Source: Macrostomum lignano
Lineage: Eukaryota
Assembly (NCBI GenBank): GCA_002269645.1
Contig: NIVC01000237.1
Location: 248,001-312,000, forward strand
Length of the DNA: 64,000 nucleotides
Direction: 5' to 3'
This document shows positions 1 to 64,000 of the stretch, piece after piece; position 1 is the stretch's first letter; each line of letters opens with the position of its first letter. The position numbers and the translations under genes were made by a program. Under the pieces are notes generated by a model that ran no database searches, had not been told where the DNA came from, and saw nothing but the letters and a program-made list of their open reading frames with translations.

Positions 1-215
1 TCTGAGTGTTTGGGATAGTCTGTGAGTGTTTAGGATAGTCTGTGAGTGTTTAGGTTAGTCTGAGTGTTTGGGATAGTCTGTGAGTGTTTGGGATAGTCTG
101 TTAGTGTTTAGGATAGTCTGAGTGTTTAGGATAGTCTGTGAGTGTTTAGGATAGTCTGAGTGTTTGGGATAGTCTGTGAGTGTTTAGGATAGCCTGTTAG
201 TGTTTAGGATGTCTG
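1..215. repeat. Intronic minisatellite, ~18-22 bp unit (GTCTGTGAGTGTTT[A/G]GGATA)
   Basis: Tandem copies visible from base 1, ending ~45 nt before the acceptor at 261-262. Confidence 0.9.
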
Positions 216-262
216 TCAGAGCCAAGTCCATCTGCACTGTGACTGATATTTTAATCTTACAG

Positions 263-766
263 AACGGCATCTCGCTCGCCCCGCAGCCTCCATTCCCGTC
301 GATGTCCTACCAACAGCAGCCGCCGCAGGCGCAGCCGCCAGTCTACAATCCGCTCCGGGACTACGTGAACCTCCGACCGGCTGCCGTTGCTGCATACCCG
401 GAGGAGCCGCCGCCCCGGCTGCAGTACGCCCAGCTGCAGCACCACCAGCAGCCTGACCCGCTGTATCCCGTTGCGGCCGTACCGCAGCTGGCGGTACCCG
501 CCGGTGCCGCCTCCATTGCCGGAACCTCGGCTGCCGCGTCGTCCTCCATGTTGCAGCAGCAGCAGATGCTTGCCCAGCTCAACTACACGGAGCTGGATCA
601 CAATAAGACTCGCGCCTTCCAGGAGATCGCCGAAGAGGAGGAGTCGCGGCGAAATCCCGCCAGCCGGTCGGCCTCCTCAGCCAGCGTCAACAACAACAAC
701 AACAATAATGGCAGCGGCGGCAACGGTGGCGGCTTCAAGCAGCGTGTGCTGACCAAGAATCGGTGA
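263..766 (+). CDS. Last coding exon of a gene starting upstream of the window; low-complexity, Tyr-motif-rich C-terminus, tentatively a Gab/DOS/FRS2-type docking adaptor
   Basis: Acceptor TTAATCTTACAG at 251-262, phase 0 in the 200..766 frame, GC-rich codons, TGA at 764-766. Motifs DYVNL, LQYAQL and LNYTELDHNKTRAF; the last resembles the Gab C-terminal YxxxDxxKTxA pattern. Product call is weak. Confidence 0.6.
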   Translation, partial: NGISLAPQPPFPSMSYQQQPPQAQPPVYNPLRDYVNLRPAAVAAYPEEPPPRLQYAQLQHHQQPDPLYPVAAVPQLAVPAGAASIAGTSAAASSSMLQQQQMLAQLNYTELDHNKTRAFQEIAEEEESRRNPASRSASSASVNNNNNNNGSGGNGGGFKQRVLTKNR

Positions 767-1693
767 TTCAGACATTTGCGCGCCATTTCAATACCGTTTC
801 ATTACCGAAGGACTTGGATTGCTAATCTAGCTGCACTGATGCTTATTTATTTTTCATAGTTATTAATTGTATCGGAAAAGCCACCGTTTTTCTCTATTTT
901 TAGCGAAGTAATGCGCTCATCACGCTACTGCACCTATCAGTAGTAGAAGTAGCACTATTCGTACTTGTACATATTTGTTTGTTTTGCTCACCAATGTACA
1001 ATACAGATTTGTGCATACCAGCCCCACTGCCCAAAGCCAAACAGATTGAATATCGCGCCCGCTCAACGGTTCCCAGAATTTTGTAAATCACTTTTATTTG
1101 AAGTGATACCTTTTTATTTGAAAGGTTTTTTCATGGACTCGCGCGCGTTCACCTTGTTGTCAATCATTTTTCTCTCAAACTGTCGCTCAGCGTGCCAGTC
1201 GGACACCGTCAATAACCAAAACTGCCGTACTAAATTCCATGCCTTCGACCATATTTTATTTACATTGTTTACTATAATGATATACTACAAGGGAGTGCCT
1301 ATTTTACTACTGCTCAAGTAGTGAAGCAAGTAGGTAAATAGGAATTTGTATTGTGTAATTGTACTATATAAAGTTTTTCCCACCGACCAAATCCGTGTAT
1401 AACTGCGATTTGCATATATGTTGTTAATTTGCAGCCAAACAAAATATAATCTGCGCCTCATGCTTTATAAAATGCTTTTTCGGCGTTGCTCATCGGTGCC
1501 TTGCTGTACTCGATGACTCAAACATGAAAGCAGAGCTTGTTGCCGATAGTCTTGTTTTAACTGGCTATGAGAAGTGCACAATGCACTTTATTTACTCGCA
1601 AATAGTAAAACCGAAAAACCAGAAATAAGCATTGCATCGCCAGCCTACTAAAAGTAGACAAGCCAAGAATTTTGCTATCAAAATTGAAATTGT

Positions 1694-4600
1694 TCAAGCA
1701 AATTCCAATGGGTCTTGATCAGTTTTGGAGACGTGAAAAACCAGCGACGGCATGCGCTTGGCCAGGGCCGCAGCCGCTACGGGCAGGTAGGGTCGCTCGC
1801 AGTTTGAATGGCCTGTGACGATCACCGACCGGCCTTGGTCGGCGTGCCACAGCAGCTCGTGGTGCGACATCTCTCCAGTGAGCAGCAGGTCGCACTTGTC
1901 GCCGATGTCGCGTAGAAGAGAGGCGCCCGAGCCGGCGCATACGGCGACGCCTCTGGTCAGCTGGTGCTGCTGTCCGCTTGAGAGCGGCCTCACCACCTGG
2001 AAGGAAAATGAGTTACAAAAGCATTAGTCATATATACGTAATGCCTTTAGGTAGGTGGTACCGTCCTGCATATACCTAAACTGATCATCAGCACCTGACA
2101 ATGCTACAGCAGATATCATCAGCACCTGAAAATGCTACAGCAGGTATCATCAGCACCTGACAATGCTACAGCAAGGACTTCTAGACTAACAGGACGTAAA
2201 ACTCAAAGATCGTGCAATTTTTTGGAGGCCACGATTTCCTGGAAAAAATACACTGCGAAGATAGGAAAAAATCAGTTTTTCGTCACAAAATCTGTGATTG
2301 TATTTGATCTGGGGCAGTGAAGACTGCCATTCTTTTAATTTACCATGCACAATATGTTACTCTATTATATTTTCATATAGCTGTGTAGTGAAGTTTTCAT
2401 TTTCATATTGTTTTCACTTTATTTCATAAGCCCAAAGTTGCAAACTCACAAGTGGCATTAGCCGAACTTTTTGTGTTGTTCTTTTTAAAATAAAGTATAA
2501 AAACATTGCATGTAGGTACTCTTAGTCTTAAGCTATTATTGTAGGTTTAGTAACTATACTAATTCCTAGGCCTACTAGAACTAGACCTATCACTACACTA
2601 TCTAGCCTAATAAGTAATTAAATTTAGACAATGACTTAGAGATTAGTATATTTAGATTTTTTATTATATATAGATTACCAATAAATAGTTTCATATGGTT
2701 GGTTACCTAGGCTTGAGAAAGCTGTATTATCAGTTTTTAAGCCAAGCCTATATTTAGGACTAAGATTTAAGAAGAATAGACTTAATCACAAAAATAGGCC
2801 CTAACCATTTTTACTGGGTATCTATAAGAAAAAACATTGATTAGTCCTTTTATAACTTTTATTTTAAAGGCTAAAAATATTATTATATTACAAATTTGAA
2901 TAGCTTTTCTTTTCTTGAATTTGATATTTGGCTAATGCCACTTGTGAGTTTGCAACTTTGGGCTTATGAAATAAAGTGAAAACAATATGAAAATGAAAAC
3001 TTCACTACACAGCTATATGAAAATATAATAGAGTAACATATTGTGCATGGTAAATTAAAAGAATGGTAGTCTTCACTGCCCCAGATCAAATACAATCACA
3101 GATTTTGTGACGAAAAACTGATTTTTTCCTATCTTCGCAGTGTATTTTTTCCAGGAAATCGTGGCCTCCAAAAAATTGCACGATCTTTGAGTTTTACGTC
3201 CTGTTAGTCTAGAAGTCCTTGTGCTACAGCAGATATCAACAGCACCTGACAATGCTACAGCAGGCATCCTCAGCACCTGACAATGCTACAGCAGGTATCA
3301 TCAGCACCTGACAATGCTACAGCAGATATCAACAGCACCTGACAATGCTACAGCAGGCATCCTCAGCACCTGACAATGCTACAGCACAGTCTTAATTGAT
3401 ACCCACAAAGCCTACTGTCAGTAGTCAGACAAGAAACAAGCAGCAATTACGGCACTGGCCTGCAAATTCGCCAAGCCCAGGTGCTTTTTAACGGACTCGA
3501 CCGCTTCCTCGAGCGACATCGGAGTGCTAATCGGCGCCCATCGACCAGCGCCGGCGCCGGGCGTGTCTTTGCACGGCGTCACAGGCGCCGACTTGTTGAT
3601 CTCCAGCCAGCGGCCGAACGGGCCGGCCAGCAGCCAGTCGTTGAGGCCGTCCGGCCTGGCGTCCCAGGCGGTGTGCGGCGAATAGACTGCGACACCGTCG
3701 GCGAACGCGGCGGCCAGCAGGCGCTGCGGCCAGTCAGGCGAGGAGGCGAGCGCCCGCCGGAGCGGCCGGAACAGCGGCGGGTGGTAGGCGACGATGAGGT
3801 CGGCTTGGAGGCTTCGCGCCTCCTCGTAGACGCGCGACGTGAGATCGTTAGTGAGCACAACTGAGCTCACCAGCTTCTTGCCCTGTGCAATAAGGTCATT
3901 GCAAGGTCAGTTGGTTTATTTACCATGTCAAGTAATTGCAATTAGAGTTTAGCAGCTAAGGCCCACAGATATTAGAATTAGTAAATGGGCCACTCAGGCA
4001 CATATGCTTAGTAAAATAGCTTTCTACTTTCAGTTCAGTAGCAAAGAAGAATTTATAAGCTATTTTATAAGATTAAAGGCAGCTGAGATGACTTTGATAA
4101 GTTTACAAGCCCAAGCTTGCAGGCGTAAACAACTTGCTAATGCTAATTGGTTCAGGAATAATGTACATTGGCCTGTCCACTGAAATGTACATAGCAGCTT
4201 TAGGCTGGAACAACCGATGAAGGTAAAAAAATTGGGTGGTGGGGCAGGATGGTTCTGTGGGGAGTTTGAGGGTTTAAGGCAAGCTTCGGGAGGGGGGGGG
4301 GGGTTAAAAAGCCAATAACTAAGCCTTATCTTTAAAATTCCATTAAAATTCTTAGTTTAACTTAGGTCGTACTACTTGTACTTGAAACTACTGTAAGTAG
4401 TTTGCACGCAAATGTGCTGAGTGGCCCATCCAGTTATTCTAGTAGCTGTGGCTTAGACTGGATTTTGTTATAGTAGTATCCTGAATTTAGACCCTAAGAA
4501 GCCAATTCGGACCCAGGATTAGGGCTATTGTTAGGGAGGGACTGCAGTCAATTTGTGAATAAATAGCCCTAAGCCTAGCCCGATCAGGACAGCAGAGCCT

Positions 4601-4722
4601 GGATTTTATCTCACCAGCGCGAACTCTCTGGGCTCAATGAGCAGGCCCGCATTGTCCCAGTCCTCAGCCAGCCGACTGGGACAGAATTCCTCCAGCTGGG
4701 CCACAGCATCTCCCAGATTCAT
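1694..4722 (-). CDS. NIF3L1: NIF3-like protein 1 (NIF3/YbgI family), 3 exons, 280 aa from the first ATG
   Basis: Exons 4722-4615, 3882-3451, 1996-1694, all phase 0 with GT/AG. Family motifs LAEDWDNAGLL, LIVAYHPPLF, VYSPHTAWD, VAVCAGSG, LLTGEMSHH and GHSNCERPYL. Confidence 0.93.
2077..3385. repeat. 31-bp minisatellite (CATCAGCACCTGACAATGCTACAGCAGATAT) in NIF3L1 intron 2, split by the MITE
   Basis: Copies at ~2077-2171 and ~3222-3385. Confidence 0.85.
2172..3221. mobile_element. Non-autonomous long-TIR DNA transposon (MITE/foldback), probably P superfamily
   Basis: Inverted arms of 292 bp (2172-2463 and 2930-3221) starting CAAGG, 8-bp TSD TGCTACAG on both sides, AT-rich non-coding core. CANRG termini with a 7-8 bp TSD are typical of P elements. 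Confidence 0.85.
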
Positions 4723-6063
4723 GCCTGTCAAACGGCTGCTAATAGAGCTGAACGATCGAACGAGAATTGCAATGAAGGTGGCAGCGGCTGTCCAACCGGC
4801 GGGCTTCGTTCGGACTTGAACGCGGAGTCGTGCGGCAGCGACAAGCTTTAAGGTAAATTTTTATTAGTTGCAATTTTTTTAAAATGCGAAAAATATCCGC
4901 TGAATTTGTTGACATTTCTACTAGCAGTAGAGTGACTTGATGGTAGTTAGCTAGTTGCCCAGAGGGGGACTAAGTCGAGGCCAGTTTCTGTTTGCCTGCG
5001 TCAGTCAGCAAGAGTCACACACGCTGTCTGTGCACAGTCGTTTCTTTTCTGACGACATTTTTCAGGCTATGTGACAGATTTTACGGTTAGAATCTTTATA
5101 TGTCTACTTTTCTCAGTAGTCTAAATTGAAAACTCTCAAACAACGAATCCAAGAGTGCTAAAAAGCGCAAACCTACGTACTTACAGTAGAAAGGAACAAA
5201 TATTTTCTATAATCTAGAAAGCATCGGAGTGACTGTATTCGGTTTAGTAGAATCTACTTAAATTAATAAGAGTAATATGACGAGCTTGTAATTCTGTTTA
5301 GCCAAATACCATGCCGATAGGGTTACACTATTGGCTCGTATAACCAATTTGTATTCATTAACCAAGTAGTACTGAGAGAACTGTTTAAAACAGACAACAA
5401 AGGAGCAAATCACGAAAAAACACAACGAGTAATTATTTTTATTAATATAGAATTAATGAATACCGATTAAGGTAAGCTGAACGCTAATTGAACGTTTTAG
5501 AAACAGAAGGACAGTGTTAAACGCCTTATACTACTATATAAATAGGAGAATCGAGTAGTATATATTATTATTAGATAAGCGGACTTGCAAAATATTATAA
5601 GTTAAACAAAATCATTAAAAATCACAAGCACAAGCAGTGCACAGAAGCAATGGCAAAATAATTTATGATGTTACACTAAACAGGGCACAACAGTAGAAAT
5701 AAAATGGCCAATAAAAAGGGCAGGGTAAGCTTTGTTCTTCCAGTTCCAGTATAATAAAAATACTTGCTGCAAACAAAGTTGCAGTGTGGCGGTAAATAAC
5801 CAGACAGCGAGGGCGCTATAAAAGCTTTAAGCGGAATAAATACTTACTAATTACGAGTAATAAATAAAAACTGAGAAAAAACAAACTTCAGAGAAATAAA
5901 TATCGATTATTTATCAGTTGTGTTTAGTGTGACAGCTGCGTTAAACAGACAGGGGCCATCGTTGCTTGTTCGTTAGAGCTGTGATAAAATAGCTGTGCAG
6001 AGGCGCGGCAATTATAAATAAATAACTTGTTACAATAATGAACACATTAATAATGGTTGCAAA

Positions 6064-6520
6064 TCTATCAATCTAATCAATAAATATTTATTACTGGATT
6101 GCTAATCTATCCATCTATCTAATCAATATATATATTACTGGATTGCTAATCTATCCATCTATCTAATCAATATATATATATTACTGGATTGCTAATCTAT
6201 CCATCTATCTAATCAATATATATATATTACTGGATTGCTAATCTATCCATCTATCTAATCAATATATATATATTACTGGATTGCTAATCTATCCATCTAT
6301 CTAATCAATATATATATTACTGGATTGCTAATCTATCCATCTATCTAATCAAAATATTTATTACTGGATTGCTAATCTATCCATCTATCTAATCAATAAA
6401 TATTTATTACTGGATTGCTAATCTATCCATCTACCTAATCAATAAATATTTATTACTGGATTGCTAATCTATCCATCTATCTAATCAATAAATATTTATT
6501 ACTGGATTGCTAATCTATCC
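6064..6520. repeat. ~44-50 bp minisatellite with an internal variable (TA)n
   Basis: Unit CTAATCAAT[AAATATTTA or (AT)n]TTACTGGATTGCTAATCTATCCATCTAT, about 10 copies. Confidence 0.9.
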
Positions 6521-7029
6521 TTCAGAGCAATCTACACCCCAGTGCATAGCACTTTTGAGAGTTGCAGAGACAAAGCCATCATTTAAGCTTTAAAAGAAAT
6601 CAGTGCAAAAGTTAAAATTCTTGTGCAATACGAGAGTAATAAAGGATGTGAGAAGTTTTTTGAATAACTGTGGAGCTGTGGAGCAAAAAAAAATAAAATT
6701 GTAACAGAAAACAATCTTTCATACTCAGCCGTGTGACTCTGCAGCGATATAACAAAAAACAGTTGTGACGGTACATAGAAGCTCAAAGCACAAATTCTAC
6801 AAATAAAAAATTCTAGGATCTTTTAGGGACAAACAAAATATGAAATTGTTATTTTTGGTGATAAACACGCACCTGTCCGAACGCTCAAAAAGACCCGCAC
6901 GACAGCCTCACAGCAATGTCCCTAACAACGTTAACGAATTTCCAAAAGACTGCCTTCTAAAAAGCTTCATAAATATTATCTCTAAATAGTTTCAAAATAT
7001 TTTTTTAAACAAACCTTGAATAGCTTCTT

Positions 7030-7990
7030 CCCCTAGAAGCAGCTTTTCCTCAAAAACTGCTTCCCACAAAAACAGCTTTGATCAAAAACAGCTTCCATAA
7101 AAAACAGCCTACATCAAAAACAGCTTCCATAGAAAATAGCTTCCATAGAAAACAGCTTCCATCAAAACAGCTTCCATCAAAAACAGCTTCCATCAAAAAC
7201 TGCCGATACCAAAAACAGCTTCTATCAAAAACAGTCTATATCAAAAACAGCTTCCATCAAAAACAGCCGATATCAAAAACAGCTTCCATCAAAACAGCCT
7301 ATATCAAAAACAGCCTATATCAAAAACAGCCGATATCAAAAACAGCTTCCATCAAAAACAGCTTCCATCAAAAACTGCCGATACCAAAAACAGCTTCTAT
7401 CAAAAACAGTCTATATCAAAAACAGCTTCCATCAAAAACAGCCTATATCAAAAACAGCTTCCATCAAAAACAGCCGATATCAAAAACAGCTTCCATCAAA
7501 AACAGCCGATATCAAAAACAGGTTCCATCAAAACCAGCCGATATCAAAAACAGCTTCCATCAAAAACAGCTTCCATCAAAAACTGCCGATACCAAAAACA
7601 GCTTCTATCAAAAACAGTCTATATCAAAAACAGCTTCCATCAAAAACAGCCTATATCAAAAACAGCTTCCATCAAAAACAGCTTCCATCAAAAACAGCCG
7701 ATATCAAAAACAGCTTCCATCAAAAACAGCCGATATCAAAAACAGTTTCCATCAAAAACAGCCTATATCAAAAAACAGCTTCCATCAAAAACAGCCGATA
7801 TCAAAAACAGGTTCCATCAAAACCAGCCGATATCAAAAACAGCCGATATCAAAAACAGCTTCCATCAAAACCAGCCTATATCAAAAACAGGTTCCATCAA
7901 AACCAGCCTATATCAAAAACAGCTTCCATCAAAAACAGCCGATATCAAAAACAGCTTCCATCAAAAACAGCCGATATCAAAAACAGGTTC
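7030..7990. repeat. 16-17 bp minisatellite (AAAAACAGCTTCCATC / AAAAACAGCCGATATC)
   Basis: Tandem array; it generates the spurious 7078..8367 ORF. Confidence 0.9.
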
Positions 7991-8007
7991 CCTCAAACTT
8001 GGCCAAC

Positions 8008-11000
8008 TCAGGCCAGCAGATTTTCACTGGTCGGTCCAGACCGCCTTTTCGCGCCGGGCACGGCCGCTCCGCAGGGGATGCGGTCGGCCAGCAGGATCTG
8101 GACAGGGTGCGCGTAGGCGGCCAGAGCCAGGGCCAAACAGACCCAGTTGGCCGAGCTCAGCCCGCTGGCCTCGGCCAGGTCGAGCAGCGGGATCTGCACG
8201 AAGGACACCAAGCCGCAGGCCAGGCACATAACGCCGTACAGAGTGCCGAAATGGGCGGCCGGGAAGGCGGCGAACAGCAGGCAGGAGGCCAGAGAGAACA
8301 GCATGGATCTGTACAGAGCCAGCAGGGTGAACTGCAGCGGCACCAGGCCATCGTGGGCAGCGAATGACAGGCAGGAGAGCAGCAGGCCGAGACTGCACTG
8401 TAGCAGGAATGGCGCCTGCAAATTTTGTCGGGTAGACAAGCAGCATGGTTAGCTCAGAATGCGGAGCCTTGGGATACTTTCTTATCTTTGGATATTACAT
8501 GTATAGAATCTGGAATATTTCTGGTGACGAATGACTGGGATTATTCCCCTTGGGATTATGCGATTGTCGAGAAGATTGAACGGGCGGTACTGGGTGACGT
8601 TTACGCCCTGGCTCTCTTTCTTGACATTGTTGGCGCCTTCGACAACGTTATCTTTGAAGCGTTTCAGAGGGCCCTTCAAAATCGCAAAGCTCATGCTACC
8701 CTCATACGGTGGATCATGTACATGATCTCCAACCGTACGGTCACTGCTCAACTTCTTGGGCAAACTGCCTCCACCAGAGTCTGTAAGGGTGGACCCCAAG
8801 GCAGAGTCCTCACCCCGACGCTCTGGAACCTGGTCATGGACGCTCTTCTGAGTGACTCCCGACCCGACCCCGTCTTCAAAGTCGGGTATGCTGATGACGT
8901 CATGGCCATTGTGGCAGGACCGTCTCCCAGCACGCTCAGGGATCTGATGCAGAGCTTTATCCGCAAAGCAGAATCCTGGGCCAATGACAATGGTCTGGAA
9001 CTCTCTGAGCCCAAAACCGTTGCCATTATGTTTACCAGCAGACTACGCTGGAAAATACGTCCACTGCAGCTCTACGGCAGAGATATTGCCTTCGCGCACC
9101 AGACCAGATGTCTCGGGGTCACACTTGACCACCGGCTCAACTGGTCCTTCCACGTGAAAGCAAAAGCCAAGCGTGCCTCAGCCATCCTGGCCCAGCTCCG
9201 ACGAGCACTTGGCACTTCTTGGGGTCTATCCCCAAAGCGGCTTTGGTGGATCTATACTTCCGTAGTTAGACCTGCCATTACGTACGCCTCTGTTGTCTGG
9301 GTTAGCGCTACCCAGGTCAAAAGCCATGCAGACCTGCTCAACACGATCCAAGGCAGAGCGTGTAGGCTCATCTGCAAACGCCACCAGGTCCACGCCCTTT
9401 GCTGGCATGGGGGCCTTCCTTAATCTACCGCCTCTTGACCTCTTCGTCAGGGGTGAGGCGGCTAGAACGACGCGGCGTCTAATTGATGCCGGCGTCAAAT
9501 TCATTTACATGAGAGCACCTGCTAAGCGGAACCTTGTCCCGCATAGCGACCTGTGCCTCAACTTTCTCAACGAATGTCAGGCCAATCGCGTCTTCACCGA
9601 TCGCATTGCCTCAACGCTCAACCTGAGACAGCGCTACTCCGTAGCTATCGACTCGCGCGATAACATCAATGACCAATGGAACCTTGGTGAGCTTTATTGC
9701 TACACCGACGGTTCTAAGCAGTCAGCCAACACCGGCTTTGGTGTTGGAATCTTTCTGAACGGGAGGGTCATTGCTACCCACGCTCAATACACTGGGGTCA
9801 ACTCCAGTGTTTTCCAAAATGAAGTTCTGGCCATCAGCTCCTGCACTGCAGAGCTTCTCGCCACTGGCGTTACTGGTAAGAACATCATTTTCCATTCGGA
9901 CAGCCAAGCTGCCTTGCACGCCATCAGTGGCTGCAGCACCAACTCTGCTACAGTCCTCGACTGTATCAAACTCCTCAACGTGTTGGGTTCCACCAACAAA
10001 AGTACCCTTAAGTGGGTTCCGGGGCATGTGGGGATCCGAGGAAATGAGTTGGCTGACACCCTTGCAAAAGTTGGTGCCTCCGGCTCCTCTCTCGGTCCCG
10101 AACCCCTTGTCCCGATTCCTGGCTGTGTCATCGACTCGCGCATCAAAGCGTGGATCAGGACCCAACACCGCTCGACTTGGGCGAACTGCACGAACTGCAG
10201 GCAATCCAGAGGTGCTGTCCCTGAGCCCTCTCACCAGCTCCGGAAGCTCCTCTTGCGCCTCTCGCGCAGAGACATCCGGGCTGCCACCATGACCCTCTCT
10301 GGTCACGGCTGCTTCTCCAGGCACCAGTACCTGCAGGGCAACGCCACCAACGCCACCTGTAGTTTCTGCAACTCAGGTGACGAAACTGCTGAGCATTTCG
10401 TCAGCATCTGTCCCGCCTTCACGCGGGCCAGACTCACTTACCTCGGGCCACACACATCTATTACTGAAGCGTGCAAACCCGAAAACTTTAATCAGCTCAT
10501 GCGCTACCTTCGGGCCACCCGCTGGGCTAAACTCTCCTTTCCAGAGAGCACTATAGCTGCTGGCGACACTGGGGGACCTCCCTGGGCGGCGCCAACCCTC
10601 CGTCTATAGCGACGCGTCGGCCGTTCAGGGACTAGCGGAATGGGCGCCCGCGCCTTCCCGCTGTGTCCCCTCCGGGACAGCCCTGCAGCTAAGTCAAGTA
10701 AGTCAAATCCCCTTGAGATTATTCCCCTTGGGATTATTCCCCTTGGGATTATTCCCCTTGGGATTCTTTCCCTTGGGATTCTTCCCCTTGGGATTCTTCC
10801 CCTTGGGATTCTTCCCCTTGGGATTCTTCCCCTTGGGATTCTTCCCCTTGGGATTCTTCCCCTTGGGATTCTTCCCCTTGGGATTCTTCCCTTGGAATAA
10901 TTCCCCTTAGGAAATTCACCTTGGGACAATTCCGTTTAGGACAATTTCCCTTGGGATACTTCCCTTTGGGAAATTCCCCTTCAGAATATTCCCCTTAGAA

Positions 11001-13619
11001 TAATTCCCCTTACGCCTCGTACTTTTTATTGTGATATTTCCCTTGGGACAAATCAGCTCCTTGGAAATTCATTCCCCTTGGGATAATTCCCTTTGAAATA
11101 ACCCCCTTGGGATGATTCCCTTTGGGATACCCCCCTTGAGATAATTCCTCTTTCGTTATTTCACCTTGGGATAATTCCCCTTGAGATAATTCCCCTTGGG
11201 ATAATTCCCCCTAGGTTAATTCACCTTGGGATAATTCCCCTTAGGATAATTCCCCTTGGGATAATTTCCCTTGGGATAATCTTGGGATAATTTCCCTTGA
11301 GATAATTGGGACATTTCGGATCGAACTACGAGTAGGATAGAGTAATTAAAAGCATCTGCCAATGCCCAGTAAGCCGGTGCGCACCACAAGAAATCGGCAC
11401 CGCTGCCAGACGTCGGCGGCCGGTTTCGGCGGCCAGAATCGGCGAGAAAATCGAACTACGCCGACGGTGAAGAAGGCGAAGCAGAGGCCCAGCGACAAGA
11501 ACACGCCGAGCAGGCTGAGGTGCTGGACTATTGTCGGCGCGCGAAGCGACACGTCCGACACGCTGCCATCGACGGCGAAACGAACGTAGAGAGCCACCTG
11601 GTTGAGGAATACGAAGAAGCGCAGGATGGAGCAGACTGCCCAGATCACGTGACAGCCGAACATCCGGGTCAGCAGGACGGACTGCACCGGCGGCAGCTCG
11701 GCTGCCGGAGTCGCGGCGGCCGCGGCCTCGGCGGCTGCAGAGACTGAAAAAGGAGGCGTATCGATGCTGCAACCGGGGATCTCTTCTGGGTTGCAGGCCT
11801 GAACAGGAGATAGGAAACTCTCGGGAGGTATATGGGAAACTCTCACAGATTCGGTATGGGAAACTCTTACAGATTCGGTATGGGAAACTCTTACAGATTC
11901 GGTATGGGAAATCTCACAGATTCGGTATGGGAAAATCTCACAGATTCGGTATGGGAAAATCTCACAGATTCGGTATGGGAAAATCTCACAGATTCGGTAT
12001 GGGAAACTCTCACAGATTCGGTATGGGAAAATCTCTCAGATTCGGTATGGGAAAATCTCTCAGATTCGGTATGGGAAATTCTCACTGATACAGCTAATGT
12101 AACTAAATGATTTGAAGCTTTCAAACTCGAACTCACCATTCGCAGTAGTCTTAATCTCGATCTCCTTAGCAACAGGCTCCACCGCAGCGTCTAACGGTGT
12201 GACTTCGGAGTCGGCAGCGGCAGCCGCAGCGGCATCAGTGGTGGCAGCGTCGGCTGCTTCAGCGGGGTCGACAGGCGCCGCATCGGCGGCTACGGCCTGC
12301 CTCGGATCGTGCTCGAGCGGCTCCTTCAGTTCGAAGATCGCCTGTTTCGGACGCCGACGCTTGCGTGAGCAGGCGCTGAATGGATTGCACTCGCCGGCGA
12401 ACTGGTCGCCATGACGGATGTGATTGGGCGGCAGCAGCACCAGCCCGTTGACTAGGCAGACGGTGGCTGCCAGGCAGCCGAGGAACAGGAAGCAGGCCAG
12501 CCGACGGCGGTACATCGCCGAAGCGTCGTCCAGTCCGGTGCCATAGGCCACCGTCTGGATCAGAGTGAACACTACGGCGCTGCTGTCGAAGGTGCCGGAC
12601 ACCAAACAGATGAGGACCTGGCAGTGTAACTGAGCTCAATTAATTTGTTTGTCTACAAAGGTAAGCGGCTGGAGTAACTGTTTATTTAAATGCCTCGTCA
12701 GCTACTTAGTATTGGATTTTTTTTACACTTTTATACTTTTTTTACAATTAAAGACAGCTCTATGTCTGACTTTTTATTGCCTGCGAATCTCTAGGGGCCG
12801 TAAAGTCGTATTTGAGGCGTGTTTAGAGTTGCTGTAGAGTCACGGAGTAGCCTTTGAAGCGCATTTGCGTCGCATGATGAATTTGAGTCACATCTCTAGC
12901 GAAAGATAAGCGCCAACACAGCGACTCTTGAACGACTCTTTTGCGACTCTTTTACGATTCTGTAACTCACGTGACGCGCTTGAGACGCAACAGTCGCCTC
13001 TCCATCGCATTAGACGAGTTTGAGTCGTTAAAAAAAGTCAAAAGAGCTGCACAAGAGTCGCTCGACTCACAAGAGAGTTGTTTACAACGACTCTAGCTAT
13101 TCTTGTCATTTTCAACGGGTACAGAATCGAACCAGCACCCACCTCTCTCCAGGCCGGGAACAGTTCCGACACGCACAGGCTGCTGACAATTGAAACTGCG
13201 CTGGCCACAGCCCAGGAGGCGGCGCCAATGTAGAGCAGCCAGGCTGAGGCCGGGGTGGCAACGGCGAAGCACAGGCAGGTGAGAAAGCCGGCAGCAGCGC
13301 AGGCACACTTGCAGGCCCGCATGCCGGCCCTATCCAGCAGCAGGCCCATCGGCAGGGCGCACAGCAGCTGCATCCCGGTGCCCACAGCGTTCACCTGGGA
13401 GAAGCCCTCATTCTGACTGCGGCAGGTCTCGTTGCCGGAGGCAAGAACAGCCACCGAGACGTTGCAGCCGTCGGCGAAGAAGCCTTCGGCCAGCAGCAGC
13501 AGCCGCAGTGAGGAGGAAAACCCGTAGAACACGCCGCCTATGCAGAAGACCTCGCAGATGGCCAGGACCACCGCCAGGCCCGGCGTCCAGCGGCCAAGAA
13601 GGCGCTTTGGCTCCCAGCA
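8008..13619 (-). CDS. SLC43 (LAT3/LAT4)-like MFS transporter, 4 exons, ~574 codons, no ATG in the first exon
   Basis: Exons 13619-13143, 12617-12137, 11743-11385, 8415-8008 with consistent phases 0/1/0. TM1 CEVFCIGGVFYGFSS..LLAEGFFADGC, MGLLLDRAGMR, SGTFDSSAVVF and FPAAHFGTLYG match the SLC43 pattern. The 3' end may splice to a further exon at 6956-6873. Confidence 0.8.
8560..10706 (+). mobile_element. 5'-truncated non-LTR retrotransposon (RT + RNase H + CCHC knuckle; I group, LOA/Lian-like), frameshifted, antisense in a transporter intron
   Basis: RT motifs FLDIVGAFD, GGPQGRVLTP and YADD; RNase H YTDGSK, HSDSQAAL and WVPGH.GIRGNELAD; CSFC...ETAEHFVSICP. One extra A at 9376-9378 shifts the frame; stop at 10607-10609; 3' tail TAAGTCAAGTAAGTCAA; flanked by minisatellite units. 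Confidence 0.9.
10707..11310. repeat. 13-15 bp minisatellite (TTCCCCTTGGGATT[A/C])
   Basis: Tandem array; about 1.5 units also lie left of the LINE at 8537-8559. Confidence 0.9.
11831..12085. repeat. 23-24 bp minisatellite (ATGGGAAAATCTCACAGATTCGGT)
   Basis: About 10 copies filling most of the transporter intron 11744-12136. Confidence 0.9.
12770..13119. repeat. Dispersed intronic repeat, copy 1 (CGACTC/GAGTCG-rich)
   Basis: Three collinear blocks align with 41085-41327: GGGGCCGTAAA.TCGTAT.TGAGGCGTG; AAGCGC.AACACAGCGACTCT; GAGTTGTTTACA...ACGACTCT..AGCTATTCTT.TCA. Confidence 0.75.
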
Positions 13620-13644
13620 CTGCAATGGGAGTAGAGCGATGGTT

Positions 13645-15952
13645 AATTGTAGATTCAACTGCAGAGAGCTGTAGATTCTACTGCCGGGATCTGTAGATTC
13701 TACTGCAGGGAGTTGCAGATTCTACTGCCGGGATCTGTAGATTCTACTGCCGAGATCTGCAGATTCTACTGCCGGGATCTGCAGATTTTACTGCCGGGAT
13801 ATGCAGATTCTACTGCCGGGATCTGTAGATCCTACTGCCGAGATCTGCAGATTCTACTGCCGGGATCTGTAGATTCTACTGCAGAGAGTTGCAGATTCTA
13901 CTGCCGGGATCTGCAGATTCTACTGCCGGGATCTGCAGATTCTACTGCCGGGATCTGCAGATTCTACTGCCGGGATCTGTAGATTCTACTGTCGGGATCT
14001 GTAGATTCTACTGCCGGGATCTGTAGATTCTACTGTCGGGATCTGTAGATTCTACTGCAGAGATCTGTAGATTCTACTGCCGGGATATGTAGATTCTACT
14101 GCAGGGATCTGTAGATTCTACTGTCGGGATCTGTAGATTCTTCTGCAGAGATCTGTAGATTCTACTGCCGGGATATGTAGATTCTACTGCAGAGATCTGT
14201 AGATTCTACTGTCGGGATCTGTAGATTCTACTGTCGGGATCTGTAGATTCTACTGTCGGGATCTGTAGATTCTACTGCCGGGATCTGTAGATTCTACTGT
14301 AGGGATCTGTAGATTTTACTGTCGGGATCTGTAGATTCTACTGCAGAGATCTGTAGATTCTACTGTCGGGATCTGTAGATTCTACTGCAGGGATATGTAG
14401 ATTCTACTGCCGGGATCTGTAGATTCTACTGTCGGGATCTGTAGATTCTACTGCAGGGATATGTAGATTCTACTGCCAGGATCTGTAGATTCTACTGTCG
14501 GGATCTGTAGATTCTACTGCAGGGATCTGTAGATTCTACTGCCAGGATCTGTAGATTCTACTGTCGGGATCTGTAGATTCTACTGCCGGGATCTGTAGAT
14601 TCTACCGTCGGGATCTGTAGATTCTACTGCAGAGATCTGTTGATTCAACTGTCGGGATCTGTAGATTCTACTGCCGGGATCTGTAGATTCTACTGTCGGG
14701 ATCTGTAAATTCTACTGCCAGGATCTGTAGATTCTACGGTCGGGATCTGTAGATTCTACTGCCGGGATCTGTAGATTCTACTGTCGGGATCTGTAGATTC
14801 TACTGCCGGGATCTGTAGATTCTACTGCCGGGATCTGTAGATTCTACTGTCGGGATCTGCAGATTCTACTGCAGAGATCTGTAGATTCTACTGCCGGGAT
14901 CTGTAGATTCTACTGCAGAGATCTGTAGATTCTACTGCCGGGATCTGTAGATTCTACTGCCGGGATCTGCAGATTCTACTGCCGGGATCTGTAGATCCTA
15001 CTGCAGAGAGTTGCAGATTCTACTGCCAGGATCTGTAGATTCTACTGCAGAGAGTTGCAGATTCTACTGCCGGGATCTGCAGATTCTACTGCCGGGATCT
15101 GCAGATTCTACTGCCGGGATCTGTAGATTCTACCGCAGAGATCTGTAGATTCTACTGCCGGGATCTGTAGATTCTACTGCCGGGATCTGTAGATTCTACT
15201 GCAGAGATCTGTAGATTCTACTGCCGGGATCTGTAGATTCTACTGCCGGGATCTGTAGATTCTACTGTCGGGATCTGTAGATTCTACTGTCGGGATCTGT
15301 AGATTCTACTGCCGGGATCTGTAGATTCTACTGTCGGGATCTGTAGATTCTACTGCAGGGATCTGTAGATTCTACTGCAGAGATCTGTAGATTCTACTGT
15401 CGGGATCTGTAGATTCTAATTCTACTGCAGGGATCTGTAGATTCTACTGTCGGGATCTGTAGATTCTACTGTCGGGATCTGTAGATTCTACTGTCGGGAT
15501 CTGTAGATTCTACTGTCGGGATCTGTAGATTCTACTGTCCGGATCTGTAGATTCTACTGTCGGGATCTGTAGATTCTACTGCAGAGATCTGTAGATTCTA
15601 CTGTCGGGATCTGTAGATTCTACTGCCGGGATCTGTAGATTCTACTGCCGGGATCTGTAGATTCTACTGCAGATATCTGTAGATTCTACTGTCGGGATCT
15701 GTAGATTCTACTGCAGGGATCTGTAGATTCTACTGCCGGGATCTGTAGATTCTACTGCAGGGATCTGTAGATTCTACTGTCGGGATCTGTAGATTCTACT
15801 GTCGGGATCTGTAGATTCTACTGCAGGGATCTGTAGATTCTACTGCCAGGATCTGTAGATTCTACTGTCGGGATCTGTAGATTCTACTGCAGGGATCTGT
15901 AGATTCTACTGCCAGGATCTGTAGATTCTACTGTCGGGATCTGTAGATTCTA
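13645..15952. repeat. 22-bp minisatellite (GGGATCTGTAGATTCTACTG[C/T]C), roughly 100 copies
   Basis: Occupies almost the whole gap between the EIF2B1 3' end and the first acceptor of the transporter gene. Confidence 0.95.
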
Positions 15953-16135
15953 TTCAGCTGCATATGTAAATATTAGATACATAATAATACAGCACTAAAA
16001 AAGTACAAAAAATCAAATCCTCGGAGCACTGAAAAGATCTATCGCATTTAGATACGCTAAATCCCGCGTCTATCAGCTATATTTAAACGAGTCTAACACA
16101 CGATTACACAATCCAAAGGTCAAAGGTCACACAGG

Positions 16136-17854
16136 TCACAGATACAGCTTAGTCAGCTCGTCGCTAACAGCCGACGGCGGCACAATGCCAATATCGGTGA
16201 ACAGCAGTTTGAGATACTGTGGCGGAGTGTAATCGGTGATTGGAGAGCGGCATTGGCCGCCAGACTTCGTCCGGGTCCGCTCGGCCGAGGCCGGGTAGCG
16301 CAGCTCCAAGTCCAGATCGGCCTGGTTTAGCGGATAGGCTCGCAAGAATTTGCAGCTCTCGGCCAGCACGTAGACTGGCACGTTGAGAGCGTGGGCGCAC
16401 AGGCACACGGTGTAGGTGCCAATCTTGTTAACAATGCCGCCGCTCTGTGTGACAGCCTCTGCCCCTAGTAGAACCATATCCACCCGCTCAAGCGCTACCC
16501 CAACCTCGGCGTCCAGCACTAGCGAGGCGTTGATGCCGGCTTGTTGAAGGTCGGCCAGCATTCGCTCCCCGGATTTGTCTGGCAGAGACTGCGTCACCGT
16601 GCACTGGAAGTCTAGCTGCGCTTTGGCCGCTCGCTTTAGCAGGGCCAGAACCACCTTGGAGCTGCGCGGGAGGTGGGGCGAATGTGGGTTATAAGTACAC
16701 TGCGTCTGCGATCCGCTTGGAGACGCTTAGACAGGAGGTTAGACTGGGAATAGACACAGGTTTGATTGGGGTTAGATAGAGGGTAGATTGGGGTTAGACA
16801 GGGGTTAGATTGGGGTTAGACAGAGGGTAGATTGGGGTTAGACAGGGATTAGATTGGGGTTAGACAAGGGGTAGATTAGGGTTAGACAGGGGTTAGATTG
16901 GGGTTAGACAAGGGGTAGATTAGGGTTAGACAGGGGTTAGATTGGGGTTAGACAAGGGGTAGATTAGGGTTAGACAGGGGGGTAGATTAGGGTTTGACAG
17001 GGGATTAGATTGGGGTTAGGCGGGGTGGATTGGGGTTAGACAGAGGGGGCGGGTAGATTAGGGTTAGACAGAGGGTGTTGGTAGATTAGGGTTAGACAGG
17101 GGATTAGATTGGGGTTAGATAGGGGGTAGATTGGGGTTAGATAGGGGGTAGTTTGGGGTTAGATAGGGGGTAGATTGGGGTTAGAAAGAGGGGGCGGGTA
17201 GATTAGGGTTAGACAGGGGATTAGATTGGGGTTAAATTGGGGTTAGACTGGGTTAGGCAGGCAGGGGGTAGATTGGTGTTAGACAGAGGGGGCTAGGATA
17301 TGAATAGACATCTAGAGTAGTCTAATTATCTAGACTATTGTGAGTAGACAAGTAGTCTCCTGATCAACTCTGAGTAGACAAGTGTTACACAGTGGTTCGA
17401 CATGGAAGGAAAGCAGACTCATAGAAGGGGGCTAAACGCAGTCAGCTGGAACTCACCGCGAATGCAGCAGCACCCTAGTGCCATGATTAATAAACGGCAA
17501 GGCCATACTCATAATCCTATCCAGACTCTGTCTAATTCTGCTCAAAAAATTCTCGCCCCGACTAATGAGCACCCGGCGGGTGTCATCAAAGCGAGGCTGG
17601 TCCAGCTCAGTCATGGTGATGTAGCGGAGGAACAGCTCGCCGCCAGACCGCACAGACGCATTGGCTAGGTGTGATCGCATCAGCTCATTATTTGTCTCCA
17701 CTATTTTCTCGCGCACCTCAGTCACGGTCTGAGCCTCTTCAGACTGTTGGATGACTGCAATTAGAGTTTGAATTTGGGCCTCAACGGCCGATTTGTCTTC
17801 CTCTGCGCCCATCAACCGATTGAACATTTCTAGCGGGCTCTCTGCACTGCCCAT
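16136..17854 (-). CDS. EIF2B1: Translation initiation factor eIF2B subunit alpha, 2 exons, 307 aa
   Basis: Exons 17854-17457 and 16661-16136 (phase 2). Motifs SVRSGGELFLRYIT, VLLHSRSKVV, VLLGAEAVTQSGGIVNKIGT, YVLAESCKF, DYTPPQYL.LLFTDIG and PSAVSDELTKLYL. Confidence 0.95.
16740..17300. repeat. G-rich degenerate minisatellite (GATTGGGGTTAGACAGGGGGTA) in the EIF2B1 intron
   Basis: Tandem G-rich units, some containing TTAGGG. Confidence 0.85.
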
Positions 17855-17899
17855 TGCGTGTGCCCTGGCGATTGACTGATTTTAGGCTACTACTACTGA

Positions 17900-20800
17900 G
17901 AGTCCAAGGATTACAACTGGAGAGCATGCATTGATTTAAAATTTAGAAAACTGCTTCAGTTTGAGGTCAGTTTATTAATTAACAAAAAGTTTTTTATGCT
18001 TCTCTAACTATCTTATAGTACTTACAAGGGAGAAAGTAAAAAAGTAATTTTGCCCCTGATTCAAGCAGCAAATTAAATATTTAAGCCAAACTTCTCTTCT
18101 ATTTGTCAGTTTAATTCAAGTAATTAGCTCAAAGCAGGCCTTTTTTATTGGATCCAAGAGTTCAAGGCCAACTAGAAGGCCATTGAAGATGTCAAGTGCT
18201 GACTGAGGACAACAGAGCTGAGATGGTAGCTGATGTACTTCAAGCAGTTGAAAGAACTAGTGTGTGACCAGGTGTGACTAGTGACACTGCTGCTGAGGAA
18301 TGGAGCATCTCTCATGACAGCATTTTTCTGAACCCAATGGATGACTTGGGCCTAAGCAAGCTCAGCTCAGTGAGTGCACATTGAACCTGTTCAATGATCT
18401 CGATGCCAATGCTGAAGATTCTTTATCAGATACTCACAGCCAGTGACTGGTGTCCCAGTGATGAGAATTGGATTATACCATATATAGTACTTTAATATGG
18501 ACCTGCTAGACCTTTATTCTAGACCTTTCAATTTGGACTTTCTTAAAATATACTAAAAAACTTTTGTATTTATATTTAGTTCAAAATTTGTTAGTAATAA
18601 CTTGAAATTATACTAATATTATCAATGGAAGTTAGAAAAAATGTCTTACTATTTAAAAAGGACAAGCTATTTTTTGACTTGCTAAGATTTATTGATCAGA
18701 TCTCTATGGAATACTTGCTGTTGGCTATTATGTTTTAATAATTTGACATTTAATATGAGTGACTTAATATGACTTACATGTAGACTAATCTATAGCCATA
18801 TGATTTGCTTTGTTTTAATAATAATTAGGCCTATATAAGTTTATAATAATTAGTTTAATACTATTAATCAATTCGTACTATTATTACTATTTTCTAATAG
18901 TATGTACTATTTGCTAAGTATATTTCTCCCAGCCAATATAAAGTATGCATAGTCTTTTCTGCTTGTTTATTTCTCTCCATGTACATGCTAAGCATTTAGT
19001 TAGAGCCACAAGGTAAATTTTGTTGTTTAGGCCATAGAATAATCTGATTGGCTAGGCCTATTTTAACAAGTACTGTATTTTATGCATGCTAGAGACAGTT
19101 GAGCCACTTAAGTTGTCTGATCCCCCTGACTTTGTATTATAGGTTGGCAACTATAATGAAAGTTAGTATATAAACCCAAACTAGAAGATTGGCTTTTTGA
19201 CTGTTATTACAATATTTCTAATTATATTTGTGATAGTATCAAATTTGTTCAAATACTTTATGGATTATTTGAGCATAGCATTTGTGACTTTTTAATGTAA
19301 TATTGATTAATTAACCTGATATATTCATATCTAATGTAATCAATACTTAATTTTGTTATAATTGTATCTCAAAATGAATATTTTGAAGCATATTAATTGT
19401 GTCTATTTTTGGCTGCATCTTCCTACGCGGGCTCTTAGCATTGTCTTATGACCAATCACAATCATAAAAAGTTTCTAGCATATTATATGCTAGACCAAAG
19501 GCCCAAGTGTTAATCATATATTGTGGTTGATTACTACAGAACTACTGCTCCTTTGGATTGTAAAGCAGCTGTTAATTAAAAAAAATAAATTATAAATTCT
19601 TAGCTAAAACTTAAACAAAACATACTGTACAACTACTGCTTATTCCGTCATAACATTATTATATTTTTTCATAACTTTTTAGGTAGCCAAGGTATTTATT
19701 GCAAATATGCTTTATTAACAATGCTTTGTTAATTGGCTATATTTTATAGCATTAAATACTATAGCTATTTAGATTTTCAAAACTTTTAATCTTAAAGTGG
19801 GGACTATATAATATTAATAATAAAGGATAAACTATAAAAATATTCTATTTTAACATATAATATACACAAAGCAAAGAATACTTAAATTAAAAAAATACAA
19901 ATGGTCATATTTTTATATCAAAATAGATTAGATTTATTTATTTTCTATTTTAAATCAAAGTAAACATTTTTGTAAAAGTCCTTTGACTTACTAGACAATA
20001 TATATACAAAAGGCAAATTGTAAAAAAGGTAGGTTTTTAGCAAATAAATAACTTTGCAATATAATTTTATATCTTGTTTAATAAAATAAAAAGCAAATTC
20101 TAGAAAGAAAACTTTTATAGGCCTAAATAAAACTATATAAATATATATTTAGCTTTAGCCTAACAAACTATATTATCTTTTTAATTAAGCATAAGACATT
20201 AAAAAACTGTGATATTTAAAAAAGAAACTTCTGTATTTTAATATTGAAAAAGTAAGTTATAAGCATAAAAATCTATAATTCCCTATAAAATACTTAGCAA
20301 ATATATTAAACTATTCTTTCCAATTCTTAACCAATCTTACATATACATTATACAATATATAGACCCTACTTTAAAAGTCCAATATGCTAGAATTTTCTTA
20401 GTTCTTCATTTCATAGTTTATTGGTATGCATATTTGGCATGCTTAAATCCTAAAGTCCCATTTCTATATTGAAAGGTAGAACATTTTGAAGAAAAAGATA
20501 AGTAGTTAATAGGTAATAAAATGCAAACAAATAAAAATTAGGCCTTAATATTAATAATTGAAGGTGATAGTGCTATTTCAAATAATTTAGGTATTAGAAC
20601 TTGGTAGGCCCCTGCCGCCCCTAGGCCCTAATTGCAAGTTGTTCAAAAGGTTAGATTTCCAACTTTTTACTTGGCATAAACCTAAAATTTTGCCCAAGAA
20701 ACTCTGGTAGGCCCTATACATTGGATAGTACATCTTTTTGACAGTGGATTATATTTATTACAAGACTCACTCAAAAGGAAAAAGAAATTGATTTGTAACT

Positions 20801-21150
20801 TATCTCTAATAATCTCTTTTTTGTATTGTAGGCCTAAATTTTTTTGCTTGACCAATTGTAAAAATTAAGCCTGAGTAGGCCTTAAGGGATCTTTTTAATC
20901 AGACAAGATTTATCAAATGAAACAAAAATATTAAAAAATCACTATTAAAACTCACTCACACTGGAGTCCCTAAATCTGCTATAAAGCTGGACTGCTAGGT
21001 AGGCAGTAGGCTAGGCCTAGTAGGCAAGGCATACTTTGCAATAGGATAGACCCTGGCCTAATTAATTATTATTGAATATATCGAATGTTATGTAGGCCCT
21101 AAATATGTGTATTAATAGGCCTACTGAAAAACATTTATATTCAATAGGAT
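17900..21150. other. AT-rich, strongly CpG-depleted block, probably an old decayed repeat
   Basis: Only about 6 CG dinucleotides seen by eye in ~3.2 kb, TAGGCCTA motifs frequent, stop-riddled ORF-like stretch at ~18150-18480. Confidence 0.6.
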
Positions 21151-22884
21151 GGAAAGTCTAAGCGAGTTGTACGAACTGCCTGAATGAACTGTAATAAGCC
21201 TATGCCTCAAAACACCTACTGCTTAGATTGGTATTATGATGTTATTTACACACTACAGTCATAATCACAAAGGAGTAGGGCCTGCCTCCTGTCCTGCCAA
21301 CCATGCACGATCGTAAACTTGTGAGCACGATTTGCGCTCTCTCTATTAACTGAAAACTAAAAAACTGAAATGAAAGTTTTCGTATAAAGAGTTTTAAAAG
21401 CTAACAAAATCAACACATCCATGTCTATATTAAGTTTCTCTGCGCATTGCAGTTAAAAATATTTTTTTTAAAATTACTCTCTCCGTTTTGTTTGTATTTG
21501 TTGCTTCTTTACGTTTAGGCTTTGCAAACTTGACTCAAACGAAAACGCACTACTACATGAAGTCAGACAAGATTTGTCGCACCAGGTCTAAGGTCGCAGG
21601 CTTTTTTCATAGTTGTTCGTATTTTACCATCGTTCTTAATTTTCACATTGCAATGCATGTATGCACATGCGCGAATTTCTGCATATCTTGTGTCTGCATT
21701 ATACTCGTATGTACATGTACAAGTGAAGCTTTAAGGAGATGGAGATCCAGTCTGCTGCATGGAAACTAGAGCCTGTGTAGCGCTTATTTTTCAGGCGTAC
21801 AGTTTATGAAAATGTACATTGAATAGGTTTAAATGATTCGCAAACCATATTGCACGCAATAAATGTATGTAAAGTGTACACGACCGATTATCTCATGCAC
21901 ATGTACATGCATGTAATATTAAAAAATTGCATATGGTTTGCATATGGTTTAATTATTATCAGCCATTATTTTTACATTTATTCTGAGGCATTTCTTGCGC
22001 ACTGTCATATGTACTGCATGAAAAATTGCGTGTACATGTATAACCCCGACCTTTCTAATTAATACGTTTCATGCATGCACACGCGTTCATAAATTCTGAT
22101 TTAAGCCCATGCATATGTGCTTCTCCCAGAGTAATCAGTGTCTGAAATTAATTCGGACACATCTTCCAGCGGCATCGGCATATAGCTTAGCTAATTTTAA
22201 TTCTTGATTTTATAGTCTGATGCCATACAGATGGAGTTCGCGGGCTGCGCAAATGTACATGTGCCAGCATGCATGAGCTCCCGCAATGACAATCCTCTAC
22301 CGTCTATCTGTCTGGCGACGGCCGGAGGGATCGGAAATGACTGCACTAGCTAATTGACTTTGCGTCTCTGGACGTCAGCGCCCCGCGGGGAGTCCTTAGG
22401 GCCATTTCTCGTCGATTCTGTGCGCCCCTGTCTCTCCCGGCATCCGATTCCAGCCCTCGTATTCCTCTGCTGTGAATATATTTTCTCCTACATTTCTTCG
22501 GCTCTAATATTGGCTGCTTGCTAGCAAATGTGAAATACTGCAGCGTCGTGAAAGAGGAGACTCGGTTGGGGTGGAGAGAAATTTTAGCACCGCAAGCTCT
22601 CGACGGCTGTCCCTTGGGGGGGGGGGGGCTTTTGAGTGCTGCTGCTGAATCCTCCGCGCGCTGTCCTCCCTTGCCTCTCTTCTCCCCTCTCTCTTTTTTC
22701 AGGCAGATTCCAAGAACCCAAGTTTCAGACACGACGGAGATGATGTTGGTACACGTGTGGGGCTTCTCAATCGCAGCTTTGAGGCTTCGAGGCAATGCGC
22801 ACCATGCATATATTGAGTTCCGAATTCGTGCATTTAAAAAATCTCTAGAGTATCATATTGCGTTTGCTAGCTTGAATTAGAATT

Positions 22885-23130
22885 AGCACAAAAGGGAAGG
22901 CCGACCTGCATAGGCAAGAAGCAGGAAGGGAGGCCGACTTGCATAGACAAGAAGCAGGAAGGGAGGCCGACCTGCATAGACAAGAAGCAGGAAGGGAGGC
23001 CGATCTGCATAGGCAAGAAGCAGGAAGGGAGGCCGATCTGCATAGGCAAGAAGCAGGAAGGGAGGCCGATCTGCATAGGCAAGAAGCAGGAAGGGAGGCC
23101 GACCTGCATAGGCAAGAAGCAAGAAGGGAG
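22885..23130. repeat. 33-bp minisatellite (GCATAGGCAAGAAGCAGGAAGGGAGGCCGA[T/C]CT)
   Basis: About 7 copies upstream of the iGluR ATG, probably in a 5' UTR intron. Confidence 0.9.
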
Positions 23131-23997
23131 ATCTGGGGGAAATATTGTGTCCAATTAGTATAAAATTCATTACTAGAGTTTCCTCGTCGCATGCTTGCAT
23201 ATACTGTAGTACTCCGGTATTTTTTAACAACTCGAAAAGCTGCGGTTCGGACTGCGATCGATTTTACTTGGTTAGGGTGGGGGGCTGGGGTTGATGAGGT
23301 CGAGCGAGTCTCCACCGGATTCTGGGGTTCCGGACAGTCGAGGCAGAAAAAGTGAGTGGGTAACTGGGGGGGGGGGGGCGCCGCTGATGCGGACCACTGG
23401 GCGCCGACGGCCGCTGCACAGCTTATGCAGGATGAAGAGAGAGAGCTAGAATTGATGTTGAGCTGGCCAGAGAATCTGGGACTCCAAAAGCCGCTCTGGG
23501 TGCTGGAAGAGCCGCTCTGGCAGTGTGTGTCTGTGTGCTGCATCTCTTCTCTCTCCCCTTCTCTCTGTCCCCCCGGGGCGAGCAGCAGAACCCCTCCCGT
23601 TGCGGGGCGAAGGAAGCGAAAAAGAATGAGAACGCAGCGTTCGCCATCGTGGGATGAGCACCGCTTCCAGCACTCTCTCCCGGCTGTCTCCCCGTCTCTG
23701 CCCCACGGACAGCGCGATGAAGCAAAAGACAAGCCAACAGGGGAGCTGAGCAGATCTGCAAACCCAAAACGCGGACCCCCTACGCGTTTTACCCTTCTGT
23801 GCGGCCGCCTCCGCCTCCGCCTCCTCCAACCCAATATCCCGATATCCCTATACACCCAATCCCCTCTGCCCAGATTCCATGGGCCAACGCAGCAGCATAA
23901 AGAAGGCCCAAGACGGAGGAGAAGCAGGCGCACTCTGTAACCATACTCAGAAAGTTCCGTTCCGCATACAGAGGCTTTTCAATTCAAAGCGAGCTCG

Positions 23998-26900
23998 ATG
24001 CCGCTGCACTTGGCCCCCCTGCTGTGCGCGGCCCTGATCGCCGTTGGCGGCCTTCAAACTGCCGACTCGTCGTCCGGCGACCTGACGCTGGCGCACTGCG
24101 GCCGGGCCTGCCTGATTGGCGGCATCTTCCAGATGAACAGCCAGGAGTCGCCGAGCCACGCCGCGTTTGATTTTGCTTTCGATGAGCTGATGCTGAAGAG
24201 TTGGTTCGACCCGAAGGGGACGCTGCTGTACCGATACGAGAAGGTCGTGGAGTACGTCGAGGATTTGGAGGACTCGTTTCAGATGAGTAGCGCCAGTGAG
24301 TGACCGGCAGGAGCATTCGATGCCGCCTCTGCAGCAACCCCAGTCTCTACCGCCCTCTGCTCCTCATCTGCTGTCTACCTCTCTACCTACTACTGAAGAG
24401 TGGATCAACTTATCCAGCTTCGAATGTCTACCTCTCCATCTACTATTTACTTTTCCATCTACTATCTACTTCTTCATATACTGTCCACCTCTCCATCTAC
24501 TATCTACTTCTCCATCTATTATCCATCTACTATGGATTAATCATAGTAAATGGTTATTGATGGTTAGATTAACGTCTCCATCTACTATCTAACTCTCCAT
24601 CTACTATCCACCTCTCCATCTACTATCTACTTCTCCATCTACTATCCACCTCTCCATCTACTATCCACCTCTCCATCTACTATCCACCTCTCCATCTACT
24701 ATCCACTTCTCCATCTACTATCCACCTCTCCATCTACTATCCACTTCTCCATCTACTATCCACCTCTCCATCTACTATCCACCTCTCCATCTACTATCCA
24801 CCTCTCCATCTACTATCCACTTCTCCATCTACTATCCACCTCTCCATCTACTATCCACCTCTCCATCTACTATCCACCTCTCCATCTACTATCCACTTCT
24901 CCATCTACTATCCACCTCTCCATCTACTATCCACTTCTTCATCTACTATCCACCTCTCCATCTACTATCCACCTCTCCATCTACTATCCACCTCTCCATC
25001 TACTATCCACTTCTCCATCTACTATCCACCTCTCCATCTACTATCCACTTCTTCATCTACTATCCACCTCTCCATCTACTATCCACCTCTCCATCTACTA
25101 TCCACCTCTCCATCTACTATCCACTTCTCCATCTACTATCCACCTCTCCATCTACTATCAACCTCTCCATCTACTATCCACCTCTCCATTTATTATCTAC
25201 TTCACAATCCACTATCTATCCCTCTCTATGATATGACCTTCCTTTGAATACACGAATCAAAATATCCTCTCAATATCTACCTCAACCTATCCTTTCCCCC
25301 ATATTAATTGTGCACGACAATAGCACTTCAGACTCGAGTCCAGGCCAGCAGCAAACCATCGACAAACATGTAGACGCCCAACCCCCACGCCACCCTCAGT
25401 CTGCCGCCTGATCTCGCGTGGTGCCATCGTGATATTCGGGCCGGTGCACTACAAGACGATACCCATGGTGCTGTCAATCACCGACTACTTCGAGGTTGCG
25501 TACATCACCACTAGTTTCGTTGACAAGCTGCCGTCGGATCGAATCCTGCACCGGCGGGCTCTTTTTAACGGCGTCGCCGACCGTCGCCAGCCACAGGGCC
25601 GGTTCATCGTCCGCCTGCGGCCGGTCATCACCCCGGCGGTTGTGGAGCTCATCGACCACGAGAAGTGGGAGCGAATCTTCTTCCTGTACGACTCCAAGTC
25701 CGGTGAGGGAGGGCTCGGTGTCTCTTTGTGGAGATTGCGGAGAGGTTTTTTGGGAGCTAGGAAAAAACAGAGTGACCAGCGAGTGACACAAGCAGACACG
25801 GGAGTGACACAAGCAGAAAGTAGTGACACAGGCAGACACGGGAGTGACACAAGCAGACACGGGAGTGACACAAGCAGATAGTAGTGACACAGGCAGACAC
25901 GGGAGGGACACAAGCAGACACGGGAGTGACACAAGCAGACACGGGAGTGACACAAGCAGACACGAGAGTGACACAAGCAGACACGGGAGTGACACAAGCA
26001 GATAGTAGTGACACAGGCAGACACGGGAGGGACACAAGCAGACACGGGAGTGACACAAGCAGACACGGGAGTGACACAAGCAGACACGAGAGTGACACAA
26101 GCAGACACGGGAGTGACACAAGCAGACACGGGAGTGACACAAGCAGAAAGTAGTGACACAGGCAGACACGGGAGTGACACAAGCAGACACGGGAGTGACA
26201 CAAGCAGACAGTAGTGACACAGGCAGACACGGGAGGGACACAAGCAGACACGGGAGTGACACAAGCAGACACGGGAGGGACACAAGCAGACACGTAAACA
26301 CTGGCAGTAAATGCTCCACTGCCCCAGAACAGCACTGACTCAACCTATCGTCAAACTGCAGCTCTGCTTCGACTGCGCGACATATTCGAACGCTACAAGG
26401 GCAAAGAGTCCACCATCAGCGCCGACATCCGCGACCTGACCGACGGCGGGCCCGGCGCCGCGGCCACCGTGCTGCGGTACATCAATGAGAAATCGATGGA
26501 GACGCTGAAGCGGGTCTTCTTGGACTTGGAAGACCGCTCAGTGCAGCAGCAGATCTTCGATGAGGTGAGCAGTGATTAATCAGTTGGAGCAGCAGGGGTC
26601 AGCAGACTCCGGCCCGAGAAGCCTCTCTATCCGGCCCTCGGGTCCTTTGAAACTGCATGCACAATGGCAAACCGGCCCACTCAAGGCTGTGCCTCTTTCT
26701 GCTCTTTTTCTTCTCTCTTCTCCTCTTACCTTCTATCTTTTTTCTCATCCCATCTCTCGCCTCTCCCCTCTTCTCTCATCTCCCATCTTCTATTCCCTCT
26801 TGTTTCGGCTATGCTCCATTTTCCCCGTTTTCCCCACACCTCATCTAGAAAATATAAAAATATGAATCATATTTATATTATGTATAATCATGCAATCATT

Positions 26901-29900
26901 AATCCCGCAGATAAAGGCCATTCGAGGGAATCGGCTCGATTATCACTATCTCATCATGGGATCCGTGAGTGTCGCTCTCGTTAATTGGGGGGGGGGGAAT
27001 TAATCACGTCACCCAGTTCTGGTATCACCCCTGAAATCCTTCATGGTATCACCCCTGACATCCTTCATGGTATCACCCCTGACATCCTTTATGGTATCAC
27101 CCCTGACATCCTTTATGGTATCGCCCCTGACATCCTTTATGGTATCACCCCTGACATCCTTTATGGTATCACCCCTGACATCCTTTATGGTATCACCCCT
27201 GACATCCTTTATGGTATCACCCCTGACATCCTTTATGGTATCGCCCCTGACATCCAATTTAATGCTTTTGACATCCATGTTGGCGCTCTTTTATGAGGCC
27301 CTATCGTTATTGCTATCAATAAATAACAATTCAATTCAATAACTGTCAAGCTTCCACCCGCAAACAAATCACATTTGAAGGACATCAACGAGGTGAACCA
27401 GACGATGTTCCTTCACGGCGGCGTGAACATCACGGGCTTCACCGTGTTGAACTTCTCCGATCCAACATTCGCCAGCTTCAGAGATGAATTCTGGTTCTCG
27501 GACGCCAGGCTAAGGGCCTACCCGACGGCCCTGGACAAGCTCGACCCCAGCAGCCGCATTGTGCCGGTGAGCACAGAATATTCTTTGCTAGATAAATGTA
27601 GATGATTCTGTGGGGGTGCTTTGGGCAAATCAAGGCAAGCAGACATGTCCATTCTGCTGAGATCTTCGAAATTTGACTGCCAGTGACATTTGACTGTCAG
27701 AGACATTTGACTGTCAGTGACATTTGACTGCCAGTGACATTTGACTGTCAGAGACATTTGACTGTCAGTGACATTTGACTGCCAGTGACATTTGACTGCC
27801 AGTGACATTTGACTGCCAGTGACATTTGACTGCCAGTGACATTTGACTGCCAGTGACATTTGACTGCCAGTGACATTTGACTGCCAGTGACATTTGACTG
27901 CCAGTGACATTTGACTGCCAGTGACATTTGACTGCCAGTGACATTTGACTGCCAGTGACATTTGACTGCCAGTGACATTTGACTGTCAGAGACATTTGAC
28001 TGTCAGTGACATTTGACTGCCAGTGACATTTGACTGTCAGAGACATTTGACTGTCAGTGACATTTGACTGCCAGTGACATTTGACTGCCAGTGACATTTG
28101 ACTGCCAGTGACATTTGACTGCCAGTGACATTTGACTGCCAGTGACATTTGACTGCCAGTGACATTTGACTGCCAGTGACATTTGACTGCCAGTGACATT
28201 TGACTGCCAGTGACATTTGACTGTCAGTGAAATTTGACTGCCAGTGACATTTGACTGTCAGTGACATTTGACTGCCAGTGACATTTGACTGCCAGTGACA
28301 TTTGACTGCCAGTGACATTTGACTGCCAGTGACATTTGACTGCCAGTGACATTTGACTGCCAGTGACATTTGACTGTCAGTGACATTTGACTGCCAGTGA
28401 CATTTGACTGCCAGTGACATTTGACTGTCAGTGAAATTTGACTGCCAGTGACATTTGACTGTCAGTGACATTTGACTGCCAGTGACATTTGACTGCCAGT
28501 GACATTTGACTGCCAGTGACATTTGACTGCCAGTGACATTTGACTGCCAGTGACATTTGACTTCCAATATTTGACCGCCAATATAGCCCTACCCTATAGG
28601 TTTAATGTAAAAAACTTTAACATTAAACCTAAGGGGGCCGTAGCTTAGCGGTCTGGCGCAGCGCTCTGATGTACCAGCAGCCCAGGCTCGATTCCAAGTG
28701 CTGTCACACTAATTTGTGACTTTTGAATCTCGGCTTGGCTCTGCTCGTGCAGTTAAACGCCCTTTGATGACCAACCACCAAGGCACAGTGAAGTGTACAT
28801 GCCTAACGATAAATAAAGTTAGGGCTGCTGTACACTCCTGTGTGAGAGTGTGCCTCTGCGTATGACTGCGTACGTATCCGCGCGCTTGTGTGCCTGCTCA
28901 GGGGAGTCGGCGGAATGGGCAGTAATGCCTCTCGCCGGTTGTGTAACAATGTCACTTAAATAGGAAGCAAAGCAATAAAAGAAGATTAAACCTAACCTAA
29001 TTTCAATCCTTTACCCAAATCATTGGCAGTCACCCCTGAGCACGCAGACCCTTACACTTTCTCATCCTCAGACATACCGCTAAGCTCGTACTCTGACCCC
29101 ATCCCAGTATAGAAAGCACACAATGTACTTTAGCTTGGCTCCGCTCTCCGATTTATCAGCCTGTCTGCTTGCCAGCTTTTCAATTGTCAAATTAATAAAA
29201 ATGCTACGGAAAGTACTTCTATCGCTATTTTTTGTTCTTTGAAACGATTTTTTGGCCTCCTAATACTGGCGTAAATTCATTCCGACTTCGCGTCGCCACC
29301 TCCCAACGAGTAAATGATTTGAAGGCCGCCTTCACGAGCCGACGTTCGTCCCTCCCCCGCAGCTCTCCGTCGCCCTGATGATCGACGGGTTCTCGGCCTT
29401 CTTCAGGGCCCACCAGAAGCTGACGCCTCAAAGACGGAACTCTCGCGACCACAAGGAGGCCTGCATGCCGCCGGAAACCCCGGCCTTCCCGGCCGAGAAT
29501 ATCACCGCCGTGTTTAAGGGCCGCGTTTCCGGATTCCCCGGCGTGACGGGCTGGGTGCAGTTTGACCAGGCCGGCTACAGAGAGAACTACCGCGTCCAGG
29601 GCATTGAGGCCGGCGTGCGTAGCGAACTGCAGCCGGTGAGTTCCCGGTGTCCGGTTCCCGGTGTGTCCAGTTCCCGGTGTGTCCAGTTCCCGGTGTGTCC
29701 AGTTCCCGGTGTGTCCAGTTCCCGGTGTGTCCAGTTCCCGGTGTGTCCAGTTCCCGGTGTGTCCAGTTCCCGGTGTGTCCAGTTCCCGGTGTGTCCGGTT
29801 CCCAGTGTGTCCGGTTCCCGGTGTGTCCGGTTCCTGGTGTGTCCGGTTCCCGGTGTGTCCAGTTCCCGGTGGGTCCGGTTCCCGGTGTGTCCGGCTCCCC

Positions 29901-32900
29901 GTGTGTCCGGTTCCCGGTGTGTCCGGTTCCCGGTGTGTCCGGTTCCAGGTGTGTCCGGTTCCCAGTGTGTCCGGTTCCCGGTGTGTCCAGTTCCCGGTGT
30001 GTCCGGTTCCCGGTGTGTCCGGTTCCCAATGTGTCCGGTTCCTGGTGTGTCCGGTTCCCGGTGTGTCCAGTTCCCGGTGGGTCCGGTTCCCGGTGTGTCC
30101 GGTTCCTGGTGTGTCCGGTTCCCAGTGTGTCCGGTTCCCGGTGTGTCCGGTTCCCGGTGTGTCCGGTTCCTGGTGTGTCCGGTTCCCAGTGTGTCCGGTT
30201 CCCGGTGTGTCCGGTTCCCGGTGTGTCCGGTTCCTGGTGTGTCCGGTTCCCAGTGTGTCCAGTTTCCGGTGTGTCCAGTTCCCGGTGTGTCCGGTTTCCG
30301 GTGTGTCCAGTTCCCGGTGTGTCCAGTTCCCGGTGTGTCCAGTTCCCGGTGTGTCCAGTTCCCAATGTGTCCGGTTCCCGGTGTGTCCGGTTCCCGGTGT
30401 GTCCGGTTCCCGGTGTGTCCGGTTCCCGGTGTGTCCGGTTCCTGGTGTGTCCGGTTCCCAGTGTGTCCAGTTTCCGGTGTGTCCAGTTCCCGGTGTGTCC
30501 GGTTTCCGGTGTGTCCAGTTCCCGGTGTGTCCAGTTCCCGGTGTGTCCAGTTCCCGGTGTGTCCAGTTCCCAATGTGTCCGGTTCCCGGTGTGTCCGGTT
30601 CCCGGTGTGTCCGGTTCCCGGTGTGTCCGGTTCCCGGTGTGTCCGGTTCCTGGTGTGTCCGGTTCCCGGTGTGTCCATTTCCCGGTGTGTCCAGTTCCCG
30701 GTGTGTCCAGTTCCCGGTGTGTCCGGTTCCCAATGTGTCCGGTTCCTGGTGTGTCCGGTTCCCGGTGTGTCCGGTTCCCGGTGTGTCCGGTTCCCGGTGT
30801 GTCCGGTTCCCGGTGTGTCCAGTTCCCGGTGTGTCCGGTTCCCGGTGTGTCCGGTTTCCGGTGTGGATTCGCAAAATCCTCTTTCCCTTGCAGATCAGCA
30901 TCTGGTCGAACGGCCAGTTCCTTCTCACCCGAAACTACTCTAAATCGCGCAAGGGATTTCACCTGCCGTTCAGCAACCGGACCCGCATAGTAACCAGCAT
31001 CCTTGGCGAGCCGTTCCTCATGGTTCGTCAGAACAGTTCTCTGGACGGCACCCCGCTCGTTGGAAACGACAGATTTGTCGGCTTTTGCGCTGATCTCATC
31101 AAGCTGCTGGCCAAGGACATTGGGTTTGATTATGTCATCAAGCCGGTGGCCGACGGCAAATACGGAGACGACAGCGTCAACGACACCTGGAATGGCATGA
31201 TTGGAGAGCTGTACCGATTGGTGAGTCAGAGTGGAGAGGATTGTGGAAGCTTTTTCGGCGAAATACGAGCGGTAGACGTACCCCAACTGGTGTCTCACCC
31301 AGAGCCACGCAACCCCAACTGGTGTCTCACCCAGAGCCACGCAACCCCAACTGGTGTCTCACCCAGAGCCACGCAACCCCAACTGGTGTCTCACCCAGAG
31401 CCACGCAACCCCAACTGGTGTCTCACCCAGAGCCACGCAACCCCAACTGGTGTCTCACCCAGAGCCACGCAACCCCAACTGGTGTCTCACCCAGAGCCAC
31501 GCAACCCCAACTGGTGTCTCACCCAGAGCCACGCAACCCCAACTGGTGTCTCACCCAGAGCCACGCAACCCCAACTGGTGTCTCACCCAGAGCCACGCAA
31601 CCTCAACTGGTGTCTCACCCACAGCCACGCAACCCCAACTGGTGTCTCACCCAGAGCCACGCAATCCCAACTGGTGTCTTACCCAGAGCCATGCAACCCC
31701 AACTGGTGTCTCACCCACAGCCACGCAACCTCAACTGGTGTCTCACCCACAGCTACGCAACCCTAACTGGTGTTCTCACCCACAGCTACGCAACCCCAAC
31801 TGGTGTCTCACAAAAAGCCATGCAACCCCAACTGGTGTCTCACCCAGAGCCACGCAACCCCAACTGGTGTCTCACCCAGAGCCACGCAACCGCAACTGGT
31901 GTCTCACAAAAAGCCACGCAACCCCAACTGGTGTCTCACAAAAAGCCATGCAACCCCAACTGGTGTTCTCACCCACAGCTACGCAACCCTAACTGGTGTT
32001 CTCACCCACAGCTACGCAACCCCAACTGGTGTCTCACAAAAAGCCACGCAACCCCAACCAGTATCTCCATGCACCTGTCAACAGGAGGCCGACATCGCCG
32101 TAGCGCCGCTGACCATCACGTCCAAACGCGAGAAAGTCGTGGACTTCTCCACGCCCTACATGGAGGTGGGGTTGAGCATCATGTTCCTGAAGCCCACCAA
32201 CCCGGAGTCTGACCAGTTCGGCTTCATGAAGCCGCTGTCCAAGGAGATCTGGATGTGCATCGCGTTCGCCTATCTGGGCGTCAGCGTGGTGCTGTTCGTA
32301 GTCAGCCGCTTCAGCCCGTACGAGTGGCACCTCAACCAGGAGTCAGACAAGGCCGACAAGGTCACCAACGATTTCAGCATCTTCAACTCGCTCTGGTTCA
32401 CGCTGAGCGCCTTCATGCAACAGGGCGGCGACATCTCGCCCAGGTGAAACAAATGGTGCTGTGGATGCTGTGGGTGCTGTGGTGAGGCTGTGAGGAGATG
32501 AAGATAATGAGTATGTGAGGAGATGAAGATAATGAGTATGTAAGCAGATGAAGATAGTGAGTCTGTGAGGAGATGAAGATAATGGATCTGTGAGGAGATG
32601 AAGATAATGAGCCTTTGAGAAGATGAAAATAATGAGTCTGTGAGGAGATTAAGATAGTGAGTCTGTGAGGAGATGAAGATAATGGATCTGTGAGGAGATG
32701 AAGATAATGAGTATGTGAGGAGATGAAGATAATGAGTATGTGAGGAGATGAAGATAGTGGGTCTGTGAGGAGATGAAGATAATGAGTCTGTGAGGAGATG
32801 AAGATAATGAGCCTTTGAGAAGATGAAAATAATGAGTCTGTGAGGAGATTAAGATAGTGAGTCTGTGAGGAGATGAAGATAATGAGTCTGTGAGGAGATA

Positions 32901-35719
32901 AAGACAGTGAGTCTGTGAGGAGATGAAGATAGTGAGTCTGTGACGAGATGAAGATAGTGAGGCTGGAACCAGATGCAAACAATTATCTACGAGTAATCTC
33001 CCGCAGGTCTCTATCCGGCCGCATCGTGGGCAGCGTGTGGTGGTTCTTCACCCTCATCATAGTCAGCAGTTACACGGCCAACCTCGCCGCCTTCCTCACC
33101 GTGGAGCGAATGTCCACCCCGATCCAGTCCTACGAGGACCTGGCCAAGCAGACCAAGATCAAGTACGGTGTGGTGAACGCCGGCTCATCCAAGGAGTTCT
33201 TCAGGGTGAGCTCAATTGTTCACCAATTTTGATTGAATGTCATTCACGGTAATCTTTACAAAATCAAATGTTTAACTGGTTCATTCTTTAAACGAGTTTA
33301 TCTACGAGTTTCACGTACATGATTCACACAGTCAGACAAATGCGCATCATTCACGCTCCTCCTATTCATGAACCTCATTCATGAAACTAATTCACGCACC
33401 TCCTTCACACACGGTATTCGTGCAACTTATTTATGGATCTTGCATCCAAACACCTCATTCACACATCTTATTTTCACGCATCTCATTCACTCATCTTAAT
33501 TCACGCACCTCATTCACATTTTTTCATTCATGTAACTCATTCACGCATCTTATTTTCACGCACCTCATTCACACATTCTAATTCCCACACCTAATTCACA
33601 CATCTTACATTCACGCATCTAACATTCACGCGCCTCACTCACGCAGAACTCGAGCGTGCAAGAATTCCGTCGAATGTGGCAGTTCATGGAGGCCAACCCG
33701 AACGTGTTCGTGAACACGGTCAAGGAGGGGGTGGACCGTGTGCTGAACTCCAACAATGACTACGCGTTCCTGCTGGAGAGCACCATGAATGAGTACTATT
33801 CGCAGGAGAACTGCCGCACAATCAAGGTGGGCAGCAACCTTGACAGCGGCCGCGGTTACGGCATAGCAACGCCCAGTGGATCCGACCTGCGAGAGATCAT
33901 CAACCTGAAGGTGCTGCAGTTCAAGGAGAAAGGCGAGATCACTCGGCTGAAATCCACCTGGTGGGATGCCAGCAAATGCCAGGATCAAAATCAGGACTCC
34001 AAGGTGTGCCTTCTGAAAAACCGCGATTTTATTTAACTACTTTGAGTAGTCTGTTCGAAATAGGATTCCTAACTTGGTGGTTAGGGCTTAGAAATGTTTC
34101 GGAAAATCTCCTCCTGATAATGCAAATTCTCCTGCCTGTACCTGTCGTGTCCCTGTCTGTAACTACAGGAGTGTCCCTGTCTGTAACTGTAGTGTCCCTG
34201 TCTGTAACTGTAGTGTCCCTATTTGTAACTGTAGTGTCCCTATTTGTAACTGTAGTGTCCCTGTCTGTAACTGTAGTGTCCCTCTCTAACTACAGGAGTG
34301 TCCCTGTCTGTAACTTTAGTGTCCCTATTTGTAACTGTAGTGTCCCTGTCTTACTACAGGAGTGTCCCTGTCTGTAACTGCAGAAATCTCCCTGTCTGTA
34401 ACTGCAGAAGTGTCCCTGTCTGTAACTGCAGGAATCTCCCTGTCTGTAACTGTAGTGTCCCTGTCTAACTACAGGAGTGACCCTGTCTGTAACTGTAGTG
34501 TCCCTGTCTGTAACTTTAGTGTCCCTATTTGTAACTGTAGTGTCCCTGTCTTACTACAGGAGTGTCCCTGTCTAACTACAGGAGTGTCCCTGTCTGTAAC
34601 TGCAGGAGTGTTCCTGTCTGTAACTGCAGGAGTGTTCCTGTCTGTAACTGCAGGAGTGTCCCTGTCTGTAACTACAGGAGTGTCCCTGTCTGTAACTGCA
34701 GGAGTGTTCCTGTCTGTAACTGCAGGAGTGTTCCTGTCTGTAACTGCAGGAGTGTCCCTGTCTGTAACTACAGGAGTGTCCCTGTCTAACTACAGGAGTG
34801 TCCCTGTCTGTAACTGCAGGAGTGTTCCTGTCTGTAACTGCAGGAGTGTTCCTGTCTGTAACTGCAGGAGTGTCCCTGTCTGTAACTACAGGAGTGTCCC
34901 TGTCTGTAACTACAGGAGTGTCCCTGTCTGTAACTGCAGGAGTGTCCCCTGTCCGTAGCTGAAGTTCATGCTGGTTATGACTCACCCACCATAACCCAAC
35001 CGTAGAGAACCAATTGTGAACTGTTTGCAGAAAAGCTCGGCTCAGTCTCTCGAACTGCGCAGCGTGATCGGTCTGTTCTACATCCTGATTGTCGGCACGG
35101 TGTTCGGCGTTATCCTATCCATCATGGAATTTGTCTACCGATGCGCGCTACTGGCCAAAAGGAAAAAGGTTTGATTGCGTAACCAACAATGAGTTATTCT
35201 CCTTATTGACCCATGGACAACTCTAGTTGTCCATGTATTGACTTTGACCGTAAAAAGTGCCACGAGTACTTTATTTCTGATCATGCATTGCTTCTTCAGT
35301 CCAGTTGATGATAAAAGCCAATTAAATTAAATTAGCACTCCATATTCACTCGAGCTGCTGTCATAGCAGACTGCAGCAACTTAACTAGCAAATTGACTAG
35401 CTTTAGCGGGAATTTTATTGCCTCCCCCTCCCTAAGGTCTTGAGTCACGTGCTGGCGGCGTGTAGGGGGTGTTGCTAGTAAAATTTCTAAAAATAGAAAA
35501 GACCTTGAAACGCAGTAGCCAATGGAATTTGAGGACCAGTTTGTACTCTTATCGAAATTCATTCAATTGGATTTGTCTCATATTTTTCAGCGCAAGTTCA
35601 AGGAGGTGATGAACGAAATGCTGATCCTGTCCACCCGCGGCCGCATCGTGCTGGACTGCTCCACCGAGAATGCCGACCTCATCGACAGCAGCAGCGTCAG
35701 CCGGCGATTTCTCAAGTAA
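23998..35719 (+). CDS. Ionotropic glutamate receptor subunit, AMPA-like, 12 exons, 941 aa
   Basis: Exons 23998-24295, 25400-25702, 26362-26564, 26911-26964, 27381-27566, 29363-29635, 30894-31220, 32085-32443, 33007-33205, 33647-34003, 35031-35168, 35591-35719 join in frame. Signal peptide, ATD, S1 [11 protein letters not shown]2 [12 protein letters not shown]3 [11 protein letters not shown]2 GSSKEFFR and [11 protein letters not shown]4. Confidence 0.93.
24420..25200. repeat. 17-18 bp pyrimidine-rich minisatellite (CCACCTCTCCATCTACTAT), iGluR intron 1
   Basis: Tandem array visible directly. Confidence 0.9.
25780..26295. repeat. 21-bp minisatellite (GACACGGGAGTGACACAAGCA) with periodic variant units, iGluR intron 2
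   Basis: Tandem array visible directly. Confidence 0.9.
27015..27255. repeat. 24-bp minisatellite (ATGGTATCACCCCTGACATCCTTT), iGluR intron 4
   Basis: About 10 copies. Confidence 0.9.
27672..28562. repeat. 17-bp minisatellite (GTGACATTTGACTGCCA), iGluR intron 5
   Basis: About 50 copies. Confidence 0.95.
28633..28984 (+). mobile_element. tRNA-derived SINE, ~352 bp
   Basis: Head GGGGGCCGTAGCTTAGCGG with A box TAGCTTAGCGG and B box GGCTCGATTCC, A-rich 3' end, 11-bp TSD ATTAAACCTAA (28622-28632 and 28985-28995). Confidence 0.8.
29640..30865. repeat. 16-bp minisatellite (GTTCCCGGTGTGTCC[G/A]), iGluR intron 6
   Basis: About 75 copies starting right at the donor site; source of many spurious long ORFs. 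Confidence 0.95.
31281..32060. repeat. 32-bp minisatellite (CCCCAACTGGTGTCTCACCCAGAGCCACGCAA), iGluR intron 7
   Basis: Tandem array visible directly. Confidence 0.95.
32480..32960. repeat. 25-bp minisatellite (GTGAGGAGATGAAGATAATGAGTCT), iGluR intron 8
   Basis: Tandem array visible directly. Confidence 0.9.
34135..34955. repeat. ~24-bp minisatellite (CTGTCTGTAACTGCAGGAGTGTCC), iGluR intron 10
   Basis: Tandem array visible directly. Confidence 0.9.
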
Positions 35720-36654
35720 CCCCCGACGTGACAGACAATTGTCAATCAAATCCATGACATAAAATATTCTTCCGACTGCAGTTCCCAATGCTCGGATGGA
35801 TTTAGATCGAATTCGCGCCAAAAAGCGCTATAGATAATGAAATGTAGAGCGATGAACGACTTTCGGCGCAAGTTTGAATTTAAAATATCTAGCTTTCCAA
35901 GAAATTAATCCTCTAAAATGTTCCTATTAATCATACTTAACTATTCATCGTTATTTAGAATTAGCACCATTCCTACTGTTTGATAAACTGCTGCGAACAC
36001 TGGATATCAGATGGTTCACGATGACCCAAAAAACTACTAATAGTAGCACACAGCCTCATTGCCGTGGCCACTCGTTTCCTTAAAAACTTTTCTCGCTTCA
36101 AGCATATTCCTTAATGACAACGCATCGAAGTTCAAGCATCATCGTCTATTTCCGTGCATGATTGACTACTATAGTTACTATATTTATTGTGATATGTAAT
36201 TTTTTGACAAAATGTTTAGCTATAATTCTTTCTAACACTGGAGCAATGCAATGCTGTTTCAAGATTATTCTACAGTCCACATCTGCAGCTCGCGCCCGCC
36301 ACTGAGCACGATGCACCACTGTACACACAGGCATCAATGTACACGCCCCAGCCCCGCTTACCCCAATGCAGATGCCTGCGCCATTCCCCAGTCGGATATG
36401 CACTCCATCCGAATATGAAAATAGCTTGAATTTTTTATCCTGAAGTACACCATGCACTTTTTACTCGTACTATTCGAGCTATTCAGCGTAATATTCTATT
36501 ATTGATGACCAAGGATAAAATTAAATAAAAACTTGACGCACGGGAGGGCGACAGTTGCCTGCCGCATGTACGGTTTAGTTTTAGGAATGAAAAGGTTTAA
36601 GATGGATTTAAGTTAGGCCTGGGCTATAGGGCTGAAGTTAAAGTTTATAGGCTT

Positions 36655-36840
36655 AGCGCTAGATTTTAGGTTAGGGTTGGTTTAGTGTTAGATTTTAGGT
36701 TAGGGTTAGGTTTAGTGTTAGATTTTAGGTTAGGGTTAGGTTTAGTGTTAGATTTTAGGTTAGGGTTAGGTTTAGTGTTAGATTTTAGGTTAGGGTTAGG
36801 TTTAGTGTTAGATTTTAGGTTATGGTTAGGTTTAGTGTTC
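36655..36840. repeat. 30-bp minisatellite containing TTAGGG (GTTAGATTTTAGGTTAGGGTTAGGTTTAGT)
   Basis: About 6 copies. Confidence 0.85.
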
Positions 36841-37319
36841 AGTCAGTTGTCGCGGACCCGTGACGGTGTTCAGAAATAAGCTACTTAAATTCAAGACAAG
36901 AGACAAGAGATAATTAATGTTCCAACGTAACACTTCTTGGCATTTAAAATTCTGAGATTTAATGAAGCATGGCTGACAACTATAAGTTTCTATTAGTGAA
37001 CCAGATTTCTCGTGAGTAATATGAATATAATAGCGAACAGGGGATGCGTTCAGACTTAAGATTAATAAATAATTTTTAAGATGCACGAGCAAAATGAAGG
37101 AATAAATAAACGGAGTCAGTTGAGTTCGTACAGCGAAAGTAAAAAATCAGTATTGACAACAGCAGGCAGTTGCCAGAAAAGCGCGCTTAAAGCTGAGTTA
37201 TCAAAATCTGCAACAAGAAGGAATCAGGCGTTTAAACATTTTCAATACTTGGGTAGTGAAAAATTAAATCTGCTGTTGATGCAGGGGGCTGGCAAACCAG
37301 TACGTTTAATGCAAGAGAT

Positions 37320-38100
37320 TGGCTGATGTACATTTCGGGGCAGAGGGTAGACCAGAGTGGCTGTGTGGCTGATGTACATTTCGGGGCAGAGGGTAGACCA
37401 GAGTGGCTGTGTGGCTGATGTACATTGGGGGTAGAGGGTGGACCAGAATGGCTGATGTACATTGGGGGCAGAGGGTAGACCAGAATGGCTGATGTACATT
37501 GGGGGCAGAGGGTAGACCAGAATGGCTGATGTACATTGGGGGCAGAGGGTAGACCAGAATGGCTGATGTACATTGGGGGCAGAGGGTAGACCAGTATGGC
37601 TGATGTACATTGGGGGCAGAGGGTAGACCAGAATGGCTGATGTACATTGGGGGCAGAGGGTAGACCAGAATGGCTGATGTACATTTCGGGGCAGAGGGTA
37701 GACCAGAATGGCTGATGTACATTGGGGGCAGAGGGTAGACCAGAATGGCTGATGTACATTTCGGGGCAGAGGGTAGACCAGAATGGCTGATGTACATTTC
37801 GGGGCAGAGGGTAGACCAGAATGGCTGATGTACATTGGGGGCAGAGGGTAGACCAGTATGGCTGATGTACATTGGGGGCAGAGGGTAGACCAGAATGGCT
37901 GATGTACATTGGGGGCAGAGGGTGGAACAGAATGGCTGATGTACATTGGGGGCAGAGGGTAGACCAGAATGGTTGATGTACATTGGGGGCAGAGGGTAGA
38001 CCAGAATGGCTGATGTACATTGGGGGCAGAGGGTAGACCAGAATAGCTGATGTACATTGGGGGCAGAGGGGACGAGTGACTTCAGTGTACATTGGGGGCA
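37320..38100. repeat. 37-bp minisatellite (TGGCTGATGTACATTGGGGGCAGAGGGTAGACCAGAA)
   Basis: About 20 copies between the convergent iGluR and FBXO38 3' ends. Confidence 0.9.
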
Positions 38101-38942
38101 GAGGATTTCACAGAAGATAGGCGTACCTTGGGCCACAGGACTAGACCAGAGAATAAATTTAAGCCAAAGTCAACTCAGTCAAATGTGTACTATTTAACAA
38201 TTGAGTCCAGATTGATGCCGAGGTTACCGCTACACAGTGAAAATACTAAGCTAACTCGTGTAAAGTCTAAAATGTTTAGCAACTTTTGCGCAGTAATACA
38301 GAGCATGTACAGAACGAGTTTAGCAGAAGGAACAGCATCAGATATAATAGGGATCCAACGAACCATCACAAATTAAACAAATACAGCATGTCAGGGGTAA
38401 CTTGGTTAATTCGACATATAATTAAAATCCAATATGCCGAATCATTACAACAGACAGTGTACGCAGAACCGTCAGTATTTTTAATTTTATCATAGCAAAA
38501 ATATCCGGAGATGACCAGAAAATTAGAAATAAAGCTTGAATATGAATACAACAAGAGCGGACAGATTAAGCACATTTATTTCTTTACAACATTTCATTTC
38601 AAGACAAAATGGCATTTGGAAGACTTGGACTTTAAATTGAAATCTTGCATTGTCTAATAGCAAACAATAACAATTAGGGAGTATCCTTCTTGTAGCTAAT
38701 GACGCAAAGGTGGATTGAAGTATCAAACAACAGGCAACAACACAGACACATAAATGATAATTACAGATTGCCAAACAGACAGTCAGTACACAACAAAGAG
38801 GACAAGGGAGGGAGGCAGAGCAGTCAGGTAAGCTCGTAAAGAAAGACAAAAAATGAAACCAACACAAAAATATATTCATACTGGACTGCACTACGAGCGG
38901 CCACTGTGCGTTGAATCTGCCCGATATTTTCGCATCTGACCC

Positions 38943-39320
38943 TCTGGGAGGCTGGCCCAGCAACTGAGGATCTGGGAGGCTGGCCCAGCAACTGAGGATC
39001 TGGGAGGCTGGCCCAGCAACTGAGGATCTGGGAGGCTGGCCCAGCAACTGAGGATCTGGGAGGCTGGCCCAGCAACTGAGGATCTGGGAGGCTGGCCCAG
39101 CAACTGAGGATCTGGGAGGCTGGCCCAGCAACTGAGGATCTGGGAGGCTGGCCCAGCAACTGAGGATCTGGGAGGCTGGCCCAGCAACTGAGGATCTGGG
39201 AGGCTGGCCCAGCAACTGAGGATCTGGGAGGCTGGCCCAGCAACTGAGGATCTGGGAGGCTGGCCCAGAACTGAGGATCTGGGAGGCTGGCCCAGCAACT
39301 GAAGATCTGGGAGGCTGGAG
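38943..39320. repeat. 28-bp minisatellite (GGAGGCTGGCCCAGCAACTGAGGATCTG)
   Basis: About 13 near-identical copies just past the FBXO38 stop. Confidence 0.9.
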
Positions 39321-39423
39321 AAGCAAGCTTATGATTTTAAACTGTATAAAACCACCTATTCCATTATAGAAAGGCATTAAAATGAATGAAATTTAACCTT
39401 TTTAAACAATATAAAGTGGTGTC

Positions 39424-42400
39424 TCAACACTTAGATGAGCCCCGCGCAGGCTTGCCAATATCCCGACACTGCACATGCAGAAAAAGCCCCCTGCACGCCA
39501 TCTTGTAGTAGGCGACAGAGTGCGACTCAACCAGGCTCTGGTAGAGCTGGTCGGCGTCCTCCGGCAGGCTGGGGAACGGGTTCACTCCGCACTCGCCAAT
39601 CCAGGGTATGTCGGTCAGCAGGTCCCAGGGATGGCCGTCGCTCGAATGGCCGGACTCGAACCGCAGCATCTGGCCGCGGCCGAACCGGTTGGCCCGGGTG
39701 GCCGGGTCGCCCGGACGCGACTCTTTGACATAATCACGTCTGATCAGATTTTCGGAGAAGTGCATGATGTCGCGAAAGATCTGATGGAAATGCGACTGCA
39801 ATCGGTCCAAGTTGCTGTCGCGCGCCTCGGGGCCCTGGAAGGGGGGAGGGGGCGGTGGATTATGCGTGATTTGAATCTATAGCGATCATTTCAGAATCTG
39901 AAGACTGAGAATTTGAGTGACAGCCTAGCAACTAAAGATCTGGGAGCGTTGTCGATGAAGCCTGAGGATCTGGGAGGCTTGGAACCCAGCCTGAGAATCT
40001 GGGAGGCTTGGCAACCCAGCCTGAGAATCTGGGAGGCTTGGCAACCCAGCCTGAGAATCTGGGAGGCTTGGCAACCCAGCCTGAGAATCTGGGAGGCTTG
40101 GCAACCCAGCCTGAGAATCTGGGAGGCTTGGCAACCCAGCCTGAGAATCTGGGAGGCTTGGCAACCCAGCCTGAGAATCTGGGAGGCTTGGCAACCCAGC
40201 CTGAGAATCTGGGAGGCTTGGCAACCCAGCCTGAGAATCTGGGAGGCTTGGCAACCCAGCCTGAGAATCTGGGAGGCTTGGCAACCCAGCCTGAGAATCT
40301 GGGAGGCTTGGCAACCCAGCCTGAGAATCTGGGAGGCTTGGCAACCCAGCCTGAGAATCTGGGAATTGTATGGGAATACAGCATTAGGATCTGGGAATAC
40401 AGCATGAGGATCTGGGAATACAGCATGAGGATCTGGGAATACAGCATTAGGATCTGGGAATACAGCATGAGGATCTGGGAATACAGCATGAGGATCTGGG
40501 AATTACAGCATTAGGATCTGGGAATACAGCATTAGGATCTGGGAATACAGCATGAGGATCTGGGAATACAGCATGAGGATATGGGAATACAACATGAGGA
40601 TATGGGAATACAGCATGAGGATATGGGAATACAGCATGAGGATATGGGAATACAACATGAGGATATGGGAATACAGCATGAGGATATGGGAATACAGCAT
40701 GAGGATATGGGAATACAGCATGAGAATCTGGGAATACAGCATGAGGATCTGGGAGGCTTGGCAATCCAGCCCGAGTATCTAAAATCAGAGATCTAATGGC
40801 TCAATGAGCAGCCACAACTCACCATGTAGTCGTGCGTGAGCAGCAGATGAGATCCGGGCAGACGCAGCAGAGCCCGCTCCGCCAACGGTTCGTAGCGGCC
40901 CATTGGTCGGTAGCAAACAGCCAGACTGTCGTCACCAGAGCCTTTAAAAAAAGCAATGTTAAAGTGCTTTAGTACATTTAAACTATTATAAGAGGTTTCT
41001 AAATTATAAAGAAGCAACCTCTAGACGACTCTAAAACAACCAGATGACGCTAAAGAGTCGCCCAAGAGTCAATTTGAGGCGTTTTGATTGTCTGCAACTC
41101 TGAAACGACTCTGGGGCCGTAAATTCGTATCTGAGGCGTGCTGGAATCGCTGAAAATCACTGATTATAACAACTTTAACAACTATATTTAGTCAACCTTA
41201 GTTTGTAGAGAGTTAAGCGCTAACACAGCGACTCTGACGACTTTTTCAGGACTTTTACGATCCAGAGTTCTTAGTGAGTTGTTTACATTGGCAACGACTC
41301 TGTAGCTATTCTTATCACGTTAACGTGTTTTCTTAACGCGCTCGGATTACCTTCCCGCGGTTCAATGCACCGGGTGGTCATCAGGTCTACTAGGTCCTGA
41401 TAGAACTGGGCATAGTCGAAGCTCGGACAGCCGACAATCCGGAGCCGGCGCAGGCCGCGGGCGGAACCGGCCGGCAGGCGGATCTCGGCCAGCCGCGGAC
41501 AGGACTCCAGCGTCAGGGTGCGCAGACGCGGAGACTCGGTGCAATCAATCAAGGTCAGGCCGCAGCGCTCAAGGTGAACCGCATGCAGCATGGCGGAGCG
41601 CAGAGCGAACGGCGACTGCGGAACCGGCTGGTACAGCCGCAGGTCGTGCGTGTCCAGACAGACGTCCCTGACGAACCAGCAGTCCCGCTGCGGCTCCGAG
41701 GGCAGCTCAAACTCCGGCTGGTCGTCGCTGATGTTGCCGCGGGAGCGCAGCCGGTAGTGAGAGCTGAATGAGGAGAAGTCGGACCAGACGGCATCGCCGC
41801 GACGCTGGTGCGCGGCGGCGTCGTGATGACTGGAGGCCGGCGAGTTGGGCGAATTGACCTGCAACGATGGGGAAGGCTGGCAGTCACGCTGTGGATTCAA
41901 CTGGCTGCTTGGCTGATAATCTCCAACTGCCTACCCAGGTAGCTACCGATTGCAGGTTGAGCACACAGGGGTGTCAATAAAAAGTAAATAATTAACTCCG
42001 AAACCGGTCCTCGGATATCGCAACTTTGAATCTTACTTTTTTAAACACGTATAAAAGCTGATATCGCGAAACCCACCGGACTAGCGGTCATCTCTATTTA
42101 TCTACTTATCTTCCGTAAAAGGTGCCCTATGCTTACCTACCTACAGAACTGTATATATTTGTATTATCCACTCTATCTTGCTACATATACATACCTACAT
42201 AAATATCCACGATCTTATCTAACTTGCTTACCTGGGCATCTATGATCTACCCCAGCACTTAAATACCCTATACCCTACCTGCCTTCTATCCCCTACCTAA
42301 CTACCTTCTATCCTCCTACCTACCTACCTTCTATCTCCCTACCAACCTACCTTCTATCCCCCTACCTAGCTACCTTCTATCTCCCTACCAACCTACCTTC

Positions 42401-45400
42401 TATCCCCCTACCTACCTACCTTCTACCCCTCTACCTACCTACCTTCTATCCCCTACCTACCTACTTTCTATTCCCCTACCTACCTACCTTCTATTCCCCT
42501 ACCTACCTACCTTCTACCCCTCTACCTACCTACTTTCTATTCCCCTACCTAGCTACCTTCTATTCCCCTACCTACCTACCTTCTATTCCCCTACCTACCT
42601 ACCTTCTACCCCTCTACCTACCTACTTTCTATTCCCCTACCTACCTACCTTCTATTCCCCTACCTACCTACCTTCTACCCCTCTACCTACCTACTTTCTA
42701 TTCCCCTACCTACCTACCTTCTATTCCCCTACCTACCTACCTTCTACCCCTCTACCTACCTACTTTCTATTCCCCTACCTACCTACCTTCTATTCCCCTA
42801 CCTACCTACCTTCTACCCCTCTACCTACCTACTTTCTATTCCCCTACCTACCTACCTTCTACCCCTCTACCTACCTACTTTCTATTCCCCTACCTACCTA
42901 CCTTCTACCCCTCTACCTACCTACTTTCTATTCCCCTACCTACCTACCTTCTACCCCTCTACCTACCTACTTTCTATTCCCCTACCTACCTACCTTCTAC
43001 CCCTCTACCTACCTACTTTCTATTCCCCTACCTACCTACCTTCTACCCTCTACCTACCTACTTTCTATTCCCCTACCTACCTACCTTCTACCCCTCTACC
43101 TACCTACTTTCTATTCCCCTACCTACCTACCTTCTACCCCTCTACCTACCTACTTTCTATTCCCCTACCTACCTACTTTCTATCCCCTACCTACCTACTT
43201 TCTATTCCCCTACCTACCTACCTTCTATTCCCCTACCTACCTACCTTCTACCCCTCTACCTACCTACTTTCTATTCCCCTACCTAGCTACCTTCTATTCC
43301 CCTACCTACCTACCTTCTATTCCCCTACCTACCTACCTTCTACCCCTCTACCTACCTACTTTCTATTCCCCTACCTACCTACCTTCTACCCCTCTACCTA
43401 CCTACTTTCTATTCCCCTACCTACCTACCTTCTACCCCTCTACCTACCTACTTTCTATTCCCCTACCTACCTACCTTCTACCCCTCTACCTACCTACTTT
43501 CTATTCCCCTACCTAGCTACCTTCTACCCCCTATCTGCCAACACAACTACGTGTCTATTTGCGTTATCAGTCTCATTAGTTCGCGCCATAGCTACCAACC
43601 GATACCTATAAAAAGGTCATTAAAACTGCGGCACTCACCGAAGTCTGCACGCCCCTACTATAGAACTGCGCCTCGCCAGCTCCTCCGTCAGCTGAAGCAT
43701 TAGACGAGGAGGCAGAAGCATTCGGCCCTACCGCCCCGGCGTCAGCTTGAGACTGGGACTCGTCAGCTCCGCAGCCGAACAGTCGATGCCGGATGCTGGG
43801 AAAAGCGGCGAGCATGCGGCCGGCCGGCGGGTTGGCAACAAACAGGCCCTGTTCGAATGGTGCAGCGCCGATGTTGCATCGCTATTATAAAAATGCTGCT
43901 ACGGTTAGACGCTGCTACGGCTTTTGAATTGCTACCGCTGAGAAATCATTCAATTGGATTTTTAAGTAGCTTCCAGGGGTCCCCTAGGTTCGATTCCACG
44001 AGTTCGGGATGACGCGCCGCAGACAATATTTTAGCGCCAATTTATTGCCACAGATTAGATTTTAGCGCCAATTTATTGCCACAGATTAGATTTTAGCGCC
44101 AATTTAGCGCCACAGACAATATTTTAGCGCCAATTTAGCGCTACAGATTAGATTTTAGCGCCAATTTAGTGCCACAGACTAGATTTTAGCGCCAATTTAG
44201 CGCCACAGATTAGATTTTAGCGCCAATTTAGCGCCACAGATTATATTTTAGCGCCAATTTATTGCCACAGATTAGATTTTAGCGCCAATTTAGCGCCACA
44301 GACAATATTTTAGCGCCAATTAAGCGCTACAGATTAGATTTTAGCGCCAATTTAGTGCCACAGACTAGATTTTAGCGCCACAGTGTTGTATTAAAACCAC
44401 AATCCCGCCGCATAAGAAATGCACTTGTGCAAACTAATGTCAATTAGGAAAAATAAGGTATCAAAGAAAAAAAATTGCCCTGGGACGTCAAAAGTAAACG
44501 GAAGGAGTAACGTTGACTTTATTTACATACTTTAAAGCCTCGTCATCTGATTAGTGGCAAAATAAGAGGGTTACAGCCCTCAATTTTAAAACAGCTCACC
44601 TGAACGGAGTCCCTAGTTACGCAACTATGCGGCATAATAGACCAGCGCTGACCGGCGGCAACACCCAAATAGTCGCAGCCGCGAGGCGCTGGCGCGAACA
44701 TGTCGCGCAGTACCAGCATCTCTATATTGGGCAGTTGGGCCATGAAATCGGTCAGGCGGCCGGCCACCATGCACTGGCAGGCTTCCAGGGTCAGGCAGCG
44801 GAGCGGCTCGAATAAGAGCAGCGGCTGGTCCAGCCAGCGGGTGGGGTCAGCCAGGAACGGAGCCCGGCAGACGGTCAGGTTGGTCAGGCGGTTGAAACAG
44901 CGGCCAACGTAGGTCATGCCGTAGTCGGTGAGCTGGCAGGGCGGATCAGTTGGCTCCACGGTGAATTGAGACCTGCGATTTGATAGCGTAGGCTTGTGCT
45001 TTAGACCGCATCACACTACTTAATAATGGATGGGCAGAATTGCCACAGCACTGGCTGTGGGACCATGTTGCCGAGTGACTAAGTAAGTGACTGAGTGACT
45101 AGAGTGAGTGACTGGAGTGAATAACTGGAGTGAGTGACTGGAGTGAATGACTGAGTGAGTGACTGGAGTGAATAACTGGAGTGAGTGACTGAGTGAGTGA
45201 CTGGAGTGAATAACTGGAGTGAGTGACTGAGTGAGTGACTGGAGTGAATGACTGAGTGAGTGACTGGAGTGAATAACTGGAGTGAGTGACTGAGTGAGTG
45301 ACTGGGTGAGTGACTGGAGTGAATAACTGGAGTGAGTGACTGAGTGAGTGACTGGAGTGAATAACTGGAGTGAGTGACTGAGTGAGTGACTGAGTGAGTG

Positions 45401-48301
45401 ACTGGAGTGAATAACTGGAGTGAGTGACTGAGTGAGTGACTGGAGTGAATAACTGGAGTGAGTGACTGAGTGAGTGACTGAGTGAGTGACTGGAGTGAAT
45501 AACTGGAGTGAGTGACTGAGTGAGTGACTGGAGTGAATGACTGAGTGAGTGACTGGAGTGAATAACTGGAGTGAGTGACTGGAGTGAATGACTGAGTGAG
45601 TGACTGGAGTGAATAACTGGAGTGAGTGACTGAGTGAGTGACTGGAGTGAATAACTGGAGTGAGTGACTGAGTGAGTGACTGGAGTGAGTGACTGGTGAG
45701 TGACTGACTGACTGGATTGAGCAACTGGAGTGACTGAGTGAGTGAGTGCCTGAAAGACAATAGCATTGGAGCAGTAGTTACCTATCCAGGTCAGGACAGG
45801 GATCCTTATAACCCAAGGTCAGCGTGTCCAGCTTAGGAAACTGAGCCTGGGCACAGGTGAGCGACACGAACAGCGAGTCTTTGCACAGGCTGCTCTGCAG
45901 AGAGGCGCAGCTGAGCCCGGCGGAGGAGGCCAGCAGCAGGCAGCCGGCGTCAATTTCGCTGGCAGACCTGTTGCTAGACAGCGACAGCTTCTGTAGAGCT
46001 CGGAACGCCCGAGAGTCGACGCCGATCTCGTCAACAATGTGCTCAATGAGGCCGGTGATGAAGCGCAGACCAGTGAGCTCCAGCCGGGCCAGCTGCGGCG
46101 CTTTGGCCAGGGCGGTGAACACGCGCAGATAGCGAAATGCGTTGCTGGGCCCGGCGCAGTTGTTCATCACGAAGGTCTGCAGCTTGGGCGCGCTGAAGTT
46201 CACGAACGGATCGTTGCTGGCAAAGCGGACCCACTTCAGGTAAAGGTAGCGGACGCAGTCCATCTTGGGCAGGGTGTTCAGACAGACTGTCTGCAAATCC
46301 ACCTGCGGAAATAAAAATAAAATATTTTGCAAGATTGGATGCCTGTTGCTGTGTCGGCACTACAGCTGGGTATTTTATACAAAATACCCAAGTAGTATCT
46401 TCTCTGCTAGCTTAGTGAGATTCGAGGCCCAGTGAGGCCCAGAAACTGAGGATCTGGTAGGCTCTGGCCTAGCAACTGAGGATCTGGTAGGCTCTGGCCT
46501 GTTATATATCGCGAAGCCGAGAGGGTTATATCTTCTATAGCGCGCGGTCTGATGAAAATAAAGCTCAGAGGGCGTGGCCGTCTCTCTAGGCCGTCAACGT
46601 GTATTTATACCATAGACAGTACTATTCATACGAGTATAGCCCAAGCTTCAGTGTCACAAATTAACATGCATATGCACACTCATACACAACATGGCCTAGC
46701 AACTGAGGATCTGGTAGGTTCTGGCCTAGCAACTGAGGATCTGGTAGGCTCTGGCCTAGCAACTGAGGATCTGGTAGGCTCTGGCCTAGCAACTGAGGAT
46801 CTGGTAGGCTCTGGCCTAGCAACTGGTGATCTGGTAGGCTCTGGCCTAGCAACTGAGGATCTGGTAGGCTGGACCAGCAACTGAGGCTCCTGGAGGCTGG
46901 ACCAGCAACTAAAGATCTGGTAGGCTGGACCAGCAACTGAGGCTCTGGGAGGCTGGCCCAGCAACTGAGGATCTGGGAGGCTGGCCCAGGGGAGGCTGGC
47001 ACAGCAACTGACACTTTGGGAGGGTGGCAGTGTCCCAGCGACTAAAGATCTGGGAGAGTCCCAGCGACTACCTAGTGTCCCAGATCTGGGAGGGTGGAGG
47101 TAGCGGCAGGACCGATCATTAATTCGATAAACCCAGAAGAGTCACACCACAAGATGGTCTGTAAATAAGAAACCAGACCAACCTTAGTGAGGCTGTTAAT
47201 CTGCGGGCTAAGCAGCAGTTTCGTGGCGCTGCTAGGCAACGGACTCGGGCCTTCGTAAGCCCGCTCGCAGTCCCAAATGTCCGGCCGATTGCGAAACATG
47301 CCGTGAAATTTCACGCGAGGAAAGGAAGCGATAAGACGCGACATCAAGTCGACGTCCATGATTTCGATTGATTTGAGCTTCTTGCACTGCTTCAGCGCTT
47401 GCAGGATGCCGCCGTAGGTTAGGAATCGGTTAGTTCGGCTAGCGCCTACGGAGGAAGAAGCAGAAGAGGCGGCTTGCGAATTGGCAGCAGCCGTCGCTCC
47501 CTGCTGCTGTGGCTGCTGAGGAGCTCGGTGCAAAATCCTACGAGGATAGAAGCCAAGAATGTGAGTGACCTCCGGGCACAGGGACAGCACAGAGGCCAGC
47601 GTCAGGTCGTCAAGAGATTCGGATAAGAAGGTGAACGGCAAGCCGCTGCAGAAGTTGATTCGCTTGGCCAATCGCAGGTGCTTTGTGACGGCGGCATGGA
47701 ATTGCCGATTGACCGAGGTGACCCGCATCAGCTCGACAATGGACAGGTACTGCAGGATGCGGCAGTACACCTCAGGTGGCAGGTGCTCAAATGATTTCGG
47801 CCGCAGTCGGAGCTCCTCAACCAGAGCCAGCGCGGCCGATTCGCGAATCCGCGACCGGGTGGTGACGCCGCCAGTAACGCCGGCATCGACAGACGACAAA
47901 GCGGCGGCCGACGCTGACGCTCCTCCGGCAATCGCTGGCGCCATGACGAAATCATCGACAGTGTTCAAACTGCCGCTGCTGCTGTTGGCCGCGTTGGGCA
48001 TCGCCTGGCCAGCAGTCCCGACATCTTCGCGGTCAGCAGTCCACGCTGTCTCGGTGGCGCCGATATTTACATCGTCGCGGTGCTGCTGAAGTCGAGTTCG
48101 CTTACTGCCGCCGCCGCCGCCTTTGAAGTTGGCTGCTGTTGAAGCGGTTGCTGACGCTGCAGCGGCGGCGTGTGCCGGGTTGGCCGCGGCCGGCTCTGCC
48201 TCGTCCGAGCTAGAGTGCCGGCAGCAGCGCTTCCTGCCGCGACTGCCAGTTGAAGAAGAAGCCCGAGCGCCGATGGAGTGCCGACGTTCGCTGTGATCAG
48301 C
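39424..48301 (-). CDS. FBXO38: F-box only protein 38 (F-box + LRR), 7 exons, ~1097 codons, start codon not resolved
   Basis: Exons 48301-47183, 46302-45782, 44972-44600, 43881-43639, 41858-41351, 40941-40823, 39834-39424 join in frame. F-box HLPPEVYCRILQYL; HGMFRNRP, RYLYLKWVRF, FVMNNCAGPSNAFRY and LRDMFAPAPRGC correspond to my recollection of vertebrate FBXO38 (RHLYMKWVRL, FVMRNCAGPTNSLKY, MFREPPKGC). Confidence 0.9.
39955..40770. repeat. Compound minisatellite: 30-bp GGAGGCTTGGCAACCCAGCCTGAGAATCTG then 21-bp GGAATACAGCATGAGGAT[C/A]TG, last FBXO38 intron
   Basis: Two adjacent related arrays. Confidence 0.9.
41085..41327. repeat. Dispersed intronic repeat, copy 2 (related to 12770-13119)
   Basis: Same three blocks in the same orientation; lacks ~110 nt present in copy 1. 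Confidence 0.75.
42270..43530. repeat. C/T-rich (CTAC)n-based minisatellite, 25-26 bp alternating units, FBXO38 intron
   Basis: Tandem array visible directly. Confidence 0.9.
44020..44385. repeat. ~34-bp minisatellite (GCCACAGATTAGATTTTAGCGCCAATTTA..), FBXO38 intron
   Basis: About 10 copies. Confidence 0.85.
45085..45750. repeat. (GAGT)-based 12/16-bp compound minisatellite, FBXO38 intron
   Basis: Units GAGTGAGTGACT and GGAGTGAATAACT. Confidence 0.9.
46440..47095. repeat. 30/28-bp minisatellite (GTAGGCTCTGGCCTAGCAACTGAGGATCTG) split by a solo LTR
   Basis: Array on both sides of the 46500-46691 insertion. Confidence 0.85.
46500..46691. mobile_element. Probable solo LTR, 192 bp
   Basis: Termini TGTT...AACA, 5-bp TSD TGGCC (46495-46499 and 46692-46696); interrupts a minisatellite unit cleanly. 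Confidence 0.75.
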
Positions 48302-48952
48302 CTGAAGAGATTCAAGCGGCCATTGCAATTCAGGTGTTCAGTATATTTTGACCTTAGCCATAAAATGGAAGACCTCAGGCTAAAGCAGGTGTTTTCTACT
48401 GTAGGCAAAAATGGCGTCCTTCTAAATCACAATATTTATGGTTAGTTGTAACCATAAGAACAGTTTTTGCATACATTTTCATAGCTACTACAGATAGCTA
48501 TTTTACCATAAGTTGTAGTCATAATTACAGCAAAACAAAAAATTCTTCCTTGTACAATAACAAATTTTGCTACAATATTACTAAACAGTTGTTTTACCAT
48601 ATCATTGATATAAATTAAAAATAGAATACTAATGTAGTGAGTCGCTATTTAGTTAGGCGCCGCACTAGTCAGCTGTTTCCCTCGCCCTCGCCCCAGGCTT
48701 CTGTCTGCCGCTGGGCAGTTGCCTGTCCCTTCCCGCCTGTCCTCTGGCCTGTCCCTTGCCCGTTTGTCCTCGTTTGCCTCTTTTTTGTCTCGTGTTCTCG
48801 TTTTGCAGTGCCCAGACAGCTTGGTCTGGCCTGCCTCTGTTTCGTTCTCTGTTTGGCATCTCCAAATTTGGAGTGCCGTTCTGTTTTCCGGTCCCAAGGT
48901 CACGAGTGCCTTCACTTGTGGGCCTTTTTACCTCTTGTCATGTGAGCCAGTC

Positions 48953-51800
48953 CCAGCTGCAACACTCTGGAAGCAGCTCCAGCTCTGATGACGATGCCTG
49001 AAGGTCGAGGCTACATCGAGGTTGTCAACACTGCTGACTGCGAGGTGTTCCTGCAGTCGGGCATCCGCTTTGGTGTTGTGACACCACTCAGAACTGCTGA
49101 CCTGATGTACCTGGAAGAGACGCCGGAACCTGAAGTGCGACATTTGCCAAGGAGCCTGAAGGGTCCAGCACAGCTTGGCTAGAGGAAGTCCTGAACAGCG
49201 AACTGTCCGAAGATCAACGACAGAGTGCGAGATAGACTAGTTGAGTGTCAAGCAGCCTTCTCGAAGCACCTGCTAGACGCTGGCCTGACTCACCTGGTGA
49301 CCCACGAGATCATCCTGAAGGATCGGACACCAGTTGCGCTACCACCGCGCAGGATCCCGCCTCATCTGAAGGACAAGCTCGACGCCCTGCTAGACGAGAT
49401 GCTAGCAAAGCACATCATTCGCCCAGCCTATTCGAGCTACAACTCGCCAATGCTGATAGTGCCCAAGAAGGACGGCAACATCAGGCTGGTGCATGACTTT
49501 AGAGCTCTCAACGACAAGTGCGTGTACCACCCGTACCCGCTGCCGCACATTCAGGAGACTTTCGCGAAGCTGCGTGGTGCCCAGTGGTACTCTAGCTTGG
49601 ATCTCACGCAAAGATTCTGGCAGATCCCGCTGCGCGACTGCGATCAGCACCTGACGGCGTTCTCTGTGATTGACCGCGGACAATTCTGTTTCAATGTTCT
49701 ACCGATGGGTCTCCACGATAGTCCAGGCAGCTTTCAGCGTTGCATCAATAAGCTCCTGGACGGCCTGACGCCAAGGACTGCGCTTGGCTACATGGATGAC
49801 ATCGTGGTGCACTCAGTGACCTTCGAGGAGCAGCTGGACAACCTGCGGACTGTACTCCAGCGGATTATCGCAGCCAACCTCAAGGTCAAGCCGAAAAAGT
49901 GCCATTTGTTCCTCAAGGAGCTGCATTATCTAGGTCACGTCGTGACTCCCGACGGCCTGAAGACATGTGAGGACAAGATTGCGCAGATTCGTGATTGGCC
50001 CGTGCCACAGTCCGTTACTCAACTGAGACAATTCCTAGGCCTCGCCCATTACTACCACAAGTTTGTCAACGGCTACGCTGGATTTGCTGCGCCGCTGCAT
50101 GCCCTGACTCGAAAGGACATTGGCAGCCTGCGGCAGCCTGCGGCAGCATTGGACTGATGAGTACCAGGTAGCGTTCGACACGTTAAAGAAGAAGTTGTGT
50201 TCGACTAAAGTTCTCGCTCTGCCTGAGTTTAACTCAGATCCTGATGTGAAGTTTGTCCTAGACACTGATGCCTCAGACACTCGCATAGGCGCTTGTCTTG
50301 GACAACGGCAATCTGACGGCGTCGAGCGCCCAATTGCATTCTTTAGCCGGAAACTTCGTGATCCTGAAAAGCGCTACACGGTCACGAAGAAAGCTGCTTG
50401 CAATCGTGGACGCGATGCGACATTTCCGTCACTATTTAATCGGCAAGAAGTTTGAAGTTCGATCTGACCATCGGGCCTTGCTGTGGCTGTTGAACCAGAC
50501 GCAGGTCACAGGCATCTTGGGCCGTTAGATTGAGCGATTAAGCGAGTTCCGCTTCCAGCTTCACCATCGCAAAGGCAAGGACCACGCCAACGCTGACGCC
50601 CTGTCAAGACGCCCGGAGACACCACCGGTTGAATTCCAACATGGCCGACTGCTGGAGCACCCCGGTTCTGCAGCCCGACCCGGTGATGACAACAGCCTGG
50701 AGCCGGACTTGGACACCACACGTGAGGCCACTGCGAGAGCAGCCCGCACGAAGAAGGTCCACCTTCGCAACAAGGAGGCCGAAACTGCCCTGGCCGAAGA
50801 CCTGGAGGCCACTGCGCCAGCAGCTCTTCAGCACGACGACCATCGCTGCAGTCAACGCCTGCAGACCGGTTTGGACAGCAACCCGGAGGCCACTGATACC
50901 TCAGCCCTCCGCAGAGATGCCCACGCCGATTGCCGTTACTTGGAGATTTGCCCGGACAAACCCTCGAAGGCCACTGCTGACGTAGACCTCCTTGATGATG
51001 TCCAAGACTGCGGGTCTCGGAACCTGGAGACGCCCATGGATCAAGACTCAGAGGCCACTGAACAAGCAGCCCTCCTGATGACGGCGCACAACGCAGATCC
51101 AGAGCAGAAATGTAAGTTTAACCCCCAGGAGTTTTGCGCTGAGAGTTCTCGCAGTGTTGACAGAGGCCAGACTCTCGCGACGGCTGCAAGGTCGACGCTC
51201 TGTCCTCCGAGCCGACAGACAGCTGCTCATCGCCTGTGCGGAAAGTCGAGTCCCCCTTTGCGACACCGCCCACTGCTGGAGAAGACTCACCCAATGTCGA
51301 TGATGAACGAGCCGACGGCTACGGCTGCCTGCGACGAGGCGTGCTTCACATGTTGCGTCTCGCCCTACAGCCAAGAGTCGCCTGGGCTGTGCAGTGGAGG
51401 CAAGTGCACTGCTCCAGCTGCGGAAATGCCTGTCAAGAGAGCGAAGATGAGAACTTCGAAACGAGATCAGCGATCGTACGCCGACGTTGTGAGACAAAGT
51501 CCCTCGGAGCGACCTAATCCTGTCGCCGACAAGACAGAGTCGTGTGATCAACTGCGAGCCACAGAAGCGGAGACTGAGGAAATCCGGAACCCTCAGCCAT
51601 GCCGCGCCGTGCTCACCGATTTTCTGAGGTTGCAGATGACGCGGCAACAGTTTGTCGACGCGCAGCGCGCCGACCGAGCTATCAGCTACGTGCTCAACTT
51701 GGTCGAGAACAAAGCTCCGAAGCCTGAGTTCGACGCCCGGTTGCGGCTGACGAAGGAGCAGCGGAATATGCTCGGATATTATGATAATATTATCCGAGAA
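48953..51800 (+). pseudogene. Gypsy pol remnant (RT, RNase H, long spacer, start of integrase region)
   Basis: YPLPHI, SSLDL..FWQI, LPMGLHDSPGSFQ, YMDD, LDTDAS, SDHRAL and HANADALSR. Frameshifts near 50130 and 50390, TAG in place of Trp at ~50526, integrase core absent. Confidence 0.9.
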
Positions 51801-52923
51801 TATCCGAGAATCCGAGAATATTATTATCATAATATATGATAATAATTAGCGCGACCCACTGGCCGCGCTAATCGAGCGCCCCGTAATCAGGACTTTGCCA
51901 TGCCCTTGGAGCAGGCTGGCTTGCTCAAGGTCCCCTTATCCAGGTCGAGCGCATTGTTTAAGCGCTCTGGAATTTTGTGTGTGCTCAGTAGCCCATGACT
52001 TTTGTGTGGCCTGAAATCTGTTTAGGCGCCATTTCTTCTGTGGGCCGGAGCTTCCACCTTCTATTTAGGCGCCATCTAGTAGCAGGCTGGCGCCCCTGCA
52101 GTATAGGGCAACGATCTCTATGGCCTGCCCAGCCATGCAGTTCAGCGAACGCATTTCAATTTTAGTTGCTCAAGTTTGTTCTCCCTTTTTGTTATTTAAT
52201 CTGCATTTGCTCTAGTTTCTAAATAAAGCGCGCGCCGCTTCACTCAGCCTCTTTATTGGAACGGGGAGAGTGTAGTGAGTCGCTATTTAGTTAGGCGCCG
52301 CACTAGTCAGCTGTTTCCCTCGCCCTCGCCCCAGGCTTCTGTCTGCCGCTGGGCAGTTGCCTGTCCCTTCCCGCCTGTCTTCTGGCCTGTCCCTTGCCCG
52401 TTTGTCCTCGTTTGCCTCTTTTTTGTCTCGTGTTCTCGTTTTGCAGTGCCCAGACAGCTTGGTCTGGCCTGCCTCTGTTTCGTTCTCTGTTTGGCATCTC
52501 CAAATTTGGAGTGCCGTTCTGTTTTCCGGTCCCAAGGTCACGAGTGCCTTCACTTGTGGGCCTTTTTACCTCTTGTCATGTGAGCCAGTCACATGACAGG
52601 GCCTTCTTCCTTCTTTAGTCCAAAGTGCAATGATTTCATCATTGTGCGTTGGACTCGTGTTTATGGGGAGATCACGTGCGCCCGGACCCCCTGCCTCCTC
52701 TGAGGCAGGGCCCGCTTGTTTGTTGCTAAAATAGCAACAGAGTCACTCATGACTCTCAGCGGGGTTTTTTCGTGCTATGGTGCAATCGATTCTCCCTATA
52801 GATGCAACCCCTCTCAAGGCTTGGCTCAGTCAACCGTTCCGCGTTTCCTAGTTCGAAAGACCTTCAAGAATAAACCCGTGCCTCTAAGTCTGCGTGTAAA
52901 GTTTGTGCTTAAGTTGAACTGTC

Positions 52924-55240
52924 GGTTTACCCCCGATTCGCCGAATTCCGATTCGCCGATTCCCGATTCGCCGAATTCCTGACTCGCCGAATTCCTGACT
53001 CGCGGAATTCATGATTTGCCGAATTCCTGACTCGCCGAAATCCTGATTCGCCGATTCCTGCTTCGCCGAAATTCCTGATTTTCCGAATTCCTGATTTTCC
53101 GAATTCCTGACTCGCCGAACCTTCCAGTTTCTAATTGTACGACGCCACAGGTGGAAGTGGATGCATGCCAGGTGGGCCGGGTTGTGATTGGCCAGCTCTG
53201 GAGGCTCTCCTGCCTAGCCCTGTCTGCACGCTCGTATATAAGGGCCAGATTTCCAGTTGAGGCAGTCATACTTTTATAAATACAACTCAACACGTGAGCC
53301 AGTGACCTCAAGACAACATAAGTTATGGCTCAGGCCGGACCCGCACCCGAAAGGGCCGAATTCGTAGTGAGCGAACGAGGAGGCCAGCTTCTGCTCCGCG
53401 ATGGCTACCTGTATCGCGTGGATAAAAAGAGTCTGGTGGCTTCCTACTACAAGTGCCGAGAGGAACGCTGCAATTCTAGGTTCAAAGTTGAAGACGGGTT
53501 TGTGACGTCGACGTCTGGAAGTCACGAACACCCGCCGCCATCGGCCGCCGCTCTCAAGCGCAAAGCTTTTGCCGAGACAATGAAGGCGCAGGCACAAGAA
53601 TCTGCCCTTCCAATTGCACGGATCTACCGAGACCAGGTGGCGACAAATGCTGCCGAGGGTGCAGATCTCGCCACGGTGCCCACGTTCTCCAGCGTCAAGA
53701 CGGCCGCATACCACGCTCGACTCGCGGTCGTTCCACCGTTGCCTCCGACAGCTCAGCACTACGAGGTCGAGGCCGAGGTGTTCAACACTGCCACCGTTTT
53801 GGACTCGCGCGCATTGAATCTAGCGGGACCACGGGTCGTTGGATTCACGACGGACGCTCTGCTGGCAAGACTTGGCGAGTGCGAACGGTTGCAGATTGAT
53901 GGTACTTTCAGCTGCTGCCCTGAGATCTTCTACCAGCTGTTCATCATTCACGGCAAGGTCCTCGGTGCGTGGGAGCCTCTTGTCTTCTTTCTGCTTGCCG
54001 CAAAGGATCAGAGAACGTATGAGACATGCTGGGATCTGATCCATGCTGAGGTTCTTCGAGTAACAGGTCATGACTGCATGGCAACGACCATTCTGACAGA
54101 CTTAGAAGCCGGAAGCATGAACGCAGCGACTGGTAGGTGGCCACACTATCTGCAACCTGCCTTGCGAGGCTGCTTTTTCCACTTCTGCCAGTGCATCCTA
54201 CGCCGCGTTGCCTCCGCTGGATTGAAGGCAGCGTACGAAGGTGACCCCGAGGTGAGGGCAACCGTTCGGCGTCTGATGGCGCTGCCGTTGATGCCACTGG
54301 CTGGAGTGGAAGATGCCTTCCAGTTCATCCTCGGAGACATGCCTGCCCAAGCCCATCCGAATCATGCTCAAGTGGTCGCATTGATGGACTATGTGACTAC
54401 TACTTGGATTGACAGGGCCGCACAGTTTCAACCGCCACTGTGGAACCACTACGGTGAAGATGACGACAGGACCATCAACGCCGCCGAGGGTCGTCATCAC
54501 GCCCCCAACCAAGTCGCGGGGAACCATCGTTTCAACGTTCATTCTTTTGTGCGCGAGGTTGTGAAGGAGCTCCGGAACTGCCAGACACGCATTCAGCAAC
54601 GAGCCGCTGGCAATGTCACCAGTCGGCAAAGCTCTCGCGCGAAGAGGCTGGCAACAACAATTGCAAGACTCCGGGACGAGTTTCAAGCAGGCCAGAGAAC
54701 ACTGGAGCAGTTCCTTGACGCTTGTGGCTACCAGCTGCAGCTTTGAACATTTCTCTTGCCGTGACATAATAACCATGCAGCTTTGAACATTTCTCTTGCC
54801 GTGACATAATAACCATGCAGCTTTGAACATTTCTCTTGCCGTGACATAATAAGTTTTTTGCCACAAGAGTTTATTACATATTTTCTATCCTTTTATCTGA
54901 ACTTTCCACAGCTGTTGTCACCTACAGTAATAATAATAATACAAATAATACAATTTTTATACAATCCAAAATACAATATTACAATAATATAACTACAATA
55001 ATAATTGTCTCCAAGTCTGATCCCCAGAAGCACTTGTTCAGCTGATGGTGCGCCTGTGTGTGCGTGTGTGAGTGGACGGTCAATGGGGTAATCGGCGAAT
55101 CAGGAATTCGGCGAGTCAGGAATTCGGCAAATCAGGAATTTCAGCGAAGCAGGAATCGGCGAATCAGGATTTTGGCGAGTCAGGAATTCGGCGAATCATG
55201 AATTTGGCGAATTGGGAATTCGGCGAATCGGGGGTAAACC
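52924..55240 (+). mobile_element. Mutator-superfamily (Phantom-type) DNA transposon, 2317 bp, foldback-like TIRs
   Basis: Perfect 26-bp terminal inverted repeat GGTTTACCCCCGATTCGCCGAATTCC followed by arrays of ~17-bp subrepeats; 8-bp TSD GAACTGTC (52916-52923 and 55241-55248). Confidence 0.92.
53325..54746 (+). CDS. FLYWCH + MULE-domain transposase, 473 aa, intronless
   Basis: FLYWCH-like GYLYR..YYKC..RC...HEHP; IDGTF, LTDLE, GCFFHFCQ and TINAAEG (DDE triad). Confidence 0.92.
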   Translation: MAQAGPAPERAEFVVSERGGQLLLRDGYLYRVDKKSLVASYYKCREERCNSRFKVEDGFVTSTSGSHEHPPPSAAALKRKAFAETMKAQAQESALPIARIYRDQVATNAAEGADLATVPTFSSVKTAAYHARLAVVPPLPPTAQHYEVEAEVFNTATVLDSRALNLAGPRVVGFTTDALLARLGECERLQIDGTFSCCPEIFYQLFIIHGKVLGAWEPLVFFLLAAKDQRTYETCWDLIHAEVLRVTGHDCMATTILTDLEAGSMNAATGRWPHYLQPALRGCFFHFCQCILRRVASAGLKAAYEGDPEVRATVRRLMALPLMPLAGVEDAFQFILGDMPAQAHPNHAQVVALMDYVTTTWIDRAAQFQPPLWNHYGEDDDRTINAAEGRHHAPNQVAGNHRFNVHSFVREVVKELRNCQTRIQQRAAGNVTSRQSSRAKRLATTIARLRDEFQAGQRTLEQFLDACGYQLQL

Positions 55241-55829
55241 GAACTGTCAGGCCTCCCGACTGCGCGTGCCTGCTTCAAATTGTTCCTGCTATCTATTAGC
55301 AGGGCAGCTTAAACCGCCCGAAGCTAGCACCATCGCTCTCACCCTGCACTAACCCGGCAGGGACTGCTGACTGTGGACGCTTCTGTTCGAGAACTGCTAA
55401 ATCTGCACGAAGTGCTTGACTTTCTTTCATCTTAGTTATTTGCTTCTACGAGATCGGCACCTCACCGAAGGCTGCGACTCTGTGAAGCTAGTGGCAGCAC
55501 TACCTATGCTACAAGTATTGTTTCTAAGAAACCGGCAGCTAGAGGTCACCGCCCAGTGCCAGGAGACCTACCAGGCCATCTCTGGACCAACTAAAGCGAT
55601 CCTATTTGAGGCCTCTAGACTACAACCACAGGCAAGACACCTATACTTCACTGGTGGCAGTGGTGGGATTTCAAGACCTACTGGGCCATCTCTAGATGAC
55701 ATCGAAGAAGCCTATACTTCACTAATTTAATAGAAGTCTATAGAAAAGCTTATAAACTATGAGTACTACATATTTTTTCCAGTTGTAGCCATAAGAGCAG
55801 TTTTTTCTATGGGAAGCTATGGCAAGGCT

Positions 55830-56100
55830 CATGGGGGGAATTGTTGAGATGTCGATGCTTATGGGAGAATTGCTGAGATGTCAATGCTTATGGGGAGAAT
55901 TGCTGAGATGTCAATGCTTATGGGGAGAATTGCTGAGATGTTAATGCTTATGGGGAGAAATGCTTAGGTGTCAATGCTTATGGGGGGAATTGCTGAGATG
56001 TCAATGCTTATGGGGGGAATTGCTGAGATGTCAATGCTTATGGGGGGAATTGCTGAGCTGGCAAGGTTTAAGCAGAATTGCTAAGATGTCAATGCTTAGG
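55830..56100. repeat. 30-bp minisatellite (GGGGAGAATTGCTGAGATGTCAATGCTTAT)
   Basis: About 8 copies. Confidence 0.85.
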
Positions 56101-57440
56101 AGGAACCACTAAGATCCAAAGGCTGAGGTCTGAAGCTATGTGTGGTTCATTTAAAAAATCATTACATTTTTGTTTGCTCCCTGCTGGGAGGGGGGCATAG
56201 ATTGCTAATTTTATCATAGCCATTTGTATTCTATAGCTATAGTATATTTAGGCATAGGAATTTTCAATTAAAAACCATACATTGAAAAGACTATAAAGTG
56301 CATTTTGTCAAAGGTGTATTTAACAAATTAACTATTGCTTATTTTAATCTCCATTGCACAATGATTTTATAAATCCATTTGTCCTAAAACTTTTTTTGGA
56401 AGCAACAATAGGCTAAACACATTATAGTTGAAATGACAATTAGCATATAATTAGTAAGAGACATTATTTTCCATTTTATAAACTTGGAATATGCAAGCAT
56501 ATTAATATAAATATATAAGCAATCATATGCATAAGCACATATTCACCTAGGTATATAGCAGCTATAAATATAGGCATGAAAGTAGGTAGCAATGTCTACT
56601 TTAAAAAATAGAACTACCAAGGAAAGAAATCCCTTTTTGCTATATTTAAACAGAATAACAGGCACACAAAATTCAAGAGCATGGGCCAACTTTTTTTGCA
56701 TACTATTTAAAAAAACCAAGTTGCCAGCCTTTTATGACTAATGAGATAATGATTCTTCCTTATAAGCATTAATATATTCAATATATTCCTATGTAGCAAT
56801 TAGCAATATACTATATGGCATTTGTAAGCCTATAAATTTAATAAAAATGTTGACCACATATTTTTGCATCAGTTATGACTTTTTTGGACATTGGCCTTCA
56901 CCTAGGCAAAGCTTTTGGAACTTTGCTAGATAAGATAGTATCAAATGACTACAAATATCTTAATGCTAATTTTTCTAGTTTTGCTGATCAAGCCACAATA
57001 GTTAATACATACTTTATATATAGGAAGGTCAGACCAAATCTATAGCTTGTACTTGTGCTATGCAAGGAGTCTTTAGATCAGAAAAGAATTTATAAAAAAA
57101 CTTGATAATAAAGATATGATGTAGGGTATTTGTTTTAATAGAAAGACCTTCCAATATAAGTATTAGATATGTTATAAAGCATTTCTAGGAAAATACCATA
57201 TTTTGAATCTGTGCGAAAAAGAAATCATTATTTTTGTTTTATTGTTGTGAGCTCAAATAATATTTCACAAAATAATTTTTGTTTTAAATACATTTCACAA
57301 CTAGTATAAATAGGAGCCCAGAATGGGCCTAAAGAAGTCAACTGGGAGTAACTCGTCTAACTGTCCTTAGGCTTGTCTACTGCAATTTGCAAGTTCTATT
57401 AAATCCTATTTGCAAGGCTTAAGATTTATTCATTTCCTAG

Positions 57441-57866
57441 TGTAAGAACCCCAATTGGGAGTATTGTTAGAAAACTGCTGAAAAGTGAGAGAATTGACTA
57501 AGAGTAGAAAGGACCTATGGAGTAGCAGGTCGCCTCAGGGCAGAGAAAATGCTTCATAGCAGGAGAAGATCGCCTCAGGGCAGAAAAGGAGCATAAGCTG
57601 TGACCCTCTAATCCAGGGAATGCCCAGGACTGAGAGAATAATATCTTAAGAGGAGTATAGGAATAAGATAGACAGTGCCAATAAACTGCTCAGGCTAAAA
57701 GTACAATGGTGCATGTATAGACACTACCAATAGAAATAGATAAGTAGACACTACCAATAAAAGTAGATAAGTAGATGCTACCAATAGAAGTAGATAAGTA
57801 GACGCTACTTGTGATAATAGTATATTTAGGCAAGGTTACATTAAGTAGAGAGATAGAAGTGTAACA
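57441..57866 (+). mobile_element. Probable solo LTR (426 bp), or 5' LTR of a decayed element
   Basis: TGT...ACA termini, CTAG on both sides (57437-57440 and 57867-57870), AATAAA inside. A PBS-like TGGTGGCAGAG lies just downstream (~57878), so the end could be a few bases further. Confidence 0.55.
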
Positions 57867-59180
57867 CTAGTGCAACTTGGTGGCAGAGAGTAAGACTAAC
57901 AAAAGAATAATTAAGAGCCCTGGGACAGCTTTTGGTGGCATATTGAAATTATTATTAGAGACAGAAGTAACCCCTAGGACAGATAGGATCAGGTGGGATA
58001 AGCCATAGTAGAAAAAAGCAATAACAACTTAGTGGCAGGTGGGGGTCATTTTGTCTACTAGAGGTCTAGATAGTTGTCTGCTATTGTGTCTAATGAAAAC
58101 AATACCTAGCAATGAAGCAGTGAAGCATGTATTGCCATTTGTGCAAAGAGCAATATTTGCTACAAATAAGCATCTATTTTTTTTAATTTTATCATTTAGT
58201 ACTACTTTTATTAAGATAAATATAGATCTATATATCCCAAGTTTTGAATTCACATTTTAGTAGAAATTTTGTACAAAGCACAAAGTTCATATAGTTTCTC
58301 TAAACATTTCTTGTAGTGCTGCAGTCTTGTAGTGACTGCAACAGCAGCACAGCAGCACCACAGCCTAGCAGCCACAGCAGTAACCCAAAGCACAAATTGG
58401 CCCAGTCAGCCCACCCTCTGGTGGCTCCTGGGGTCTTACCTTTCAGCCACCACATTGGACCAACCAGCGCCACATGCTGCAGCTAATTCTATAAGCTCGT
58501 AGGTTAGCACCGCTGCTGCTAGCCTAACATCCCCAGCCTTTGTGCAGGAGCTTCAACCCAGCTCATGGTAGCAACTGACTGTTGATTGCCTTGAATGTGG
58601 TCCAGCCGCGCCTCTATTGCTTTTGGCACCCACCTAGCACCCTGCTGCTTTTGGCAACCTGCCTAGTGCCCTGCTGCTTTTGGTGTCTACCTGGCACCCT
58701 GCTGCCTTCAGCACCTGCCTTGCACCCTACCACTTTTGGTGCCCACTTTGGGCCCTTGCCAACTTTGGCACCCGGCTGATTTTGCGCCCACTCCTCTGCA
58801 CTCTTGCTGTCTTGGCTACTTACCGCCTGATGCTTGGGGCCTAGCTTGGTGCTAGGGGGAGCTGTGTGGCGGCCAGACTGTATGCGACTAGTAGCACCAG
58901 TGCAACCACACTGGAAACCCCCCAACCTCTGTCTAGCTAATAAAGCACTTTTACGTATCTTCCTAGGCCTCTCAATATTGCGCTATTTGTGTAAATATAA
59001 ATATACGCACAAAATCTTCGCTGCCATTACATCTATTGAACTAAAAGGCCTACCACCTCATATGTATATATATATATTATTTTTTAGGCCTAGAAATAAT
59101 GCAAACCAATTGTGCACACCTAACTTTTGGCATGCAAAGCCAAAGCATACCCAATTTTTTGTAATATTAGAGGTCTACAT

Positions 59181-60018
59181 TAGGGATGCCAAAACCATCA
59201 ATTTTGTAGAACCAGTTAACTGGTTTTAAAACCCAGGTTTTGGCCAAAATCAGTTTCAAAACTAGTTTTCTGTTTTTTGTTGCCAGACCACTCAAAAACG
59301 TCATTTAGCATGCTTGCACTATAAAATATGCTTGAAATTGATTTTGTATCATTTTCTTTTTCTAGTGTACTTGTCTATCACCAAATGAAGGGTGCATTTA
59401 ATTTATTATTCATTTTTATTAGAAATTTTGTTAAGGTTGATAGTTTTTTCTAGTGCAAATGGATAAAGTCAAATAATAACTGGAAAATGTAAATCAGTAT
59501 ATTAATACACCTGCTTTGCTTTCTTGACTGATTATTGATTTTGTTTACTAGTCTTATACAGCTTTTAGTATACCAAAAGTATTAAATCAAAATCTAACCA
59601 ACACAACAAAATCATTTTTATTAATGACAATAGGTAATAGTTGATAATTAGATATTAAAATAGATATATTGCATATTTCTTTGTTCATTTGATCAATATG
59701 ATTATTAGATTATTCCCTTTTATAATACATACTTTATCTACAAATCCTGATTTGTGATTTGTAATTTGTAAAAATATAGTTGAATAGTTGAATCTTGCAT
59801 AGAAATAGTTTACATTAATTATAATGTGCAATATAACAATACAAAAATAAGCCACAATAGGAAATCTTAGCTTGTTTATAAAATAAAATACTAAAAAATT
59901 GTTAACAAAATACATAATTTAGAAGTGCAAAAACAGGACCAAAACTGGATCAAAAAACTAGTTTTTGGGGCCAAAACTAGATTTTTAGTTAACCAGTTAA
60001 CTGGAATTGGCATCCCTA
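59181..60018. mobile_element. hAT-like MITE, 838 bp
   Basis: 12-bp TIR TAGGGATGCCAA / TTGGCATCCCTA, 8-bp TSD GTCTACAT, subterminal palindrome CCAGTTAACTGG at both ends. Confidence 0.88.
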
Positions 60019-60118
60019 GTCTACATGATCTGGGATATGGTGCATCCTCATTATTAGGATTAAAAATAGAACTTGGTACAATTTGGTATCAATGGTAAAA
60101 TAATTCAATTAGAAAAGC

Positions 60119-61236
60119 TTTTTAAACTTTGACTGACTTGGAATATTCTGACAGTTATTCCAACTCATAATGTAGTTAAATTATGAATCAGAATATTCCA
60201 ACCTTTATTCAGACTAATTATTAAATATATAGCAAGAGTCTAAATACTATTCCAACTCTTATTCTGACTGATCATTAAATACATTATAAGAGTCTAACTA
60301 TCATTCCAACTCTTATTTATTTTGGCTGATTATTTAATACATTGCAAGAGTCTAAATATCATAAGGCTCTTAATTCTAGCTAATTATTAAATAGATTGCA
60401 AGAGTCTAAATATCATTCTGACTCTTATCAGATTGATAATTAGTATTCATATTAGAGATTTAGTATATTTAGATGTTGCAAATGTCTAAATATCATTCTG
60501 ACTCTTAATCTGACCCATAGTTTAATTTAATTTAATTTATTAGAAAACTTTAGGCAAACAATATTTTAAAGTTTGCTTCATTCTATGCATATTTTGTCAA
60601 AGTAAAAATTAAAAAAATTATGCATTCAACATAGGACCATATAAATTGAATCATATATATTTTAAGTCAACACTGCTCTTGTACAGATAAAACCAGTCCT
60701 GCAAAGCAAAAACTCTTTATTTAACATTACAAGTGCTTCAAAGTTCTTTCAACAGATTTTTTAAGCAGTACAAGCTCTTTTAAGTGAATTGCACATTTTA
60801 AACAAGTGTAATTGTCAACAAACCTCTAAGTGACTGAAAACTAAAATAAAAAAGCTTTTTGTATAAAAAATGTTCATGTGTTTTAAATTTTTAAATGCTA
60901 AAAATTGAATTTCTACATTAGTTTTTCATTTTTTATTAGCTAATATATATTTTTAGTTAGAGCAAAACTAAATAAACAATGAATAAATATAGTCTCCAAG
61001 TTTTCTAAATATAATAGAATTGATAAATTCTGACTCAATTATCTGTATTTAATGATCAGTTGGAATAAGAATTGGAATGATATTTAGACTCTTGCAATAT
61101 ATTTAATAATCAGTCAGAATAAAAGTCAGAATATTTGGACCATTATTCTAACTGGTAATTTAACCACATTAGCAGCATTACGACTTACGAGTTGGAATAA
61201 TGGTCGGAATATTCTGAGTCAGACAAAGTTTAAAAG
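60119..61236. mobile_element. Degenerate foldback element with repetitive inverted arms
   Basis: TTTTAAACTTTG.CTGACT..GAATATT at ~60120 is inverted at ~61200-61235; ~60-bp subrepeats (TTGCAAGAGTCTAAATATCATTC) are mirrored at 61030-61130. TSD not resolved. Confidence 0.6.
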
Positions 61237-61632
61237 GTAAATAGAAAGTACTTAAAAAGCCAAGCTAATAGGCCTAGCCTGTGGCATTTATACAACTTTT
61301 TCTAATTCCAATGACAATAAAAACCTGTTTTAAGCCTATTTATTAATAATTTTTTACCATTGGCACTATCTTCTATTTGTGGTATTATCTTTACAACTTC
61401 ATAGCTCTAGGCCTAATTCAAAATGTGATATACTTCTAGCTCTATACATTTATTTATTTAATCTAAAATATTGGCAATCCTACACTTCCGTTTGGTAAAT
61501 TATTTTGATACTGAATTTTGAACAGGCATGTTAAATAACAATGTAACCAAACAAAACTGAAATAGTGGAACATGGTAGCAGTCTGTTAGAGCGCATAGTC
61601 ACTTAGAGTATGTCTGCAGGTCATTAAGGTGT

Positions 61633-61875
61633 CTATAATGGATAATAATGTCCGATCCAGTACAGGATAGCCCCAAATGGACATTGGGGATACAGACGAC
61701 GCCAGAGGAATTCCTCAATGTGTGCGTCGAAGAGAGCATCACTCGTGCCATGCATGTTGCAGATCTTGCGCTTCGCGTGGGCCCATGTGCCCTCTATGGT
61801 GTTGGTGTGGACTATTGGGTCCGCTGGATCTATGAAGTGCAGCCGATGGGAAATGAGAAATTGAAGCTCAAAAAA
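61633..61875 (-). pseudogene. Merlin (IS1595/ISXO2-like) transposase C-terminal fragment
   Basis: HFIDP...HTNTIEGTWAHAK...G.....HIEEFLWRR matches the Merlin C-terminal motif; the N-terminal part is missing. Confidence 0.8.
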
Positions 61876-62640
61876 CAAGCAGCTCACAAGCAACAGCTCC
61901 CTTAAACTGACACCCCCTTAAACTCTGTTCGCTCAAACTTTTGGCCATAGACACATTGCCAATCAACGTCATTTGACATTTGACTCGGTGGTACGAATTC
62001 AAATGTTAAAATAATTTACTGAATGGAAGTGTAGGATTAGCAAAACTAAATGTAGTCCAGAAGTAGTCTAGAAGAAGATTAGGGGGCCTAGGAACTAGGC
62101 CTAAGCTATGGCCAATGTGACTAGGCCCTACCTAAGTTAGGCCCTAATGGCTAGGTAGGTGTAGGTCTACAATTTGGCCTTATATAAAAATAACCCTGTT
62201 CTGCTAGGCCTAGGGGCCTAATCTAATTTTTTAAATATAAAGTAAAAATCTTAATTTAAATTATGCAACAGTATGCCCCTAGATGGCTAGAGTAAGCAAA
62301 GGCCTAAGGTCTAAGTCTAGTCCAGAAACATTATCAAAGCGACCAGAGCCATTACAAAAACGTTTAGTTTACACGTGCCAGAATAAAGGGTTAATCGATT
62401 GAAAATTCTATACTATAGCCTAGGTAGGCCTAATCAATGGTAAGGATCTGAAACAATAGGCCCTATTCAGAATTCAGTGAATAAAAACAGAAATGTATCA
62501 AAATAACATAATGGCCTCTGGCCTGGGTCAAACTCTATAGCAGACTGTGCCGTCAGCCCGTCACTGTGAGTGGGTCGGGGACTCTAATCTAGCTAATTCC
62601 TAGCCCAAATAAAAAATAACCATGTTCAAATTGCAAAATT

Positions 62641-63854
62641 GCAAATTCTAGTTAAATTCCTAAACACCGTGAGTCCCGTGACTTATTAACATGATTGATT
62701 GATCATCTTCTTAATATAATAGTTCCAGTGCTTCGACTTCGACAAATCGTGAATAAGCTTAAAATTTTTTAATCCAAATTTCTTATATCAGGATTCCGAA
62801 AACCGTACAAACGCTATAACAACTTAAAAGTATTACATAGTAGCAGTAGTAGTAGTAATAAGTAAAGTAGTGATAAGTATTACATAAAGTGATAAAAACA
62901 CAAACTAAATAGCAAACAAAATAGTCTTGTTTTAGTGTTTGCAAACGGTTATGATCAGTATTAATGCATACAACTTGATATGATTACGCGCATATCTAAT
63001 TTACAATCAAGTGCCCAGCTCAATACCAATCGCTTCTAATCACAACGTTCATAAAGTTAAATTGTTTTGATGATCATGAGCGCCAGAGATGGGGAGCGCC
63101 GAGCCGTACCGCGTCTGGTCGTCCAACAAATTCGATGCCTGGGAGGGGGTTTCGATTCCGCGCAGCCACGCAAACACTACGCGTGCACGCGCATTCACGA
63201 AAGTCGCCAATCGTCCAGAGGCTAAATGACATGAGGGACAAGCCATGCAAGCAAATTCTAGTTAAATTCCTAAACACCGTGAGTCCCGTGACTTATTAAC
63301 ATGATTGATTGATCATCTTCTTAATATAATAGTTCCAGTGCTTCGACTTCGACAAATCGTGAATAAGCTTAAAATTTTTTAATCCAAATTTCTTATATCA
63401 GGATTCCGAAAACCGTACAAACGCTATAACAACTTAAAAGTATTACATAGTAGCAGTAGTAGTAGTAATAAGTAAAGTAGTGATAAGTATTACATAAAGT
63501 GATAAAAACACAAACTAAATAGCAAACAAAATAGTCTTGTTTTAGTGTTTGCAAACGGTTATGATCAGTATTAATGCATACAACTTGATATGATTACGCG
63601 CATATCTAATTTACAATCAAGTGCCCAGCTCAATACCAATCGCTTCTAATCACAACGTTCATAAAGTTAAATTGTTTTGATGATCATGAGCGCCAGAGAT
63701 GGGGAGCGCCGAGCCGTACCGCGTCTGGTCGTCCAACAAATTCGATGCCTGGGAGGGGGTTTCGATTCCGCGCAGCCACGCAAACACTACGCGTGCACGC
63801 GCATTCACGAAAGTCGCCAATCGTCCAGAGGCTAAATGACATGAGGGACAAGCC
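62641..63854. repeat. Tandem direct duplication of ~604 bp (62641-63244 and 63251-63854)
   Basis: Period 610 with a 6-bp spacer ATGCAA; no mismatches noticed by eye. Confidence 0.9.
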
Positions 63855-64000
63855 TATATACCTGGAGCAGAGTGTCTGAGATATGCGATTCCTGCAGATG
63901 ATAACAACTTTATTGCCGCTGACCAATGTACACTGGCCTGGCTGTGCTCTGGTGTACATTTGTGTAATTTCAATCTTCATGCATCATGATGTAGTGCATG

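What the first reader, a model, noticed from the sequence alone, without database searches (positions are those of the whole stretch)
4720..4870. NIF3L1: an SL-AUG would create a 41-aa mitochondrial-presequence-like extension
Seen: an acceptor-like site with a CTAAT branch motif (..CAACTAATAAAAATTTACCTTAAAG|, exon from 4845) lies exactly 123 nt, in frame and stop-free, upstream of the ATG at 4722, with an in-frame TAA just upstream of the acceptor. The extension LVAAARLRVQVRTKPAGWTAAATFIAILVRSFSSISSRLTG has 6 basic and no acidic residues and contains RSF|SS, the R-3 type mitochondrial processing motif. It has no ATG. Established: NIF3 proteins have been reported in mitochondria. Inference: an SL-supplied AUG makes a mitochondrial isoform while the internal ATG makes a cytosolic one.
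Basis: partly seen in the sequence, partly recalled or inferred. Interest (0 to 1): 0.85.

Follow-up and report, generated by a model that had tools for sequence, protein, structure and literature searches.

The report
Flatworm NIF3L1 presequence lacking its own ATG
In the flatworm Macrostomum lignano, one copy of the NIF3L1 gene keeps the conserved N-terminal targeting-like extension found in other animals but has no start codon for it, and the most likely source of that start codon is the AUG at the end of the trans-spliced leader, a mechanism already known in flatworms.

Summary
On the minus strand, AAG|CTT (exon from 4845) lies 123 nt upstream of ATG 4722, in frame, stop-free and ATG-free, with an in-frame TAA at 4863-4861.

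The window is M. lignano Mlig_3_7 (NIVC01000237.1), gene Mlig002832.g2. The species' spliced leader (SL) ends in ...TTGCATG.

- Animal NIF3L1 orthologs carry a basic, acid-poor extension that starts ML and ends at an internal Met. It has a recurrent R-x-F motif 9-13 residues before that Met. The flatworm stretch (VRSFSS at -12) fits this, so it is probably homologous coding sequence.
- In the paralog (g3), the six bases just before CTTGTC read TGCATG, the last six bases of the SL. The assembly was polished with RNA-seq, so this is probably an imprint of SL-spliced reads at exactly this junction. The eIF2B-alpha and MFS-like neighbours show the same pattern.

Four findings count against:
- No junction read was seen.
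- The GenBank CDS for g2 starts at 4827.
- The acceptor is weak.
- g3 has a TAA at the tenth extension codon (eleventh counting the leader's Met).

Mitochondrial import is untested, and the hydrophobic centre of the extension leaves other destinations open.

Verdict: a probable new member of a known kind.

The parts
4863..4867 (-). CTAAT branch-point-like motif, 18 nt upstream of the AG. It is conserved in the paralog.
4861..4863 (-). In-frame TAA that closes the reading frame just upstream of the acceptor.
4846..4848 (-). AAG, the proposed spliced-leader (SL) trans-splice acceptor, with AG at 4847-4846. The paralog L001 reads TGCATG here, which equals the last 6 nt of the SL.
4723..4845 (-). 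41-codon ATG-less extension (LVAAARLRVQVRTKPAGWTAAATFIAILVRSFSSISSRLTG). It is homologous in architecture to the N-terminal presequence-like extension of animal NIF3L1.
4750..4758 (-). Codons for R-S-F, followed by S-S (4749-4744). This is an R-3-type processing motif. R-x-F recurs 9-13 residues before the core Met in fish and crustacean orthologs.
4720..4722 (-). First genomic ATG (context GGCATGA). It is the start of the Pfam DUF34_NIF3 domain and aligns with the start of bacterial homologs.
4615..4845 (-). Exon 1 of NIF3L1 (Mlig002832.g2) as proposed. The GenBank partial CDS begins at 4827. The donor is GTGAGA, starting at 4614.
3460..3882 (-). Exon 2. A GC donor after CAG (exon end 3460) is used in the GenBank proteins. 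An alternative GT donor 9 nt downstream (exon end 3451) adds Ala-Ser-Ala.
1694..1996 (-). Exon 3, including the TGA stop codon.
5033..5233 (-). Block about 200 nt long with a single difference from the paralog. It contains TATAAAG (5100-5094) and a GTAAGT (5184-5179). It may be the promoter and the start of the outron (the 5' segment removed by trans-splicing); this is inferred only.
13619..13625 (-). Calibration case. The neighbouring MFS-like gene has TTGCAG|TGC..., an open frame and no genomic ATG, so SL-ATG plus TGC TGG GAG reads in frame. Its public CDS starts 3 nt after the junction.
17925..17930 (-). Calibration case. TGCATG (the SL 3' end) lies directly before CTCTCC, 71 nt upstream of the eIF2B-alpha ATG (17854). 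The paralog has TATTGCATG, 9 nt of the SL, at the same place.

Best explanation
The 123-nt stretch is the real N-terminal, presequence-like coding extension of M. lignano NIF3L1 (copy g2). This copy has no genomic start codon for it. The pre-mRNA is trans-spliced at AAG|CTT (4846|4845) to the 35-nt spliced leader (SL), whose last three bases, AUG, fall in frame. Translation from that AUG gives Met plus 41 residues plus the NIF3 core (319 or 322 aa, depending on the exon-2 donor).

The SL AUG sits in a weak context (U at -3, C at +4). The genomic AUG at 4722 has G at -3 and A at +4. Leaky scanning, or any mRNA that is not trans-spliced, would therefore yield the core-only protein (277 or 280 aa).

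The long form is probably sorted to mitochondria and cut after R-S-F. The short form probably stays in the cytosol.

What is shown: the sequence anatomy, the identity of the organism and of its SL, the architectural match to orthologs, and the SL-derived hexamer in the paralog.

What is inferred: trans-splicing of this particular copy, use of the SL AUG, and the destination of the long form.
For: 1. Identity. The window matches NIVC01000237.1 of Mlig_3_7 at 100%. The SL is CGGTCTCTTACTGCGAAGACTCAATTTATTGCATG.

2. Orthologs. Of 118 NIF3 homologs with the WDNxG anchor, 56 have an extension of at least 12 residues before the core and another 56 have 3 residues or fewer. All the named animal NIF3L1 proteins fall in the first group, and the Nif3-like proteins named as bacterial in the second. 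The animal extensions typically start ML, have 3-8 basic and 0-1 acidic residues, and end at an internal Met. Many carry R-x-F 9-13 residues before that Met: QRSFSS and SNSRSF in a fish and two unnamed homologs, ARTFH in crabs. The flatworm stretch has 42 residues counting the Met, 6 basic, 0 acidic, and VRSFSS at -12. Pfam DUF34_NIF3 starts at residue 43, the internal Met.

3. SL imprint.
- The paralog L001 reads TGCATG|CTTGTC where the window reads TTAAAG|CTTGTC. All three differences convert the hexamer into the SL 3' end.
- TGCATG occurs at only 3.3e-4 per position locally.
- Local divergence at the site is 17%, against 2.4% in the extension.
- The assembly was polished with Pilon using STAR-mapped RNA-seq.
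- The same signature occurs at the eIF2B-alpha 5' UTR: 9 nt of the SL in L001 and 6 nt in the window, neither with an AG.
- It also occurs at the MFS-like gene: AG in the window, TG in L001, where the public CDS starts exactly at the junction.
- In an unbiased scan, 1 of 4 substitution clusters in 11.8 kb of aligned sequence was the eIF2B-alpha SL site.

4. Position. 4845 is the most upstream AG from which an SL AUG reads through to the NIF3 core.

5. Precedent. Use of the SL AUG as initiator in flatworms is established (Cheng et al. 2006, as cited in PMC9851317 and PMC12582326).
Against: - No RNA read or cDNA across the junction could be examined.
- The public 5'-partial CDS of this copy (PAA87308.1) begins at 4827, with no AG in front. 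The annotators' SL-read pipeline therefore did not cut at 4845.
- The acceptor is AAG with 47% pyrimidines upstream, not [T/C]TNCAG.
- The imprint is seen in g3, not in this copy, so it proves SL splicing for the gene family rather than for g2.
- g3 carries TAA at the tenth extension codon. The extension is therefore dispensable in at least one copy.
- All three substitutions between the copies in the extension change the protein, one of them to a stop.
- GC3 of the extension is 0.54, against 0.79 for the CDS.
- The codon-usage log-odds score is -0.6. In-frame CDS windows score +11 to +15 and non-coding windows about -14.5.
- The helical hydrophobic moment of the first 30 residues is low (0.32). 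The 12-residue hydropathy maximum of 2.06 is the second highest among orthologs. That would also fit a signal-anchor or a bipartite signal.
Confidence: 0.55

Rival explanations
1. Decaying relic. The ancestral gene had a genomic ATG at 4848-4846 followed by the presequence. After the recent duplication, this copy lost the ATG (ATG to AAG) and the other copy gained a nonsense codon. The stretch is now an untranslated 5' leader, and both copies make only the core protein from ATG 4722.
For: - The paralog has an ATG exactly at that position and a TAA 10 codons later.
- All three substitutions in the extension are non-synonymous or nonsense.
- GC3 and codon-usage scores for the extension are weak.
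- The public CDS of the paralog starts at the internal ATG.
Against: - The paralog's ATG comes embedded in TGCATG, the exact 3' end of the SL. It differs from the window by three clustered changes, all towards the SL.
- The same signature occurs at two neighbouring genes.
- The assembly was polished with RNA-seq. The ATG in the paralog is therefore probably not genomic.
Confidence: 0.17
2. Ordinary 5' UTR. Transcription starts about 30 nt downstream of the A/T-rich CTAATAAAAATTT element, near 4830-4840. There is no trans-splicing, and the frame is open by chance.
For: - The public transcript and CDS start at 4827-4829 with no AG in front.
- 42% of GC-matched segments are stop-free.
- The acceptor is weak.
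Against: - The composition together with the R-x-F motif at the orthologous distance from the core Met is rare by chance (0.5% of stop-free segments). It also matches orthologs across animals.
- GC content jumps from 35% to 58.5% exactly at 4845.
- The paralog carries the SL hexamer at the junction.
Confidence: 0.1
3. The extension is translated, but from a near-cognate codon (in-frame AAG 4848, ACG 4809-4807, or an ATT) on mRNA that is not trans-spliced.
For: In-frame near-cognate codons exist, and there is no upstream ATG in any frame. This rival otherwise rests on general knowledge of non-AUG starts for organellar isoforms.
Against: No evidence is specific to this idea. The organism has a ready AUG donor, and the paralog shows the SL signature.
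Confidence: 0.04
4. The start mechanism is as in the best explanation, but the long form goes elsewhere: the ER or a membrane (signal peptide or signal-anchor), or the mitochondrial inner membrane or intermembrane space via a bipartite signal, rather than the matrix.
For: - WTAAATFIAILV has a mean Kyte-Doolittle hydropathy of 2.06 over 12 residues, against an ortholog median of 0.63.
- The basic segment ARLRVQVRTKP is amphipathic at 170 degrees (1.12).
- The best 11-residue window at 100 degrees scores 0.66 and lies further along the extension (VRSFSSISSRL).
- The helical moment of the first 30 residues is only 0.32.
- The Musca ortholog has a transmembrane-like N-terminus.
Against: - Most orthologous extensions look like classical presequences.
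- NIF3L1 is listed among MitoCarta2.0/MitoCarta+ genes.
- An R-3 motif is present.
Confidence: 0.14

Closest known systems
[quoted passage not shown]
   Same: The SL ends in AUG. The acceptor is placed so that this AUG is in frame. There is no genomic ATG for the N-terminal coding sequence. The region upstream of the first genomic ATG is homologous to coding sequence in orthologs.
   Different: The species is different (a free-living macrostomid). The junction is inferred here, not sequenced. The segment that depends on the SL AUG is a whole sorting-signal-like extension followed by a second usable AUG, so two products with different destinations are possible.
Animal NIF3L1 with a genome-encoded N-terminal extension and an internal Met at the core start (fish, amphibian, bird, crustacean and insect orthologs)
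   Same: The architecture is the same: it starts ML, is basic and acid-poor, has R-x-F about 9-13 residues before the internal Met, and is followed by the DUF34_NIF3 domain.
   Different: Those orthologs have their own ATG. This copy has AAG at that position. The flatworm protein also lacks the roughly 100-residue insert found in most of the aligned animal orthologs.
Dual localisation through alternative SL addition sites in trypanosomes (Nilsson et al. 2010, cited in PMC9851317; further details are from my own knowledge)
   Same: Trans-splicing decides whether an N-terminal targeting peptide is part of the translated ORF.
   Different: In trypanosomes, two acceptor sites include or exclude a genomic AUG. 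Here a single site would supply the AUG itself.
Schistosoma mansoni phytochelatin synthase: mitochondrial and cytosolic variants from one gene (PMC3101182)
   Same: A flatworm gene yields a predicted mitochondrial form and a cytosolic form that differ by an N-terminal leader.
   Different: That gene achieves this by alternative cis-splicing, and no trans-splicing was detected.

Membership tests
NIF3 / NIF3L1 (Pfam PF01784, DUF34_NIF3; YbgI-type dinuclear metal centre proteins) | Full-length match to the Pfam domain above the curated cut-off | tested here: met
   Score 181.7 bits against a cut-off of 23.4. Residues 43-315 cover profile positions 1-256 of 256. PF01784 is also precomputed for P0001.
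NIF3 / NIF3L1 (Pfam PF01784, DUF34_NIF3; YbgI-type dinuclear metal centre proteins) | Conserved metal-site residues and motifs (WDN.G, YHPP, SPHT, GEMSHH, HS..ER) | tested here: met
   These are invariant columns in a 20-sequence alignment that includes bacterial members.
Flatworm mRNAs initiated at the spliced-leader AUG | The species' SL ends in AUG | tested here: met
   The SL sequence is given in PMC8629364. The organism was identified by a 100% match to NIVC01000237.1.
Flatworm mRNAs initiated at the spliced-leader AUG | An AG acceptor in frame, an open reading frame from the junction, and no genomic ATG upstream of conserved coding sequence | tested here: met
   The acceptor is a weak AAG.
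Flatworm mRNAs initiated at the spliced-leader AUG | The stretch between the junction and the first genomic ATG is homologous to N-terminal coding sequence of orthologs | tested here: met
   Architecture and R-x-F motif shared with animal orthologs. This is architectural rather than alignable sequence identity.
Flatworm mRNAs initiated at the spliced-leader AUG | cDNA or RNA-seq reads joining the SL to this exon start | tested here: inconclusive
   No reads are available. Indirect evidence comes from the SL hexamer at the junction in the paralog, with parallels at two neighbouring genes. The public CDS of this copy starts at 4827.
Mitochondrial matrix presequence cleaved by the mitochondrial processing peptidase | Net positive charge, no acidic residues, rich in Ala, Ser, Thr, Leu and Arg | tested here: met
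   6 basic and 0 acidic residues; A8, S5, R5, T4, L4.
Mitochondrial matrix presequence cleaved by the mitochondrial processing peptidase | Amphipathic alpha-helix near the N-terminus | tested here: inconclusive
   The helical moment is 0.32 in the first 30 residues, against a typical 0.5-0.8 in orthologs. The best helical window is VRSFSSISSRL (0.66). The basic part is amphipathic at 170 degrees. These are my own heuristics, not a trained predictor.
Mitochondrial matrix presequence cleaved by the mitochondrial processing peptidase | R-2, R-3 or R-10 cleavage motif | tested here: met
   R-S-F|S-S.
Mitochondrial matrix presequence cleaved by the mitochondrial processing peptidase | Import into mitochondria, or prediction by TargetP or MitoFates | not testable with these tools
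   No predictor or experiment is available here.

The most novel reading that the evidence does not exclude
Trans-splicing is the only source of the start codon for a conserved organellar presequence. The fraction of NIF3L1 sent to mitochondria would then be set by SL addition and by leaky scanning past the weak SL AUG. After the recent genome duplication, the two copies have divided the roles: g2 can make the long and short forms, while g3, with a stop after 10 codons, makes only the core protein behind a 10-codon SL-initiated upstream ORF.
Probability: 0.35. Interest if true: 0.6.

Novelty: new member of a known kind. Interest (0 to 1): 0.45.

Why it matters
What SL trans-splicing does for genes outside operons is still debated. 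A conserved sorting signal that can only be translated after SL addition would be a clear functional case. M. lignano is the flatworm with stable transgenesis, so reporter fusions with and without the acceptor could test it directly.

There is also a practical point for users of the Mlig_3_7 reference. SL-derived bases appear to have been written over the last 2-9 nt upstream of trans-splice junctions in this assembly. This erases AG acceptors and creates false genomic ATGs. It can mislead acceptor-motif statistics, start-codon annotation and comparisons between paralogs.

Tried and rejected
- **Rfam scan of the window.** It gave no hits, so there is no SL RNA gene here.
- **Search for a third gene copy to polarise the differences.** A protein search with the MFS-like first exon found nothing at E<=1e-20, which is unexplained because the protein is listed as a called gene. 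The eIF2B-alpha search returned only the two known loci.
- **Window-wide scan for SL 3'-end matches.** It was not enriched over shuffled leaders. The SL signature is significant only because of where it sits: at the predicted junction and at annotated 5' ends.
- **Codon usage and GC3.** The values were intermediate between coding and non-coding, so they are not decisive.
- **Cis-splicing from the upstream GTAAGT (5184).** The upstream frame has TAG at 5256-5254 and no in-frame ATG, so it cannot supply a start.
- **Exact-match scans of metagenome contigs.** Neither the SL-exon junction nor the exon start was found.
- **Literature and supplement searches for Mlig002832.** None were found.
- **Schistosome phytochelatin synthase as a precedent for an SL-made mitochondrial isoform.** Rejected, because that case uses cis-splicing.

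Full report
**1. What is at the coordinates**

- CTAAT lies at 4867-4863.
- The in-frame TAA lies at 4863-4861.
- TTAAAG ends at 4846.
- 41 codons follow (4845-4723) with no stop and no ATG in any frame.
- ATG lies at 4722.

The gene has three exons:
- exon 1 runs from 4845 (or the ATG at 4722) to 4615;
- exon 2 runs from 3882 to 3460, or to 3451 with an alternative donor;
- exon 3 runs from 1996 to 1694.

It encodes a NIF3-family protein. Pfam DUF34_NIF3 scores 181.7 bits and starts at the internal Met.

**2. Whose gene it is**

The best protein hits are Macrostomum lignano NIF3-like proteins. The cluster holds two GenBank entries:
- PAA91338.1 (Mlig002832g3, 277 aa), which starts at the internal Met;
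- PAA87308.1 (Mlig002832g2, 312 aa, flagged as partial), which begins LRVQVRTKPAGW..., inside the extension.

The locus fetched for PAA87308.1 is 100% identical to the window. The window therefore corresponds to NIVC01000237.1:248001-312000 of assembly Mlig_3_7.

The species has one spliced leader (SL), CGGTCTCTTACTGCGAAGACTCAATTTATTGCATG. About 30% of its genes are trans-spliced, and the top acceptor motif is [T/C]TNCAG (PMC8629364). Use of the flatworm SL AUG as initiator is established (Cheng et al. 2006, cited in PMC9851317 and PMC12582326). Authors working on Macrostomum also note that the final ATG of the SL is a likely start codon (PMC10468722).

**3. Is the open frame meaningful?**

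Not on its own. 42% of GC-matched 123-nt segments are stop-free, and the other two frames of the stretch stay open for 38 and 34 codons.

Codon statistics sit in between coding and non-coding:
- GC3 is 0.54, against 0.79 for the CDS;
- the codon log-odds score is -0.6, against +11 to +15 for true coding windows and about -14.5 for non-coding windows.

Comparison with orthologs changes the picture. Of 118 homologs with the WDNxG anchor, 56 start within 3 residues of the core and 56 have an extension of 12 residues or more. The Nif3-like proteins named as bacterial are in the first group and all the named animal NIF3L1 proteins are in the second. The animal extensions have these features:
- they typically start ML;
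- they carry 3-8 basic and 0-1 acidic residues;
- they end at an internal Met aligned with window ATG 4722;
- many carry R-x-F 9-13 residues before that Met. Examples are ...QKQRSFSSHQPLLSGR|MDL in a fish, ...SNSRSFKTLPPLA|MDL in an unnamed homolog, and ...ARTFHCRHYS|MEL in a crab.

The flatworm stretch is (M)LVAAARLRV...LVRSFSSISSRLTG|MNL, which has the same design. Among stop-free null segments, only 0.5% combine no acidic residues, at least 6 basic residues and R-x-[FYL]-[SA].

I conclude that the stretch is, or very recently was, coding sequence homologous to the NIF3L1 N-terminal extension. It is not a 5' UTR that happens to be open.

**4. Where would its start codon come from?**

The paralogous locus (L001, contig NIVC01000089.1, copy g3) was aligned to the window. 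The extension differs at 3 of 123 positions. One difference is CAA to TAA at the tenth extension codon.

The 25 nt upstream of the junction differ at 4 of 24 aligned positions, a local hot spot. The hexamer just before CTTGTC is TTAAAG in the window and TGCATG in L001. All three hexamer differences convert it into the last six bases of the SL.

The Methods of the genome paper state that the Canu assembly was polished with Pilon using Illumina DNA reads and RNA-seq mapped by STAR. The transcriptome work in the same paper used end-to-end alignment (PMC5730564). Reads that begin with a few SL bases would then be forced across the junction. Where RNA coverage exceeds DNA coverage, they could overwrite the genomic bases.

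**5. The same signature at the two neighbouring genes**

- eIF2B-alpha: 71 nt upstream of its ATG, L001 reads TATTGCATG|CTCTCC (9 SL bases) and the window reads TGCATG|CTCTCC (window 17930-17925). The flanks are almost identical, the differences cluster just 5' of the junction, and neither copy has an AG.
- MFS-like gene: the window has a textbook acceptor, CCCATTGCAG|TGCTGG. L001 has ...TTGCTG|TGCTGG, in which the -2 base equals the SL base. The public 5'-partial CDS in L001 starts exactly at TGC. In the window copy, SL-ATG plus TGC TGG GAG is in frame with an ORF that has no genomic ATG, so this is a likely second SL-AUG gene.
- An unbiased scan for substitution clusters found 4 in 11.8 kb of aligned sequence. 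One was the eIF2B-alpha site. The NIF3L1 site narrowly missed the flank filter.

A window-wide search for SL-like 3' ends is not enriched over shuffled leaders. The argument therefore rests on position, not on abundance.

My reading is that these are imprints of SL-spliced reads. They mark real junctions, including |CTTGTC of NIF3L1. True cDNA-mediated conversion would lead to the same inference about the mRNA.

**6. What remains against**

- The imprint is in g3, not in the window copy.
- The public g2 CDS starts at 4827-4829, not at 4845. The annotators' TBONE pipeline, which cuts transcripts at SL-read peaks, therefore did not place a site there for g2. This fits low coverage, but it also fits a conventional start near 4830-4850, downstream of the A/T-rich CTAATAAAAATTT.
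- The acceptor is AAG with a weak pyrimidine tract.
- g3 cannot make the long form. Its SL AUG would open a 10-codon upstream ORF.
- No third copy or outgroup could be reached to determine which state is ancestral.

**7. Function of the extension**

The composition and the R-S-F|S-S motif fit a mitochondrial presequence. NIF3L1 is among the genes cross-referenced to MitoCarta2.0/MitoCarta+ (PMC8385132).

My simple measures are less clear:
- the helical moment of the first 30 residues is low, at 0.32;
- the basic segment is amphipathic as a beta strand;
- WTAAATFIAILV is the second most hydrophobic 12-mer among the orthologous extensions.

A bipartite signal or a signal-anchor cannot be excluded.

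The SL AUG has a poor context (UUGCAUGC). The internal AUG has G at -3 and A at +4. One trans-spliced mRNA could therefore give both products by leaky scanning. This last point is inference.

**8. Verdict**

It would be a new member of a known kind, the SL-AUG-initiated flatworm ORFs. Its distinguishing feature is that the SL-dependent part is a conserved sorting-signal-like extension.

Direct junction reads and localisation experiments are still needed.

Noticed in passing
window 17925-17930 (minus strand); L001 828-836, 3774-3779 and 9872-9877: Bases identical to the 3' end of the spliced leader (2-9 nt) sit directly upstream of the likely trans-splice junctions of three neighbouring genes. 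They replace the expected AG, and their extent differs between the two paralogous contigs. The cause is probably Pilon polishing of Mlig_3_7 with RNA-seq. If this is general, it erases acceptors and creates false ATGs across the reference.
   Followed up: partly
window 13619-13625 (minus strand); gene 13616-8008: An MFS-like gene (573 aa called) has a perfect TTGCAG| acceptor, an open frame and no genomic ATG. SL-ATG plus TGC TGG GAG is in frame, so it is a likely SL-AUG-initiated gene. A protein search with its first exon found nothing at E<=1e-20, although the protein is listed as a called gene.
   Followed up: partly
window 3451-3460 (minus strand): NIF3L1 exon 2 has two donors 9 nt apart. 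A GC donor (CAG|GCCAGT) is used in the GenBank proteins. A GT donor adds Ala-Ser-Ala and is used in a UniRef model (A0A1I8HYS4).
   Followed up: no
window 5033-5233 (minus strand): A block of about 200 nt upstream of NIF3L1 has a single difference from the paralog, so it is more conserved than the exons. It contains TATAAAG (5100-5094) and a consensus donor GTAAGT (5184-5179). It could be a promoter, or an unannotated 5' exon or RNA.
   Followed up: no
window 2180-3390 (NIF3L1 intron 2): A large inverted duplication (about 3240-3000 against 2460-2180) is flanked by 31-nt tandem repeats (TGCTACAGCAGGTATCATCAGCACCTGACAA). It looks like a foldback or MITE-type insertion, and most of it is absent from the paralog's intron.
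   Followed up: no
window 8425-10609 (plus strand): Reverse-transcriptase and RNase H ORFs of a non-LTR retrotransposon are inserted in an intron of the MFS-like gene. They are absent from the paralog.
   Followed up: no
window 13648-15952: A 22-nt tandem array with 104 copies (TGTAGATTCTACTGCCGGGATC) lies between the eIF2B-alpha and MFS-like genes. Several other micro- and minisatellite arrays occur at 1-216, 6063-6524, 7046-7997, 10708-11307, 11831-12089 and 16727-17286.
   Followed up: no
window 47072-48330 (minus strand): An F-box gene has an ORF that is open for about 107 codons upstream of its first in-frame ATG. An SL-like ATTGCAATG sits at its 5' end (48330-48320), but out of frame. 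It may be another SL-AUG gene with an indel near the junction.
   Followed up: partly
window 29200-32450: Long proline- and glycine-rich tandem-repeat ORFs are open on both strands. They appear to lie within a gene whose flanking exons resemble an ionotropic glutamate receptor.
   Followed up: no
window 49225-50157 and 53325-54746 (plus strand): A retroelement reverse-transcriptase ORF and an intact 473-aa ORF that looks like a transposase by eye. The family was not checked.
   Followed up: no

Follow-up and report, generated by a model that had tools for sequence, protein, structure and literature searches.

How can a gene without its own start codon be translated? An SLC43-like transporter gene of Macrostomum lignano raises this question, and our analysis of a 64,000-nt stretch of DNA around it (the window) indicates that the gene most likely borrows its AUG from the end of the spliced leader. 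We consider it highly probable that the full account holds, in which the leader is trans-spliced at position 13619 and its AUG initiates translation, with both the junction and the initiation deduced from the genomic sequence. Donation of a leader AUG has been known in flatworms since 2006, and the SLC43-like gene is a new example, not a new phenomenon.

Source and identity of the gene

The preliminary description had assumed a flatworm. The window is from M. lignano contig NIVC01000237.1, with the locus sequence (L001) from that contig identical base for base, and the neighbouring EIF2B1 gene, as it had been named earlier, matches Pfam IF-2B at 1e-43 and yields a spliced 307-aa product with 100% identity to BOX15_Mlig004119g1, an annotated M. 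lignano protein; this bears out both the assumption and the gene name. A non-flatworm organism, prompted by the 50–55% GC of many 2-kb bins of the window, was ruled out by the 100% M. lignano match.

The SLC43-like gene is GenBank BOX15_Mlig002832g1 (protein PAA87309.1, minus strand), and an exon model started at 13616 matches PAA87309.1 exactly. Its frame is open throughout 574 codons in four exons (Table 1), the first encoding the N-terminal tail, TM1, a loop of the glycosylated type and TM2–TM4, and the whole protein has about 10–12 hydrophobic segments. Intron 3 holds a retrotransposon fragment. Among solved structures, human SLC43A3/ENBT1 (9l38; E=1.3e-19, query residues 21–226 and 355–573) matches best, followed by LAT4/SLC43A2 (9jbs; E=2.4e-5), in line with the SLC43-like identity first proposed. 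A library of 1.84 billion proteins contained 112 relatives at E≤1e-10, and Pfam MFS_1 matched residues 28–511 at E=3.2e-5 and 23.5 bits, below the gathering cut-off of 33.4. Judged by its sequence, the protein is a divergent MFS/SLC43 member. It resembles ENBT1 and LAT4 in both MFS halves, a short cytoplasmic N-tail of like length, a long post-TM1 loop with N-x-S/T sites, GxLLDRxGxR after TM2 and the GxFDSSAVVF segment, but is very divergent from them and has a long, Ala-rich central loop. Single-exon fragments had no match in Pfam scans, and exon 1 had none in a protein search of a 5.8-billion-protein index; an exact look-up and a full-length query later retrieved PAA87309.1, so the null search reflects a limit of the word index and not an absent protein.

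Table 1 Features between and within EIF2B1 and the SLC43-like gene (window coordinates).
Feature	Positions	Strand	Description
EIF2B1 (eIF2B alpha)	16136..17854	-	2 exons (17854-17457, 16661-16136); own ATG at 17854
Unique sequence past EIF2B1 stop (3'UTR/start of intergenic)	15953..16135	-	94% identical to paralog
Hypothetical cis 5' exon	15963..15932	-	ATG to weak donor CA GTAGAA at 15931; in no annotated model
22-bp tandem repeat	13648..15952	-	104.5 copies, 2,305 nt; coding-strand unit CAGTAGAATCTACAGATCCCGG
Alternative in-frame acceptor CTGCAG	13664..13659	-	Leader ATG at 13658 would yield MLNLQLTIALLPLQCWEPK...
Unique stretch	13626..13647	-	Branch-like TTAAC (13646-13642) and pyrimidine-rich tract, read from sequence
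Proposed trans-splice acceptor TTGCAG	13625..13620	-	Fits published [T/C]TNCAG motif
Coding exon 1	13143..13619	-	159 codons, starting and ending in phase 0; donor GTGGGT at 13142
Alternative downstream in-frame AG (GGGAG CCA)	13612..13611	-	Leader ATG at 13610 would give MPKRLLGRW...
First in-frame ATG, codon 83	13373..13371	-	Within TM2
Coding exon 2	12137..12617	-	Holds SLC43-typical GxFDSSAVVF segment
Coding exon 3	11385..11743	-	Exon model
Coding exon 4 and stop codon	8008..8415	-	Exon model

The proposed acceptor and the missing start codon

Exon 1 begins at 13619, in phase 0 and with CWEPKRLLGRW, directly after TTGCAG. The pyrimidine-rich sequence that follows TTAAC is CTCTACTCCCATTGCAG, with CAG at 13622–13620, and every element of the acceptor that the preliminary description had read here, from TTAAC to the phase-0 frame, was found again on the minus strand. 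Upstream, an in-frame TAG lies at 13724–13722, with zero ATG between it and the exon. The first in-frame ATG lies in the second hydrophobic segment, just ahead of the MFS motif GLLLDRAGMR, so a start there would leave out TM1 and half of TM2; the earlier statement that this ATG is far downstream and would cost TM1 is therefore correct.

From the EIF2B1 stop (16138–16136) to the acceptor is 2,516 nt, with three same-strand ATGs (16047, 15982 and 15963), all in the unique stretch next to EIF2B1. The tandem repeat that fills most of this interval has a unit with no ATG, one TAG and 1–2 acceptor-like YTNCAG motifs, and probably represents outron or intercistronic RNA. Because the repeat unit is ATG-less, the scarcity of ATGs is a by-product of the array and not itself a signal. 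Counted on the coding strand, the intergenic region has 123 YTNCAG motifs, nearly all in the repeat, and the leader joined at most of them would open dead-end ORFs of 1–22 aa. As the repeat is full of such copies, a motif match is weak evidence, and we dropped the match at the acceptor as a strong argument. Of the two alternative in-frame sites in Table 1, the upstream CTGCAG would give an extension that the paralog does not share, owing to a 1-nt indel; the paralog site equivalent to the downstream AG was also tested.

The spliced leader as the probable source of the AUG

The sole spliced leader known in M. lignano, CGGTCTCTTACTGCGAAGACTCAATTTATTGCATG (in short CGG...TTATTGCATG), ends in ATG (PMC8629364), so the AUG-ended leader that the preliminary description had claimed for flatworms is true of this species. 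Between 30 and 39% of M. lignano genes are trans-spliced (PMC8629364, PMC5730564), with a trans-acceptor motif of [T/C]TNCAG (PMC8629364). The window itself contained no leader RNA gene, as Rfam and tRNA scans were null and the 3' half of the leader had no match.

We propose that the transcript of the SLC43-like gene probably carries a long outron and that the 35-nt leader would be trans-spliced onto TTGCAG at 13625–13620, giving the predicted mRNA junction ...TTATTGCATG/TGCTGGGAGCC. The 3'-terminal AUG of the leader would then stand in phase 0 directly ahead of TGC TGG GAG and, since the leader holds no other AUG, would become the first AUG of the mature mRNA. Joined at 13619, the leader reads ATG TGC TGG GAG (MCWEPK...), and scanning ribosomes starting there would make a 575-aa protein, MCWEPKRLLGRW... 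If not trans-spliced, the transcript would offer no AUG ahead of TM1 and no functional 12-TM transporter would be expected. An exact MCWEPK... protein was absent from the protein collection searched.

The predicted N-tail is 5 residues longer than that of human ENBT1, query residue 21 aligning to ENBT1 residue 16. For the majority of the 150 top matches listed, query residues 14–16 align to residues 7–12 of the match, and seven N-termini were read directly. The preliminary description had expected an N-terminus of normal SLC43 length, and the predicted one falls in the range of these roughly 150 homologs.

That the Macrostomum leader ends in ATG, and that this is likely used as an initiator, has been remarked on (PMC10468722). 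According to Cheng, Cohen, Ndegwa & Davis (2006, J Biol Chem 281:733), as cited in PMC9851317 and PMC12582326, leader-AUG initiation occurs in S. mansoni, and ORFs that depend on it are termed slORFs in PMC9851317. The literature searched contained no demonstration of leader-AUG initiation in M. lignano and no per-gene analysis of leader-AUG use in free-living macrostomorphs. The gene resembles the class described by Cheng et al. 2006 in S. mansoni and other flatworms in its AUG-ended leader, its phase-0 acceptor at the first coding exon and the lack of another in-frame AUG ahead of essential parts of the protein. It differs in belonging to a free-living macrostomorph, in having an acceptor-rich 2.3-kb repeat directly upstream, and in that its junction and translation are predicted.

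Annotated models and paralogs

PAA87309.1 is flagged ‘partial’, and its CDS starts 3 nt past the acceptor (W, not C), so its 5' end is not base-exact. A paralog, PAA91337.1, is also ‘partial’, with its first residue, C, at the position that corresponds exactly to 13619. In UniRef, two M. lignano models (A0A1I8HXJ5, A0A1I8HJE3) begin with LQCWEPK and no Met, where LQ is genomic read-through of TTG CAG. In all, four independent Met-less models of the gene and its paralog start between 6 nt upstream and 3 nt downstream of the acceptor. The GenBank models come from an RNA-seq-based pipeline in which leader-trimmed transcripts and peaks of leader reads set the 5' ends (PMC5730564). The repeat boundary lies 29 nt upstream, yet the annotated 5' ends fall at the acceptor, which argues against simple truncation of the assembly. 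Full-text search for Mlig002832 returned nothing, nor did the supplements searched for Mlig002832, Mlig015998 and Mlig004119.

Divergence between the paralogs steps up exactly at the acceptor, from 2% in the exon to about 17% upstream. Exon 1 has 10 differences in 477 nt, of which three fall in the 246 nt of the first 82 codons (one synonymous, two V-to-I), a conservation equal to that of the rest of the exon, and the 29 nt upstream (13620–13648) have 5 substitutions and 1 indel (Fisher p=9e-4 against exon 1, p=4e-4 against the first 82 codons). A paralog dN/dS over these codons was dropped, as it would have rested on just 3 differences. The paralog carries the same repeat in the same place, in 42.5 copies, and its Mlig_3_7 copy (L002) reads TTGCTG, not TTGCAG, at the acceptor position.

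M. lignano has a second SLC43-like gene, distantly related (36–38% identical), that is likewise Met-less and ‘partial’ in three of three copies. An in-frame CAG run precedes its start, which is about 10 residues ahead of TM1, and its first Met is in TM2. In the alignment, no more than about 5 codons separate the proposed acceptors of the two lineages.

Alternative explanations

One alternative is that the annotations missed a 5' exon, cis-spliced and bearing an ATG of its own; the sole candidate between the two genes is the ATG at 15963 (MQLNRIYRSR..). The preliminary description reported no ATG-plus-donor exon up to the EIF2B1 stop; this stands for the annotated models, none of which has one, but not on paper, where a route 15963/15931/13680 exists. 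The donor would be CA GTAGAA in the first repeat unit and the acceptor an AG of the last unit, before 13680, making the array an intron and adding about 30 residues. The route keeps frame, as does 9016/9048/9961 in the paralog, but with any GT/AG this is easily achieved by chance, and the paralog offers 11 such combinations. ATG 15963 is conserved in both copies, and repeats hamper transcript assembly in this species (PMC8629364). However, GTAGAA is a poor fit to the M. lignano donor consensus GT[G/A]AG (PMC8629364) and is present in many of the repeat units, and the extension carries an indel and several substitutions between paralogs, suggesting no coding constraint. CDSs that were 5'-partial for this reason would begin upstream of the acceptor, whereas the two GenBank models begin at it or 3 nt after. 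We regard the cis exon as quite improbable.

We rate as very improbable that the leader AUG is not translated, and that the gene instead uses the internal AUG at codon 83 or a non-AUG codon, or is an untranslated, decaying duplicate. Translation of the mRNA from the leader AUG is predicted, one paralog has lost the AG, intron 3 has its retrotransposon fragment, and redundant copies are many in M. lignano (BUSCO duplication 79%; PMC10468722). Against this, the frame is intact over its four exons, a start at codon 83 would cost the MFS fold its first one and a half helices, and codons 1–82 are as conserved between paralogs as the remainder of exon 1. The leader AUG, moreover, would be the first AUG and in frame. 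Hardly credible is an assembly artefact, in which the true upstream sequence reads ...ATTGCATG TGC..., one base has been lost and the gene has its own ATG. The genome assembly was built on long reads, and removal of one base from ATTGCATG, the final 8 nt of the leader, would yield either ATTGCAG, the window sequence, or ATTGCTG, that of the paralog (L002). Yet the same base would have to be gone in both Mlig_3_7 copies and at both UniRef starts, the site is not a homopolymer, the likeness to the leader ends after 6–7 nt, and an ATG is likewise absent from the second SLC43-like gene, whose junction sequence differs.

Implications for annotation and experiment

With leader-AUG donation as the preferred reading, little is at stake for general biology, as such donation in flatworms is long described. 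For annotation, PAA87309.1, PAA91337.1 and three copies of the related gene are called ‘partial’ but are probably complete once the leader AUG is added, and pipelines that trim the whole leader would systematically truncate or mislabel such genes. M. lignano is a transgenesis model, and the gene would provide a clean endogenous test in which protein output should depend strictly on trans-splicing, of use for reporter designs and for tests of acceptor choice beside a repeat rich in competing acceptor motifs. A broader reading, in which leader-AUG dependence is an old, conserved trait of the whole Macrostomum SLC43-like family and the ATG-free, TAG-bearing repeat is a decoy or regulatory outron that controls the supply of translatable mRNA, seems to us unlikely.

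Possible operon context

EIF2B1 and the SLC43-like gene lie on the same strand, and subtracting the repeat reduces their spacing to 211 nt. Synteny of the pair is kept in the paralog, where 1,157 nt reduce to 212 nt. Operons in M. lignano have been defined by a repeat-adjusted intergenic distance of <1 kb, permitting a first gene that is not trans-spliced (PMC8629364), with the main mode of distances at about 100 nt (Ustyantsev & Berezikov 2021, PMC8629364). Both adjusted distances are within 1 kb, with trans-splicing of the downstream gene itself predicted, and the SLC43-like gene may be the downstream cistron of a transcript starting at EIF2B1, in a putative operon. The pair resembles known M. 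lignano operons (PMC8629364; Wudarski et al. 2017, PMC5730564) in its shared strand, short adjusted distance, repeat-inflated spacer and YTNCAG at the downstream gene, but the annotation names differing transcriptional units for the two genes, and the pair is known here from sequence and annotation. One copy of the second SLC43-like gene is the fourth gene of its transcriptional unit.

Locus architecture and gene model

The transporter (SLC43-like) gene had been described as opening directly behind a splice acceptor without an ATG of its own, and exon, acceptor and missing ATG all read out as described on the minus strand (table below). Upstream in this frame, the first stop is TAG 13724 with no ATG before it, and the first downstream in-frame ATG is at 13373, codon 83. 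The 2,516-nt stretch separating the gene from EIF2B1, the upstream same-strand gene, holds just three minus-strand ATGs; because the repeat unit lacks ATG, this scarcity is no independent signal. The acceptor TTGCAG conforms to [T/C]TNCAG, the trans-acceptor motif enriched in M. lignano (PMC8629364), but the coding strand between the two genes has 123 copies of [T/C]TNCAG, nearly all within the repeat, so the match alone carries little weight. Each 22-bp unit carries one TAG, no ATG and one or two acceptor-like YTNCAG motifs.

Positions of the features discussed (window coordinates, or the locus's own coordinates where L002 to L005 is named)
Feature	Contig	Position	Strand	Detail
EIF2B1, two exons		17854-17457, 16661-16136	minus	ATG 17854, stop TGA 16138-16136
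Unique sequence after EIF2B1 stop			minus	183 nt
22-bp tandem repeat, 104.5 copies		15952-13648	minus	unit CAGTAGAATCTACAGATCCCGG
Unique 22 nt		between repeat and TTGCAG	minus	TTAAC and pyrimidine-rich tract
Acceptor TTGCAG		13625-13620	minus	
SLC43-like open frame		from 13619	minus	TGC TGG GAG CCA AAG = CWEPKRLLGRW
SLC43-like gene, four exons		13619-13143, 12617-12137, 11743-11385, 8415-8008		
Same 22-bp repeat, paralogous locus L002, 42.5 copies	NIVC01000089.1	9027-9971		
PAA87309.1	window locus			"partial", starts WEPK, 3 nt after AG
PAA91337.1 (paralog)	NIVC01000089.1			"partial", starts CWEPK, exact equivalent of 13619
UniRef A0A1I8HXJ5 and A0A1I8HJE3 (M. lignano)				both start LQCWEPK
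Second SLC43-like gene, L003	NIVC01002382.1	6001-8521		
Second SLC43-like gene, L004	NIVC01002599.1	8001-10422		
Second SLC43-like gene, L005	NIVC01001103.1	3001-8184		

Begun at 13616, the four-exon model equals GenBank PAA87309.1 at every residue (573 aa). The closest solved structures are of human SLC43A3/ENBT1 (9l38, E=1.3e-19, both MFS halves), followed by SLC43A2/LAT4 (9jbs, 2.4e-5), and Pfam MFS_1 scores 23.5 bits, under its 33.4 cut-off. In the protein formed by the leader's AUG plus the exon from 13619, hydropathy analysis puts TM1 at roughly residues 12-35; the loop behind it carries NVS and NET sites, and TM2 includes Met-83 and leads into the MFS motif GLLLDRAGMR. Initiation at codon 83 would therefore remove TM1 and half of TM2, bearing out the earlier claim that the first in-frame ATG would delete TM1. 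The normal-length SLC43 N-terminus expected with the leader's AUG was also recovered: with Met before Cys-1 the tail exceeds that of ENBT1 by 5 residues (query residue 21 pairs with ENBT1 chain residue 16) and falls inside the range of ~150 family members.

Species and spliced leader

The assumption that the organism is a flatworm proved correct. Spliced EIF2B1 is 100% identical to M. lignano BOX15_Mlig004119g1 (307 aa), whose locus, NIVC01000237.1:254136-275854, equals window 6136-27854 base for base. The published leader of this species, CGGTCTCTTACTGCGAAGACTCAATTTATTGCATG (PMC8629364), is 35 nt long and its sole ATG forms the final three bases, as the preliminary description supposed. An estimated 30% of M. 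lignano genes are trans-spliced (PMC8629364), and the 2023 Macrostomum genome paper regards the leader's final ATG as a likely translation start codon (PMC10468722). Initiation at a flatworm leader AUG was established in Schistosoma mansoni by 2006 work cited in PMC9851317; further sources on such initiation in flatworms are PMC12582326 and PMC5832876.

Annotated 5' ends

None of the four annotated proteins covering the gene and its paralog has a Met, and the LQ of the two UniRef models is genomic read-through of TTG CAG. The annotated 5' ends coincide with the acceptor, not with the repeat boundary 29 nt upstream, and thus fit a splice-defined end, unlike plain assembly truncation at the repeat. 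The GenBank models go back to a genome-guided transcriptome of leader-trimmed transcripts, and in the same pipeline peaks of leader-trimmed reads split transcripts into genes (PMC5730564). The annotation drew on the public RNA-seq runs SRP082513 and SRR2682326. The GenBank partial coding sequences start at TGG 13616 in the window and at the TGC equivalent of 13619 in the paralog, a 3-nt mismatch that probably stems from the trimming of the leader or from the mapping of reads to multiple copies.

Comparison with the paralogous locus

The paralogous locus L002, on contig NIVC01000089.1, carries EIF2B1, the SLC43-like gene and NIF3 in this order on a single strand. The same repeat lies between the first two genes in both contigs, at different copy numbers, and is therefore older than the contig divergence. 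The loci differ at 12/189 positions of the unique region after the EIF2B1 stop and by 5 substitutions plus 1 indel in the 29 nt ahead of the acceptor, compared with 10/477 positions in exon 1 and 3/246 in the first 82 codons (one synonymous, two V-to-I). Fisher tests show this sharp change at the acceptor to be significant (p = 9e-4 and 4e-4), so constraint starts at the exon's first base, and the 1-nt indel argues that the open frame upstream of the acceptor is non-coding. In Mlig_3_7 the L002 acceptor reads TTGCTG; TTGCAG is what follows from the UniRef model carrying the residues that distinguish the paralog.

Proposed trans-splicing and alternative origins of the start codon

We propose that a primary transcript with a repeat-rich outron, perhaps a polycistron begun at EIF2B1, would be trans-spliced at 13620/13619, giving an mRNA headed by the 35-nt leader. 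The predicted junction of leader and 13619 (NIVC01000237.1:261,619) reads GACTCAATTTATTGCATGTGCTGGGAGCCAAAGCGCC (paralog, ...GGGAGCCGAAGCGCC), and the unspliced string is CTCCCATTGCAGTGCTGGGAG. The leader's terminal AUG would be the first AUG of this mRNA, in phase with 574 codons, and initiation there would yield MCWEPKRLLGRW... Two nearby AGs would also keep the frame, with exon starts at 13658 (a 13-residue extension) and 13610 (MPKRLL), so slight acceptor heterogeneity would stay productive. Joining the leader at the tested repeat motifs gives ORFs of just 1-22 aa, except at 13668, which opens 87 aa out of frame.

The claim that no ATG-plus-donor exon lies upstream held for the annotated models, none of which contains one, but not entirely for the genomic sequence: on paper, a 5' exon with ATG 15963 could be cis-spliced from the donor CA/GTAGAA to the AG before 13680, preserving the frame in both paralogs. 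That donor is poor, however, recurring in many array units, and the route would append a non-conserved extension. Alternatively, a genomic ATG upstream of the exon could be hidden by a shared assembly deletion, an idea suggested by genomic ATTGCAG and ATTGCTG, each of which is the leader's 3' end ATTGCATG minus one base; this is very unlikely, as it needs identical loss in the two UniRef models as well as in the two Mlig_3_7 copies. We consider it highly probable that the gene takes its start codon from the leader. It would be a further example of a known flatworm mechanism, previously noted in M. lignano in general terms only, and its main value would lie in fixing "partial" annotations and in offering a clean test case for leader-AUG use.

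A second SLC43-like gene

In a full-library search, the best non-self relative was a further SLC43-like protein of M. lignano, with 36-38% identity and encoded by three genomic copies (PAA58371.1, PAA72218.1 and PAA56626.1), all "partial", one of them named g4, the fourth gene in a transcriptional unit. These proteins begin QQ(Q)YQLKPG right after or inside an in-frame CAG run, with TM1 about 10 residues on and the first Met within TM2 in 3/3 copies; in L003, the copy read in frame, an in-frame stop precedes the start by 13 codons, and no ATG intervenes. The second gene probably depends likewise on the leader's AUG. A Met-less arrangement in two distant paralogs is unlikely to be an annotation accident, and suggests that leader-AUG use may be a family trait of M. 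lignano SLC43-like genes. The second gene has FERM and EF-hand genes as same-strand neighbours.

One genomic copy of each SLC43-like gene has ATTGCTG for ATTGCAG, an A-to-T change in the AG (L002 9994-10000, against window 13626-13620; L003 5964-5970, against L004 7973-7979 and L005 2963-2969). The pattern could reflect chance, a shared ancestral acceptor, an assembly artefact or, in copies that are redundant, loss of the acceptor.

Operon context and neighbouring genes

Operons in M. lignano are defined by distances <1 kb; repeats inflate intercistronic distance and a non-trans-spliced first gene is permitted (PMC8629364). With the repeat discounted, EIF2B1 and the SLC43-like gene lie 211 nt apart in the window and 212 nt in L002, both within that limit. 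Although annotated under different unit names, the two may be co-transcribed as a polycistron. Co-oriented with the transporter gene and 3' of it lies a NIF3/DUF34-family gene (window ~1694-3870, minus; L002 16222-18657). It has its own ATG in L002 (MNLADAVAQLEEF...) and might be the third gene of a cluster sharing one orientation.

Both paralogs have, within the sole EIF2B1 intron, a tandem array of the 11/22-bp CCCCAATCTAA type (window 16727-17286, L002 7715-8179). Intron 3 of the SLC43-like gene contains an antisense non-LTR retrotransposon fragment (8425-10609, plus strand; Pfam RVT_1 and RNase_H ORFs), an insertion that may be copy-specific, given a gene span of 3.3 kb in the paralog versus 5.6 kb here. 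By-eye inspection of ORF translations placed a putative ionotropic glutamate-receptor-like gene, its introns full of long minisatellites, at ~29,000-34,000 (plus). Also by eye, the candidates seen were an F-box/LRR-like gene (41,000-48,300, minus), a gypsy-type reverse-transcriptase fragment (49,225-51,800, plus) and a 473-aa transposase-like ORF (53,325-54,746, plus).
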